Assembly: GCA_016182915.1 (NCBI GenBank)
Contig: JACPFP010000001.1
Coordinates: 1 to 53,420, forward strand
DNA: 53,420 nt
Direction of reading: 5' to 3'
Source: Candidatus Dojkabacteria bacterium
GTDB taxonomy: Bacteria > Patescibacteriota > Dojkabacteria > SC72
The notes under the pieces are model-generated. The model was not told the DNA's origin. It searched no databases and saw only the letters and a program-made list of their open reading frames with translations. Both the position numbers and the translations under genes were made by a program. Below, one piece after another: positions 1 through 53,420 of the stretch (its first letter is position 1; the number at the start of each line of letters is the position of its first letter).

Positions 1-8
1 AGAAAAAG

Positions 9-2114
9 ATGGATATAAAGAAACTCTTGCAAGATAGGAACATCTTGATCAAGAAAGCCCCAGGTGATGAACTCGTTATTGATTGCCTTGTAAACAACTG
101 TGATACCGACAGCGCTATTAATGAAGCACATTTCTATATAAACTCCAGCACCGGAGCTTTTCAATGTAAGAAGTGTGGAGTAGAAGGCGGCCTCAAAGAG
201 CTGTTAGCAATACTGGGGATAGACAAAGTCGATAGTAAAAAGAAAGAATTCACACCATACGATTACCAAAGATACGAAACTCAACTGGAAGATAACTCCG
301 AGATTATGGATTATCTCATTCACAAGAGAGGATTAAAGACCGATACTATAAAACAAAGACACCTAGGATTTGGGAAGTTCTTCGGTAGGACTTGGATAAC
401 AATTCCATACTTTGACGAGAAAGGGAATTTTCTGAATCTATATAAGCTAAGAGCTCCAGAGGGCAGTAATTCAGCTAGTAAATACCTTGTCTATCCGACC
501 AAAGCTGAGACAAGACTTTACGGACTAGAATTACTTGACACAACGCAAAACAATATTTTCATTTGCGAAGGAGAGTTTGATTCTATGATATTAAATCAGC
601 ACGGTCATAATGCAATCAGTATTGGCTCAGGTGCGCAAACTTTTAAAGATGACTGGCTTGAAAGTCTAAAACCTTTTGACGAAATTTCTATCTGTTTTGA
701 TAATGATCCTGCCGGGGAAGCTGGAGCTTTGAAGTTAATTCAAAAACTTGGCTACATATTTCCCTTAAAGCAGGTAATAAAACATACAATTCCTCACGAT
801 GACGGAGCTAAAGATGTTTCGGATTTGCTAAATCAGAAAGATGGTTTCTATAAACTGATGGGTAGTACAGAAATAGTACAAAAACCACCCGTCATGAAAA
901 GATCTATGTCGATTGGTGAGTTAGCAGATGTCCTAGATCTAACTATAAAAGAAGACAAGGTAAACAAGATTCTTGCGTTCCTTTGCTTCTTATCTATGTA
1001 TACGGAGAATTCACAATTCAACATAATATTTAACGGTCCGAGTAGCTCTGGTAAGACCTACATACCACTTGAGATAGCAAAGCTTTTCCCTGAAGAAGAT
1101 GTGATCGACCTAGGTAAAGTTACTAACCAAGCCTTCTTTTACGAGCAGGGAGAATACGATCAGGAGACAAACTCAATGATAATAGACTACAGTAGGAAGA
1201 CGCTTTTGTTTATGGATCAACCTAATACAGAGGTAATCTCAAAGATCAGGCCATTACTTTCACATGATAAGAAGGTGATAACTAACAAGATGACCGATTC
1301 GAACCTTAAGTACGGTACCAAAACTAAAACAGCAAAGATAGTAGGGTTTTGTTCTGTGGTGTTTTGTACAACAGATTCACTAATTGATGAGCAGGAATTA
1401 ACAAGAGTAATACTACTAAGCCCAGACACATCACCTAAAAAAATAAAGCGTGTGATTGAAGCTAAAATCAACTCTCAATCTAGCATTATCAACGATAGGG
1501 GAATAATAGAATCTAATCCAATCCGCCAAGAATTAATGTCTAGAATTCTGGATATTAAGTATGCAGCAATTAAGGATTTCTATATTCCCAATAAAGAGCT
1601 ATTAGAGGAATTACTACATAATGGAAAACATCAGGTATCAACAAGAGACACTCGTGATATAACAAAGATTTTCTCCCTAATTCATGTCTTGGCATTACTA
1701 AACTATAGATTTAGGGATAAAACGGAGGATGGAAGACTCCAAGCAGATGACCAAGACATTTACGATGCATTTTCTCTCTGGAATGAAATCCGGCTAGCAC
1801 AAGAGACGGGAATTTCCCCTCATGTACTCGGTTTTGTAGAGACAATTGTAAAGGATCTTTTCAAAGAAAGACAATCTCCGGATGTAAATACAGAGATCAG
1901 AATAAAACGAGAGGATTTCATAAAGAAGTACTCAGTAGTTCACAACACAATTCTGGATGATAAGAGCATGATTAATAAATACCTAAGACCTTTATGCTAC
2001 GCAGGAATTCTTGAAGAGCTTAAAGGAGATGATAGGCGGGAGAATGTTTACGCACTGACTACCTACGGGAAAAATATATTGAACGTGAAAGGGGGTATAC
2101 CTTCAATCGAGTAG
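9..2114 (+). CDS. Phage/plasmid-type primase-helicase-like protein (Cys4 zinc finger + TOPRIM + P-loop NTPase)
   Basis: 701-aa ORF. Zinc-binding pattern CLVNNC...CKKCG. TOPRIM motifs IFICEGEFDS (Glu) and CFDNDPAGEAG (DxD). Walker A GPSSSGKTY, followed by the Walker-B-like LLFMDQP. Confidence 0.6.
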   Translation: MDIKKLLQDRNILIKKAPGDELVIDCLVNNCDTDSAINEAHFYINSSTGAFQCKKCGVEGGLKELLAILGIDKVDSKKKEFTPYDYQRYETQLEDNSEIMDYLIHKRGLKTDTIKQRHLGFGKFFGRTWITIPYFDEKGNFLNLYKLRAPEGSNSASKYLVYPTKAETRLYGLELLDTTQNNIFICEGEFDSMILNQHGHNAISIGSGAQTFKDDWLESLKPFDEISICFDNDPAGEAGALKLIQKLGYIFPLKQVIKHTIPHDDGAKDVSDLLNQKDGFYKLMGSTEIVQKPPVMKRSMSIGELADVLDLTIKEDKVNKILAFLCFLSMYTENSQFNIIFNGPSSSGKTYIPLEIAKLFPEEDVIDLGKVTNQAFFYEQGEYDQETNSMIIDYSRKTLLFMDQPNTEVISKIRPLLSHDKKVITNKMTDSNLKYGTKTKTAKIVGFCSVVFCTTDSLIDEQELTRVILLSPDTSPKKIKRVIEAKINSQSSIINDRGIIESNPIRQELMSRILDIKYAAIKDFYIPNKELLEELLHNGKHQVSTRDTRDITKIFSLIHVLALLNYRFRDKTEDGRLQADDQDIYDAFSLWNEIRLAQETGISPHVLGFVETIVKDLFKERQSPDVNTEIRIKREDFIKKYSVVHNTILDDKSMINKYLRPLCYAGILEELKGDDRRENVYALTTYGKNILNVKGGIPSIE

Positions 2115-2154
2115 AGATGTTTACACAAAGTCTAAAACTTTATAAGATATGGAT

Positions 2155-2244
2155 GCTTACCCAACAATATAAAACTCGAAGAGAAAAGGGAGTCCAGTCC
2201 AACGCTACTCTTCGTAGTTGTTGGGTAAGCCTGGGCTCCCTTTT
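2155..2244 (+). repeat. Interleaved inverted repeats (pseudoknot-capable) between the primase and recombinase genes
   Basis: A 2155-2167 gcttacccaacaa pairs with A' 2218-2230 ttgttgggtaagc (13/13). C 2177-2183 cgaagag pairs with C' 2208-2214 ctcttcg (7/7). B 2184-2197 aaaagggagtccag pairs with B' 2231-2244 ctgggctccctttt (14 bp with one G-U), followed by a T-rich run. The order is A-C-B-C'-A'-B'. Confidence 0.4.
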
Positions 2245-2270
2245 GTTATTTAAATTAATAATAACTAGCG

Positions 2271-3929
2271 ATGGAACTAAGACAAAAAGCCTCCAAATAC
2301 ATACTATATGCCCGTAAATCAACTGAAAGCGAAGATCGACAACAGGCCTCTGTTGAATCTCAAATTGCAGAAATGCGAAAGGTGGCTAAAGAGTATAACC
2401 TTAATGTAGTTGCCGAATTATCCGAAAGCCGATCAGCTTACAAACTTGGTAGACCTGAATTTCAACGAATGATAGATATGATCGACAATGGAGAAGCAGA
2501 TGGTGTCCTTTGTTGGAAACTTTCTAGACTCTCTAGGAATCCTGATGATGGAGGAAGGATAATTGGGATGCTCCAAAGAAAAGAGATTAAGCATATTAAG
2601 ACATACGATGGAGGTTGGTATCCTGAAGATGACCATATGATGATATTCCTAGAGTTAGGTATAAATAATAAGTTCAGTAAAGACTTAGGAACAGACACTA
2701 AGCGTGGTTTAAGAGCTAAAGCTGAAAGAGGATGGTATCCTTGTGCGACTTTACCCTTAGGATATAAGCATCATCCGGAAGAGGTTTTGAAAAAACATTC
2801 TGACATGGAGATCATACCTGATGAGCCCATGTACAGTATAATAAAGGGTATGCTCAAAGAATTAGCGGAAGGGAAATTTTCTCCCAAGCAAGTCTATGAT
2901 CATGCTATCGCCAATGGCTTCCGTACTCGTAAAGGCGGTATACCTTCCTTCTCTGTCTTCTATCGTATCGTCACTCATCCCTTCTATTACGGAGAATATA
3001 ATTTCACAATAGACGGAGAGGAGAGAGTGTTCCAAGGTAAACATCCAGCTATGATAACTCGAAGTGATCATGAGGCTATTAAGAAAGCCCTAAAGAGGGG
3101 GCATACAGTTCAACAACAAAAGTATTTTCACTCGTATACAGGATTAATGAAATGTGGAGAATGCGGGTGCTTTATTACCGGTGATCCTACTAGAGTTAAA
3201 GTGAACAAGAAAGGGGAGGTCAGGAAGTTTACCTATTACCACTGCACTAAAAAGAAGGGACATTGTTCACAACCATTTATTACAGAAGAGGATTTAAGTA
3301 AAAGGTTTGAACAGGTACTGAGCATGATACATATTCCTGAAGAACTAGTTGATTATGCCCTTGAAGAAATTCAGAAGGAGCACGAGGAGAAAAGTTTGGC
3401 ACGTCTCGGTGTACTAAAGAATAATCAAAAAGAATATGAAGCGTTGACCAAGAAGCTTGATGTGTTAACCGAGAAGAATCTTAGTGGAGTTATTGATGAC
3501 TCTGAATATAAACGTAAGAGAGACGAGATCAAGTCCCGAATGGCACTTATACAATCTCTTATTAATACTAACGATAGCTCAAGAGACGAATGGCTAATGA
3601 GAGTAAAGAAAAGGTTATCGTTTGCAGAAAGGGCTGTTAGGACATTCAGAACTGGGTCACCTGAGTTGAAGAAGGACATAATGATGGAACTACAGTCGCT
3701 AATAATAGTGAAAAACAAGTCGATTAAGGTTGATTTAGATCCATTGTTAAACCTCTTTTTTAAGAAGCCTAATCAACAGGACCTTGAAAAGATATTGGTT
3801 CGAACCAAAACAAATGAGGTAGGTACAAACATATTCGAGATTTTCTTTTCCAGCAATTCCATCTGGGGTGGAAGATGGGACTTGAACCCACAACCCTCGG
3901 TTCCACAAACCGATGCTCTAACCAGTTGA
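2271..3929 (+). CDS. Large serine recombinase (integrase)
   Basis: 552 aa. N-terminal resolvase motif YARKSTESEDRQQASVESQ and GVLCWKLSRLSRN. Recombinase domain, Cys-rich zinc ribbon CGECGCF...YYHCTKKKGHC and a coiled-coil region. The last 22 codons are antisense to tRNA-His. Confidence 0.85.
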   Translation: MELRQKASKYILYARKSTESEDRQQASVESQIAEMRKVAKEYNLNVVAELSESRSAYKLGRPEFQRMIDMIDNGEADGVLCWKLSRLSRNPDDGGRIIGMLQRKEIKHIKTYDGGWYPEDDHMMIFLELGINNKFSKDLGTDTKRGLRAKAERGWYPCATLPLGYKHHPEEVLKKHSDMEIIPDEPMYSIIKGMLKELAEGKFSPKQVYDHAIANGFRTRKGGIPSFSVFYRIVTHPFYYGEYNFTIDGEERVFQGKHPAMITRSDHEAIKKALKRGHTVQQQKYFHSYTGLMKCGECGCFITGDPTRVKVNKKGEVRKFTYYHCTKKKGHCSQPFITEEDLSKRFEQVLSMIHIPEELVDYALEEIQKEHEEKSLARLGVLKNNQKEYEALTKKLDVLTEKNLSGVIDDSEYKRKRDEIKSRMALIQSLINTNDSSRDEWLMRVKKRLSFAERAVRTFRTGSPELKKDIMMELQSLIIVKNKSIKVDLDPLLNLFFKKPNQQDLEKILVRTKTNEVGTNIFEIFFSSNSIWGGRWDLNPQPSVPQTDALTS

Positions 3930-3941
3930 GCTACATCCACC
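3864..3941 (-). tRNA. tRNA-His (anticodon GTG) with encoded G-1 and CCA
   Basis: Hand-folded cloverleaf. D stem GCTC/GAGC, anticodon stem TCGGT/ACCGA with loop TTGTGGA, T stem GTGGG/CCCAT with TTCAAGT loop. An extra 5' G pairs with C73. There is one U6-U67 acceptor mismatch. Confidence 0.9.
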
Positions 3942-3994
3942 ATAACAATTGTCAATTATACAGTACATACTACATTTAATAAATATTTCATCCC

Positions 3995-4002
3995 TGTACA
4001 AT
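3995..4002 (+). promoter_or_regulatory. -10 element placed for a leaderless transcript of the NYN gene
   Basis: TGTACAAT. The hexamer TACAAT at 3997-4002 lies 6 nt before ATG 4009. Confidence 0.35.
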
Positions 4003-4008
4003 ATGTAA

Positions 4009-4530
4009 ATGACATCTAAATATTTTAAAATATATGCATTCATAGATTCTCAAAATCTTAATCTTGGAATTCAATCATTAGGATGGAAACTAGACTTCAA
4101 AAAGTTCTATATTTTCCTTAAACATAAATTTAGAATAGAGAAGGCATATCTATTCCTAGGATATATACCAAAATATAGAGAATTGTATGAAAAACTAGAA
4201 GGATATGGTTACACCATATTATTCAAACCTGTAACACCATTAAGAAATGGGAAACATAAAGGAAATGTAGATGTAGAACTAGTCCTCCAAGCTATCTGGT
4301 ACGATTATAATAATTACGAGAAAGCTATAATAGTTAGCGGAGATGGAGACTTCTACTCACTCTATAAAATATTAAAACAGGAGAATAAACTGGCTAGAAT
4401 CTGTATTCCAAACTATAAATCTAAGTCAAAACTCCTTGATACTTTCAATAGTTATACGTACATGCTTGAACAGAATAGGGGGAAATTAGAAAAAGTTGGG
4501 AGGCGTGGACCTACATCACGCAGATTGTAG
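4009..4530 (+). CDS. NYN/LabA-like (PIN-fold) domain protein, putative RNase
   Basis: 173 aa with the NYN-type motifs FIDSQNLNLG, KGNVDVELVLQA and IIVSGDGDF. Confidence 0.6.
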   Translation: MTSKYFKIYAFIDSQNLNLGIQSLGWKLDFKKFYIFLKHKFRIEKAYLFLGYIPKYRELYEKLEGYGYTILFKPVTPLRNGKHKGNVDVELVLQAIWYDYNNYEKAIIVSGDGDFYSLYKILKQENKLARICIPNYKSKSKLLDTFNSYTYMLEQNRGKLEKVGRRGPTSRRL

Positions 4531-4645
4531 GCTCGTGTCCCCCTCGTGATTGATATATGATAACTCTTAATATTACCTAATACAATCCTTCATAGATTAG
4601 AATTCTAACACTCTGTAATATCTGTACTAATTTCTCCCCTTTCAA

Positions 4646-4654
4646 TGATATAAT
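4646..4654 (+). promoter_or_regulatory. Extended -10 promoter element placed for a leaderless def transcript
   Basis: TGATATAAT. The hexamer at 4649-4654 lies 7 nt before ATG 4662. Confidence 0.4.
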
Positions 4655-4661
4655 TACCCAT

Positions 4662-5156
4662 ATGAAAAAAGTATTGAAAGTAATAACTGTATACGAAGAT
4701 GAAAAAACTCTTAGAAAGATATCCAAGGATATCCCCCTAGAGGAAGTGACCAGTGAGAAATTCCATAAGTTCTTGGACAACCTTAAAATAACCGCACTCA
4801 ATTCAGAACTACCACAAGGCTGGGAACCAGCAGGCCTAGCAGCAATACAGGTAGGAGAAGAAAAGAACGTCTTCATAGCAATAGATCTAGACACAGGGGA
4901 TTTTAAGGAATTCATAAACCCAAGGATAAAGACAATAGGGGAGAAGACCAGTATAGACATCGAAGGATGCCTTAGCATTCCGGACCTAACCGGATACGTT
5001 GAAAGACCAAAGAAAGTTAAAGTAACATATCTAGATAGATTTGGAAAACAACATACAGAAAGACTCTCCGGGTTTAATGCAAGAATAGTGCAACACGAAT
5101 ACGATCACTTAATAGGTGTACTATTTACAGACAAACTCGTTAATAATGGCAATTAA
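4662..5156 (+). CDS. def: Peptide deformylase
   Basis: 164 aa with the three deformylase motifs GLAAIQVG, EGCLSIP and HEYDHL. Confidence 0.9.
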   Translation: MKKVLKVITVYEDEKTLRKISKDIPLEEVTSEKFHKFLDNLKITALNSELPQGWEPAGLAAIQVGEEKNVFIAIDLDTGDFKEFINPRIKTIGEKTSIDIEGCLSIPDLTGYVERPKKVKVTYLDRFGKQHTERLSGFNARIVQHEYDHLIGVLFTDKLVNNGN

Positions 5157-6783
5157 ACACTCCCTAACAGATAAAGAAAGCAGAAAGGTAAGAAATACCA
5201 CAATACTATATATCCTTGGAATCCTCCTCATAATAGTTCTTCCCTTCCTCCTAATTAATCAGAAACCCCTTCCAAAAGAGAAAGAGGAGAGTAAGAAGGA
5301 GAAACTCTGCATAGAAGGCGAACTACAACTCCAATACACCGAACTCCTAGATAAATACGCCCAAGAGAACAACATGGAAACAATACTCGGAGAAGATACA
5401 GAGTGTTTGGCTACAGTAGCCAGAAATATCAATAATATAAACGAGTATATTAAAATCACTAACAAAATATATGTAATAGTTGGTAGATACGATACAACCC
5501 TCACAGACATACCCTCTACGAGCCTAGATACCCTCCTAACCACACAGAAATACAAAGGAACCAATATAGTATGGGACAATGATACAGACACCTTCCTCCG
5601 AACAGCCTTTGAGGGAATTGGAGTCGGACAGAGAGTCATAGAAACAGATGATATCACTAAAGAGATAGAGAAAAACAGCAATACCCTTGCCATAATCCCC
5701 TTTGAAAAGATTACCTCAACCTTTAAAGTAATCTCTATAGATGACCAAACCCCATTAAACAAAGATTTCAACACATTAAGATACCCATTAATAGACAGAT
5801 ACTGGATTAAAGGAGTGCAGGAGATAAGGGAGAAAATAGCAAGTGAAATAACCGAAGTAATACCTGTAAGCAACTACAATGCTAACAACCTTAGAAAGAT
5901 CGTATTAACAGGTTCATCTGCAGTAGGTAGTGGAATACAACAGTCACTCTATACGAATAAAGGGAAGGATTACATTACATACGACATACAAACCATAATC
6001 TCCTCTGCAGATATTGCACAGTTCAACAACGAAGCATCAATATCCTCCCCATGTATACAATCAGAAAGTACAGGAAAATACTGCAGTACTCAATCCAACC
6101 TGAGACTAATAAAAGATTTAGGTTTTGATGTTGTAGGAACAAATGGAAACCACATTATGGATATTTCATATGATACCTATGTAGATACCCTCGCGTACTA
6201 CAGAAAGAACAACCTCCCATACTACGCAGGCGGCGTAACCCTTGAAGACTCATGGACCCCAAGAGTAGTGGATGCTAAAGGACTAAAATTCTCCTTTATT
6301 GGCTTTAACTACCTATATCCCTTCAGCTACTATGCCAGTAAAACAACTGCAGGGAGTGCTAATGTAGATATGGATATACTTAAAGAAACAATTACCAAGG
6401 CTAAGAAAGCCTCAAACATAGTTATAGTAGATATGAGCTGGGGATTTGAGTATGAGGAGAAACTCGTTGCATACCAACAGGAGTATGCACAGAAGGCTCT
6501 GGAATACGGAGCAAACATAGTAATTGGAACCCAAAGTAGGATATACCAAAGTATTGAGCTATATAAGAATGGCAATGCCATCTTCTACGGACTAGGAGCA
6601 TTCCTCCCCCATACCTATTCCAACTCCCAAAGCGCCATTTACACCCTCACATACTACAACGACACCCTCATTAACATAACAATAAATCCAATAATCCTGA
6701 ACAACGGACTTGTACAGTTGGCAGAAAGTTCTCAATTGGATACAATGCTAAAGAACGTGTATAGTAATATAAAGATAAAATAA
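5146..6783 (+). CDS. CapA/PGA_cap-like metallophosphoesterase-family membrane-anchored protein
   Basis: The listed ORF is 5116-6783. ATG 5146 (MAIKH...) is preferred because it overlaps the def stop by only 11 nt. N-terminal TM helix. FNNEASIS and GTNGNHIMD resemble the CapA NLE and ANNH.D motifs. The N-terminal GD..GR motif is not obvious. Confidence 0.45.
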   Translation: MAIKHSLTDKESRKVRNTTILYILGILLIIVLPFLLINQKPLPKEKEESKKEKLCIEGELQLQYTELLDKYAQENNMETILGEDTECLATVARNINNINEYIKITNKIYVIVGRYDTTLTDIPSTSLDTLLTTQKYKGTNIVWDNDTDTFLRTAFEGIGVGQRVIETDDITKEIEKNSNTLAIIPFEKITSTFKVISIDDQTPLNKDFNTLRYPLIDRYWIKGVQEIREKIASEITEVIPVSNYNANNLRKIVLTGSSAVGSGIQQSLYTNKGKDYITYDIQTIISSADIAQFNNEASISSPCIQSESTGKYCSTQSNLRLIKDLGFDVVGTNGNHIMDISYDTYVDTLAYYRKNNLPYYAGGVTLEDSWTPRVVDAKGLKFSFIGFNYLYPFSYYASKTTAGSANVDMDILKETITKAKKASNIVIVDMSWGFEYEEKLVAYQQEYAQKALEYGANIVIGTQSRIYQSIELYKNGNAIFYGLGAFLPHTYSNSQSAIYTLTYYNDTLINITINPIILNNGLVQLAESSQLDTMLKNVYSNIKIK

Positions 6784-6798
6784 GCTCCATTATCAAAA

Positions 6799-8115
6799 GT
6801 GAAAAATCTAACTAAAACATTAATTCTAACTACCGTTATATTATTAACCCTGGTAACACCAATCTTTGCTGTAACCCAGAGTGAGATAGACACAACACTA
6901 ACAAGCCTAGAAGACCAGAGGATCAGTAAACTGGAAGAGGAACTTGGTCTAACAATTCCTGATATATCAGATAATCCAAATCACATAATTACATTTAGAG
7001 ACCCATCAGGTGAAGTCGGAGTTAAACTGGAGATAGACGGACAGGGATTTAAGAAAGTTGTAAGTCCGTACACACTCCCATCCCTTGGTATTGGAAAGCA
7101 TGTTCTCACATTCAAATTTACAGATTCAGAGGAGGCGCCACAAACACTAGAAGAAACGATAACTATAATCCCAAGGCCACCAATAATTGATGCCCCTGAA
7201 AAGCTTGAACTTTCCCAGCTCACATTCAAAGGAACTGCTCTTGCAGCCTCAACCCTAGATCTATATCTCACATCAGGGACTAAAAGCTACAGAGGAGCGC
7301 CTGAGGTAAGCAGCGATGGAAGCTGGACATATACCTTTAAAGCAGAGTTTTCATACGGTATATATAATGTAGTAGCTATAACACGTAAGAATGGATTTGC
7401 GAGTAATTTCTCAGAAACCATTGTCTTTGAACTAAGTAAATCAGGAGACACAGTTGTAGCAAAAGACAATGTAACTCCAATCTCATTCTCCTTCTCAGAC
7501 CTCATTAAACAGTCTCCCGTTGAAGTTATTAAATCAAATCCTGACCTTGCCATATTAACAGCTTCAGCTCTACTCCTAGGGATTATAACGTCACTTTTCT
7601 TTACAAAACTTGGAGACAATAGGGCACATAAAAACCTCGAAGGAATGCTTGTAAACAAGTTCAACGGTAAGGATAAGAAAGAGGATAGTAAGGAAGAGAA
7701 AACAGTAGAGACAAAGAAGATGACCTTAAGAGAGAAGTTTGAAAACGCAGGAATTAAAAAAGAGGCCATTGTTGAAGAGAAGAAAGAAGAAGTTAAGGAG
7801 TCTGAGGTAGAAGAGGTTAAGAAGGACGAGAAAGTGACCAAAGAGAGTGAGAAAAAGGAAGAGGTAGTTGAAGAGAAACCAGTAGAGAAGGTAGAGGAAG
7901 TAAAAGAGGAAAAGAAAGAAGAGAAGAAGGATAAGGTTCTAACTAAAGCTGAGTTCCTACAAGAATTTAAAGATCAGGATCCTGACACAGAGAAAGGGGA
8001 GGAGAAAGTAGAAAAGGAAGTAAAAGAGGAAAAGAAAGAAGAACCAAAAACATCTAAAACCTCTAACCTAATGAATAGTATAAAGATATCCCTAACATCA
8101 AAGCCTAAGAAATAG
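6799..8115 (+). CDS. Bitopic surface protein: signal/TM, Ig-like beta domains, second TM, Lys/Glu-rich tail
   Basis: 438 aa with a GTG start. Hydrophobic N-terminus. Big-like segment PIIDAPEK...GTALAASTLDLYL...SDGSWTYTF. TM segment LAILTASALLLGIITSLFF. About 150 residues of K/E low complexity. Confidence 0.5.
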   Translation: MKNLTKTLILTTVILLTLVTPIFAVTQSEIDTTLTSLEDQRISKLEEELGLTIPDISDNPNHIITFRDPSGEVGVKLEIDGQGFKKVVSPYTLPSLGIGKHVLTFKFTDSEEAPQTLEETITIIPRPPIIDAPEKLELSQLTFKGTALAASTLDLYLTSGTKSYRGAPEVSSDGSWTYTFKAEFSYGIYNVVAITRKNGFASNFSETIVFELSKSGDTVVAKDNVTPISFSFSDLIKQSPVEVIKSNPDLAILTASALLLGIITSLFFTKLGDNRAHKNLEGMLVNKFNGKDKKEDSKEEKTVETKKMTLREKFENAGIKKEAIVEEKKEEVKESEVEEVKKDEKVTKESEKKEEVVEEKPVEKVEEVKEEKKEEKKDKVLTKAEFLQEFKDQDPDTEKGEEKVEKEVKEEKKEEPKTSKTSNLMNSIKISLTSKPKK

Positions 8116-8139
8116 AATAAACAAGAACCCGTAAGTTTT

Positions 8140-9048
8140 ATGAAGCAACTAGAAAAGAAATTACTAAGGATAAGCAAGGTTTTTGATATTAATGAAGTCC
8201 TCAATGTTAAAGTTAACAAAGAGTATATCGCTAAGTACTATAAAGTGAACCAGCTCGCATATTCAATTTTCCATACCGTAAGTGATCGAATATATATGGG
8301 AGTAAGTAGAGACGGAAAATATAAGAAGGAAGATCTTTTGGAAGCAGCCAGAACAGTAGAACATTACATAAAAGAAATTAGCGCAAAATCTGTACTCGAG
8401 CTAGCAACTGGAAGGGGGGCAAATTCTTTCTATCTAGCCAAACGACACCCTGACATAAGCTTCCAAGGACTAGACATCTCTGAGGGTCAATTGTATTTCG
8501 CACAGAAAAAGAGCCGTATGGCTCCTAACTACTCTCCGAAACTCGGCGATTATCACAACTTAGATAGATACGAAGACTCCTCAATAGATATATGTTTTGT
8601 TGTAGAAGCCCTTTGCTATAGTACAGATAAAGGGGCTGTTCTTAAAGAAGTTCGTCGCGTGTTAAAACCTGGAGGAATATTTATAATTTTCGATGGATAT
8701 CTTGCAAAGCCAGAAGAAACCTTAACTGAGAAAGGTAAACTTGCAAGCAAATTAACTGAAATTGGGATGGCAGTAGAGAAATTTGAAGAGTATGAAGATT
8801 TCAACAAAACAATCAAGTCCTCAGGACTTAGTATTCTCAAGGAGGAAGATGTTTCAGTATTTGTATTACCGACCATGAAGCGTTTTGAGAAATTAGCGAA
8901 AGCCTTCTTCAAAATTCCACCCCTGGCAAAACTTATATCCAAAATACTTCCAGAAGAATTTACGTACAATGCAATTTCTGGGTACTTGATGCCAGCACTT
9001 ATTGAAGAGGGAATTGCGAGTTATGTAATAACAATTCTAAAGAAATAA
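8140..9048 (+). CDS. Class I SAM-dependent methyltransferase
   Basis: 302 aa. Motif I VLELATGRGANS and post-I/II-like LKPGGIFIIFD. Confidence 0.7.
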   Translation: MKQLEKKLLRISKVFDINEVLNVKVNKEYIAKYYKVNQLAYSIFHTVSDRIYMGVSRDGKYKKEDLLEAARTVEHYIKEISAKSVLELATGRGANSFYLAKRHPDISFQGLDISEGQLYFAQKKSRMAPNYSPKLGDYHNLDRYEDSSIDICFVVEALCYSTDKGAVLKEVRRVLKPGGIFIIFDGYLAKPEETLTEKGKLASKLTEIGMAVEKFEEYEDFNKTIKSSGLSILKEEDVSVFVLPTMKRFEKLAKAFFKIPPLAKLISKILPEEFTYNAISGYLMPALIEEGIASYVITILKK

Positions 9049-9121
9049 TCATCACGAGATACAAATTTCAACCTTCTCCATGTTTTGGTATAATATGCCA
9101 ATTAGTTAGTATCATAGATAG

Positions 9122-9559
9122 ATGATTCAATTTAGAACGAACATACCTGAGATAGTTGCGACATTCAGAGAAGAGCTTGACAGTATTCCCAAAGAGAGAT
9201 TGATTGAAGAAGCTCCAAAACTAGTTGCAAGATATCACCACATACTACTACACGATGAGGGAGGGCCAGATACACAATATGTAAAAGGTATACTCAAAGA
9301 GATGTTTTTAGGTGGTACATGTTACGGTTTAGGTAAAGTTCTCTGTGAAATTCACATACCCGCAGCCTTTCCAATTGCACAGGATCTAGCTCTAATATGT
9401 GGTAATTTTGAAGATACTTTCCCTGAAGATGTTAGTGAAAGTATGGAAAGAAACTTTATAAATGCACTCCTCAAAGATGAAGTTTACACTTTAGAAACAC
9501 TACCGCAAAGATTCTCAGCTATTGTAAGTCCTGAACTTGATGAGTTCTTGAATAGATAA
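9122..9559 (+). CDS. Hypothetical protein
   Basis: 145-aa ORF with no motif I recognise. TGGTATAAT at 9086-9094 lies upstream. Confidence 0.45.
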   Translation: MIQFRTNIPEIVATFREELDSIPKERLIEEAPKLVARYHHILLHDEGGPDTQYVKGILKEMFLGGTCYGLGKVLCEIHIPAAFPIAQDLALICGNFEDTFPEDVSESMERNFINALLKDEVYTLETLPQRFSAIVSPELDEFLNR

Positions 9560-9583
9560 TACCTATAAGGTTGAAACCAAAGA

Positions 9584-10336
9584 ATGAAAAAAGTAATCAT
9601 AACAGGTGATGATGGATACAAAGGAGTAGGGTTAAGAGTTTTAGCCAATGCATTAAGAAATGATTTTGATTTAACTATTATCGCTACCAGAGAGCAGAAG
9701 AGTGGCGCAGGTGGAAGCGTAAAAGCATATGGAGAAAAAGAATGGGGAGAAGAGACAGTAGACGGAATAAAGGCATACTGGGTAGATGGAACCCCCGCAG
9801 ATTCAATGGAATTCGCCCAAGGACTATTTCCAAATGGGGTAGACTATTTAATATCTGGAATTAACTGGGGAGAGAACATCGGTCTTAGCACCTTCACTGC
9901 CTCTGGAACCGGTGGCGCAGCCCTACGAGGATACGCACTTGGTATAGCACCAAAGGCAATTATAATGAGCTGGATGAAACCCGATTCGGAAAACGACTGG
10001 TGGAAGGATAAGAGTGAGGATGATACACAACCATATCTAGAGTATCCTGGTAAAGCTTCATTACACATAGTTAACGAGGCCATTACTAACTCCTTCTGGA
10101 ATAAAGATATCCTAAATGTAAACTTCCCTCCAAACCCAACCAATGAATATAAGATTACGAAGCTATTAAAACTTCTACCAAAATTCTATAAATATCCCGT
10201 TATTATAGAAAATAACACCTATAGGTATGATGAACAGGTATTTGCTTACGATGAAATAACAAAGAATGATCTAACACTTGATGTTGGAGCTATCCTTTCT
10301 GGATATATATCTATAACTCCTGTGACTATAGAGTAA
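9584..10336 (+). CDS. surE: SurE-family 5'/3'-nucleotidase
   Basis: 250 aa. N-terminal ITGDDGYKGVGLRVLA (the NDDG-type motif) and SGINWGENIGLSTFTASGTGGAA. Confidence 0.6.
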   Translation: MKKVIITGDDGYKGVGLRVLANALRNDFDLTIIATREQKSGAGGSVKAYGEKEWGEETVDGIKAYWVDGTPADSMEFAQGLFPNGVDYLISGINWGENIGLSTFTASGTGGAALRGYALGIAPKAIIMSWMKPDSENDWWKDKSEDDTQPYLEYPGKASLHIVNEAITNSFWNKDILNVNFPPNPTNEYKITKLLKLLPKFYKYPVIIENNTYRYDEQVFAYDEITKNDLTLDVGAILSGYISITPVTIE

Positions 10337-10338
10337 TA

Positions 10339-10424
10339 TGCCAGGAGGGGGACTTGAACCCCCACCTCTGTTAAGGAGACTACGTTCTGAACGTAGCGTG
10401 TCTGCCAAATTTCACCATCCTGGC
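10339..10424 (-). tRNA. tRNA-Leu (anticodon CAG), long variable arm, no encoded CCA
   Basis: Hand fold. Acceptor GCCAGGA/TCCTGGC, anticodon stem CTACG/CGTAG with loop TTCAGAA, T arm GGGGG-TTCAAGT-CCCCC. Its 5' end abuts the TAA stop (10425-10427) of the upstream gene. Confidence 0.9.
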
Positions 10425-12092
10425 TTAATACTTCCAAGTATTAAGAGTATTATACCTCTCTTCAGGATAGTTTATATCATCCAAAGATATATTCTCCAAC
10501 TTGTTAGAAACTATGATTGTAAACTGAGGTTCGTAAATGAAGTAGGCAGGAGCATCCTCATGTAGAAGCCTCTGTACTACATCATACGAAACCTTTCTAT
10601 CCGCTCTCTTAACCTGCGTTCGACCCTTCTCCAAAAATATATCAACCCTGTCATATGTATACCCAGAGAGATTCAAATATGGGTAGTCCTTCCTAAGAGA
10701 GTGCCACAAATCATACTGATCAGGATCAATACTCGTCTCAATCTCATATAGAAGAATCTGGTAGTCTCTTGTTGCAAGAGTCTCCTTTGTCAATCTTTCA
10801 AAAGATTGAGGATCAAGTTCAACAATAATCCCTTCTTTATCCAATGTATCCTTAATACTCGTAACCAAAGCAGTATTAATATCATTCTCAAGATATGTGA
10901 TAGATATAGTTAGAATCTTCCCATCTGTTGATTGATAGTATCCAGAGGATTTGTCCTTGGTATATCCAGCTCCCTTTAACTCTGCGTCCCCCTTCTTCCT
11001 ATCGTATTTGTAGTACGATATGGATTTATCATAAGCCCATGAACTAGGAGAGAAGGAGGAGAAAGTAGAGACACCATCTATACCTGCCCTCTCAATAATC
11101 TCATCCCTGTTAAGAAGATAGCTTAATCCTCTTCGAAGACCTGATGTTCCCAAACTCTTAATCCTGTTATTGAAAAATAGAACCTTCTTTCTTGTACCGA
11201 TAACCGTCTGCAATACATCAAATCTCTTCTCATACTCCGTGACATACCCGCTATTTCTAAGTGAAACCCCGCTGACAACATCCAAACGGTTATTTCTAAA
11301 GGCCACCTCCAACTCCTTAACACTCTTAAAAATATGATACTCATAGTTTGTTATAGAGCTCTCGCGATTATCCACTGACGATTTCTTAAGGGTAACCAGT
11401 GAATCTGTCGCCGAAACAATCTCGAACATACCACTACCAATAGGCCTGCTTGAGAAGTTGCTCTGTGCAATCTGTGAGAGGGAGATTGTTTCAAGAATAT
11501 GCTTAGGAACAATATATATCGAGATAGATTCCCAAAAGGTCGCACTATACTGATCAAGTATAATCTTAAACCTATACTTCCCAGTCTTTTCAATACTCAA
11601 TCCATCGAAACCCTGTCCAATAGTCTCCTGAGAAAGCTTGCTTGCAAGCTCCTTTGACGTTTCAAATGTAAATATAACATCATCCGCTGTCATAACCTCA
11701 CCGTCATGCCACCTAATACCCTCATTCATTACAAAGTTGTAAGTTAGAAGATCCTTCGATACAGTCCATGACTTAACAATATCCCCAACGGGAGTTCCAT
11801 TTGAATCAACCTTAAGAAGTTTTCTAAAAAGAAGCGCCTGTAAGTCTCTATCTACCTGACTCTGTGGAATGTATAAAGGGTTCAGATTATTTAATGAACC
11901 AACCGTACCCTCGGCAATCATATTGCTCTTCCCACTCGCAATTAATCTCTCGTATGCACCTGATGTGAAATAGTAGTAACCAAAAGCAAAAACAACTAAG
12001 ACAGAGAGTATGATATAGCTAATTGGGGCAAGCCCTCTGTTCACCTTCGTCACGGTATCCGGATAATTCCATAGGAAATCCCTGAAACTCAT
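10425..12092 (-). CDS. ABC-transporter substrate-binding protein, family 5 (peptide/nickel type), membrane-anchored
   Basis: 555 aa with an N-terminal TM helix. Overall SBP_bac_5-like pattern (IRWHDGEVMTADDV, PIGSGMFEI). No permease or ATPase genes are adjacent. Confidence 0.65.
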   Translation of the reverse strand: MSFRDFLWNYPDTVTKVNRGLAPISYIILSVLVVFAFGYYYFTSGAYERLIASGKSNMIAEGTVGSLNNLNPLYIPQSQVDRDLQALLFRKLLKVDSNGTPVGDIVKSWTVSKDLLTYNFVMNEGIRWHDGEVMTADDVIFTFETSKELASKLSQETIGQGFDGLSIEKTGKYRFKIILDQYSATFWESISIYIVPKHILETISLSQIAQSNFSSRPIGSGMFEIVSATDSLVTLKKSSVDNRESSITNYEYHIFKSVKELEVAFRNNRLDVVSGVSLRNSGYVTEYEKRFDVLQTVIGTRKKVLFFNNRIKSLGTSGLRRGLSYLLNRDEIIERAGIDGVSTFSSFSPSSWAYDKSISYYKYDRKKGDAELKGAGYTKDKSSGYYQSTDGKILTISITYLENDINTALVTSIKDTLDKEGIIVELDPQSFERLTKETLATRDYQILLYEIETSIDPDQYDLWHSLRKDYPYLNLSGYTYDRVDIFLEKGRTQVKRADRKVSYDVVQRLLHEDAPAYFIYEPQFTIIVSNKLENISLDDINYPEERYNTLNTWKY

Positions 12093-12101
12093 ATTTATAT
12101 G

Positions 12102-12323
12102 CTAATTGCTTAATTTGACTATTATCAATGAAAGCGAAGAGAAAAGTACCGCAAGAAGAATGGTTCCATAGTATAGGAACTTCTCAAGACCTCTTTTTGT
12201 CCTGAAAATTTCACCACCACCGCCAAACATAGTACCCAATCCCTCTGCACGATTCTGTAAAAGGACAAAAATAACAATTAGGACGGAAAGAACAATCTGT
12301 ACAATCAATAATGTATCTCTCAT
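12102..12323 (-). CDS. secG: Preprotein translocase subunit SecG
   Basis: 73 aa with two TM helices and the SecG signature VLLQNRAEGLGTMFGGGG. Confidence 0.75.
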   Translation of the reverse strand: MRDTLLIVQIVLSVLIVIFVLLQNRAEGLGTMFGGGGEIFRTKRGLEKFLYYGTILLAVLFSSLSLIIVKLSN

Positions 12324-12343
12324 ATTACAATCTTTAAATAAAT

Positions 12344-12757
12344 TTAATCATCCGAACTCCTCTTAAGTGACTCAAGAAGGGCACTAACAAAAGAACTAAC
12401 AAAAGCAACACCTAATAACGTTCCAATCTGCGATACTTTAAAAGCATTGATCGTTATAACCTGTAAATTAACCTCTTTAAAAGCACTGGAGTTAATATAC
12501 AGGGATGGGACAAAAAGTTCCAGAGCATAGAGAGCACCTCCAACAAGAAGGAAAACCGTAAGGAGGTAGGTTAGGAAGTTAATCTTCACCGTCAGAAACT
12601 TCAATACAGGTCTATGCAACATAACAGCAAAAGAAAGAATGAGAAGGGATCCAAGAAGGTACATAAAGTCTGTAGGAAGAGAGAAACCATCAAAGACATT
12701 AGAAACTGCGATGAAAATAACAATATTTAAAAACAAAGAGAAGAAGAATTTTTTCAT
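12344..12757 (-). CDS. Small integral membrane protein (about 4 TM helices)
   Basis: 137 aa, almost entirely hydrophobic segments. An AGGGAG Shine-Dalgarno-like motif lies 9 nt upstream of the ATG. Confidence 0.5.
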   Translation of the reverse strand: MKKFFFSLFLNIVIFIAVSNVFDGFSLPTDFMYLLGSLLILSFAVMLHRPVLKFLTVKINFLTYLLTVFLLVGGALYALELFVPSLYINSSAFKEVNLQVITINAFKVSQIGTLLGVAFVSSFVSALLESLKRSSDD

Positions 12758-12826
12758 TCTATGTTGCTCCCTAATTCCATATTAAGTATACTACAATGAT
12801 ACTATTATATATAACTACTATCAATC

Positions 12827-14239
12827 ATGCAAAAACTCGCTCATACTAAGATAATTGCCACAATAGGCCCATCAACATGGGATGACGGTGTGCTTCTCGA
12901 AATGATTGATAATGGCCTACAGATGGCAAGAATCAATGCATCCTTCGCTGACTTCAATGAACTTGAAAGAGTCTCAGAACAGTTTAGAAGAATAGCTCCT
13001 AAAGTAGCTATAATGCTCGATACAATGGGACATAAGATAAGGGTAACCGGTTTTGAGGAGGAAAGAGTGCTTAAGGAAGAGGACAAGATAGTACTAATTC
13101 CTGAAACAAAAACAGAATCCCCAGCAGGAACTATTCAAATTACATACCCAGATCTTCATAAGTATGTAAATAAAAATAATAAGATTCTAATAGACGATGG
13201 AAACATTGTACTTGTTGTAGAAGGCATAAAAGCAAAAGAGGTACATTGTAAGGTAAAGATTGGTGGAGTGCTAAAAAAGCGAAAGACTGTTAATGTCCCT
13301 AATGTTCATTTAGACTTTCCAACCCTTCCCGAAAAGGATGTGCATGATATTAGATATGCCGTTGAACATAATTTCGACTATATTGCAGCATCATTCATTA
13401 GAAATGTAGAAGATGTTGAGGCAGTTAGAAAGGAGATGGGGGAGACAGATACAAAGTTAATTGCCAAGATTGAAGACACAGAAGGTGTTGAGAAGTTTGA
13501 TGAAATCTTAGAGGTTGTGGATGGCATAATGGTTGCAAGAGGAGATATGGGAGTTGAACTCCCACTTGAGGTTGTCCCAATAAAGCAGAAACAGTTCATA
13601 CAGAAATGTCGAATGGCTGGAAAACTAGTTATAGTGGCCACACAGATGCTTGAGTCAATGAGAGAGAACCACAGACCAACAAGAGCTGAAGTAAGCGATG
13701 TAGCCAATGCAGTAATGGACGGAACGGATGCCATGATGCTCTCTGCAGAATCTTCTACAGGTAAGTATCCGCTTGAAGCAGTCACAGTTATGAATACCAT
13801 TGCTAAAGAGGCAGAAAAGGCTCTTAAGCCACAGGCTGTAACTGGCAGAACGGACGCATCTGAGGAGACAGATGCAATGTGTAGCACCCTCGTACATCTT
13901 GTAGAGACGTTAGGATTAAAGGGAATTGTTGTAATATCTCAAACTGGTAAAACGGTTAGAAGTATCTCTAGACATAGATTAAAGGTACCAATATGGAATG
14001 TAAGCAATAACGTAAAGCTAATAAGACAAACCAGTCTCTTTAGAGGAGTTGTGGGAATATATGTAAAACAGATTGAAACAGATAGAGACAAGCTAACAGC
14101 AAAAGTGGCAGAAATTGTATATTCGCAAGGGTTATTGGATATTAACGATAAAATAGCTATAATATCGGGAAGTTCAATTAAGAAGAAGAAACTCAATTCA
14201 ATCCTTGAAATTGCACAGGTTAAGGATCTATTGGACTAA
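12827..14239 (+). CDS. pyk: Pyruvate kinase
   Basis: 470 aa with TKIIATIGPS, MARINASF, MVARGDMGVE and ATQMLESM. Confidence 0.9.
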   Translation: MQKLAHTKIIATIGPSTWDDGVLLEMIDNGLQMARINASFADFNELERVSEQFRRIAPKVAIMLDTMGHKIRVTGFEEERVLKEEDKIVLIPETKTESPAGTIQITYPDLHKYVNKNNKILIDDGNIVLVVEGIKAKEVHCKVKIGGVLKKRKTVNVPNVHLDFPTLPEKDVHDIRYAVEHNFDYIAASFIRNVEDVEAVRKEMGETDTKLIAKIEDTEGVEKFDEILEVVDGIMVARGDMGVELPLEVVPIKQKQFIQKCRMAGKLVIVATQMLESMRENHRPTRAEVSDVANAVMDGTDAMMLSAESSTGKYPLEAVTVMNTIAKEAEKALKPQAVTGRTDASEETDAMCSTLVHLVETLGLKGIVVISQTGKTVRSISRHRLKVPIWNVSNNVKLIRQTSLFRGVVGIYVKQIETDRDKLTAKVAEIVYSQGLLDINDKIAIISGSSIKKKKLNSILEIAQVKDLLD

Positions 14240-14251
14240 GCGAGAAGGAGT

Positions 14252-14327
14252 GGTGACGTAGCCAAGCTGGTAAGGCAGAAGTCTGCAAAACTTCGATGCG
14301 CGGGTTCGATCCCCGCCGTCACCTCCA
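14252..14327 (+). tRNA. tRNA-Cys (anticodon GCA) with encoded CCA
   Basis: Acceptor GGTGACG/CGTCACC, anticodon stem GAAGT/ACTTC with loop CTGCAAA, T arm GCGGG-TTCGATC-CCCGC. Confidence 0.9.
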
Positions 14328-14339
14328 TATCTACATATA

Positions 14340-14345
14340 CATAAT
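14340..14345 (+). promoter_or_regulatory. -10-like hexamer placed for a leaderless Nudix transcript
   Basis: CATAAT lies 6 nt before ATG 14352. Confidence 0.3.
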
Positions 14346-14351
14346 TCCAAA

Positions 14352-14837
14352 ATGGGTACACCTCTACATGAAGTTGCGACAGTGAGGATTGGAGTAGAGG
14401 CTATAATTATCTACAAAGACGAGATTCTCCTGCAAAGAAGAAGCTCCAATTTAGAATTTTTCCCAAAATATCTCTCTTTTCCTGGTGGTCATGTTGACGA
14501 GGGAGAAACTGTTCTTGAGGCTGTAATAAAGGAGATATCTGAGGAATCAGGACTACACCTTAAACACAGTGATGCGAAACTAATCTTTAACCATATTGTT
14601 CATAATCACGATACAAAGGTCGTATGGTGCAAGTTTGGATTCAGATTTAACCTAACTGAAAAACCCACCATTACCAATTCAGAAGAAGGGGAGTGTAGCT
14701 GGTTTAAACTTAGTGAGATTAACATGGATGAGATGGTACCATCCAATCCAGGAGACTTTGAGGTCTTAATGAGTAACAAAGAAGAGATAACGTACAGAGT
14801 TGGGGATATCATTGATGGTAAATACTATCCTAAATAA
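14352..14837 (+). CDS. NUDIX hydrolase
   Basis: 161 aa with the Nudix box GGHVDEGETVLEAVIKEISEESGL. Confidence 0.75.
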   Translation: MGTPLHEVATVRIGVEAIIIYKDEILLQRRSSNLEFFPKYLSFPGGHVDEGETVLEAVIKEISEESGLHLKHSDAKLIFNHIVHNHDTKVVWCKFGFRFNLTEKPTITNSEEGECSWFKLSEINMDEMVPSNPGDFEVLMSNKEEITYRVGDIIDGKYYPK

Positions 14838-14885
14838 GTAATCTCTATTACCATATTATTTAAAATGTAGTAGAATTGCAGGCAT

Positions 14886-14969
14886 GCCGAGGTGGCGGAA
14901 CAGGCAGACGCGACGGACTTAAAATCCGTTTCCCGCAAGGGAGTGGGGGTTCGATTCCCCCCCCCGGCA
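14886..14969 (+). tRNA. tRNA-Leu (anticodon TAA), long variable arm
   Basis: Anticodon stem ACGGA/TCCGT with loop CTTAAAA. T arm GGGGG-TTCGATT-CCCCC. Acceptor GCCGAGG/CCCCGGC with one mismatch. Confidence 0.85.
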
Positions 14970-14997
14970 TATAGAAACAGCCCAAACTTATTTTATA

Positions 14998-15555
14998 TTG
15001 TTGAGACCTATGCCAAGCAGAGATGACTTATTGGATAATTATAGTGGAGCTAAGAGCGTAGATATAGCCACATCAGAAGCACTTCCGTTAGAAATTACCC
15101 GATTACTTGATACACACCAAAAATCCATTCCATATTTGAACAGATATGCCCCAAGTACTTCAGTCGATGAGAATGAACCTATAGTCTATGAAGACAAATC
15201 CACAGATCCACTATACTTTGCAGCCTTACCTTATGATCAAGTGAATGAAGAATCTTCGGTAGATATCAGGGGATATAGCAATTTCACTGTGAGTCTTGGA
15301 AAAGTAGATCAGATAGAAAAGGCATGGAATAAGTTAGATGAAGCTTTTGAGAGTGGCAAACTATTATTAGACTGGATGCTTAGCGGAAAACCAGAAGTTC
15401 TGCTTTTAGAGATTCCTGTTAAGAAGACTGTTGAAAGATTCTATCTATTCATGGTACCAAGAAGAGACTTTGAAACAAGGGAGTTAATCGACAGATTAAT
15501 GAGAGTTCAGGAAGAAAACTCATATACAATCACACTCAACCGAATAAATTACTAA
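14998..15555 (+). CDS. Hypothetical protein
   Basis: 185-aa ORF with a listed TTG start (alternative ATG at 15010). No recognisable motif. Confidence 0.4.
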   Translation: MLRPMPSRDDLLDNYSGAKSVDIATSEALPLEITRLLDTHQKSIPYLNRYAPSTSVDENEPIVYEDKSTDPLYFAALPYDQVNEESSVDIRGYSNFTVSLGKVDQIEKAWNKLDEAFESGKLLLDWMLSGKPEVLLLEIPVKKTVERFYLFMVPRRDFETRELIDRLMRVQEENSYTITLNRINY

Positions 15556-15613
15556 TTGAGGATTAAGGCAAAAAAAGTAGTACGATATAGGTGAAAATAC
15601 GAGTGCAATAATC

Positions 15614-15883
15614 CTAATCCGCATCCCCGAACTTATCTGGATCCTCATTACCACACCTTGGACATTTCTTTAAAGGCTTTGCACCTTCATATGTGTAGTT
15701 ACATACCATGCACTTCCAACGAGTCCACATGACATCTAAATCTTCGGGTTGAGTAGTATTCACTTCATACTGTGTACCCGTATTAACAGGTGTTGTTGGT
15801 GTAGATGTGTTACCTACGGGTGGTTGAGTCGGGATAGTGACAGGGGTTGTATTGTTATTCTGTGGGTTTAAGATATCCGCCAT
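15614..15883 (-). CDS. Small zinc-ribbon / rubredoxin-like protein with a Thr/Pro-rich N-terminus
   Basis: 89 aa. WKCMVCNYTYEG...KCPRCG gives two CxxC pairs. Confidence 0.5.
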   Translation of the reverse strand: MADILNPQNNNTTPVTIPTQPPVGNTSTPTTPVNTGTQYEVNTTQPEDLDVMWTRWKCMVCNYTYEGAKPLKKCPRCGNEDPDKFGDAD

Positions 15884-16490
15884 CCTTAATCAAATCAAGA
15901 ATTAAGTTAAAGGTTGTAACCTCATTTAATTTCGAACTATCTATTACGATATCATTGTACAACTTTGGTTTAGAGTAATCTATACCATATATTTTTTTAT
16001 ATCTTTCCCTGTCCATGTTATACCTATTCTTAAGGCTCTCCAAAGCCTTTCTATAATCATCAGAGTTCCTATCAACAACCTTACCTTCTTTTAATAGAGT
16101 TCTCTCTGCCCTAACCTCCACCGATGCCTCCAACCAAATCTTAACTGTCGTTTGGATACTGTACTTAAAACACAATGCTGCAAAAATCTTGCTCTCAATT
16201 AACATATCCTTTTGGTTTGAATAACGAACTAGGGCCATGTCAACCTTCCTATCATACTTCTCTTCCAGATTATTATCGTATATATACTTAATAAACTCCT
16301 CTATAGACATATTTATTTCTTTGGCATACTTTCTCATGAGTTCTCCCCCTGAAATTCTTCTAAGGTTGTAATACTTCTCTAGCATTTTTGATATAGTAGA
16401 GACACCTGACTTCCCAGGTCCACCCACAACAAATAACATGCCCAGACCTGAAACTCGCTTATCCATAGCTTTAAGAATCATAGTAAACAT
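15855..16490 (-). CDS. Cytidylate-kinase-like P-loop nucleotide kinase
   Basis: 211 aa. P-loop GGPGKSGVSTISKMLEKYYNL followed by ISGGELMR, resembling archaeal-type CMP kinases. The true start may be an internal Met. Confidence 0.55.
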   Translation of the reverse strand: MFTMILKAMDKRVSGLGMLFVVGGPGKSGVSTISKMLEKYYNLRRISGGELMRKYAKEINMSIEEFIKYIYDNNLEEKYDRKVDMALVRYSNQKDMLIESKIFAALCFKYSIQTTVKIWLEASVEVRAERTLLKEGKVVDRNSDDYRKALESLKNRYNMDRERYKKIYGIDYSKPKLYNDIVIDSSKLNEVTTFNLILDLIKDGGYLKPTE

Positions 16491-16507
16491 AGTATATTAA
16501 AAAAGAA

Positions 16508-17707
16508 ATGCGGACAAGACGAGAAACACATAAAAGAAAGACGAAAGGAGAACAACCACTAAGAAAGGTAGATACATTCCTTATTACATTTGCAGGGGTA
16601 ATGATTGCTTTTGGAGCAGTTATGATCTTTGATGCCAGCGTATATCAGGCAAATATCCACTTCGGTGACCAGTTCTACTTCCTTAGACAACATATCGTAT
16701 GGCTACTCCTTGGTATAGCCCTTGGAAGCGTTGCGTACTTCGTTCCATACAAACTAATCGTAAAACTATCCCCACTTCTGTTTGCAATAACTACGGCACT
16801 CCTTGTTGCAGTACTGGTCTTTGGAGAGGCCGTAAATGGATCTAAAAGGTGGTTTTCAATAGGGTCGCTTCCAATCCAACCCGCCGAGTTTATGAAACCA
16901 ATCCTTGTTCTATACCTGGCAGGAGTTCTTGCGAAGGCAGATGACACAGCGAAAAGGGACCGACTTTCAGACACAGACAAGTTCAAACGTAAACTCTTTA
17001 CCTTCGGAGTACCGCTTGCCCTGACACTTGGATTAATAGTACTAGAGCCGGATTTAGGGACAACAATACTCATTGGAGCAACAGCCATCCTGATGTTCTT
17101 CGTGTCAGACAGTACGTCCGCCCACTATAAAGGGACGTTAACAATAGCGGGTGTATTCGGGATATTAGGAGTAGCCGCAGGAGCATTTGCAACATATCGA
17201 ATGAATAGAGTTAAAACATTCCTTCATCTCCTTTTCAAAGGAGTGGTTGATGACCCGAACGGGACAGGATATCAGATTCAGCAAATCCTAATCGGTATAG
17301 GATCAGGCGGATTTCTTGGAAAAGGGTTTGGACAATCGAGACAGAGATTTGGATACCTAGTTGAAAATACAGCCTTCACTGACTCAATCTTTGCTGTAAT
17401 CCTTGAGGAGTTAGGATATATCGGAGGAGTAATCTTTGTAACTCTCTGGGGAATTTTTCTCTGGAGAATTATTAAGATCTCGCAGATGATTAACGATAGG
17501 GCGGGTTCCTTAATTGTATTCGGATTAGGTACTTGGCTAACCCTTCAAACCTTCCTGAATATGGCCGCAAACGTTGGTTTGATGCCGTTAACAGGTATCC
17601 CGTTACCATTTTTTACCTATGGAGGTTCTAATACAATTGTAACAATGATAGGTTTAGGGTTATTATTAAACATATCTAGATATGTAACCAATGAAAAAGC
17701 TAACTAA
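16508..17707 (+). CDS. ftsW: FtsW/RodA/SpoVE-family peptidoglycan glycosyltransferase
   Basis: 399 aa, polytopic. GSGGFLGKGFGQS and GIPLPFFTYGGSN. Precedes murG. Confidence 0.85.
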   Translation: MRTRRETHKRKTKGEQPLRKVDTFLITFAGVMIAFGAVMIFDASVYQANIHFGDQFYFLRQHIVWLLLGIALGSVAYFVPYKLIVKLSPLLFAITTALLVAVLVFGEAVNGSKRWFSIGSLPIQPAEFMKPILVLYLAGVLAKADDTAKRDRLSDTDKFKRKLFTFGVPLALTLGLIVLEPDLGTTILIGATAILMFFVSDSTSAHYKGTLTIAGVFGILGVAAGAFATYRMNRVKTFLHLLFKGVVDDPNGTGYQIQQILIGIGSGGFLGKGFGQSRQRFGYLVENTAFTDSIFAVILEELGYIGGVIFVTLWGIFLWRIIKISQMINDRAGSLIVFGLGTWLTLQTFLNMAANVGLMPLTGIPLPFFTYGGSNTIVTMIGLGLLLNISRYVTNEKAN

Positions 17708-18854
17708 GAAAATATTAATAACAGGGGGAGGATCTGGCGGACATGTTTCTGTAGCAACAGCACTCATCGATGCTCTTTCTGATAAATATTCGGAGGTAAA
17801 AGAGAATATTCTTTATGTAGGCAGCGACCTTGGAATGGTAGGGGAGAAGAACGGCGTAAGTATTGAGCAAAGGAGAATGGAAGACAGAGATATACCTTTT
17901 GTTACCCTTAGAGCAGGTAAACTACAGAGAAGACTTGAGATGGCTTCAATAAGACTTCTTTTCAGAACAGTACTTGGAGTTAAGGATGCATTTGATATAG
18001 TTAAGAAGTTCAAGCCGGATATTATTTTCTGTACTGGTGGATATCTTTCCGTCCCAATTGCACTTGCAGGATGGGCAGGCAAGATTCCAATATTTCTGCA
18101 CGAACAAACTGCCGCTGTAGGGCTTTCAAACGGATTCGTCGCAAAAGTTGCAAAGAAAGTCTACACAACATTTAAGTCTTCAGAAAAGTACTTCCCTAAA
18201 GGCAAGGTTCAGCTTACAGGAAACATTGTAAGAGATAGTATCTTCAAGGTAACTACCAAGGGTGAGCTTGCAAATGCAGTTGAGATTATGAAACTTAAAA
18301 ACCTACCAATAATATACTTTTCAGGAGGAGGACAAGGTTCCCATATCCTCAATACACTAGTTAGAGACATGATGAAGTATGCACTAATGGATTATCAGAT
18401 AATACTTCAAACAGGAGACAATAATGTTCTCAAAGACTACGATGTTCTTTCCAAAGATTGGAAAAAACTACCCGCAGAGCTCAGAGACAGAATCTATGTT
18501 ACAAAGTTTGTTAAAGACTCAGAGATAGGAATGGTCTTCAACAGTATAGATATGTATGTAGGAAGGGCAGGGGCAAATACAGTATACGAACTTGGTGTCC
18601 TAAAGATTCCATCCATCTTTATTCCAATACCATGGGTCACACATAATGAGCAGGAATTAAATGCCAGAATCCTAGAGTCCTACGGCCTAGCGGAGGTACT
18701 ATTAGAGGGAGAAGCTACCGCAAACAAGCTACACAGTGAAATTAAATCATTCCTAAAAAATATTAACAACAGAGAGATAGATGTTAAAGGACTTGAAAAG
18801 GAATTTTCTACAGATGCAAAGAGTGCTATTCTAAAAGATATGCTTGGAGAGTAG
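17691..18854 (+). CDS. murG: UDP-GlcNAc:lipid I N-acetylglucosaminyltransferase MurG
   Basis: 387 aa. N-terminal TGGGSGGHVSVA and a GT28 C-terminal-like GRAGANTVYEL. Overlaps ftsW by 17 nt. Confidence 0.85.
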   Translation: MKKLTKKILITGGGSGGHVSVATALIDALSDKYSEVKENILYVGSDLGMVGEKNGVSIEQRRMEDRDIPFVTLRAGKLQRRLEMASIRLLFRTVLGVKDAFDIVKKFKPDIIFCTGGYLSVPIALAGWAGKIPIFLHEQTAAVGLSNGFVAKVAKKVYTTFKSSEKYFPKGKVQLTGNIVRDSIFKVTTKGELANAVEIMKLKNLPIIYFSGGGQGSHILNTLVRDMMKYALMDYQIILQTGDNNVLKDYDVLSKDWKKLPAELRDRIYVTKFVKDSEIGMVFNSIDMYVGRAGANTVYELGVLKIPSIFIPIPWVTHNEQELNARILESYGLAEVLLEGEATANKLHSEIKSFLKNINNREIDVKGLEKEFSTDAKSAILKDMLGE

Positions 18855-18884
18855 TAGCGATAACTAATTTTAATAATTAAAACC

Positions 18885-19844
18885 TTGAGAAACGAATTCA
18901 TAATACTAATAGGATCTACAATTGTATCCGCAATTGTGATGCCATTCATTATCAACTTCCTTTATAGAATGAATCTGAAGGATGTAAGTAATGTTAAACA
19001 TAAAGATGGAATACTTGATAATAGTGTATTTGTTAAACTATATTCTGGAAAAACAGGAACTCCTAAAGGAGGTGGAATTCTCTGGATTATACTCTTTCCA
19101 CTAATTTCTCTTTTTCTTTTCGGGACAAACAGCATTAATCTCATTCTAATTGCAATAACACTAATATACGGACTTATTGGGTTAATCGATGACTCAAAGA
19201 TCATCACGAAGAAAAACTACACATTTAAGGTAGACCATATGATTAGAAGGATTAAGTTTATTGTTGAGATTGGTATTGGACTTCTCTTCAGTCATCTTCT
19301 TATATACAAACTAAACCTATCCAATTCACTCTTTAATTATGCTTTCCTAACACTTCTTTTTACAAGCTACACGAATGCATTCAATACAAATGACGGTCTT
19401 GACGGCCTTCTCACAGGTCAGACAATCTGGATCTTTACGGGAATGTTGATCCTGACAATTCTTCAAGATCAACCAACAGTTGCGATATATTACGGAATTA
19501 TGATAGGGATTCTAATTGTATTCCTATACTTCAATATCAATCCTGCAAGAGTATTTATGGGAGATGCAGGCTCAATGAGTCTTGGAGTTATTGCTCTAGC
19601 CTTAGCTATTATTTCCAATAATCTCCTTCCGTTTATAATTATGACAGTACCAACTATTATCACGATAGCCAGTTCTCTAATCCAGATACTCTCAATGAAA
19701 TATCTAAAAAGAAAAATCTTCAGAATAGCTCCTATACATCACCATTTTCAAGCATTAGGGTGGTCGGAAACAAAGGTAACTGAAAGATACTGGTTAGCAC
19801 AAATATTCTTTGTATTTCTGGCATTAGCAATTAATACGCTTTAG
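18885..19844 (+). CDS. mraY: Phospho-MurNAc-pentapeptide translocase MraY
   Basis: 319 aa, polytopic. NAFNTNDGLDGL, MGDAGS and IAPIHHHF. The listed start is TTG. Confidence 0.85.
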   Translation: MRNEFIILIGSTIVSAIVMPFIINFLYRMNLKDVSNVKHKDGILDNSVFVKLYSGKTGTPKGGGILWIILFPLISLFLFGTNSINLILIAITLIYGLIGLIDDSKIITKKNYTFKVDHMIRRIKFIVEIGIGLLFSHLLIYKLNLSNSLFNYAFLTLLFTSYTNAFNTNDGLDGLLTGQTIWIFTGMLILTILQDQPTVAIYYGIMIGILIVFLYFNINPARVFMGDAGSMSLGVIALALAIISNNLLPFIIMTVPTIITIASSLIQILSMKYLKRKIFRIAPIHHHFQALGWSETKVTERYWLAQIFFVFLALAINTL

Positions 19845-21270
19845 TAATTCCTAGGGTGGAGGTGAATAGATGGGAGTGCCTTCCCTCTATTAAAACTACA
19901 CTGCTTTTATCAAGATTTACTATAAAGTTAAGAATTTCAGTTTCGCTTTCAAACAATTTCACATAGTCAGAGTCTTTGGCCTTAAAAAGAGGATCCGTAG
20001 TTAGTAACACGACTTTCCTATCATTCAAGATATCAATAATACGTTCATATGAACTTGCTTTCTCCTTTCCAAGCTCATAAACCCCTAAGCTCGATACAAA
20101 TTTATCTTCTCCTTCAATTTGACTTACAACATCAATTGCACTGCAAAAGCCCTCAACATTTGAATTATAGCTGTCGTTAACAACCTTTAAACCAGTACCT
20201 GAGGTATGGACAGATAACTTTCCAAGTATGGGTTCAATACTCTCTACAACCATTTTTACATCCTCATATGTCATTCCAATCTTTCTTGATATAGCAATCG
20301 CAGGGATTAGATTGATAACGTTGTGATTACCTAGAAGCTGAGTATTGTACGATTCTTCCTTTCCTTCATATTTGAGAGTGAATCTAATCTGTGACCCAAC
20401 TGTTTTTAACTCCGTTACCCTAATATCCGCATCCTTATTCAGACCGTAAGTAATAATATTCTCGCTGGAGAGCTCCTTTAGACTTTCCTGGGAGCCATCC
20501 CAATCTAAGTTCACATATACATCCCCAATACTCCCGGTTACCATCTCAAGTTTGGTTTTAATGAGCTTCATTCTATTTCCAAATAGTGACAGATGCTGAT
20601 TTCCAACCCCTGTGACAACTCCAATAGATGGTGGATATAACTTACAAAGTTTCGAGATATCTCCTCTTCTATATGCTCCCATTTCTGCAATGAAATATTG
20701 AGTTGCCGGGGTCACCTGATGAGCCATCTCTATTGCAATACCAACGTCAGTATTGTGATTTCCTCTGCACTTCCCCGATATATACCTATATGAAAGAATC
20801 CTATGAAGATACTCTTTAACAGAACTTTTTCCATATGACCCTGTAACTCCAATAATATCTACCTTTGAGTTTGCCAATTGCCTCTTTGCCACATACATAT
20901 ACCTTGATCTATAAAGCATTGCTAGAGGAGAAGTTACAAGGGAACCCAGAATTACAAGGAGTTTAGAAAGTGGAAAAGCAAGAAGGACCATAGCGAAGAT
21001 GATAGGTAGATCATTAATCACATATATTGAATAGAAGAGATATCCCCAAAGTACAAGAAAAATGAAGGCAAATATTAGAAGATTCCTTGGACTTTTAGCA
21101 GGAAATGTAAAACGAGGAGTGATTATAGCTTTAACAAAGCCCTTCTCCTTAATAAATGCTACATATCTATAGAGAAGGTACTCACAAATCTGAGTATGTA
21201 GAATATGGGGCAGGGTAGAAACTGCAATGATACCTGAAATTATTAAGGCCAGGATTAAATAGCTATACAT
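19831..21270 (-). CDS. murF: Mur ligase, MurF-like (UDP-MurNAc-tripeptide:D-Ala-D-Ala ligase), with a hydrophobic N-terminal extension
   Basis: 479 aa. GVTGSYGKSS P-loop and IAEMGAYRRGDISKLCKLYPPSIGVVTGVGNQHL, which is MurF-like. The first 120 or so residues contain about three TM-like segments in place of a soluble N-domain. The 3' end overlaps the mraY 3' end by 14 nt (convergent). Confidence 0.7.
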   Translation of the reverse strand: MYSYLILALIISGIIAVSTLPHILHTQICEYLLYRYVAFIKEKGFVKAIITPRFTFPAKSPRNLLIFAFIFLVLWGYLFYSIYVINDLPIIFAMVLLAFPLSKLLVILGSLVTSPLAMLYRSRYMYVAKRQLANSKVDIIGVTGSYGKSSVKEYLHRILSYRYISGKCRGNHNTDVGIAIEMAHQVTPATQYFIAEMGAYRRGDISKLCKLYPPSIGVVTGVGNQHLSLFGNRMKLIKTKLEMVTGSIGDVYVNLDWDGSQESLKELSSENIITYGLNKDADIRVTELKTVGSQIRFTLKYEGKEESYNTQLLGNHNVINLIPAIAISRKIGMTYEDVKMVVESIEPILGKLSVHTSGTGLKVVNDSYNSNVEGFCSAIDVVSQIEGEDKFVSSLGVYELGKEKASSYERIIDILNDRKVVLLTTDPLFKAKDSDYVKLFESETEILNFIVNLDKSSVVLIEGRHSHLFTSTLGITKAY

Positions 21271-22009
21271 CAGAGTCTATAAACAATTTAATATCTGCAG
21301 AGATTACTTTAGGATAGTAAGCTGTAAGTTCATGCCCGTAACCACTATAAACACTTATATCAGATCCTTTAATTCCTCGATTTAGTATATACGCCTGATA
21401 GAGAGGGGTATCAATATCATCTGCTCCCCATACAATCTTTGTTGGGACCTTTATATCTCCAAGCCTATTAGTTAAATCTGTATTAGTTACCCTAATGAAA
21501 TTACTCTCAAGATGCTCTAGAGAGAGAAGTTCAGAGTGCGGATAGAAAAGGCGATAGTATAGTTTACGAACTGGCTTTATTTTCTTAAGAATGGATCTTA
21601 CAAAATTCATCTTTGAAGTTGTCTTATTCATATATTCACCCTCACGTCTAAACGAAGGGGCACTAAGTACCAGTTTCAATAAATCATCTGTTGTAGAAGC
21701 AATGTACACTCCCAATGCACCACCAAAGGAGTGACCAATATATACGGGTTTCTCTTTTATAACCTTATGAATGAATTCAACTACCAACTCCCCATACTCC
21801 TGCACTCCCCAGCTTGGATCAGGATTCTCACTGTTACCTCTTCCTGGTAGATCTATACGGAAGCATTTATGATTAAGTTCCAACTCATGTGCAAGATTCT
21901 CCAAACTCTTTCTATTTCCCTGCCATCCATGTACAAGAAGTATAGGAGATCCCTCTCCTACAACCTCATATGATATTCTCTTCCCTTTTATAACAATATC
22001 CATATTCAA
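21263..22009 (-). CDS. Alpha/beta-fold hydrolase
   Basis: 248 aa. Nucleophile elbow GHSFGG and an HGW oxyanion-like motif. Overlaps the murF start by 8 nt. The probable true start is ATG 22003. Confidence 0.7.
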   Translation of the reverse strand: MNMDIVIKGKRISYEVVGEGSPILLVHGWQGNRKSLENLAHELELNHKCFRIDLPGRGNSENPDPSWGVQEYGELVVEFIHKVIKEKPVYIGHSFGGALGVYIASTTDDLLKLVLSAPSFRREGEYMNKTTSKMNFVRSILKKIKPVRKLYYRLFYPHSELLSLEHLESNFIRVTNTDLTNRLGDIKVPTKIVWGADDIDTPLYQAYILNRGIKGSDISVYSGYGHELTAYYPKVISADIKLFIDSDV

Positions 22010-22017
22010 TTATATCA
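22009..22017 (-). promoter_or_regulatory. Extended -10 element for the hydrolase-murF operon
   Basis: Minus-strand TGATATAAT. The hexamer at 22009-22014 lies 5 nt before ATG 22003. The listed TTG start overlaps the hexamer. Confidence 0.35.
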
Positions 22018-22032
22018 AAATGGCCATAAGAA

Positions 22033-22944
22033 TTGCGCATCATGTATAATACACATATGATTGGACACTCACAGAATTTCCTTCTAAACAAAAGGATTGT
22101 TGAAAACATAATTGAAAGACTAGATATATCACCTGAGGATGTGATTATTGATATAGGGGCAGGGGAGGGTGTAATCACGGAGATGATAAACAGGAAGGTG
22201 CAGGGTAAGGGGAAGATATACGCCGTTGAGATTGAGAACGAGTTAGTTAGAAGACTTCAAAATAGGTATGAAGAGTCCCCAAATATAACTGTAGTAGAAG
22301 CAAACATAAGCAACTACGAGCTTCCAAAGGGAGACTATAAAGTAATTGCTAACATCCCCTTTAACATTACCTCTGAAATTTTAAATAAGATACTTAATCC
22401 TAAAGGTTCTCTAAAGGAAGCATACCTAATACTTCAGGAAGAGGCCGCACTAATGTATGCAGGAGAGGCACTTAGTGGTGAAAGTACATTAAAATCACTT
22501 CTTTTGTACCCATTTTTTGACTTCAAAATCCTTCACTATTTCACACCTTCTGATTTCATGCCTGAGCCTAAAGTAAGTATTATATTCCTAGAGATTAAGA
22601 GAAGGGAGAAGAGTTTCATTACTCCTGAACTAATTGATGAATATAACAACTTTTTGACCTATATATCACAGGATAAAGTAGGGGAAGGATCATGGAAGGA
22701 TGTCTTTACCAGAAAGCAGTTAGAGATAATGAGCAAAGCTTCAAACCTTGAAATAGGTAGAGGTCTTAAATCCCAACACTCCGATTCTATTCTGAATGCA
22801 TTTAAAAGCTACCTAAAATATACAACCCCACAGAAGAAGAAAGAGATAGAAAAGGCTGTTGAAAAGATTAAAATCGAGAGATCAAAGGTTGTAAAGATAC
22901 ACAGAACAAGGCAGGATAGAGAGTGGCACCAGAAAGGTATGTAG
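22033..22944 (+). CDS. rRNA adenine N6-dimethyltransferase family, Erm-like, with a Lys-rich C-terminal tail
   Basis: 303 aa. HSQNFL, IDIGAGEGVIT and ANIPFNITS. The C-domain strings FMPEPKVSIIFLEIKRRE and DVFTRKQL resemble ErmC (FHPKPKVNSSLIRLNRK, IFTKNQF) more than KsgA. The start could be 22033, 22042 or 22057. Confidence 0.65.
   Translation: MRIMYNTHMIGHSQNFLLNKRIVENIIERLDISPEDVIIDIGAGEGVITEMINRKVQGKGKIYAVEIENELVRRLQNRYEESPNITVVEANISNYELPKGDYKVIANIPFNITSEILNKILNPKGSLKEAYLILQEEAALMYAGEALSGESTLKSLLLYPFFDFKILHYFTPSDFMPEPKVSIIFLEIKRREKSFITPELIDEYNNFLTYISQDKVGEGSWKDVFTRKQLEIMSKASNLEIGRGLKSQHSDSILNAFKSYLKYTTPQKKKEIEKAVEKIKIERSKVVKIHRTRQDREWHQKGM
22043..22050 (+). promoter_or_regulatory. -10 element placed for a leaderless Erm-like methyltransferase transcript
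   Basis: TGTATAAT. The hexamer at 22045-22050 lies 6 nt before ATG 22057 (Met9 of the listed ORF). Confidence 0.35.
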
Positions 22945-23037
22945 ATTCCTCAGTTTTCTATATTTCACCCTATAACTATTTTTTCATTATATATTCCACC
23001 CTGTAATATTATTCTCTTGACCTACAATTCTGCCTGA

Positions 23038-23074
23038 TGGTAGATTGGTGGTGAATAGTGGTGAACTATGGTGA
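23038..23074 (+). promoter_or_regulatory. Candidate MraZ operator: phased TGGTGA direct repeats
   Basis: TGGTGA at 23049, 23059 and 23069 with exact 10-nt phasing, plus a degenerate TGGTAG at 23038. The middle repeat sits at the -35 position of the predicted mraZ promoter. Confidence 0.5.
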
Positions 23075-23078
23075 TAGA

Positions 23079-23087
23079 TGATACAAT
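23079..23087 (+). promoter_or_regulatory. Extended -10 element of the mraZ operon
   Basis: TGATACAAT. The hexamer at 23082-23087 lies 6 nt before ATG 23094. Confidence 0.4.
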
Positions 23088-23093
23088 CGAAAC

Positions 23094-23534
23094 ATGATTA
23101 TAGGAGAGTACACAACAAAGGTAAGTGAGAAGAAGAGAATCGCTATTCCAAAGAAGTTCAGGGATGAACTCGGTGAGAACCTAATTCTCACAAGAGGATA
23201 TGAGAACTGTTTGGTATTGGTAAGTGAGAATCAATGGAAAGGATTAGCATCTGAGGTTGTAAATGGCTCTTTCATAAATAAAGATATCAGAGACACAAGT
23301 CGTTTCTTAGTTGGAAGTGCAACTGAAGTTATCCCAGATTCACAAGGTAGGATTGTAATACCACAGCCATTATTTACACATGCAAACTTTTCAGAGGAAG
23401 TAGTGTTCCTAGGATTAGTTAATTGGGTAGAGATATGGTCAAAGAGTGATTGGGCAGAAAGATTGAAGTATCTTGAAAAGAATGGAGATCAGATAGCTCA
23501 GGAGATAGCAAAGTTAAACAACCAAGCAAAATGA
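23094..23534 (+). CDS. mraZ: Transcriptional regulator MraZ
   Basis: 146 aa. Duplicated SpoVT/AbrB-like halves (KKRIAIPKKFR and DSQGRIVIPQPL). First gene before rsmH. Confidence 0.9.
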   Translation: MIIGEYTTKVSEKKRIAIPKKFRDELGENLILTRGYENCLVLVSENQWKGLASEVVNGSFINKDIRDTSRFLVGSATEVIPDSQGRIVIPQPLFTHANFSEEVVFLGLVNWVEIWSKSDWAERLKYLEKNGDQIAQEIAKLNNQAK

Positions 23535-24412
23535 AATCCTACCACACACCAGTTCTCTTAAATGAATGTATTGAAGGTTTAAATATTAAGGAAGATGGAA
23601 GTTACATTGATTGTACACTTGGTGAAGCCGGTCATAGCTATGAGATATTCAAACTCCTAAGTAAAGAAGGAAAACTCATAAGTATTGATCAGGACCAGAG
23701 TGCAATTGACTTTGTAACTGAAACATACCCAGAAGATCTTAAGAAAGGAAGCTGGAAAATTGTTAAGAGTAACTTTACAAAGATTGAGAGTGTTGTAAAA
23801 GCGGAAGGCTTAAGCGGTGTTGACGGTGTTCTAATGGACCTAGGGCTATCATCAAGACAGATTGAAGAGATAGGGAGAGGATTTAGCTACAACGCAAACG
23901 AAGAGACCCTTGATATGAGAATGGATAGAGAACTTGGTGTAACAGCACAGGACCTTCTAAAAGTACTTAGTGCAACGGAGCTCGAGAAACTTTTCAGACT
24001 ATACGGGGAAGAGAAATTCGCTAGAAGAATAGCCATTCTAATAAAGAAAACTGATATCAAAACTGTTGGAGATCTTACAAGCCTTATCTACAGAGTTGTG
24101 CCGGCAACTTCACGTAGGGGGGACAGCCATCATCCTGCTCGCAGGGTCTTTCAGGCCCTGCGCATAGCAGTAAATGATGAGATTAACAGCCTTAAAGAAG
24201 GCTTAGATCAGGCTTATAAGCTCTTAAACAGCAAGGGAAGGTTATGTGTAATAACATTTCACTCCCTAGAAGATCGTGAAGTAAAGAGATTTTTCGATGA
24301 GAAAAGTCAATTAGACGGAGCAAAAGTCCTTGAGGTAATTGCTCCCTCAGAAGAGGAATTGGAAAGAAATAACCGATCAAGAAGTGCGAAATTAAGAATA
24401 CTTGAAAAATAA
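23531..24412 (+). CDS. rsmH: 16S rRNA m4C1402 methyltransferase RsmH (MraW)
   Basis: 293 aa. HTPVLLNE, DCTLGEAGHS, DLGLSSRQ and FHSLEDR. ATGA overlap with mraZ. Confidence 0.9.
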   Translation: MKSYHTPVLLNECIEGLNIKEDGSYIDCTLGEAGHSYEIFKLLSKEGKLISIDQDQSAIDFVTETYPEDLKKGSWKIVKSNFTKIESVVKAEGLSGVDGVLMDLGLSSRQIEEIGRGFSYNANEETLDMRMDRELGVTAQDLLKVLSATELEKLFRLYGEEKFARRIAILIKKTDIKTVGDLTSLIYRVVPATSRRGDSHHPARRVFQALRIAVNDEINSLKEGLDQAYKLLNSKGRLCVITFHSLEDREVKRFFDEKSQLDGAKVLEVIAPSEEELERNNRSRSAKLRILEK

Positions 24413-24417
24413 AATAA

Positions 24418-24774
24418 TTGACACTGCCCATGTCAGAAGCTACAAAAAGAAAATTTAGACAATCAATGCAAGGAGGAAGCCTAAGTAAAAGTGTAAATAT
24501 ATACCTAAGACTATTTCTCCTTACCCTTGCCCTTTTCCTAAGCGTACAGATAGGTATAAATGCTATACTTAGCCCTATGGGAAGAAAGTTAGAATCATAT
24601 AATGTTGAGAAGACAAGACTCTTGGAGGAGAATAGAACACTCGAACAGACTCTTGCAAACATGGGTTCTATTAAGGCATTAACACACCTTTCTCAAAAGA
24701 AACTTTCCTTAACCCAGGCTAACAATAAACAGATTATATACATAGGCGATACTACGCTTAGAGCAGAGAGATGA
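24418..24774 (+). CDS. FtsL-like small bitopic cell-division protein
   Basis: 118 aa. A single TM helix followed by a coiled-coil-like segment. Position between rsmH and ftsI. Start is TTG 24418 or ATG 24430. Confidence 0.5.
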   Translation: MTLPMSEATKRKFRQSMQGGSLSKSVNIYLRLFLLTLALFLSVQIGINAILSPMGRKLESYNVEKTRLLEENRTLEQTLANMGSIKALTHLSQKKLSLTQANNKQIIYIGDTTLRAER

Positions 24775-26561
24775 GAACATACTCAGCGAGGTCCATTATA
24801 GATTCAAAATCGAGAAAGCATAGTAAAATAACTCCACATTTAGTAGTCGGATTTTTAATCTCCCTCATAGGATTCGGGGTTCTTGTACAGGGTTTCAGAT
24901 GGCAGATTATAGAGTCGGAGAAGTTCATTACCCTTGCAAGATCCCAGTATCTAGAAAATCAGCGTCAGCCAACAAGTCGAGGAATTATCTATGCCTCTGA
25001 CTCTACGGTTCTTGCTGTAGACCAACCTGTTTGGGTAGTCTATGCAAGTTTAAGTAACGACAGTAGGGAGAGAGAGAAGTTCTTCAACGGAAAGGAGAAG
25101 TATATATCTACTGTTTCCGCCATATTGAATCTTCCACAGGATGAACTTGAAGAGAAGATTACAGATAAGTTCATGTACTTCAAAATCAAGGGAGGCGTTT
25201 CGACTGAAAAAAAAGGAGCATTGGAAAAGGCAAATATCTTTGGGGAAGGGACAGAGGGTTTAGGCCTGTACTTCGAGCGTGAGGAACAGCGAGTTTATCC
25301 GAATGGCAATCTTGCTGCACATATTCTCGGATTTATAGGTAAGAACAGTGTCGGGGAAGACGTTGGTCAGTATGGAATTGAAGGCTTCTACTTCGGAGAT
25401 ATAACCGGACAGGAAGGGTATACATACGAAGAGAAAGACTCACAGGGCAATGTCATACTAACCGCTGAGTATGAGCCAATACTACCAAGGCAAGGAAAGA
25501 GCTTTACAGTAACGATTGTTCCATCGATACAACAGAAAGTTGAGAAGGCCTTAAAAGAAGGTGTGCAGAAAAACCAATCTAAAAGTGGAAGCGCCATTGT
25601 CATGAATCCTAATACTGGGGCCATAATTGCAATGGCCAACTACCCTGACTACAACCCTAATGAGTATTGGAAAGTAACAGATCCCTGGATATTTAAGAAT
25701 AAGGCGATATCTGATGTGTACGAGTATGGGTCCGTTCACAAACCAATTACCGTAGCGATAGGTTTGGAATCAGGAAAGGTTAAAGATGACTTCATCTGTA
25801 ATGACAGTACAGGTAGTTTAAAGGTCTATGATAAGACAATATATACCTGGAATAAACAGCCTAGTGGAAAGTTAACCCTTGGAGGAATGCTTGAGAAATC
25901 CAATAATCCATGTATTGCACAGGTAGCCCTAAAAACAGGTCATGAATACTACTACCCTAAACTTAAAGAGTTTGGAATCGGTAGCATTATCGGAGTAGGT
26001 CTTCAAGATGAGGCTACCGGTTCACTACAGCCATACGAGTCATGGACAAAGCTAGACCTCGCTGTTACATCATTCGGCCAGTCAATTGCTGCCACACCTC
26101 TCCAGATCATATCTGCAATCAGTACAATAGCTAACGAAGGGAAAAGAATGAGACCATACGTAATTTCCGAAGTACAGGAGATAGACGATGTAATTAAATA
26201 TAAACCTCAGATAATGGCTCAACCCATATCTGAATCGACTGCAAAAAAGGTCGCACATATGATGGAGGGAGTTGTTAGAGTTGGAGAATCAAGATTCTTC
26301 TTTAACAGGGACATCCCCGAATATAGTGTAGCAGGGAAAACAGGAACAGCTCAAATACCACTCTTAGATCGTGCTGGATACTATGATGATAGAACTAATA
26401 CGACCTTTGTTGGATTCTCACCTGTTGAAAATGCTCAAATGATAATGCTTGTAAGACTTGAGGAACCAAAGCTTAATACCTTTTCAGCTTCAACGGCCGT
26501 ACCCGTGTGGATAAATATCTTCAAAGCAATTGCAGATGACCTTGAAATTCCTAAACAGTAG
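24771..26561 (+). CDS. ftsI: Penicillin-binding protein 2/3-type transpeptidase (FtsI-like)
   Basis: 596 aa. N-terminal TM and PBP dimer domain. Active-site motifs SVHK (SxxK), SNN (SxN) and KTGTA. Confidence 0.85.
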   Translation: MRTYSARSIIDSKSRKHSKITPHLVVGFLISLIGFGVLVQGFRWQIIESEKFITLARSQYLENQRQPTSRGIIYASDSTVLAVDQPVWVVYASLSNDSREREKFFNGKEKYISTVSAILNLPQDELEEKITDKFMYFKIKGGVSTEKKGALEKANIFGEGTEGLGLYFEREEQRVYPNGNLAAHILGFIGKNSVGEDVGQYGIEGFYFGDITGQEGYTYEEKDSQGNVILTAEYEPILPRQGKSFTVTIVPSIQQKVEKALKEGVQKNQSKSGSAIVMNPNTGAIIAMANYPDYNPNEYWKVTDPWIFKNKAISDVYEYGSVHKPITVAIGLESGKVKDDFICNDSTGSLKVYDKTIYTWNKQPSGKLTLGGMLEKSNNPCIAQVALKTGHEYYYPKLKEFGIGSIIGVGLQDEATGSLQPYESWTKLDLAVTSFGQSIAATPLQIISAISTIANEGKRMRPYVISEVQEIDDVIKYKPQIMAQPISESTAKKVAHMMEGVVRVGESRFFFNRDIPEYSVAGKTGTAQIPLLDRAGYYDDRTNTTFVGFSPVENAQMIMLVRLEEPKLNTFSASTAVPVWINIFKAIADDLEIPKQ

Positions 26562-26565
26562 GGGG

Positions 26566-27303
26566 CTACTTACAAACCCTATCAGTACTGCACCTTGAAA
26601 CTCCACCAACACATCGACATACATTACATTTATCTTCACTAACATAGTTGTCTCCATCATTGTAAATACCCTTATTGTAGAGACACACATCAGCAACAGT
26701 ACTCTGTCCATCTTCAGTCTGGTAGGCGAGTTTAAAATCACTTAAATCACTAATTGTTAGTTTATTTATCTTGAATTGCAAAGTTACAGTGCAAGGATTT
26801 ACATATATACTCTCTATACTATTCAGTACGTTTAATAGTGTTAAGGTATTCTCTCGGAAATTGTATAAACCTATCTGCACAGCAGGCTTTCCCGTCTCAC
26901 TACATAATTGTGACTGCTGTAACTGAACCTCGATTGACTTTTCCGTAGTTACAATAGAAGTGAAAGAAACCCCAAGAGGCTTTGAGAGAAGGTCTGGTGA
27001 TACCCCGGAAGCAAAATAGTCGTACTCAAACTGAAGGTTCGATCTAACAAAATCAGAAATAGTTAACTGATTTAGGTCATCGCCATCTCTCTTTTTCGCA
27101 CAAAGGACCTTTCCTTTTACACAAAGACACTCATTGTCACCTTCTTCAGAAACAACTTCCCCACTTGAATACATCTTGAAATTGCTTAAACAGATATTAG
27201 GGAAGAGGGCTCCCCTTGTTGCAGATATAATTATAAATATTCCGACGATTACAAACGCAAGCGAGAGCAGGATCAACGAGATTCGCTGGTTACTATTTTC
27301 CAT
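26566..27303 (-). CDS. Membrane-anchored Cys-rich protein with VWC-like cysteine patterns
   Basis: 245 aa with an N-terminal TM. C-terminal CLYNKGIYNDGDNYVSEDKCNVCRCVGGVSRCSTDRVC. N-proximal CLSNFKMYSSGEVVSEEGDNECLCVKGKVLC. Confidence 0.5.
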   Translation of the reverse strand: MENSNQRISLILLSLAFVIVGIFIIISATRGALFPNICLSNFKMYSSGEVVSEEGDNECLCVKGKVLCAKKRDGDDLNQLTISDFVRSNLQFEYDYFASGVSPDLLSKPLGVSFTSIVTTEKSIEVQLQQSQLCSETGKPAVQIGLYNFRENTLTLLNVLNSIESIYVNPCTVTLQFKINKLTISDLSDFKLAYQTEDGQSTVADVCLYNKGIYNDGDNYVSEDKCNVCRCVGGVSRCSTDRVCK

Positions 27304-27330
27304 ACCGTAAGTTTACCACCCTTTAGATTA

Positions 27331-27339
27331 TGCTACAAT
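27331..27339 (+). promoter_or_regulatory. Extended -10 element placed for a leaderless tatD transcript
   Basis: TGCTACAAT. The hexamer at 27334-27339 lies 6 nt before ATG 27346. Confidence 0.4.
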
Positions 27340-27345
27340 TGAGCC

Positions 27346-28230
27346 ATGACTGATTCACACACACATCTAACCTTTCCGGATCTTAAGATTAACCTTAATC
27401 AGGTTCTTAATGAATTCAGGGAAAAAGGAGGTAAACACCTATTAAATGTTGGACATAATCCAGAGTCAAATCAAGAGGTCCTAACAATATATCACAATAT
27501 TTCTGAGCAGTATCAAGGCGTAGTTCAAAATGCTCTTGGTATTCACCCTGAATACATTACAGAGATTATCAGTAGTGACCTAGATCGGTATAAGCAGATA
27601 ATGAAGGTCATAAAAAATTATGAGGAGCTTGTATCTGGAAACCTGGATATTGTGAATGCAATAGGGGAGTGTGGGCTAGACTACTATTACTTAAAGCAGG
27701 ACTCAAGTCTCAAAATTGAGGATATACAAACTATAATGGAGCAACAGAAAACTCTCTTTAAAGCTCACATTGAAGTTGCTATTAAACACAATCTACCTAT
27801 GACAATTCATACTCGTGATATGAGAGACGATAATCAATGCATTGAAGATACTCTTTCTCTAATTTCAAATATTGGGAAAGGGAAAGCCAGAGGATCCTTT
27901 CATAGCTACACACAGGATATTAAGTATGTAAAAGATATCCTTGGTTTAGGCTTTTACATTGGTGTGAATGGAATTGTTACTTATCCTAAAGCAGATAATG
28001 TTAGGGAGATCGTAAAGAGTATTCCAATTGAGAAACTCCTTCTTGAAACAGACGCTCCATTACTTCCGCCACAAAAAATTAGGAAAGATAAAAAGTATTG
28101 GAGAAATTACGGAGCTCCTAGTGATATATACGAGATTGCACAGATGGTGGCTGAGGTTAAAGATATGAATGTAGAAAAAGTATTAGAAGTGACAACGGAA
28201 AACTACAAACAGCTATTCCTTATTGACTAA
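27346..28230 (+). CDS. tatD: TatD-family metal-dependent hydrolase
   Basis: 294 aa. DSHTHL N-terminus, GECGLDYY, HTRD and ETDAP. Confidence 0.85.
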   Translation: MTDSHTHLTFPDLKINLNQVLNEFREKGGKHLLNVGHNPESNQEVLTIYHNISEQYQGVVQNALGIHPEYITEIISSDLDRYKQIMKVIKNYEELVSGNLDIVNAIGECGLDYYYLKQDSSLKIEDIQTIMEQQKTLFKAHIEVAIKHNLPMTIHTRDMRDDNQCIEDTLSLISNIGKGKARGSFHSYTQDIKYVKDILGLGFYIGVNGIVTYPKADNVREIVKSIPIEKLLLETDAPLLPPQKIRKDKKYWRNYGAPSDIYEIAQMVAEVKDMNVEKVLEVTTENYKQLFLID

Positions 28231-28905
28231 TACCACAAACTCACCTTTCAACTTGATCTTGTGATTATCAATATCCTCAAGGAGTTCCTTTGCTGACTTT
28301 GAAGAGAACTTCTCATACATTTTAGTAATATCGTTGGCAAGAACAACATTCCTATCCCCAATACTCTCTATGATCTCTTCAAGCAGTTTTACAATTCTCT
28401 GTGGGGACTCATATATAACAATTGTAAGGTCTAGGTTTCCATATAGCTCCAACATCTGCTTGCGTTTAAGATCAGACTTTGGAAGAAAGCCTAGGAATAT
28501 AAACTTATCTGTAGTTACCCCAGCAACACTCAAGGCCGAAATAGCAGCATTCGCTCCGGGAATTGGAGTTACAGAGTATCCCTGAGCTCTCAACTTACGC
28601 ACAAGTTTAAAACCAGGATCAGAGATAACAGGGGTTCCAGAATCTGAGATTAGGGCAAGGCTAAGCCCGGCATCAAGTTTCTCGATTATCTTCTCTATGA
28701 TCCTATCGTGGTTCTGATCCCTGTATGAGATTAATGTTGTTTCTATCCCATACCTCTTAAACAGCTTACTGCTCTCTCTGGTATCCTCTGCAAGAACAAA
28801 CGCTACACTCTTCAGTGTATCTACTGCTCGATAGCTCATATCACCAAGATTTCCAATTGGTGTTGCAACTACATAGAGGGTTCCTTTACTGTTATTTTCC
28901 ATCAT
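28213..28905 (-). CDS. rsmI: 16S rRNA C1402 2'-O-methyltransferase RsmI
   Basis: 230 aa. LYVVATPIGNLGDMSYRAVDTLKSV and a tetrapyrrole-methylase fold pattern. Confidence 0.85.
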   Translation of the reverse strand: MMENNSKGTLYVVATPIGNLGDMSYRAVDTLKSVAFVLAEDTRESSKLFKRYGIETTLISYRDQNHDRIIEKIIEKLDAGLSLALISDSGTPVISDPGFKLVRKLRAQGYSVTPIPGANAAISALSVAGVTTDKFIFLGFLPKSDLKRKQMLELYGNLDLTIVIYESPQRIVKLLEEIIESIGDRNVVLANDITKMYEKFSSKSAKELLEDIDNHKIKLKGEFVVLVNKE

Positions 28906-28912
28906 TAATACA

Positions 28913-28921
28913 ATTATAACA
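28913..28921 (-). promoter_or_regulatory. Extended -10 element placed for a leaderless rsmI transcript
   Basis: Minus-strand TGTTATAAT. The hexamer at 28913-28918 lies 7 nt before ATG 28905. Confidence 0.4.
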
Positions 28922-28965
28922 CCTTAAGTATAAGAAATTATATGTACTCTTAGGATAATTCAATA

Positions 28966-28971
28966 TATAAT
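28966..28971 (+). promoter_or_regulatory. -10 hexamer placed for a leaderless methyltransferase transcript
   Basis: TATAAT lies 7 nt before ATG 28979. Confidence 0.35.
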
Positions 28972-28978
28972 TATATTC

Positions 28979-29512
28979 ATGTGGAACGGAGTAATACTAT
29001 CGATATTATTTTTAATAATCCTTGTTTTCCTAGGTGTGGTTCTGACCTCCATCACATCCGTCCTATTCGTCTCTGTCTTTTTTACCCCAGTTTCAACTGT
29101 AAAGGAGATTGCAAAGATTATTGGTGCAAAGGATGAAGAGAGAGTAGTAGATTTGGGCAGTGGGGATGGTAGGGTAGTAATGGCTATATCAGATACCGCG
29201 AAAATCAAAGGCTTTGGCTACGATATCTCCCCTTTAATGGTAATACTTTCAAAAGTTAGGAAACTTTTCACACTTCGTTTAAATAGAGACCTTACATTTG
29301 ATGTTGTTAGTTTGTTTGATGTTAAATACAATGAGTATGACATCATATACTGCAACCTAAATAAAAAGATTATGGAGAGACTCTCTGAGAAGTTTAAAAG
29401 GCAACTAGAAGGAACGAAGGTATTCTCATATGAATATGAGGTAGCAAATAAGAAGGCATACAAAAAACATACGCTATCAAACAGTAAGATACTTTTTGAA
29501 TATCACTACTAA
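28979..29512 (+). CDS. Membrane-anchored class I SAM-dependent methyltransferase
   Basis: 177 aa. N-terminal TM helix and motif I VVDLGSGDGRVV. Confidence 0.5.
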   Translation: MWNGVILSILFLIILVFLGVVLTSITSVLFVSVFFTPVSTVKEIAKIIGAKDEERVVDLGSGDGRVVMAISDTAKIKGFGYDISPLMVILSKVRKLFTLRLNRDLTFDVVSLFDVKYNEYDIIYCNLNKKIMERLSEKFKRQLEGTKVFSYEYEVANKKAYKKHTLSNSKILFEYHY

Positions 29513-29513
29513 T

Positions 29514-30245
29514 TTAGTAATCTTTAATAATACTTTTCTCTTGGTAGTAGAAAAATGGGAGATCACTAATCCCTTTCTGTTTCTGAATAAGCTCTAGGAT
29601 TTCGACTTCAGACTTGCTCCCTCCCGTATTGCTTTTCTCGGCCTTAATAGCCTCATCAAAGGTTCCCCAGAAGTTAGCACCAAACTCATTTTCCTCAATC
29701 AATTTACCCGAAGGATTGTGACAGTAGCATATGTGGAAGAGAATATCTTCTAAAATCTCATCTTTCTCGTTATATCTCATTGCTCTCTTTACCCCAAGTA
29801 GATTGAAATCCCCGCTCAAGCCAGCTTCTTCAAACAGCTTTCTCTTTGCACTCTCCTCATATTTCTCCCCAATAAGGACCTTCCCTGCAATTGAGGTAAT
29901 ATCGCCTAAGTATGGCTGTCTATTTCTCTTTTGGAGTAGAATTTCGAATACTCCACTATTATCCCTTGTTACAATGAGGGCGACGGAAACACGGAATAGG
30001 TCACGTATATTACCCAGAACATCCATATTGGCAATTACTTTTTTCCCCTTCACTGAAAGTTCATAGGACGATTCTTCTTTAAGTATGAGGCCTTTCTTAA
30101 CGAGATGTTGGAGATGATAGTTAAAGAGATCATTCTCAACCTTTTCATCCTTCAACTCTGAGTATTTCAACCTCTTATTTCGTATAAGCCTTGTGAGGAT
30201 ATCTATTTGAACCTCTGTAAAGACTGGTGCATAGGTTGCTTTCAT
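29514..30245 (-). CDS. Winged-helix + NUDIX hydrolase fusion protein
   Basis: 243 aa. N-terminal wHTH-like region (LFNYHLQHLVKKGLI). Nudix box GKVLIGEKYEESAKRKLFEEAGL. Confidence 0.6.
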   Translation of the reverse strand: MKATYAPVFTEVQIDILTRLIRNKRLKYSELKDEKVENDLFNYHLQHLVKKGLILKEESSYELSVKGKKVIANMDVLGNIRDLFRVSVALIVTRDNSGVFEILLQKRNRQPYLGDITSIAGKVLIGEKYEESAKRKLFEEAGLSGDFNLLGVKRAMRYNEKDEILEDILFHICYCHNPSGKLIEENEFGANFWGTFDEAIKAEKSNTGGSKSEVEILELIQKQKGISDLPFFYYQEKSIIKDY

Positions 30246-31165
30246 AATTCATTCCACTCATTTAACTTTCTCACATAATACTCTATTTCCCTCTCTCCTG
30301 TCTCTACGCATCTCCCATTTTTCTGTGCACTATGAAGAAATGTCCTTGAAATCCAGCGCAGATAACAGAATAGCTCAGCAATTCGAATCTCTCTCTCCAA
30401 CTCTGGGTAGTTATATTTTTCAGCGTAGGTTTTAATAAGTTTCTGTATCCATTCTGTGTATCCATAAAGGTTGCTTAGAGTTGAAATATGAGCAAATTCA
30501 AAAGCTTCAGGTGCTGTGAACGCCCCCTCCCAATCAATTATTCCAGACAACCTTCCCTTATCAAAAAGGATATTATTAAACTTAACGTCTCTATGAATTA
30601 GATGAAGTGGATGTTTTTCAAAATACGCTGAAACCTCATCCAGCCTATTTATATATTCCTCTACCTTTAACTCTTTAGGTATAACTTTCAGAAACCTCTG
30701 CTTATACTTTTCGATATATTTTCTAAATGAATCTTCATCAAAAGTGCTGAAATCTGTAGCTCTATCTACCTGATATGAGTGATAGCTATGAATGTAATTA
30801 CATAGGTTATTGAGATTTTCATTAGTTAAGGCCAGAGACATAAATTCATTAGGGTTAAGGACTTTTCCAGGAAGAACCTTAAGAACAATTATATAACCAG
30901 GGAACCCTTCATACTTCTCAAAGTATCTATCAACTTCTGGAGTAGGGATTTCAGGAGCGACATTTTTGATGAGATCAAGAATTCGCTTCTCTTTAGCACC
31001 TTTCTTATCCTCAATGTCACTACTATCGTATGCGACCTTAACTATAACAGCCCTGTCTTCAAACGTTACCCTATATGCATGAGTCGTAAGGGCATTTGAA
31101 AGGGCCTTAATTGTAAATGGTATATCGCCATATACCTCACGAACAAATCTTTTAACTTCTTTCAT
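30242..31165 (-). CDS. Aminoglycoside-phosphotransferase / choline-kinase-family small-molecule kinase
   Basis: 307 aa. Catalytic loop LIHRDVKFNNILF and metal-binding IIDWEGA. Confidence 0.65.
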   Translation of the reverse strand: MKEVKRFVREVYGDIPFTIKALSNALTTHAYRVTFEDRAVIVKVAYDSSDIEDKKGAKEKRILDLIKNVAPEIPTPEVDRYFEKYEGFPGYIIVLKVLPGKVLNPNEFMSLALTNENLNNLCNYIHSYHSYQVDRATDFSTFDEDSFRKYIEKYKQRFLKVIPKELKVEEYINRLDEVSAYFEKHPLHLIHRDVKFNNILFDKGRLSGIIDWEGAFTAPEAFEFAHISTLSNLYGYTEWIQKLIKTYAEKYNYPELEREIRIAELFCYLRWISRTFLHSAQKNGRCVETGEREIEYYVRKLNEWNEL

Positions 31166-32117
31166 ACCTTTCTACTAAAATATTATGTAAACCAGAAATC
31201 ATCTGAGCCGTCTTTTCAAGCTGAGAATATCTTTTCTCTCTCACTGGCGGACTCGCAGTATCCTCTGCAAAAGGAGCTTTCTTAGCACATTCATCAGCAA
31301 CTACAGCAAAAATTCCCAACATATCCTCTTTTTCAACTCTGTTGGGTACCTCAATATGTGTAACGTCACCCTTCACCAGCTTATCCCACTGTTCATATGA
31401 CTCATGTATTGAAATAAGGTCGTTCCCTTCACCTTCGTTTATTGCACCTTCTCGTACCAATTCATGAAAGAACTCTTTAGTACCTTCTTCAGAAAGTTCA
31501 TGCGCATTTCTATGCCTATCCCCTTTAAACATAGGGTTAGGAAATTTCGCGACTCTACGTGTACTTTCAAACTTTGGAATCCCTTCTACTGAATTCCCAT
31601 TTCCTGTCGAAACTGAGATAGAAAGTTCTGGTTCCCTGTACTTACCTTCATCATGATATCTTGCCCATATAACAAAGTTTTCAATATCAGTAATGTCAAT
31701 GATGTTGTATTTTAAAAGTATCTGAGCAACCTCACGTGCCTCTCTTCCAATAACGGAACGAAGACTGCCTTCCTCATCACCCACAATCTCACCTTTGAAT
31801 GCACCTAAGATATTCCGCATTTTCAATTGAGCTTTTGAAAGGGACCTTCCTTCAACAGAAGCACTCTCAGGACTAAAGATGGAGAGGGCGAGCAATGATG
31901 CACATTTCTGATGGTCTTCAACAGGCAACGAGTGAAGGTCATCTCTTTGAGCAAGCTGTCCAATAGGGGAAAGGCTTTCATTAAGAACAATCTGATGGTT
32001 CAGAAACAGTGAAGAGTAGTTTCCCTTTAATACTACTTCAAATTTAGATGCATATATCTGAGTCAGCAGATTTCTATGCCATCCTTTCCTGTATTTTTCA
32101 ATTATATTTAAATCCAT
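31152..32117 (-). CDS. Hypothetical protein (first gene of a 3-gene overlapping operon)
   Basis: 321 aa with no motif I can name confidently. Overlaps the kinase gene by 14 nt. Confidence 0.45.
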   Translation of the reverse strand: MDLNIIEKYRKGWHRNLLTQIYASKFEVVLKGNYSSLFLNHQIVLNESLSPIGQLAQRDDLHSLPVEDHQKCASLLALSIFSPESASVEGRSLSKAQLKMRNILGAFKGEIVGDEEGSLRSVIGREAREVAQILLKYNIIDITDIENFVIWARYHDEGKYREPELSISVSTGNGNSVEGIPKFESTRRVAKFPNPMFKGDRHRNAHELSEEGTKEFFHELVREGAINEGEGNDLISIHESYEQWDKLVKGDVTHIEVPNRVEKEDMLGIFAVVADECAKKAPFAEDTASPPVREKRYSQLEKTAQMISGLHNILVERYERS

Positions 32118-32173
32118 ATGGGTTATATTGTTTAATTCCTGTCATTTTACCCTTTCCTTCCTGATTAATTTAG

Positions 32174-32187
32174 CGAGGATATCCTCG
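32174..32187. promoter_or_regulatory. Perfect 14-bp palindrome in a divergent intergenic region (candidate operator)
   Basis: cgaggat|atcctcg lies between the divergent starts at 32117 (-) and 32238 (+). TGGTATACT at 32212-32220 is downstream. Confidence 0.25.
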
Positions 32188-32237
32188 GTAAGCGTATACC
32201 GTTTGACCTTTTGGTATACTTAGTATACGATTAAACC

Positions 32238-33422
32238 ATGACTGAACCTTTAGCCTCAAAATATAGACCTAGTACACTTTCTGATTTTGTTGGGCAAAAA
32301 CACTTAATAGGAGGAAACTCACCAATTTCAAAACTGATTGAAAGCAGAACCCTTCCTTCCATGATATTCTGGGGGCCACCCGGAACTGGTAAAACGACTC
32401 TTGCCTATATTATCTCCCAAGATCTTTTCTATGATTTTCATAAGGTTAATGCAACCTCTGGGGGTAAGGAGGCACTACTGAAAATCATAAAGCTGGCAAT
32501 GAATAACCGATTGTACGGGAAAGGAACAATTGTTTTCATAGATGAGATACATAGATGGAATAAAGCACAGCAGGATACTCTTCTTCCTTATGTAGAGAAA
32601 GGAATCATTACCTTGATAGGTGCGACCACAGAGAACCCATCTTTCAGAATTAACAGTGCTCTTTTATCAAGAACCAAGGTTTTTGTATTTAAACAACATA
32701 CTCTCGAAGATATCGCAGACTTTATAAAAACAATACTCAAAAAAGAATACCCAGAAATTAAATGTAAGAAAGGGGTCCTCGAACTTATCGCCGAGATATC
32801 AAATGGTGATTTAAGATCAGCCCTAAACATACTTCAGATATCTGCTGACCTATCTAAAGAGAATAAAGAAATAACAAAAGAGATATTAGAGTCTGCAGTC
32901 CAAACCCAGATATATTACGATAGAGCAGGGGATGAACATTTCAACCTTATATCGGCTCTACATAAATCACTTAGGTCTTCAAACGCAGATGCGGCCTGTT
33001 ACTGGTTAATGAGAATGCTGGAAGGTGGAGAGGATCCATTATATATTGCAAGACGAATGGTTAGATTTGCATCAGAAGATATAGGGCTAGGGGATAGTAA
33101 TGCCATAACATTGGCAAACACAGTTTATGATGTTTGCAACAAACTCGGTATGCCTGAATGTGATGTACACCTTATTCACCTTGCAATATACCTTGCAAAA
33201 GCACCTAAGGATAATACAGCCTACAGAGTGAGTGGAGAGATTAAAGAGGATATAAAAAAATATGGAAACCTGGAAGTACCATTACATCTTAGAAATGCTC
33301 CCACTAAGCTTATGAAAGATATTGGATATTCCAAAGGTTATGAATATGATCACGATATTGAAGGGAAGAAGTCCCAGCAGCAGTGTATGCCGGAAAAGCT
33401 GAAGAATAGGAAATATATGTAG
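32238..33422 (+). CDS. rarA: Replication-associated recombination protein A (MgsA/RarA AAA+ ATPase)
   Basis: 394 aa. FWGPPGTGKTTLA and FIDEIHRWNKAQQD. MgsA C-terminal pattern DPLYIARRMVRFASEDIG. Confidence 0.85.
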   Translation: MTEPLASKYRPSTLSDFVGQKHLIGGNSPISKLIESRTLPSMIFWGPPGTGKTTLAYIISQDLFYDFHKVNATSGGKEALLKIIKLAMNNRLYGKGTIVFIDEIHRWNKAQQDTLLPYVEKGIITLIGATTENPSFRINSALLSRTKVFVFKQHTLEDIADFIKTILKKEYPEIKCKKGVLELIAEISNGDLRSALNILQISADLSKENKEITKEILESAVQTQIYYDRAGDEHFNLISALHKSLRSSNADAACYWLMRMLEGGEDPLYIARRMVRFASEDIGLGDSNAITLANTVYDVCNKLGMPECDVHLIHLAIYLAKAPKDNTAYRVSGEIKEDIKKYGNLEVPLHLRNAPTKLMKDIGYSKGYEYDHDIEGKKSQQQCMPEKLKNRKYM

Positions 33423-33433
33423 AAAGGTTCCTC

Positions 33434-33697
33434 TTAATCTAAATCTTCAGAAACATACCTAAAGATCTTATCTCTGCTAAAATCTAATGCTGAAGCATTT
33501 CCGCTATAATTACCGATAACAATCTGAGCTTCAACTATAACTTCCTCAATAAAAAACTTTGAAAAGCCTCCTGCTGTACTATTCTGAACTAAAACATACG
33601 CATGCACAGGAACATCATTAATATCGCTGATGAACATGGTTCCTTCCGGAGCAATAGTCTCATAATAACGATTTGAGTTCTTTGAGGCACCTGACAT
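33434..33697 (-). CDS. Hypothetical small protein
   Basis: 87-aa ORF convergent with rarA. No motif recognised. Confidence 0.35.
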   Translation of the reverse strand: MSGASKNSNRYYETIAPEGTMFISDINDVPVHAYVLVQNSTAGGFSKFFIEEVIVEAQIVIGNYSGNASALDFSRDKIFRYVSEDLD

Positions 33698-33752
33698 AAT
33701 TTTATATAACTACTTTTTAAATCTGCGTAGTATATAGGATGCGAACCCTACA

Positions 33753-33782
33753 TTGCAACTATAAGACATAACCTGCTATACT
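33753..33782 (+). promoter_or_regulatory. Sigma70-type promoter of the tyrS T-box leader
   Basis: TTGCAA (33753-33758), an 18-nt spacer, then the TGn-extended TGCTATACT (33774-33782). Confidence 0.45.
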
Positions 33783-33788
33783 ATAACT

Positions 33789-34016
33789 GTTCTTTACACA
33801 GTACAGCGTAGATAGAGATTCAGTAGAGTAATGATGGTGACATCTGAGAGAGGTTGGTGGAGCAAAACCTCTGTACATCATAACTTGAATTACACTCTTG
33901 AGTTAATAAAATTGAGCCTGATTTTAAGAATTGGGGAAGTAAAGTGGTACCGCGTATATACACGCCTTTACATATACCTAGTGAAAACTAGCTATATGTA
34001 AGGGCGTTTTTGTTTT
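33789..34016 (+). promoter_or_regulatory. T-box riboswitch leader (tyrosine specifier) controlling tyrS
   Basis: T-box sequence AAUUGGGGAAGUAAAGUGGUACCGCG at 33929-33954, close to the consensus GGUGGUACCGCG. AGAGA and AGUA motifs occur in the stem I region. UAC followed by A at 33874-33877 is flanked by AUGA/UCAU pairing. A terminator hairpin follows, and the element sits directly upstream of tyrS. Confidence 0.75.
33962..34016 (+). terminator. Intrinsic terminator of the T-box leader
   Basis: acgcctttacatata (33962-33976) pairs with tatatgtaagggcgt (33993-34007, one G-U). An inner ctag/ctag stem is present, followed by TTTTTGTTTT. Confidence 0.8.
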
Positions 34017-34025
34017 AATTAATAT

Positions 34026-35231
34026 ATGATAGATTTAAATATGGTAAGTACAGATAGAAAAATAATAGATAGAATCCTGAATAAAGCAGTAGAAGATATT
34101 CTTCCGGGAAAAGCAACCCTTGAAGCCCTTCTTCTCTCTGGAAAAAGGTTGAAAGTATACCAGGGATTTGACCCAACAGGTCCAACCCTGCACATTGGAC
34201 ACTCTGTAATGATGAGAAAACTTGAAGACTTTAGAAAGCTTGGACATGAGGTAATCTTTTTGATGGGAAACTTTACAGGAATGATAGGAGACCCTTCAGA
34301 TAAAGCGGTGGGAAGAAAGCCTCTAACAATCGGACAGGTGAATGAGAATTTAAAACTATATAAGGAACAGGCAAGCAGAATTATAGATATAGATAATTCT
34401 GAAAATCCTGTAAAGATCCTATATAACTACGATTGGTTAAGTAAACTAACCTTTGCAGAGATAATTGAGCTATCAAGCCAGTTCACAGTACAACAGATGC
34501 TTAAAAGAAGTATGTTCCAAGATAGACTCGAAAACGATAGACCAATAGGCCTACACGAATTCCTCTACCCACTTATGCAAGGATATGATTCTGTAGCAAT
34601 GGATGTAGATGTTGAGGTTGGTGGAAACGACCAGCTATTTAACATGCTTGCAGGTAGAACATTGATGAAGGCACTAAAGAATAAAGAGAAGATTGTAATA
34701 GCAGGAAAACTCCTCACAACAAACGACGGGAAAAAGATGGGAAAGACAGAAGGAAATATGATCATGCTCTCCGATACACCAGAAAATATATACGGAAAAG
34801 TAATGGCTTTCCCAGACGAGCATATTGTTCCAGGATTCGAGCTTCTAACCTCAATGGAGATTGAAGAGGTCGAGACAATAAAGACCGCAATAGAGAGCGG
34901 TGAGAATCCAATGACTCATAAAAAGAATCTTGCATTCCAGATTACAAAGGAACTTAAGGGTGAACAGGAGGCTGTAAAGGCACAGCAGTACTTCGAAGAG
35001 GTATTTCAAAAGAAGAGCTTCAATACTGAGATTCCAGAGTTCAAAGGCGTAGGTAAAAATATACTAGATGTAATGATAGAAGCAGGAATCACATCAAGTA
35101 AGGGAGAAGCAAGAAGACTAATTGAACAGAACGCCGTTAAACTTAATGGGGAAGTTGTATCCACAATTGATATGAAGATTGAGGAGACCGGGATGTTAAA
35201 GGCTGGGAAGAAAGTAATAAACTTGGTGTAA
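34026..35231 (+). CDS. tyrS: Tyrosyl-tRNA synthetase
   Basis: 401 aa. HIGH motif (LHIGHSV), KMSKS variant KMGKT and a C-terminal S4-like domain. Confidence 0.9.
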   Translation: MIDLNMVSTDRKIIDRILNKAVEDILPGKATLEALLLSGKRLKVYQGFDPTGPTLHIGHSVMMRKLEDFRKLGHEVIFLMGNFTGMIGDPSDKAVGRKPLTIGQVNENLKLYKEQASRIIDIDNSENPVKILYNYDWLSKLTFAEIIELSSQFTVQQMLKRSMFQDRLENDRPIGLHEFLYPLMQGYDSVAMDVDVEVGGNDQLFNMLAGRTLMKALKNKEKIVIAGKLLTTNDGKKMGKTEGNMIMLSDTPENIYGKVMAFPDEHIVPGFELLTSMEIEEVETIKTAIESGENPMTHKKNLAFQITKELKGEQEAVKAQQYFEEVFQKKSFNTEIPEFKGVGKNILDVMIEAGITSSKGEARRLIEQNAVKLNGEVVSTIDMKIEETGMLKAGKKVINLV

Positions 35232-35284
35232 TGCCCTCCTTCTTAAAAGGTAATAGAAATATTGATAGAAAATAGTAGGTAGAG

Positions 35285-35290
35285 TACAAT
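35285..35290 (+). promoter_or_regulatory. -10 hexamer placed for a leaderless small-ORF/recG transcript
   Basis: TACAAT lies 7 nt before ATG 35298. Confidence 0.3.
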
Positions 35291-35297
35291 CTATCCT

Positions 35298-35408
35298 ATG
35301 AAAGAAAGTACAAGAAAAGGTATCCATAAAGCAATAAGCATTTTCGTAGCCATTATTTTGATAGGAAGCATCGTATTCCCTCTCATAATTACAATATTAG
35401 GATATTGA
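35298..35408 (+). CDS. Candidate 36-aa single-TM micro-protein (not in the ORF track)
   Basis: MKESTRKGIHKAISIFVAIILIGSIVFPLIITILGY, with its stop at 35406-35408, 1 nt before the recG ATG. It has the same -10-to-ATG spacing as other operon heads. Confidence 0.35.
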   Translation: MKESTRKGIHKAISIFVAIILIGSIVFPLIITILGY

Positions 35409-35409
35409 A

Positions 35410-37428
35410 ATGCCAGTTAAACTCAATGATAGAGTAGAGAACATTCCCCTAGTGGGAAGTATTAAAGCCACCCTCCTTGAGAAACTCGGAGTTAATACCG
35501 TCCAAGACCTTCTATATCATATTCCTTTTCGATATAAGGATACATCAAACATCCTAACCATAGACCAGTTGAAAATAGAAAGAGAAGGAACTATCCTCGC
35601 CACTTTAAATTCAATTCAGAATATATACACACGGAGTAGGAAAGTTTTAACCAAAGCCATCCTTGAAGATGAGACCGGAACTCTGGATGCCGTATGGTTC
35701 AACCAAAGGTATTTAGCAAAGTCACTAGCAACGGGAGAAAGATACCTTTTTGAGGGTAAACTTAACCCTAAACAGAGCAAACCTCAGCTTGTAAGTGCAA
35801 CTTATGAGAAATACTACGACGGTCTAGTGAACCAGAAACACGTAGGAAGAATCACTCCCTTCTATCCTGAAACCGCGGATATCTCTTCGAAATGGCTAAG
35901 AGCCAGGTTAGACTATGTATTTAAAAACCTAGAAGAAGAGATTTCTGATTCGCTCCCTCCAGAGATACTAAGTGAAACCAAACTCCCCACACTACCACAT
36001 GCCATTGATATGATTCATAATCCCAAGAGTATTGAAGATATTGAAGAATCAAGAAAGAGACTTCAATTCGATGAAATGCTTAGACTTGCAATACAGATTG
36101 AAAAACAGGTAATCCAGCAGAGCGGTATGAAAGCTAATTCAATCCCAATTGAGTTTGAGACTGTATTTGAATTTATATCAAAACTCCCATACCAGTTAAC
36201 CGATGATCAGATACATGCCGTAAAAGATATCATCAATGACCTCGGTAGCGTAAGTCCAATGAGAAGGCTTCTAAATGGGGACGTTGGAAGTGGAAAAACA
36301 GTTGTAGCTGCAGCGGCAATGTATGGAGTTGTAAAAGGCGGTCTAACAGCAATTCTCATGGCACCAACATCAATCCTTGCAAGACAGCACTTCAAAACTA
36401 TAACCGAACTACTGGAACCCTTTGGAGTTGAAATTAAACTAAGGACGGGTAGTGAGAAGCTTGAGAGAAGCAGTAACCCACAGATTATAATCGGAACTCA
36501 TGCCCTGCTATACGAGAGTGAGCTTCCTGATAGTATCGGCCTTGTTATAGTTGATGAGCAACATAGATTCGGAGTGAATCAGAGAAATGAGCTTTTAAAA
36601 AGAGACACCAACTCAATCATCCCACACTACCTTAGTATGACTGCAACCCCAATCCCAAGAACCCTAACAAATATCCTCTTTGGAGATATGTCTGTCTCAT
36701 TTATACACGAGCTTCCAACCAATAGAATACCGGTTAAGACATTCTATGTTCCACCAAACAAGAGTGATTCATGTTATGAGTGGGTGAAGAAGAGAATAGT
36801 AGATTCAGATGACAAGGAACAAGCCTTTGTGATATTTCCCTTGGTTGAGGAATCAGAGGTTCTGGAGGCAAAGTCTGCTAAGAAAGAGTTCCTACAACTC
36901 TCAGAAGGTGTATTTAAAGACCTAAAAGTTGCACTACTACACGGCCAGATGAAAGAAAAGGAGAAAGATGAAATACTAAAAGACTTCAAGGATGGTAAAT
37001 ACTCAATATTAGTTGCAACTCCAGTAGTTGAGGTTGGAATTGACATTCCAAATGCCACAATGATGATTATAGAGAATGCTGAAAGATTTGGACTTGCTCA
37101 ACTACACCAGTTTAGAGGGAGAGTTGGGAGAAGTGATATGCAATCCTTCTGCTATGTTCTAGCGGGTAAAGACAGCGAACAGGACCCTATGGGGATCAAG
37201 CGTTTAATATATTTCAGTGAACACAACTCAGGTTTCGACGTTGCAGAATACGATTTAGAGACTAGAGGACCGGGAGAAGTATTCGGACTTAAACAGTCAG
37301 GAATTCCCCAGTTTAAAATAGCCTCAATTACTGATATAAAGCTTCTATTGAAATGCCGAGATTTTGCGAAGGAACTAATTAAGAAAGGATACGACTTAAA
37401 CAGAGTTATGGAAGGACTATTTAAATGA
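35410..37428 (+). CDS. recG: ATP-dependent DNA helicase RecG
   Basis: 672 aa. Wedge/OB N-domain and the SF2 motifs GDVGSGKT, DEQHRFG and QLHQFRGRVGR. Confidence 0.9.
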   Translation: MPVKLNDRVENIPLVGSIKATLLEKLGVNTVQDLLYHIPFRYKDTSNILTIDQLKIEREGTILATLNSIQNIYTRSRKVLTKAILEDETGTLDAVWFNQRYLAKSLATGERYLFEGKLNPKQSKPQLVSATYEKYYDGLVNQKHVGRITPFYPETADISSKWLRARLDYVFKNLEEEISDSLPPEILSETKLPTLPHAIDMIHNPKSIEDIEESRKRLQFDEMLRLAIQIEKQVIQQSGMKANSIPIEFETVFEFISKLPYQLTDDQIHAVKDIINDLGSVSPMRRLLNGDVGSGKTVVAAAAMYGVVKGGLTAILMAPTSILARQHFKTITELLEPFGVEIKLRTGSEKLERSSNPQIIIGTHALLYESELPDSIGLVIVDEQHRFGVNQRNELLKRDTNSIIPHYLSMTATPIPRTLTNILFGDMSVSFIHELPTNRIPVKTFYVPPNKSDSCYEWVKKRIVDSDDKEQAFVIFPLVEESEVLEAKSAKKEFLQLSEGVFKDLKVALLHGQMKEKEKDEILKDFKDGKYSILVATPVVEVGIDIPNATMMIIENAERFGLAQLHQFRGRVGRSDMQSFCYVLAGKDSEQDPMGIKRLIYFSEHNSGFDVAEYDLETRGPGEVFGLKQSGIPQFKIASITDIKLLLKCRDFAKELIKKGYDLNRVMEGLFK

Positions 37429-37880
37429 AAATATATGTAGTATTAGACAATATAAGGTCGGCATACAATGTAGGAAGTATATTTAGAACCTGTGATGGGG
37501 CAGGGGATTGTGAAGTAATTATATGCGGGATATCTCCAACTCCTGAACACAGTAAGGTTGAGAAAACATCATTGGGTTCAACAAAGACAGTACCCTGGAG
37601 ATACTTCAAAACCACAGATGAGGCAGCCACATACCTTATGGAGAAAGGGGTTCCTATATACAGTATCGAGGTTACAGATAAGGCAGAACGATATACAGAA
37701 GTAGAATATCCACAAGAAGTTGCAATAGTACTAGGACATGAAACTGAGGGTGTGAATCGACACATCCTTGATAGTAGCGATAAACATATTATAGTGCCTA
37801 TGAATGGGAAGAAAGAGTCCTTGAATGTTGCTACGGTTGCAGGTATTGTTATATATGAAATAATTAAGCACAAAAACTAA
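37425..37880 (+). CDS. SpoU/TrmH-family RNA 2'-O-methyltransferase (TrmL-sized)
   Basis: 151 aa. NIRSAYNVGSIFRTCDGAG, LGHETEGV and LNVATVAGIVIYE. ATGA overlap with recG. Confidence 0.75.
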   Translation: MKIYVVLDNIRSAYNVGSIFRTCDGAGDCEVIICGISPTPEHSKVEKTSLGSTKTVPWRYFKTTDEAATYLMEKGVPIYSIEVTDKAERYTEVEYPQEVAIVLGHETEGVNRHILDSSDKHIIVPMNGKKESLNVATVAGIVIYEIIKHKN

Positions 37881-37882
37881 TT

Positions 37883-38938
37883 ATGATTAGAGTTGAAACA
37901 ATTACAGATAAAACGATTTGGGACAGTATTGCCGCCAACTCATCCCCCTCAACAATACTACAATCATGGGATTGGGGAGAGTTTCAACTTGCATATGGTC
38001 GTAAAATATGGAGACTAGGGGTATATGATAACGATACGCTTGTAGGTGTAGCCCTCACCCAACTTATTCCCACAAGATTAAGAACCCATCTCTATGTATC
38101 AAACGGCCCTGTTATTGAAAGATCAAAAATTAAAACATACCTCCCCCAGCTACTTGGCTATCTTAAGGCTTTGGCAATACAAGAGAAAGTCCACTTTGTA
38201 AGGATTGATCCTATGTACACCGAAGACGAGCAAACCCTATCCGAGCTAAAAGTGATGGGCTTGAAAGTATCCAAGACATTTACACAATCAGAAAATAAGT
38301 GGCTCCTTGATGTTACAGCAACCGAAGAGGAACTCCTTATGAATATGAGAAAAAGTACTAGATATGAGGTCAAAAGAGCAGAGAAAGAAGGAGTTAAAGT
38401 ATACTGGTCAGATAAAAAAGAGGACTATGATAAATTTGAAAAGCTCTTCCTCATAACTGCTAAGAGGCAAGACTTCATACCTCATCCTCTTGAATACTAC
38501 AGAAAGCAGTTTGAGGTTCTATCCAAGGGTGGGGTATTTAGAGCATATGTGGCACAAAAAGACGGACAAACCCTTGCAACCGCATTAATCTCATTCTATG
38601 GGGATACAGCTTCCTATTTACACGCCGCAAGCCTAAGTAATAGCGAGGTTAATAAATATAATGCACCTCCTGCTCTAGTGTGGCAGGCAATTAAAGATAC
38701 AAAGTCAATGGGTATGAAATACTTTGATTTTTGGGGAATTGCATTAACTGACGATCCAAAGCATCCCTGGGCCGGATTTACAAGATTCAAAAAAGGGTTC
38801 GGCGGCTTTCTACATAAGGTAATAAGAGCCCATGATATTCCAATCTCTTCGAGATATGCACTAATAGCCATATTAGACGCCACACGAGAGGTCTGGGGAA
38901 TATGGTATTACAAGTTGTTAAAACTTTTTAAAAAGTAG
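37883..38938 (+). CDS. FemAB-family peptidoglycan bridge-forming aminoacyltransferase
   Basis: 351 aa. FemAB-like pattern including YLHAASLSN...YNAPPALVWQAIKDTKSMGMKYFDFWGI. Confidence 0.75.
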   Translation: MIRVETITDKTIWDSIAANSSPSTILQSWDWGEFQLAYGRKIWRLGVYDNDTLVGVALTQLIPTRLRTHLYVSNGPVIERSKIKTYLPQLLGYLKALAIQEKVHFVRIDPMYTEDEQTLSELKVMGLKVSKTFTQSENKWLLDVTATEEELLMNMRKSTRYEVKRAEKEGVKVYWSDKKEDYDKFEKLFLITAKRQDFIPHPLEYYRKQFEVLSKGGVFRAYVAQKDGQTLATALISFYGDTASYLHAASLSNSEVNKYNAPPALVWQAIKDTKSMGMKYFDFWGIALTDDPKHPWAGFTRFKKGFGGFLHKVIRAHDIPISSRYALIAILDATREVWGIWYYKLLKLFKK

Positions 38939-38954
38939 CTTGTAGCAATATCTT

Positions 38955-38983
38955 TTGACATCTTCCACACCTGCCTATATCAT
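38955..38983 (+). promoter_or_regulatory. Sigma70-type promoter of the giant-protein locus, spaced for a leaderless start
   Basis: TTGACA (38955-38960), a 17-nt spacer, then TATCAT (38978-38983), then 6 nt to ATG 38990. Confidence 0.5.
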
Positions 38984-38989
38984 GTAATT

Positions 38990-41900
38990 ATGGTTAAAAG
39001 TCCATCTCTCCAAAGAGAAAGATTTAACAATTCAATAAGGAGATTTCTATTCATTTTTTTGGCATTAACTCCCTTCTTTGCCTATGTAATATATACTGCT
39101 ATTACCAATCCTGTTCCTAAATTCTCGTCAACTCCAACTACCTCAAGCTATATATATGAAGCGTCAAATGATCTATTTAAGGCAAAAGTTGGAAAGAGAG
39201 AGAATGGGAAACCCGATGTTCAGTTCATGTTCAATGATAATTACATTGGTTTCAGTTACCTCTCTGACTCAGCAAAAAAAGTCCAAAGCGAGAGTAGTAA
39301 CCGGCAGATACTTTTCAAGAATGTAGATAAACATATTGACCTTGAATATACGACCTTAGAAAATGGTTTGAAGGAGAACATTATAATCCGAAAACCTCAG
39401 AAGAAAACAACCTTCTATTTTGAAACTATTCTTAATGGAAATACAGTTAAAAAGCATTACCAAGACTCTGGTAGCCCTTCTTTTTATACCCCCAACGGAA
39501 ATTACCTCTTCCACATTCCCAAAGGCTTTGCTGTTGATGCAAGAGGAAAAAGGACAGATGATGTAACAATTGATGTTCTTAAACACGGAGAAAAATACTA
39601 CTTAAGAGTCACTGTCGGAAAAGAGTGGTTAAACAGTAAAAGTAGGAAGTATCCAATAAAAATAGACCCAACAACTATACATGACACTACATCAGAGTTT
39701 TCAACAGGACAGTTTAACAGCTCAAAAGATACTGGATCCGGATCAAATCCGAAGATCGAAACATACTATCAAGAAAGTACGAATGATCCGTCAACTATTG
39801 GCCTTTGGCATATGAACGAGTCTTCAGGGACCTCAATAACAGATTTCTCTGGGAAAGGAAATACAGGTACAGCAACAGGGACAACTGTAGTGGCAGGGAT
39901 ATTAGGCAACGCTCGAAGCTTTAACGGAACAACAGACAAAATAAATGTCGCTTCCGATCTGGGAGATCCAGATGCAATGACAATCTCTTTCTGGTTCAAT
40001 AAATCAAATACAAATGCGGGGGCCCAGTACATTGCAGACGGGAGGAACGGAGGTAACTGGTGGCTTATCCAGGACTACGACCTTGGAACATACTGCAGTA
40101 CAGATACGGGTGGTAATATGTGCTATGACAACAGATGCATGATTCCCTCCAGTATGCTAAAGATCAATACCTGGCAACACGTAACTGTAACAGATGAGCC
40201 ATCAGGCTGTAGGATATACCTTAATGGCAATTTAGTTGATACGGGAACAGGAGTTGATCCAAACATAGGAGCAAATATGAGGATAGGAACCCGCTACACT
40301 GATACCGTCTTTTATAACGGCTACCTTGATGAATTTGTAGTTCATAACAGGACACTTTCACCTATAGAAATAAAACGAAATGCAGAAAGGAACCCATATT
40401 CAACCTACACATCAGACGTAATCGACCTCACAACTTTCGTAACGGGATGGAACCCTATGACCTGGAGTGAACTAGGTGTAAGTACTGGTGATGGTGAAAG
40501 TGTAAGTGACAACACTTCACTTGTTTCCCAATGGAATTTTAACCAAACAAGTGGAACAACGGCAAGTAACAATGCAGGATCCTGTGGTGCAACATGTAAT
40601 GGGACACTAACAAGTTTTGCAAGTACTGGAAGCCAAGATGCAGCTCCCGATACCGGATGGACCGCAAACAATAAACGGTGGGGAGAAGGAGCATTAATGT
40701 TTGACGGCGTAGATGACAATGTTTCAGCAGGAACGGCTTCTGCCTTACGCTTCACAGGGGATTTTAGTCTTGAAGCATGGGTTAAAACTTCAGCAGACAC
40801 GGTAGGGCAAATACTTTCAAACGGGACCAATTCAGACTGGTTATACCTTCTAGGAGGATCTACTTCATTAAGCCCTACATGTAAAATATATCAAGCAAAT
40901 TCCGGAAGCGGATACCTTCAGGCAAACGGAAAAACTGATATTACGGATAATAACTGGCACTATGTAGCCTGCACACTATCTGGGACAACGCTATCCATAT
41001 ATGTTGATGGTGTACTTGAAGATACAACATCTACAACAGCAGGAACAAGAGACATTAGCACTGCCGGTACTTTCACAATTGGGAAATTTACCAATGCTAC
41101 CAGTTCATACTTCCAAGGCTCAATAGATTCAGTCCGTACTTATAGCCGTTCTCTCACAGCAGATGAAATCCTTTCAAATTACAATTCTTCAAACTTAGAA
41201 CTACAGACAAGAGTAGGATCTGACAGTACCCCAGATGATGCCAACTGGGAAGCATGGAAACCTACAACAGGAGAAAGTACTATTGATGGGTTCGATACGC
41301 CACTTTCAAGTAACCTTGTTAGCTATTGGAATATGGACGAAAGCAGTGGAACAAGGTCTGACAAATGGGGAACTAGAAACTTAACTGCGAATGGAACCGG
41401 AGGAGTAGGATCCTCAACGGGAAAAATTAACATGGCCTCAGATTTTGAATCAACCGAAAGTGATTTTCTTGAGGTTGCTGATAACACAGAACTTTCAACT
41501 GGAGACATAGACTTTACCATCTCTACCTGGGTAAAAATGGAAAGTAAACCGACGGGTTACGAGATTATAGCAAGCAAGTATGAGTCCTTTACAGTTGCAG
41601 AATATCTCCTAGGATATACCGGATCGAGTGCTAGTGATCGCTTCTATTTCCAGCTTTTTAATAGTAGTGGAGGTGCCACATGTAGTGTAGAAGCAAATAA
41701 TTTAGGTTCTCCCTCCGCTGCGACTTGGTATAACATTGTTGTATGGCACGATGCAACCGAAAATACTTGTAACATAAAGGTCAATAACGGTACAACGAAC
41801 TCTTCAGCTGAAGCTGGTGTAGTAACAGATACCAATTCAGCTTTCAGACTTGGGGCATATATTGCAGGAGGATATAACCATTTCGATGGACTCATTGATG

Positions 41901-44900
41901 AAGTGGGGTTTTGGAAAAGCGTGCTCAATTCAAACCAGTTATCAGCTCTATATGGTTCTGGATCACCCAGAAATACTCTTTATGAAACCGATATCACAAA
42001 CCTTAGTCAGCACGGAGGGATTAAACCTTCACCTGAATCTACTGTTGTACAGGAAAACTCAGCAAGCACAAAATATACAACGGGTCGATTAGGAGTGGAT
42101 AAATCAACAGTTGGTTTATGGCATTTGGATGAAACAGGGGGAACAGGAGCATACATAAAAGATAGCTCTGGTATATCTACCCTCCCATCGGCGACAGGCG
42201 GAACCATTACGACATCGGGTGGATACACGATTCACACATTTACGACGAGTGGAACATTCACTCCAAATGGAATAGGGTCAGTCGAAGTTCTAGTAGTTGG
42301 CGGTGGTGGTGGAGGTGGTTGGAGAGGTGGAGGAGGGGCTGGAGGAGTGTCATACTATCCTTCATATCTTCTCAACTCTGCATCACCAATAAGTGTGACC
42401 GTTGGCGGTGGTGGAACAGGCGATAGTGCTAACGGAGGAGGGAGAGGGACGAATGGTGGGAACTCAATATTTGATGCCATAACCGCTATTGGTGGTGGTG
42501 GTGGTGGTGGAAGCAACCTAACAGGTTTAGCTGGTGGTTCAGGTGGTGGTGGTGGTATTAATGCTTCCCAAACTGGTCCATTTAACGGTGGAGCGGGCAC
42601 AATTGGTCAAGGTAATGCAGGTGGTAATATAGTTGCTACGGCCGCAGGTCAAAGTAACGGTGGAGGTGGTGGTGGTGCAAATGCAACTGGTAGTAACTCT
42701 GCTAGTGCAACAGTTGGAGGAGCAGGTGGAAGTGGTCGCACCTTCTCGATATCTGGTGCCTCTGTAACTTATGGAGGTGGCGGTGGTGGTGGTGGTTCAG
42801 CTTCGGGGGGAAGTGGGGGAGCGGGAGGTGGAGCAAATGGTAATAGCGGTGCTGCAGCGGGTGCAAATACAGGCGGTGGTGGTGGTGGTGGTACCCTCAA
42901 TGTAGCTGGTGGAAGCGGAGGTTCTGGTATTGTGATAGTTCGTTATCCTACGACTCCAGTTACCATCGCTAACAATGCGACACCAACCAATACAACTCTT
43001 TCGCAGGGTGTTATTGAAAAATCCCGAACTTTCACAGCAAGTGCCGACAATCTCGCAACAGCTTCAACAAGTCTTGGACTTACAAATGCCTTAACTGTTG
43101 AAGCCTGGGTCTATCCAACAGGAACTGATTCGAGCTGGAACTGGATTGTTTCTCAATGGCCAAATCCAAATGGTGCGAATGCTGTCTTTAACTTAAGCTA
43201 TAGCACCACTTATAAGTTACATTTCAATGTCCAAAATTGTAGTACCTCTTTACATAATCTAACAGGAACCACTTCGCTAAAGCTTAACTCATGGAATTAT
43301 GTGGCAGCCTCCTATAATGGTACAGATGGAAATATAACGTTATATGTAAATGGAGTCCAAGATTCCTCCACCAATGGAACGGCAGGAACAGTTTGTAATG
43401 CTTCCCAGCCAATAATGTTTGGGAAGGCACCATTTGATGCAGTAGAGAGTCTCAAAGGTAGAATTGATGAAGTTCGTATTAGTAGTGCAGTTCGAAGCGC
43501 TGAAGAAATAGCTGAAAGCTATAGAAAGGGACAGAACCATTACATAAATAAAACAATAAGTAGTACAGATATGGCTTCAAAAGGTTCCTTCCCTTTCTAT
43601 ATTGCGGCAGATAGACCCGGTACATATATAGAATCTATAATAGGAGAATCAGCCTTTGCAAACTACCAAGCAGATGCAAACACCCTATCCCTACTGCATT
43701 TAGACGACTATAGATACAAAGATAGCAGTGGAACTGGTCTTAATGGGCTAAGTAACTATAATGGGATTGAGTACGGGATTAGAAGTTCAAACCTAACTAT
43801 CATTGCAAACCAGTGGAACGGAGCTGCTAACGATGGAGAACTCGATATTACATGTACAGGTGGAGATGCCACATGTGCGATAGTAACACATGATGGTGTA
43901 ACTCTTTCAACTCCCTCTATTAATTTCGGTGTGGCAATGATTGAGAACGCAGCAATTTCTGCTTTCATAATGTATTCACCGTCCCTTTCAGGGCAAGGGA
44001 TAACCCCTTATGCAAATAACAGTAACAACTATATTGGAGTGAGATATAGTGGAGGAGTATGGCAGTATGACAATAACGTTTCCTGGGTTACATTTACACC
44101 GACATCAGCAAATATCCTAGTTGCATCACTAACGACAGGCAACCCAACTACTACAAACCTACTCCAATTAGATACACACTCCATACCTACACAAGGAACA
44201 GTAGGAAAGGGAAGAAGTTTTGATGGAACAAATGATGAAATAGTGTTGGCGGGTTCGTCAACACTATTTTCAACTGATACGTACACTACCAGCGCATGGA
44301 TATACCCAACGGTTACAGGATCAGCAAATCACTTCATTTTAGACAATAGAGATGCTTCATTAGATGGGACTATTATGTATATATCATCTAATGACACTTT
44401 AAGATGTACATACAACACAACTAGTGCGACAACCACCCTCGTAGTAACAGTTAAGCAATGGTACTATATAACATGTGTTTCGACAGGCTCCACACTTAAT
44501 ACCTATATAAATGGATCCTTAGCCAATTCTGTCGCAATATCTGGAAGTATTTCAGTTACAAGTGATGCCAAGATAGGAATACGTAGCTTTAGCACACCAA
44601 CAAGCCCCTTTAGTGGAATCATAGATGAGTTCAGATTCGATAATATAGCTCGCAGTGCCTCTGAAGTCAGACAAGCATACGAAGCTGGTCTAAGAGCACA
44701 TCAAATAACTATAGACTTTGGTGCCAAACTAGATAGTGGAAACCTAATTGCAAATACCAGTGATCTCTCCTTCACTGTAGATGCTACATACTACGGTCTA
44801 CAAAACAAAGGAGATAAAATATTCTCTGGAGAGAAGATTATCATTAGAGAGAACTACAATGGAACAGAATACAAGGCTCAAGGAACTGTAACAGCTGTAA

Positions 44901-44947
44901 ACAAGAGTACTGGTGCTATAACCGTATCCTCATGGGACACACTGTGA
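38990..44947 (+). CDS. Giant (1985 aa) N-terminally membrane-anchored surface protein: multiple LamG/concanavalin-like modules plus a central glycine-rich module
   Basis: TM segment FLFIFLALTPFFAYVIYTAI. Repeated modules start with (L)WH(M/L)(N/D)E.SG...D.SG.GN.GT and end with G.IDE(V/F)R. These strings are typical of Laminin_G_3-type modules. The Gly-rich block lies at 42191-42949. Confidence 0.85.
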   Translation: MVKSPSLQRERFNNSIRRFLFIFLALTPFFAYVIYTAITNPVPKFSSTPTTSSYIYEASNDLFKAKVGKRENGKPDVQFMFNDNYIGFSYLSDSAKKVQSESSNRQILFKNVDKHIDLEYTTLENGLKENIIIRKPQKKTTFYFETILNGNTVKKHYQDSGSPSFYTPNGNYLFHIPKGFAVDARGKRTDDVTIDVLKHGEKYYLRVTVGKEWLNSKSRKYPIKIDPTTIHDTTSEFSTGQFNSSKDTGSGSNPKIETYYQESTNDPSTIGLWHMNESSGTSITDFSGKGNTGTATGTTVVAGILGNARSFNGTTDKINVASDLGDPDAMTISFWFNKSNTNAGAQYIADGRNGGNWWLIQDYDLGTYCSTDTGGNMCYDNRCMIPSSMLKINTWQHVTVTDEPSGCRIYLNGNLVDTGTGVDPNIGANMRIGTRYTDTVFYNGYLDEFVVHNRTLSPIEIKRNAERNPYSTYTSDVIDLTTFVTGWNPMTWSELGVSTGDGESVSDNTSLVSQWNFNQTSGTTASNNAGSCGATCNGTLTSFASTGSQDAAPDTGWTANNKRWGEGALMFDGVDDNVSAGTASALRFTGDFSLEAWVKTSADTVGQILSNGTNSDWLYLLGGSTSLSPTCKIYQANSGSGYLQANGKTDITDNNWHYVACTLSGTTLSIYVDGVLEDTTSTTAGTRDISTAGTFTIGKFTNATSSYFQGSIDSVRTYSRSLTADEILSNYNSSNLELQTRVGSDSTPDDANWEAWKPTTGESTIDGFDTPLSSNLVSYWNMDESSGTRSDKWGTRNLTANGTGGVGSSTGKINMASDFESTESDFLEVADNTELSTGDIDFTISTWVKMESKPTGYEIIASKYESFTVAEYLLGYTGSSASDRFYFQLFNSSGGATCSVEANNLGSPSAATWYNIVVWHDATENTCNIKVNNGTTNSSAEAGVVTDTNSAFRLGAYIAGGYNHFDGLIDEVGFWKSVLNSNQLSALYGSGSPRNTLYETDITNLSQHGGIKPSPESTVVQENSASTKYTTGRLGVDKSTVGLWHLDETGGTGAYIKDSSGISTLPSATGGTITTSGGYTIHTFTTSGTFTPNGIGSVEVLVVGGGGGGGWRGGGGAGGVSYYPSYLLNSASPISVTVGGGGTGDSANGGGRGTNGGNSIFDAITAIGGGGGGGSNLTGLAGGSGGGGGINASQTGPFNGGAGTIGQGNAGGNIVATAAGQSNGGGGGGANATGSNSASATVGGAGGSGRTFSISGASVTYGGGGGGGGSASGGSGGAGGGANGNSGAAAGANTGGGGGGGTLNVAGGSGGSGIVIVRYPTTPVTIANNATPTNTTLSQGVIEKSRTFTASADNLATASTSLGLTNALTVEAWVYPTGTDSSWNWIVSQWPNPNGANAVFNLSYSTTYKLHFNVQNCSTSLHNLTGTTSLKLNSWNYVAASYNGTDGNITLYVNGVQDSSTNGTAGTVCNASQPIMFGKAPFDAVESLKGRIDEVRISSAVRSAEEIAESYRKGQNHYINKTISSTDMASKGSFPFYIAADRPGTYIESIIGESAFANYQADANTLSLLHLDDYRYKDSSGTGLNGLSNYNGIEYGIRSSNLTIIANQWNGAANDGELDITCTGGDATCAIVTHDGVTLSTPSINFGVAMIENAAISAFIMYSPSLSGQGITPYANNSNNYIGVRYSGGVWQYDNNVSWVTFTPTSANILVASLTTGNPTTTNLLQLDTHSIPTQGTVGKGRSFDGTNDEIVLAGSSTLFSTDTYTTSAWIYPTVTGSANHFILDNRDASLDGTIMYISSNDTLRCTYNTTSATTTLVVTVKQWYYITCVSTGSTLNTYINGSLANSVAISGSISVTSDAKIGIRSFSTPTSPFSGIIDEFRFDNIARSASEVRQAYEAGLRAHQITIDFGAKLDSGNLIANTSDLSFTVDATYYGLQNKGDKIFSGEKIIIRENYNGTEYKAQGTVTAVNKSTGAITVSSWDTL
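42191..42949 (+). other. Glycine-rich module, copy 1 (within the giant ORF)
   Basis: GGTITTSGGYTIHTFTTSGTFTPNG..VEVLVVGGGGGGGW, then multiple poly-Gly strands, ending GGSGGSGIVIVRYP. Runs of GGT codons occur, for example at 42491-42505 and 42875-42892. Confidence 0.7.
44641..44938 (+). repeat. Conserved 3' module shared by the two giant ORFs (copy 1)
   Basis: Aligns without gaps to 53123-53420 (offset 8482). About 20 differences in 44641-44797, then zero differences in 44798-44938 (141 nt), by hand comparison. Confidence 0.85.
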
Positions 44948-47823
44948 ATGCAGATGTATTTAAGTGGCAGAGAGAGTACTGGCCTGTACTAAACAATACT
45001 CTTTCTACACATATGGATGGTATTACACAGTTAACCTTAAGAGTTACAGATGGGAGTGAAGGAAGAAGTATATGGATCGATGATCTTAGATCTGTAGATA
45101 ACTATCTAACTAACCCTGCTGGTTCAACCATTACCTCCTCACTTGGAAACAGATACATGCAATATAGAGTGATAAATACATCCGTTGACCCGGCAGTCTC
45201 TAGTGCCGTGACAGTGGTAAACATGGACTACAACCTCAACATGGCACCAAATATCCCTACGTTAGATTCACCTAGCAACCTTTCTACAGGACAAGTATTT
45301 ACACCGCAGTTAAAAACCACCGCAATAGATAGTGATTTAGATTATGTGAGATACAAGATTGAATTATGTCAGAATCCACACATGACAATAGGCTGCCAGA
45401 CCTTTGATCAAACTTCTTCGCAGACAGGATGGAGTGGGCAGAACACAGAAACTTCAACTGCATATACTTCTGGTACGCAAGCCACCTATACCCTTCAAAC
45501 CAACCTTACCCAGGGCACAACCTACTACTGGAGATCATATGCAATTGACCCTGCAGGATTAAATACTTGGAGTTCAACACAAACAACCCCATATTCATTT
45601 GTAGTCAACGCAATTTCCAGATCTACTCAGAATAATGAATACGAGAGATTTATAGCGCGAAGAGAAAGCTCATATCCTTCAACCTCAGTCGGTTGGGCAA
45701 GTATTACGGGATCCGCAGAAACAGGGACGACAGCATCCACAAATGGTTGGATTGCGGGATCAAACTTCACAGTAGGAGATAAATACCTCATACTTGTATG
45801 GGGATCACACCAGACGGATAGCAGCTCATCCCGAAGCGGAATTAGAGTAAAGCATGGGTCAACATCGTTTACAGAGTCAGAGGCAATAGAGATAACTAAC
45901 CAGACTTCAAGTTCATATAAAACACCATATTTCTGGTTTACAGTCTGGGATGGACTAAATGAAAATATTGAAGCAGAAATCTACTGGAACGGTGGAGCCC
46001 CTGGAACAGAAGCGAGGGTTGAGGATGTAACTTTAATCGCTTTAAATGTAACAGACCTTATAACGGCTAACAATCTTAAATATAATATTTCGAATGTAGG
46101 TGGACCACTTGACCAAACATTCACAAGCAAATCGGTAGTTTCATTCACACCAGCTACTAACAATGACCTCTGGTGGATAATGGGATACTCAAAGGCAAAT
46201 TTCACACAATATAACAGTGATGACTACCAAGCAAGATTGAACATAAACGGGAGTATTAAATCAACTATGACAACCTCTGTTATATATGATTCAGATACCC
46301 CAGTATATGGAATTGGAACTGTAGCTCAACTCCCTAATTCTGTTCAAAATATTGACCTTGAATTAAGAGAAAGCGGTGATAATCACGACTGGGACTCAGC
46401 AGGAGTATTTGCTTTAAGACTAAACTCATTTGACAGCTTCATGGCCGATCACACGGCAGGAAACGGACCAACAATGTCAACACCAAGCGATTGGGTAGAG
46501 CAGAACTCCCTTGATATCCTTCTTCGAAAAACAGGCTCATTTATAACCGCTTCAGGTGCTATTGTTGACGACGCTGGCGCAAGAGTAATTAACAGACTTC
46601 AAAGCTCTGACATAAACATAACTGATGATATTGGAGGATGGAGACAGCAAGCAGGGGATAGGCTCGCTGTAACCTTGGGTGACATTAATATCGGTTATAC
46701 AAGTGGTTTAAAAAATATAGATATGGACTCCCAAACGACCCTCGCAGGCAGTGCTTCACTAAGTGATACATGGACTGTTGGATTCTCTTTGGAAAGAGCC
46801 GGCTCAGGACCAAACCTAGACCTACCGGTGAACTCAGCGACAAATCAAAAACTGAAACCACAACTCAGAGTTACATCGATAGATCCAGACTCCGATACCC
46901 TAAAATATAAAATTGATTTCTGTACGGATCTAGCAATGACCCTAAACTGTCAGACTTTCAATCAGGTATCATCTCAAACCGGATGGAGTGGACAGAACTC
47001 ACACTCAAGCACACGTTATACATCAGGAACTCAGGCTACATACACAATTCAATCTGATCTTAGCATTAACTCAACATACTACTGGCGAGCATACTCAATA
47101 GACCCCGACGGAACAAATACATTTACACCTGCCAGTCCCGTACACTCATTTACAACAACCCAAACTCCATACGCTCCAACCCTTATCGAAATTGAAGGGG
47201 TAACAAACCCTACAGAGGTAAGCGACATTACCCCTGAAATCAGTGCTGTACACACCGACCCGGATGGAGATAGTGCCAACTTTATACAAATTCAAGTTAA
47301 CACAGCTTCCGACTTTACTGGAACATCCAAATGGAATACGGGCCAGTTAGCCATGACAACAACAGCAAATGGAGTTCGTTCACCCCTTATTATTTATGGT
47401 GGCAGTGCGCTAAACCTACAAGCACAAACATACTACGTAAGGGTCAAATTCTGGGATGTAAACGGAGCAGAAAGCCCATGGTCAACAACCGCACAATTCA
47501 CTATGGATACTTTAGACCCTCCAACAGGTTGCCATTTAGTCGATAGTGATTTAACAGACACATCAATTGTAATAAGGTGGAACGATATAAGTACGATTGA
47601 AGGTGGATATAGAATCCAAAAAAGTACAAACGGAGGAACATTCTCAACCCTTATAGACAAAGCCGCAGACTCAGTAACTCACACTGATACAATAGTTCCC
47701 GGATTTACATACTCATATAGAATAGCCGCATCACTCTCCGGACTCTATTCCACATACTGTACAACATCTACCTCAGACGCCAACCCAGGAAACATCAGGT
47801 TTGAGGGGATAATATTCCAGTAA
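44932..47823 (+). CDS. FN3-like/beta-sandwich repeat protein (963 aa) with no export signal; possibly the C-terminal continuation of the preceding giant ORF
   Basis: Overlaps the upstream ORF by 16 nt in the -1 frame. Two homologous Cys-pair modules (C..P.MT.GCQTFDQ.SSQTGWSGQN...YYWR.Y.IDP). A terminal FN3-like segment IVIRWNDIS...GFTYSYRIAA. No N-terminal hydrophobic segment. Confidence 0.6.
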   Translation: MGHTVNADVFKWQREYWPVLNNTLSTHMDGITQLTLRVTDGSEGRSIWIDDLRSVDNYLTNPAGSTITSSLGNRYMQYRVINTSVDPAVSSAVTVVNMDYNLNMAPNIPTLDSPSNLSTGQVFTPQLKTTAIDSDLDYVRYKIELCQNPHMTIGCQTFDQTSSQTGWSGQNTETSTAYTSGTQATYTLQTNLTQGTTYYWRSYAIDPAGLNTWSSTQTTPYSFVVNAISRSTQNNEYERFIARRESSYPSTSVGWASITGSAETGTTASTNGWIAGSNFTVGDKYLILVWGSHQTDSSSSRSGIRVKHGSTSFTESEAIEITNQTSSSYKTPYFWFTVWDGLNENIEAEIYWNGGAPGTEARVEDVTLIALNVTDLITANNLKYNISNVGGPLDQTFTSKSVVSFTPATNNDLWWIMGYSKANFTQYNSDDYQARLNINGSIKSTMTTSVIYDSDTPVYGIGTVAQLPNSVQNIDLELRESGDNHDWDSAGVFALRLNSFDSFMADHTAGNGPTMSTPSDWVEQNSLDILLRKTGSFITASGAIVDDAGARVINRLQSSDINITDDIGGWRQQAGDRLAVTLGDINIGYTSGLKNIDMDSQTTLAGSASLSDTWTVGFSLERAGSGPNLDLPVNSATNQKLKPQLRVTSIDPDSDTLKYKIDFCTDLAMTLNCQTFNQVSSQTGWSGQNSHSSTRYTSGTQATYTIQSDLSINSTYYWRAYSIDPDGTNTFTPASPVHSFTTTQTPYAPTLIEIEGVTNPTEVSDITPEISAVHTDPDGDSANFIQIQVNTASDFTGTSKWNTGQLAMTTTANGVRSPLIIYGGSALNLQAQTYYVRVKFWDVNGAESPWSTTAQFTMDTLDPPTGCHLVDSDLTDTSIVIRWNDISTIEGGYRIQKSTNGGTFSTLIDKAADSVTHTDTIVPGFTYSYRIAASLSGLYSTYCTTSTSDANPGNIRFEGIIFQ

Positions 47824-47828
47824 TATAA

Positions 47829-50800
47829 ATGAAATTGACACTCATAAAAAACATAAATATGATTAAAGATGTGGACATAAAAAAGATAGCCAGTAAATAT
47901 AGAAAGACAATTGAAACAACCTTTCTGGGAGTACTATTTGTACTTCCGATTCTCCTCTTCTACATTAAGTATAACTACGAATACTATCCAACCTTTAAAA
48001 CTACGGATAATGGAGGGTATACAGTAGCAAATAGCACATACTCTTCAAACCTTAACCTCTCTAAGGAAAATCAACCTATTATAAGTTTTAAGCTAACAGA
48101 TCATACCTCCAATATTGAGCTTCAGTTGAAAAGCAAGGATAAATATGAGGCAAAGCTAGATAGAAAGAAAAATAAAATTGTATATACGAACAAGGGATCA
48201 GATAAAGTCAGAATTGAGTATACATCCCTTAACAATGGAATTAAAGAAGATATAATATTCCAAGAACCTCCAAGAGGTTATGTAATGCCTTTCACACTGA
48301 AAACAGAAAGCATCCTCATGCCACAGAAAATAGGTGACTACATGCAACCAACCTTCTACGACAGCAAAGGAAACTACCAATTTCATCTCGAAAAACCCTT
48401 CGCCATTGATGCTGCGAACCATAGAAGTGATGATTTCTCATATACAATTAAAAAGGTAGAAGGAGGATATGAGGTGAGGTTAAATTATGATTATAAATGG
48501 TTAAGAAGCTCGAATACTAAATATCCAGTCGTAATAGACCCAACGATACTCCATGATACAACAGCTGAATTTGCAACAGGACAATTTAACAGATCAAAAG
48601 ATGTAGGCTCAGGATCAAGTCCAAAGATAGAAACATACTACCAAGAAAGTACTAATGATTCACATACCGTAGGATTATGGCACTTAAATGAAGCATCTGG
48701 ATCCTCGATAACAGATTTTTCGGGGAGGGGCAACACCGGTACAGCAACTGGAACAACCGTAGTAACAGGGATATTAGATAATGCCCGAAGCTTTAACGGA
48801 TCAAGCGATTACGTCAGCCTTGGAAGTTCAACTGACCTCAGGGTTGAAACAGATAGTTTTACACTCGAGACATGGATTAAACCAGCTACAAATCTTGCGA
48901 CAGGCACCAGAGGTGCAATTCTTGCTTACTATACCCCTGGGTGGATATTGGATGTTGTAGATGACGCGGATGTAGAAGGATATCGTTTTTACAATGGATC
49001 TACTTCCTACAAAGTAAATGCTCCCAATAATTTATTATCACTAGATTGGACACACTTCGCCGTAACTTGGGATAGGGGAACATCTCTCCTTACCATTTAC
49101 CTAAATGGAGAGGCACAGCAAACTTTTTCAGTAACATCAGTAACCACATCTACAAATCCCCTTCTAATGGGGAAACGAACCGATGGAAATTACTTCAATG
49201 GGATAATAGATGAAGTTCGGATTAGTAATATAGCCCGTACTCCAGAGGAGATTAAACAAACAGCTCAAAGAAGACCCTCTTCTACTTACACTTCAGAGGT
49301 TATAGACCTTACAAACCAAGCATTAGCATGGAATGCCTTCGGATGGGAAGAGAATGGTGTAGGGACAGGGGACGGAGAAACATTATTTAGTACAGCAAAC
49401 TTAATTGCTAAATGGAATTTTAATGAGCTAAGTGGAACTACGTCCAATAATGATGCAGAAGGAACAAGCTGTGGAGGTACTCCAGCAAACTGTGATGGAA
49501 CACTTACGGGCTTTGACTCTACAGCTTCACAAGATGCAGATCCTGATTCCTCATGGACAGCAAACAACAAGCGGTGGGGAGCCGGAGCACTGCAGTTTGA
49601 TGGGATAAATAGCTATGTTTCTTGCACAGATATCAACTGTGGTGGGATAAGCGCACTTGATATGAGCACAAGATTAACTACCTATTCCTGGGGAACCTGG
49701 ATAAATACCATTCAAACACCAAGTGCATCAACCGATATTATTAGTAAACGTAATGGGACAACACCTGCCGCGGGATACACTATGTATCTTGCAACCTCTG
49801 GGCTTATAGCTTGCCAAATAGCTGATGGAACCGCAAGTGCCTACACGGTATCGCTTAACAAGATTAATGATGGACTATGGCACTACATAGTATGCACTAA
49901 TGATGGAACGAATATTAAAATTTATGTGGATGGAAAGTTTAATAATTTAGCATCAACCAGTTCCGTTACAGGCAGCATTAACACGTCAGAAAACTTCTCG
50001 ATAGGTAGAAACAATAATGGCACATATTTTAATGGTATTATTGATTCTGTAGCAATTTTCTCGCGATCTCTCCCGGCTTCCGAGATACTTAGCAACTATA
50101 ATGCATCAAATATTGAATTACAAACAAGAGTTGGAAGTGACACTTCTCCAGATGATGGTAATTGGGAAGCCTGGAAGCCAACAACCGGTGAGACGGCTAT
50201 CGACACCTACGATGGGACATATCAATACAATACAACAGACAGTAATCTTGTAGCATACTATCCAATGGATGAATCAACTAATAACACCTGTGCCGGCGGT
50301 GAGGATATTTGTGACAAAAAAAATAGCTATCATGGCACTGAAACCAGTACAGATATAGTTAGCGGAAAATACGGTAATGCACGAGGTTTTGATAGTATAA
50401 ATGACAATATAATACTTTCAAGTGAGGGTAGTAATTTATCCTTAAACAACTATTCTGTAAGTGCCTGGGTCAATAAATTAACTACCTCAACAGGTACTCA
50501 CATAATCGTAGACAATAGAGATTCTGGAAGTGATGGTTGGATGCTATGGGCAACATCTTCTAATTTTGTATGTAGATATAACGCAACAGATGTTACAGGT
50601 ACAACAACTGTAAGTTTTGGAGTTTGGTACCACGTAGGCTGTATTTCAGATGGCTCTACTTTAAAAATATATGTTAATGGATTACTGGAAAATTCAGGTG
50701 CGATTACCGGTAATATTGCAGAGACAACGAACGCCTCTATAGGAGGGCGAAGTTTTTCTACTCCGAATAACAATTTTCCAGGGAATATAGATGAAGTTCG

Positions 50801-53420
50801 TATTTACAACACAAATATATCTGCGACCCTGTTCAGACAGCAATTTATTGAAGGCTCAACAAACGCGACCACATTACTCCCATCAAATGACTCTATAGCC
50901 AAAGTTGATGGGACATCAAGTCAAAAAATCAATATCGGAAATCCAGTAGTTGACGCCAGTACAATAGCTCTTTGGCATTTGGATGAAACAGGAGGTACAG
51001 GAGCGTATCTCAAAGATTCGACCTCCAATGCAAACAATGGTACTCCAACAGGAACAACAATAGCAAAAGGTATATCAGGCAAGGCAAGAACTTTTAATGG
51101 AACAAGTGATTATATTGACGCAGGATCAAGTTCAACCCTAAAGTTTACTCTCACAGACAATTTTTCAATATCAGGGTGGGTAAATGTTGTCTCAGATTCA
51201 ACCGAAAGAGTAATAGTTGGTAATGGATGGTCTACTTCTGGCTATCATCTCCGAATGACGTCAGGAAATAAGCTTAGATTTATAATTATTCATGATGGAT
51301 CAAATTATAAATATACAGATAGTTCTGACGTAATTACCTCTGGCTGGCATTATGTAGTGGCCACATGGAATGGGAGTTCAACAACCCTTTACGTTGACGG
51401 TAAACAAACTGGAAGTCAAATAACTGTCGGTACTGTAACCAATATTACTAGTTCACTTAACTTTTATGTTGGTAATGTATCCGGACAAACAGCCTATTTC
51501 AAAGGTACTATTGATGAGCTAAGGGTTCATAATGTAGCACTAACGGCAGAAGAGATTGCAGAATCGTACCGTATGGGAAGTAACCACTATATAAATAAAA
51601 CCATCACTTCAACAAACCTTTCGTCAAAATCCTCCCTACCTTTCTACATCGCAGCGGATAGACCTGGTACATATCTTCAAACAACAGTTGGGGAATCTGC
51701 CTATGCTAACTACCAGCCGGATGCAAATACTGTAGGTCTTTGGCATTTGGACGAGATAGGAGGAAGTATTTCAAGCCTTAAAGATAGCAGTGGGAATAGT
51801 TATGATGGAAATGCCCTTTATGCCACTGGAGGAACAATAACATACTCAGGTGGTTATACAATACATACTTTTACTTCCAGTGGTTCTTTTGTTACCTCCG
51901 GATCTAGAAATGTAGAAGTATTAGTGGTGGGAGGAGGAGGAGGAGGAGGAGGGACTAATGGTGGTGGAGCAGTAGGAGGTGGTGGGGGTGGGGGTCAAGT
52001 TGCATATAACGCAAGTTATACCGCAAATGGTGCTATTACTGTTACCGTAGGAGCCGCTGGAGCTCGTGGACAATGTGGTAACGTTGGCGATGGATGCCCC
52101 TATGCAACGGGAACAGCAGGTAGCAATGGAGGAAGTTCTATTTTTGGGTCGATTACCGCAGTTGGTGGTGGTGGTGGTGGATTAGGTAACGGTGGATCTG
52201 GATTAAGCGGAGCTAGTGGTGGTGGTGGTGGTACATACTTTGGAGCAGGAGGTTCTGCAACTGCCGGGTACTCTGGAGGACAAGGTTCTGACTGTAATAC
52301 TCCATGTAGAGCAGGCGGTGGTGGTGGTGCAGGTGCTGCAGGAGCGTCTGGCGCAACAACTGGTAACGGTGGTAATGGTGTAGCAAATTCAATCTCAGGG
52401 GTAAGTACATACTATGGAGGTGGAGCTGCAGGAAATGGATACTCAAATAATAACGGAGCAGCTGGACTTGGTGGTGGTGCAACTGGTTATGTTTGCTCCG
52501 TTAATGGATCAACAGGTTGTACAAATGGAGCTAGTGGTACAGCAAATACTGGTGGTGGTGGTGCTGGTGCAAGTGGAAGTTCGCGTGGATGGGGTGGGCT
52601 TGGTGGTTCTGGTATTGTTATTGTGAGGTACCCAACTTCGTATACCGGAACAGAAGTAGAAGGAAAAGTTGGAATAGGAAGGAGTTTTAATGGAACAAGT
52701 GATGGAATAGTACAAAGCAGTGGAAGCAATGTAAACGTAACTGGCGATATAACAGTTGAAGCCTGGATAAATCCTTCAACCCTAACAGGAAGCAATAATA
52801 CGATAGTCCACAAAGACTCTCAATACAGCCTCACAATTCGAACCACAGATAATTATGTCGCATGGGCAGACAGCTCAAACTGGAGTTATGCAAATTTCGG
52901 TTTTTCAGATATAGGACTACAACTTAATAAGTGGCAACATATTGCAGCTACTAAAACAGGAGGCGTAGTTAAAATATATCTTAACGGCGTGGAAAAGGTA
53001 TCTAAATCATTTGGAAGTGCTTTAACTAGTACATCAAATGTCATGGCGATTGGTTGCTACGCAGGTGCAACCAGCTGTTCAAGTCACTATTTCCCCGGAT
53101 CTATTGATGAAGTACGTATTAGTAATATAGCTCGCAATGCCTCTGAAATCAGACAAGCATATGAAGCTGGCCTGAGATCTCATCAAATAACTATAGACTT
53201 CGGTGCTAAACTGGATAGTGGAAACCTCATTGCGGATACGAGCGATCTCTCTTTCACCGTGGATGCTACATACTATGGACTACAAAACAAAGGAGATAAA
53301 ATATTCTCTGGAGAGAAGATTATCATTAGAGAGAACTACAATGGAACAGAATACAAGGCTCAAGGAACTGTAACAGCTGTAAACAAGAGTACTGGTGCTA
53401 TAACCGTATCCTCATGGGAC
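47829..53420 (+). CDS. Second giant LamG/glycine-rich surface protein, paralogue of 38990-44947, 3'-partial (open to the window end, at least 1864 codons); not in the supplied ORF track
   Basis: ATG 47829. I translated 47829 to about 48850, about 49460-49620, 51822-52860 and the last 300 nt by hand, all in the same frame (47829+3n) with no stop. TM segment TFLGVLFVLPILLFYI. The N-terminal block YPVVIDPTILHDTTAEFATGQFNRSKDVGSGSSPKIETYYQESTND matches the first giant ORF. The track lists no stop-terminated + ORF there. Confidence 0.8.
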   Translation, partial: MKLTLIKNINMIKDVDIKKIASKYRKTIETTFLGVLFVLPILLFYIKYNYEYYPTFKTTDNGGYTVANSTYSSNLNLSKENQPIISFKLTDHTSNIELQLKSKDKYEAKLDRKKNKIVYTNKGSDKVRIEYTSLNNGIKEDIIFQEPPRGYVMPFTLKTESILMPQKIGDYMQPTFYDSKGNYQFHLEKPFAIDAANHRSDDFSYTIKKVEGGYEVRLNYDYKWLRSSNTKYPVVIDPTILHDTTAEFATGQFNRSKDVGSGSSPKIETYYQESTNDSHTVGLWHLNEASGSSITDFSGRGNTGTATGTTVVTGILDNARSFNGSSDYVSLGSSTDLRVETDSFTLETWIKPATNLATGTRGAILAYYTPGWILDVVDDADVEGYRFYNGSTSYKVNAPNNLLSLDWTHFAVTWDRGTSLLTIYLNGEAQQTFSVTSVTTSTNPLLMGKRTDGNYFNGIIDEVRISNIARTPEEIKQTAQRRPSSTYTSEVIDLTNQALAWNAFGWEENGVGTGDGETLFSTANLIAKWNFNELSGTTSNNDAEGTSCGGTPANCDGTLTGFDSTASQDADPDSSWTANNKRWGAGALQFDGINSYVSCTDINCGGISALDMSTRLTTYSWGTWINTIQTPSASTDIISKRNGTTPAAGYTMYLATSGLIACQIADGTASAYTVSLNKINDGLWHYIVCTNDGTNIKIYVDGKFNNLASTSSVTGSINTSENFSIGRNNNGTYFNGIIDSVAIFSRSLPASEILSNYNASNIELQTRVGSDTSPDDGNWEAWKPTTGETAIDTYDGTYQYNTTDSNLVAYYPMDESTNNTCAGGEDICDKKNSYHGTETSTDIVSGKYGNARGFDSINDNIILSSEGSNLSLNNYSVSAWVNKLTTSTGTHIIVDNRDSGSDGWMLWATSSNFVCRYNATDVTGTTTVSFGVWYHVGCISDGSTLKIYVNGLLENSGAITGNIAETTNASIGGRSFSTPNNNFPGNIDEVRIYNTNISATLFRQQFIEGSTNATTLLPSNDSIAKVDGTSSQKINIGNPVVDASTIALWHLDETGGTGAYLKDSTSNANNGTPTGTTIAKGISGKARTFNGTSDYIDAGSSSTLKFTLTDNFSISGWVNVVSDSTERVIVGNGWSTSGYHLRMTSGNKLRFIIIHDGSNYKYTDSSDVITSGWHYVVATWNGSSTTLYVDGKQTGSQITVGTVTNITSSLNFYVGNVSGQTAYFKGTIDELRVHNVALTAEEIAESYRMGSNHYINKTITSTNLSSKSSLPFYIAADRPGTYLQTTVGESAYANYQPDANTVGLWHLDEIGGSISSLKDSSGNSYDGNALYATGGTITYSGGYTIHTFTSSGSFVTSGSRNVEVLVVGGGGGGGGTNGGGAVGGGGGGGQVAYNASYTANGAITVTVGAAGARGQCGNVGDGCPYATGTAGSNGGSSIFGSITAVGGGGGGLGNGGSGLSGASGGGGGTYFGAGGSATAGYSGGQGSDCNTPCRAGGGGGAGAAGASGATTGNGGNGVANSISGVSTYYGGGAAGNGYSNNNGAAGLGGGATGYVCSVNGSTGCTNGASGTANTGGGGAGASGSSRGWGGLGGSGIVIVRYPTSYTGTEVEGKVGIGRSFNGTSDGIVQSSGSNVNVTGDITVEAWINPSTLTGSNNTIVHKDSQYSLTIRTTDNYVAWADSSNWSYANFGFSDIGLQLNKWQHIAATKTGGVVKIYLNGVEKVSKSFGSALTSTSNVMAIGCYAGATSCSSHYFPGSIDEVRISNIARNASEIRQAYEAGLRSHQITIDFGAKLDSGNLIADTSDLSFTVDATYYGLQNKGDKIFSGEKIIIRENYNGTEYKAQGTVTAVNKSTGAITVSSWD
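51822..52634 (+). other. Glycine-rich module, copy 2
   Basis: ATGGTITYSGGYTIHTFTSSGSFVTSGSRNVEVLVVGGGGGGGGT...GGLGGSGIVIVRYP. A (GGA)7 run lies at 51930-51950. Confidence 0.7.
53123..53420 (+). repeat. Conserved 3' module shared by the two giant ORFs (copy 2, truncated by the window end)
   Basis: See 44641-44938. The terminal 141 nt (53280-53420) are identical to 44798-44938. Confidence 0.85.

Follow-up and report, generated by a model that had tools for sequence, protein, structure and literature searches.

The window analysed here is a 53,420-nt stretch of contig JACPFP010000001.1 of a Candidatus Dojkabacteria bacterium, and its last 14.4 kb holds two old paralogous genes for very large membrane-anchored LamG surface proteins, called gene A and gene B below (Table 1). 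The first-pass annotation had counted three consecutive genes in this stretch. The sequence does contain the open reading frames it described, at the stated sizes, together with the motifs, the promoter and the neighbouring FemAB gene, but ORF2 is in fact the tail of ORF1, shifted out of frame: hydropathy analysis and a promoter scan found no hydrophobic or transmembrane segment, signal peptide or promoter that belongs to ORF2 itself. Judged from homologues, ORF1 and ORF2 represent one ancestral gene of ~2950 aa (about 2953 aa if repaired). A single alignment runs across the ORF1/ORF2 junction in 71 of 121 homologues, and at locus L002, from a close relative, RecG, SpoU and FemAB are followed by one 2807-aa ORF and then by a second giant gene like ORF3. 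ORF1 is collinear with residues 9-1839 of that single 2807-aa orthologue. Both the names of homologues and the nearest syntenic genome place the organism in the CPR/Patescibacteria.

Table 1. Features of the giant-gene locus, with window coordinates and the basis of each assignment.
Feature	Position	Strand	Basis
Gene A promoter, TTGACA-17-TATCAT, 6 nt before ATG	38955..38983	+	11/12 consensus match
Gene A 5' part (ORF1, 1985 aa), LamG stalk	38990..44947	+	stop 2 codons past frame change
Gene A TM anchor (aa 20-38), after basic 19-aa tail	39047..39103	+	best 19-aa hydropathy window 2.11
Gene A N-domain (aa 45-270), all-beta, no Pfam model	39122..39799	+	profile search
Gene A LamG module 1	39803..40354	+	PF13385, 68.2 bits
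Gene A LamG module 2	40532..41149	+	PF13385, 82.7 bits
Gene A LamG module 3	41327..41914	+	PF13385, 54.1 bits
Gene A glycine-rich module (aa 1085-1319)	42242..42946	+	PF21722, E 4.7e-21
Gene A LamG module 4	42977..43519	+	PF13385, 98.5 bits
Gene A LamG module 5	44192..44644	+	PF13385, 71.9 bits
Connector, first half (ORF1 aa 1886-1983)	44645..44938	+	single homologue alignments run on into ORF2 N-terminus
141-nt exact repeat, copy 1	44798..44938	+	ends exactly at gene A frame change
Gene A 3' part (ORF2, 963 aa), distal tail	44932..47823	+	63.6% identity, full length, to aa 1847-2807 of L002 orthologue
Frameshift site	44936..44947	+	homologue comparison
Connector, second half (ORF2 aa 4-112)	44941..45267	+	homologue alignments
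Ig-like module (ORF2 aa 105-230)	45244..45621	+	weak Ig_J_second, NAR2 Ig-like matches
Predicted C1q/TNF-like single-chain triple jelly-roll head (ORF2 aa 225-635)	45604..46836	+	AF2, Foldseek
Second Ig-like module (ORF2 aa 625-750)	46804..47181	+	repeat of aa 105-230; weak Ig-like matches
Ig_Rha78A_N module (ORF2 aa 752-861)	47185..47514	+	PF25788, E 9.4e-13
FN3-like module (ORF2 aa 862-933)	47515..47730	+	fn3 20.1 bits, under cut-off; PDB FN3 chains E 3.3e-5
Gene B (ORF3), 1864 aa from ATG 47829, no stop before contig end	47829..53420	+	ORF list, Pfam
Gene B promoter, TTGACA-17-TATGAT, 7 nt before GTG 47871	47835..47863	+	11/12 match
Gene B TM anchor (aa 28-46)	47910..47966	+	hydropathy 2.16
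Gene B N-domain	47991..48671	+	alignment; profile match P0122
Gene B LamG module 1	48675..49223	+	PF13385, 84.6 bits
Gene B LamG module 2	49413..50063	+	PF13385, 73.6 bits
Gene B LamG module 3	50259..50804	+	PF13385, 76.4 bits
Gene B LamG module 4	50970..51533	+	PF13385, 90.8 bits
Gene B glycine-rich module (aa 1350-1601)	51876..52631	+	PF21722, E 6.6e-17
Gene B LamG module 5	52659..53123	+	PF13385, 82.3 bits
Gene B connector, first half	53124..53420	+	contig ends here, mid-domain
141-nt exact repeat, copy 2	53280..53420	+	100% identical to 44798-44938; first mismatch at offset 141

The two large ORFs begin alike. Both have a basic N-terminal tail and a single strongly hydrophobic segment, in keeping with the membrane anchor proposed earlier, and an AF2 model places a helix at residues 5-39 of ORF1. 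The N-domain that follows carries the previously quoted motif in both ORF1 and ORF3, has no PDB or Pfam match, and was modelled by AF2 at low confidence (pLDDT 62). Pfam detects Laminin_G_3 in five stretches each of ORF1 (E 2.6e-107) and ORF3 (E 8.6e-125). When the modules were scanned singly, ten of ten scored 54-98 bits, all above the PF13385 gathering cut-off of 27.6 bits, and the LamG jelly-roll assignment thus withstands the HMM check. The first-pass annotation overstated matters in giving each module an opening and a closing motif: the strict opening LWH[LM][DN]E..G occurs twice in ORF1 and three times in ORF3, as does the strict closing motif, and one or two of the strict openings stand before the glycine-rich module, not before a LamG module. 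Each large ORF does carry the one glycine-rich module attributed to it (Gly_rich_2, PF21722; 76.3 and 62.7 bits, cut-off 24.3), and the gene A copy also matches phrog_2295 (E 9.4e-53) and phrog_863 (tail; E 5.7e-7). The idea of one shared plan holds for the kinds of module but not for their order, since the glycine-rich module precedes LamG4 in ORF1 and follows it in ORF3; the order of glycine-rich and LamG modules differs from that of the orthologue as well.

Overall protein identity between ORF1 and ORF3 is only ~38%. Genes A and B are 50% and 49% identical to their positional counterparts at L002, versus 40% and 41% to the other copy, which upholds the view that they are old paralogues and not an assembly duplicate. 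The N-terminal DNA identity once given as ~78% measured 75-77% over 286-300 nt. The shared C-terminal module was recovered as a 298-nt repeat, D1, with 93% DNA identity between ORF1 and ORF3.

The strong promoter noted before gene A is conserved in the L002 orthologue, which has the same layout (TTGACA-17-TAATAT-6-ATG). The L002 counterpart of gene B reads TTGACA-17-TATTAT-7-ATG, and by analogy with it the true start of gene B is probably GTG 47871, giving 1850 aa. Among the promoter matches that face gene starts, the best two are those at the starts of genes A and B. These predicted sigma-70-type promoters lie only 6-7 nt before the start codon, a spacing that would imply leaderless transcripts for both genes. 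A third 11/12 promoter match falls inside ORF3.

What is new at this locus is the fold at the centre of ORF2; the surface-protein family itself is already known, though uncharacterised. Between two copies of an Ig-like module, residues 225-635 have no Pfam match, C1q and TNF families included, even at E values up to 10. They nonetheless model confidently (AF2; pLDDT 89.9, pTM 0.90) as a single-chain C1q/TNF-like triple jelly roll, in which only units 2 and 3 are weakly similar to each other. Foldseek comparison of this head with the PDB returned the single-chain C1q head 5hzf (E 6e-14) and single-chain APRIL-BAFF-BAFF (TM 0.61). Like these engineered proteins, the predicted head would consist of three jelly rolls in a trimer-like arrangement, with TM scores of 0.56-0.61 over ~400 residues; it differs from C1q/TNF proteins in that its three units are naturally one chain, and in its lack of a collagen stalk and of any C1q/TNF Pfam match. 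The best structural match of all is a Caudovirales protein (TM 0.78-0.80), with phage C1q-domain and minor tail proteins next in rank. Searches of GenBank phages and IMG/VR by sequence gave no match to the head, and for this reason its phage link is structural only. Few of the listed relatives carry a C1q-like head (P0004, P0006, P0008, P0076 and the L002 orthologue). Head homologues occur either as stand-alone proteins or joined to prepilins encoded in a type IV pilus operon, as at locus L020, where the fusions lie between PilC and PilM.

The break between ORF1 and ORF2 can be described precisely by comparison with homologues, which read SSWD-SGSTFPSGG[Y/F]-TVNA.VFKWQREYW at this point. Gene A lacks the ten residues SGSTxPxxG[Y/F]: relative to homologues ~28 nt (10 codons) are absent at 44936-44947 and the frame is shifted, with ORF1 ending at TGA 44945-44947 and ORF2 continuing in the -1 frame. 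On both sides the deletion borders on sequence that matches the intact copy perfectly. Deletion and frame change cut the conserved connector domain of ~215 aa; an uninterrupted connector would be expected of a family member, and gene A, unlike other LamG giants of Patescibacteria, is split inside it. A programmed -1 ribosomal frameshift was rejected, as the overlap TCATGGGACACACTGTGA contains no X XXY YYZ site and homologues are read in one frame. As written in the assembly, the anchored stalk of gene A would lack both tail and head. ORF2 shows no decay, however, with 963 open codons and 53-78% identity to the orthologue in 100-aa segments, so that most cells may carry an intact gene A.

Gene B reaches the end of the window in the same domain. 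ORF3 stops only because the contig breaks inside the 141-nt repeat of the ORF1 3' end, which itself sits inside D1. On a 315-kb contig, the partial protein P0011 begins with 33 aa that are those of the ORF3 end, crosses the junction intact, and continues with 78 aa identical to ORF2. Gene B probably continues as P0011 to a total of ~2420-2435 aa, a link that rests on protein identity, and its connector is intact only if P0011 is indeed the continuation. Around the junction the paralogues are nearly identical, with 141 nt exact and 78 residues identical, compared with ~38% identity elsewhere; this is an indication that gene conversion has recently acted across the connector.

These repeats also bear on a different account of the break, in which cells make gene A as one intact protein of ~2950 aa and the frameshift reflects either a minority allele or a mistake of assembly or consensus calling in a repeat-rich region. 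We regard this account as a serious possibility, though one that falls somewhat short of even. Besides the entirely open and well conserved ORF2, it can draw on the position of the break directly between the 141-nt exact repeat and the 78 aa that the paralogue's continuation shares without a difference, since assembly graphs branch at such repeat-flanked places; moreover, an intact junction is present in the same data set (P0011), and members of the family frequently come out fragmented in other assemblies. A 28-nt deletion is not, however, something that a k-mer assembler makes up, so some reads presumably carry it, and the deletion lies outside any homopolymer. An independent frameshifting deletion of ~40 nt in the same domain of a Collierbacteria contig further makes real lesions of this type plausible.

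It is also conceivable, though quite doubtful, that the connector acts as a recombination joint at which gene conversion between the copies exchanges tails or heads from stalk to stalk and also turns a copy off and back on. If true, this would provide surface variation in an episymbiont.

Genes A and B belong to a large, Patescibacteria-centred and uncharacterised family whose members are usually named only "LamG domain-containing protein". In Microgenomates, Collierbacteria, Roizmanbacteria, Dojkabacteria, Moraniibacteria and Saccharibacteria MAGs, proteins of 1600-3200 aa show the same N-domain, LamG chain, Gly_rich_2 module, connector and Ig_Rha78A_N tail, and tandem copies occur there too. 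The connector is the most conserved domain of the family and joins stalks and tails that both vary. This architecture is a common one: the N-domain profile, which has ORF1 and ORF3 as its top matches, finds 6465 cluster representatives, nearly all with the domain at the N-terminus of proteins of 1800-5600 aa. Because Rhs-type giant exported proteins in monoderm bacteria use the N-domain as well, it probably serves in a general way as a base or anchor. At the Peribacillus muralis locus L011, for example, it heads a giant exported Rhs/YD-repeat protein (E 1e-20). The N-domain is all that the window proteins have in common with Rhs/YD polymorphic toxins, and this assignment was rejected; Pfam found no RHS repeats, DUF6531, PT-HINT/pretoxin domain or toxin tip in ORF1-3.

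Other known systems offer partial likenesses. The glycine-rich module, with its matches to phrog_2295 and a tail-category PHROG, recalls phage receptor-binding and tail-fibre proteins, and there are weak Ig-like matches to the phage tip attachment protein J. Unlike phage fibres, the window genes stand amid chromosomal housekeeping genes, with no phage genes among their neighbours in the window, and encode an N-terminal membrane anchor. A sortase-anchored LPXTG adhesin was rejected for want of an LP.[TSA]G motif and a C-terminal hydrophobic segment, and an RTX/T1SS adhesin because the single GGxGxD is a chance occurrence inside the glycine-rich module. Matches to the TafC family fimbrial protein (NF052521; 139.9 and 129.3 bits) cover LamG parts only and fall below the equivalog cut-off of 410 bits. 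Large LamG-bearing surface proteins are also found in DPANN archaea, though their domain content and anchoring differ. LamG proteins with signal peptides in Nanohaloarchaeota have been proposed to serve cell-cell contact (PMC9563170). In Apilactobacillus kunkeei, another small-genome symbiont, the consecutive genes Giant1-5 are described as encoding extracellular proteins of several thousand aa and as occupying an appreciable part of the genome (PMC12863079); the likeness to the present locus would lie in the tandem giant genes, domain content and anchoring being different.

The paralogous genes A and B, somewhat more probably than otherwise, encode giant type-II membrane-anchored extracellular fibres, which would most likely bind in a multivalent manner to glycans or other surface receptors of a host cell or a substrate. 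The base of each fibre would comprise a short basic cytoplasmic tail, one TM helix and a juxtamembrane beta N-domain. The stalk would be built from five LamG/ConA-like lectin jelly rolls and one glycine-rich module common to phage proteins, and the highly conserved ~215-aa connector would lead into a tail of Ig/FN3-like modules. That of gene A would further bear the C1q/TNF-like triple jelly-roll head, the domain seen at L020 as a fusion to pilus prepilins. The attachment role suggested by the first-pass annotation fits the new domain evidence and agrees with the speculation that lectin-like surface proteins of Patescibacteria function in attachment (PMC12911398). In a Saccharibacterium, furthermore, epibiotic growth requires lectin-like and FN3 proteins of the envelope (PMC10633639). 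A role as adhesin or receptor-binding fibre is the best inference, as yet unproven.

The proteins could instead be structural components of the envelope, such as a surface coat or a cell-wall-linked spacer, tied to FemAB, PBP, FtsW and MurG. We consider this unlikely. The locus directly follows FemAB (37883..38938), as first noted, and does so again at L002, where FemAB is 78% identical; peptidoglycan genes (PBP, FtsW, MurG) lie nearby upstream, the N-domain looks like a generic base module, and strong promoters would fit an abundant protein. The FemAB adjacency is not a family-wide linkage, however, but local synteny with just one close relative among 19 loci, and genes A and B have their own promoters. 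The fast-evolving stalk (23-54% identity to orthologues), with its rearranged modules, is more typical of interaction proteins, and the head also occurs on pilins.

LamG folds occur in enzymes and structural proteins too. It is nevertheless very unlikely that the fibres degrade glycans or capture nutrients as enzymes of the ConA-like glucanase superfamily: glucanases do figure in the name of the Pfam clan, the head has weak structural matches to glycosidase accessory domains, and one paper takes phage-borne ConA-like genes as glycoside hydrolases, yet Pfam and NCBIfam detect no catalytic family in ORF1-3, all matches being to non-catalytic LamG, Ig, FN3 and glycine-rich modules. That the tandem arrangement is a chimeric assembly is scarcely credible, even though the end of the contig repeats a part of its interior, since the RecG-SpoU-FemAB-giant A-giant B order recurs in an independent assembly, where genes A and B are each closest to the gene in the same position.

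The three consecutive same-strand ORFs of the first-pass annotation were found in the region with the sizes it gave, and its short N-terminal tail and single TM helix in ORF1 and ORF3 are borne out by a basic N-terminal stretch followed by a single, strongly hydrophobic one (aa 20-38 in ORF1, aa 28-46 in ORF3). The motif of the N-domain, the conserved beta domain that follows the helix, is likewise present in both. Pfam recognizes Laminin_G_3 in five stretches of each protein (E 2.6e-107 in ORF1, 8.6e-125 in ORF3), as had been proposed, and 10 of 10 LamG modules scanned one by one scored above the Pfam gathering score. Each protein also has one Gly_rich_2 module, which precedes LamG4 in ORF1 and follows it in ORF3, so that module order is not the same in the paralogues. 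The opening and closing motifs once ascribed to every module do exist, in strict form in just 2 or 3 modules per protein; one or two occurrences of the strict opening motif sit before the glycine-rich module, not before LamG. Overall identity between ORF1 and ORF3 is about 38%, and the N-terminal DNA block, earlier put at about 78% identical, measured 75-77%. The ORF1 segment at aa 1590-1734, absent from ORF3, has no Pfam match and aligns poorly with the orthologue in locus L002, from the closest species representative. Pfam gave no match for ORF1 aa 1505-1740, comparison of ORF1 with PDB sequences gave nothing useful, and neither an LPXTG motif nor RTX repeats nor a catalytic family was found in the giant proteins.

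Coordinates of features in the window and in relatives' loci
Feature	Coordinates	Strand	Length	Remark
ORF1	38990..44947	+	1985 aa	
Segment absent from ORF3	43757-44191		~145 aa	ORF1 aa 1590-1734, between conserved linker and LamG5
ORF2	44932..47823	+	963 aa	
GTGA overlap	44944-44947			GTG (gene caller's ORF2 start, protein P0002) overlaps ORF1 stop
ORF3	from 47829, open to last base	+	1864 aa	
Promoter before ORF1	38955-38983			TTGACA-17-TATCAT
Promoter-like match inside ORF3	48229-48256			TTAACA-16-TATAAT, 11/12
Example starts with TAnnAT box	4009, 4662, 10425(-), 14352, 23094, 27346, 28213(-), 28979, 32238, 34026, 35410, 38990, 47871			
Toprim-domain protein	9..2114			
Large serine recombinase	2271..3929			
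tRNA-His	3864-3940	-		
PGA_cap capsule-synthesis gene	5116..6783			
ORF after PGA_cap gene	6799-8115	+	438 aa	
ORF	31152-32117	-	321 aa	
L001 (JGI 3300021075)	241-3238			N-domain genes
L003 (Collierbacteria GW2011_GWB1_44_6 contig)	840-900			deletion in connector
L011 (Peribacillus muralis DSM 16288)	9623-18016			Rhs/YD toxin gene
L020 (Logan SRR22388039)	94-7317			prepilin-fused heads

ORF1 and ORF2 had been counted as separate genes, a view that the homologues overturn: by sequence comparison they are the two parts of one gene, gene A. A junction query, made by fusing the last 108 aa of ORF1 to ORF2, retrieved 211 homologues (Patescibacteria wherever named), and a single alignment crosses the junction in 71 of 121 among the matches listed. 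In those homologues the junction reads ..SSWD-SGSTFPSGG[Y/F]-TVNA.VFKWQREYW... The window has SSWD-TL-stop here in one frame, MGH-TVNADVFKWQREYW in the -1 frame, and 2 nt where relatives carry 30; at the DNA level the junction with the deletion is TGGGAC-ACACTGTG. The frameshift cuts through the connector, a conserved domain of some 215 aa with which many shorter family members naturally end and which matches nothing in Pfam even after repair. Neither a hydrophobic segment nor a promoter-like site was found for ORF2. A slippery site is absent and relatives do not share the shift, so that programmed frameshifting is unlikely and was rejected. ORF2 shows no sign of decay in 100-aa windows (53-78% identity to its orthologue, against 23-54% for the LamG stalk), and the lesion would therefore be recent, polymorphic or an error. 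Termination-reinitiation at the GTGA overlap could occur, with a product that lacks any export signal. The connector domain on a Collierbacteria contig (L003) carries an independent frameshifting deletion of its own, about 40 nt long, with NLTL followed directly by DDLRS and 13 aa missing, and several database homologues (P0005, which begins MFKWQREYW, P0029, P0018 and P0101) start in mid-connector. Genes of the LamG giant family are often fragmented in assemblies.

The closest species representative (L002), a MAG labelled Saccharibacteria, has RecG-SpoU-FemAB, then a single 2807-aa ORF with an intact connector junction, and then a second giant gene. Along the 2807-aa ORF, ORF1 aa 9-1983 and the whole of ORF2 line up collinearly, ORF2 at 63.6% identity. 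The window genes are 50% and 49% identical to their positional counterparts there, and 40% and 41% identical to the other copy. Gene order and positional similarity thus argue that the tandem pair is old, as first proposed, and contradict a chimeric assembly. FemAB, 78% identical in the two loci, does lie directly upstream; functional coupling to it is unsupported beyond this one close relative.

The window is an entire contig, as the ORF2 protein is on record from one of 53420 nt, and it ends within gene B (ORF3). What truncates ORF3 is a repeat: the final 141 nt match 44798-44938 exactly, with the first mismatch immediately upstream. A partial protein on a 315585-nt contig (P0011) starts with the same 33 aa that end ORF3, continues with SGSTVPPSGY and 78 aa identical to ORF2, and then diverges into a shorter tail without a head. 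Most simply, it would be the continuation of gene B, for a total of about 2420-2435 aa. In a contig index, exact look-ups with the sequences of ORF1, ORF2 and P0011 gave no match. The island of identity at the junction, against about 38% elsewhere, suggests a recent gene conversion between the paralogues. As a practical warning, such giant genes are easy to mis-count, because frameshifts and repeat-induced contig breaks split them into pseudo-genes.

The promoter proposed for the locus was located, and the best two matches among those facing gene starts belong to genes A and B. Upstream of both orthologues in L002 the layout is the same (TTGACA, 17 nt, -10 box, 6-7 nt, start codon), which implies that genes A and B would have leaderless mRNAs and that gene B would start at GTG 47871. 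The third 11/12 match, inside ORF3, is probably due to chance, because total sites are not above shuffled expectation. A -10-like TAnnAT box also lies 6-7 nt ahead of the start codon in many other genes of the window, and hardly any gene shows a Shine-Dalgarno-like sequence; the arrangement is thus a habit of this genome and suggests that leaderless transcripts are widespread in the organism. The giant genes differ from the others in having the best -35 boxes.

The N-domain had no match in Pfam or, as profile and single sequences, among PDB sequences, and its AF2 model is poor (pLDDT 62), with meaningless Foldseek matches. It seemed rare from a word-index search with 1 match, an impression overturned by a full HMMER profile search, which gave 6465 cluster representatives. 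It nearly always stands at the N-terminus, in proteins of 1800-5600 aa, and also stands first in Rhs/YD toxins of Peribacillus (E 1e-20) and Solirubrobacterales. From this breadth and the Rhs/YD occurrence, it would seem to serve giant exported proteins as a generic base module. The Peribacillus muralis gene is interrupted within the N-domain, at codon 263, by an in-frame stop. At L001, a 380-aa gene with the N-domain and a partial LamG is overlapped by a 332-aa ORF with Peptidase_S74, the endosialidase chaperone domain characteristic of phage tail spikes, and after them comes a further giant N-domain gene, at least 2778 aa long. Among phage families, phrog_2295 (E 9.4e-53) and one PHROG of the tail category match the Gly-rich module; comparison of the module with PDB sequences yielded nothing of use, and tblastn found no match in GenBank phages. 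A prophage origin of the locus was rejected on genomic context.

The centre of ORF2 (aa 225-635), here called the head, has no Pfam match. Modelled with 11 homologues (pLDDT 89.9, pTM 0.90), it is predicted to form three jelly rolls, and in the PDB it most resembles engineered single-chain C1q heads (E 6e-14) and a single-chain APRIL-BAFF-BAFF trimer, both at TM 0.56-0.61. Among viral structures a Caudovirales protein comes first (TM 0.78-0.80), ahead of phage C1q-domain and minor tail proteins; neither tblastn against GenBank phages nor a head-profile scan of IMG/VR gave a match. The rest of the ORF2 tail consists of Ig-like modules, Ig_Rha78A_N and an FN3-like module. Head homologues are mostly stand-alone secreted proteins, and two have prepilin N-termini: at L020, two prepilin-fused heads (546 and 567 aa) lie between PilC (T2SSF) and PilM, upstream of an N_methyl pilin gene.

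To our knowledge, host-cell recognition and attachment by the ultrasmall Patescibacteria is largely unknown beyond type IV pili, and we know of no member of the LamG giant family with a known function. The best reading, we infer, is an anchored glycan- or receptor-binding fibre, N-in and C-out, in which the lectin-like stalk of LamG and Gly-rich modules and the distal head would bind glycans or receptors of another cell. Consistent with this are the pilin-borne head, the phage-like modules and the fast-evolving, rearranged stalk. It also fits published speculation on attachment in Patescibacteria (PMC12911398) and the lectin-like and FN3 envelope proteins that are essential in a cultivated Saccharibacterium (PMC10633639); a search of the literature on LamG or giant proteins in Patescibacteria found general speculation and nothing more. 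The giant proteins might instead be structural components of the envelope, for which local synteny with FemAB is the one argument, or enzymes, against which stands the lack of any catalytic domain found.

The architecture belongs to a large, already annotated and uncharacterised family that accounts for a large part of small genomes. New here are the correction of the gene model, the repeat with its putative gene-conversion tract at the connector, and a predicted C1q/TNF-like head that is single-chain by nature. The domain map, the connector, an anchor module common to other giant exported proteins and the confidently modelled head, found also on pilins, provide handles on the family.

Elsewhere in the window, the ORF that follows the PGA_cap gene and the 321-aa ORF on the minus strand have no Pfam match. 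At the contig start (9-3940), the Toprim-domain and large serine recombinase genes abut tRNA-His, and this cluster may mark the boundary of an integrated mobile element.
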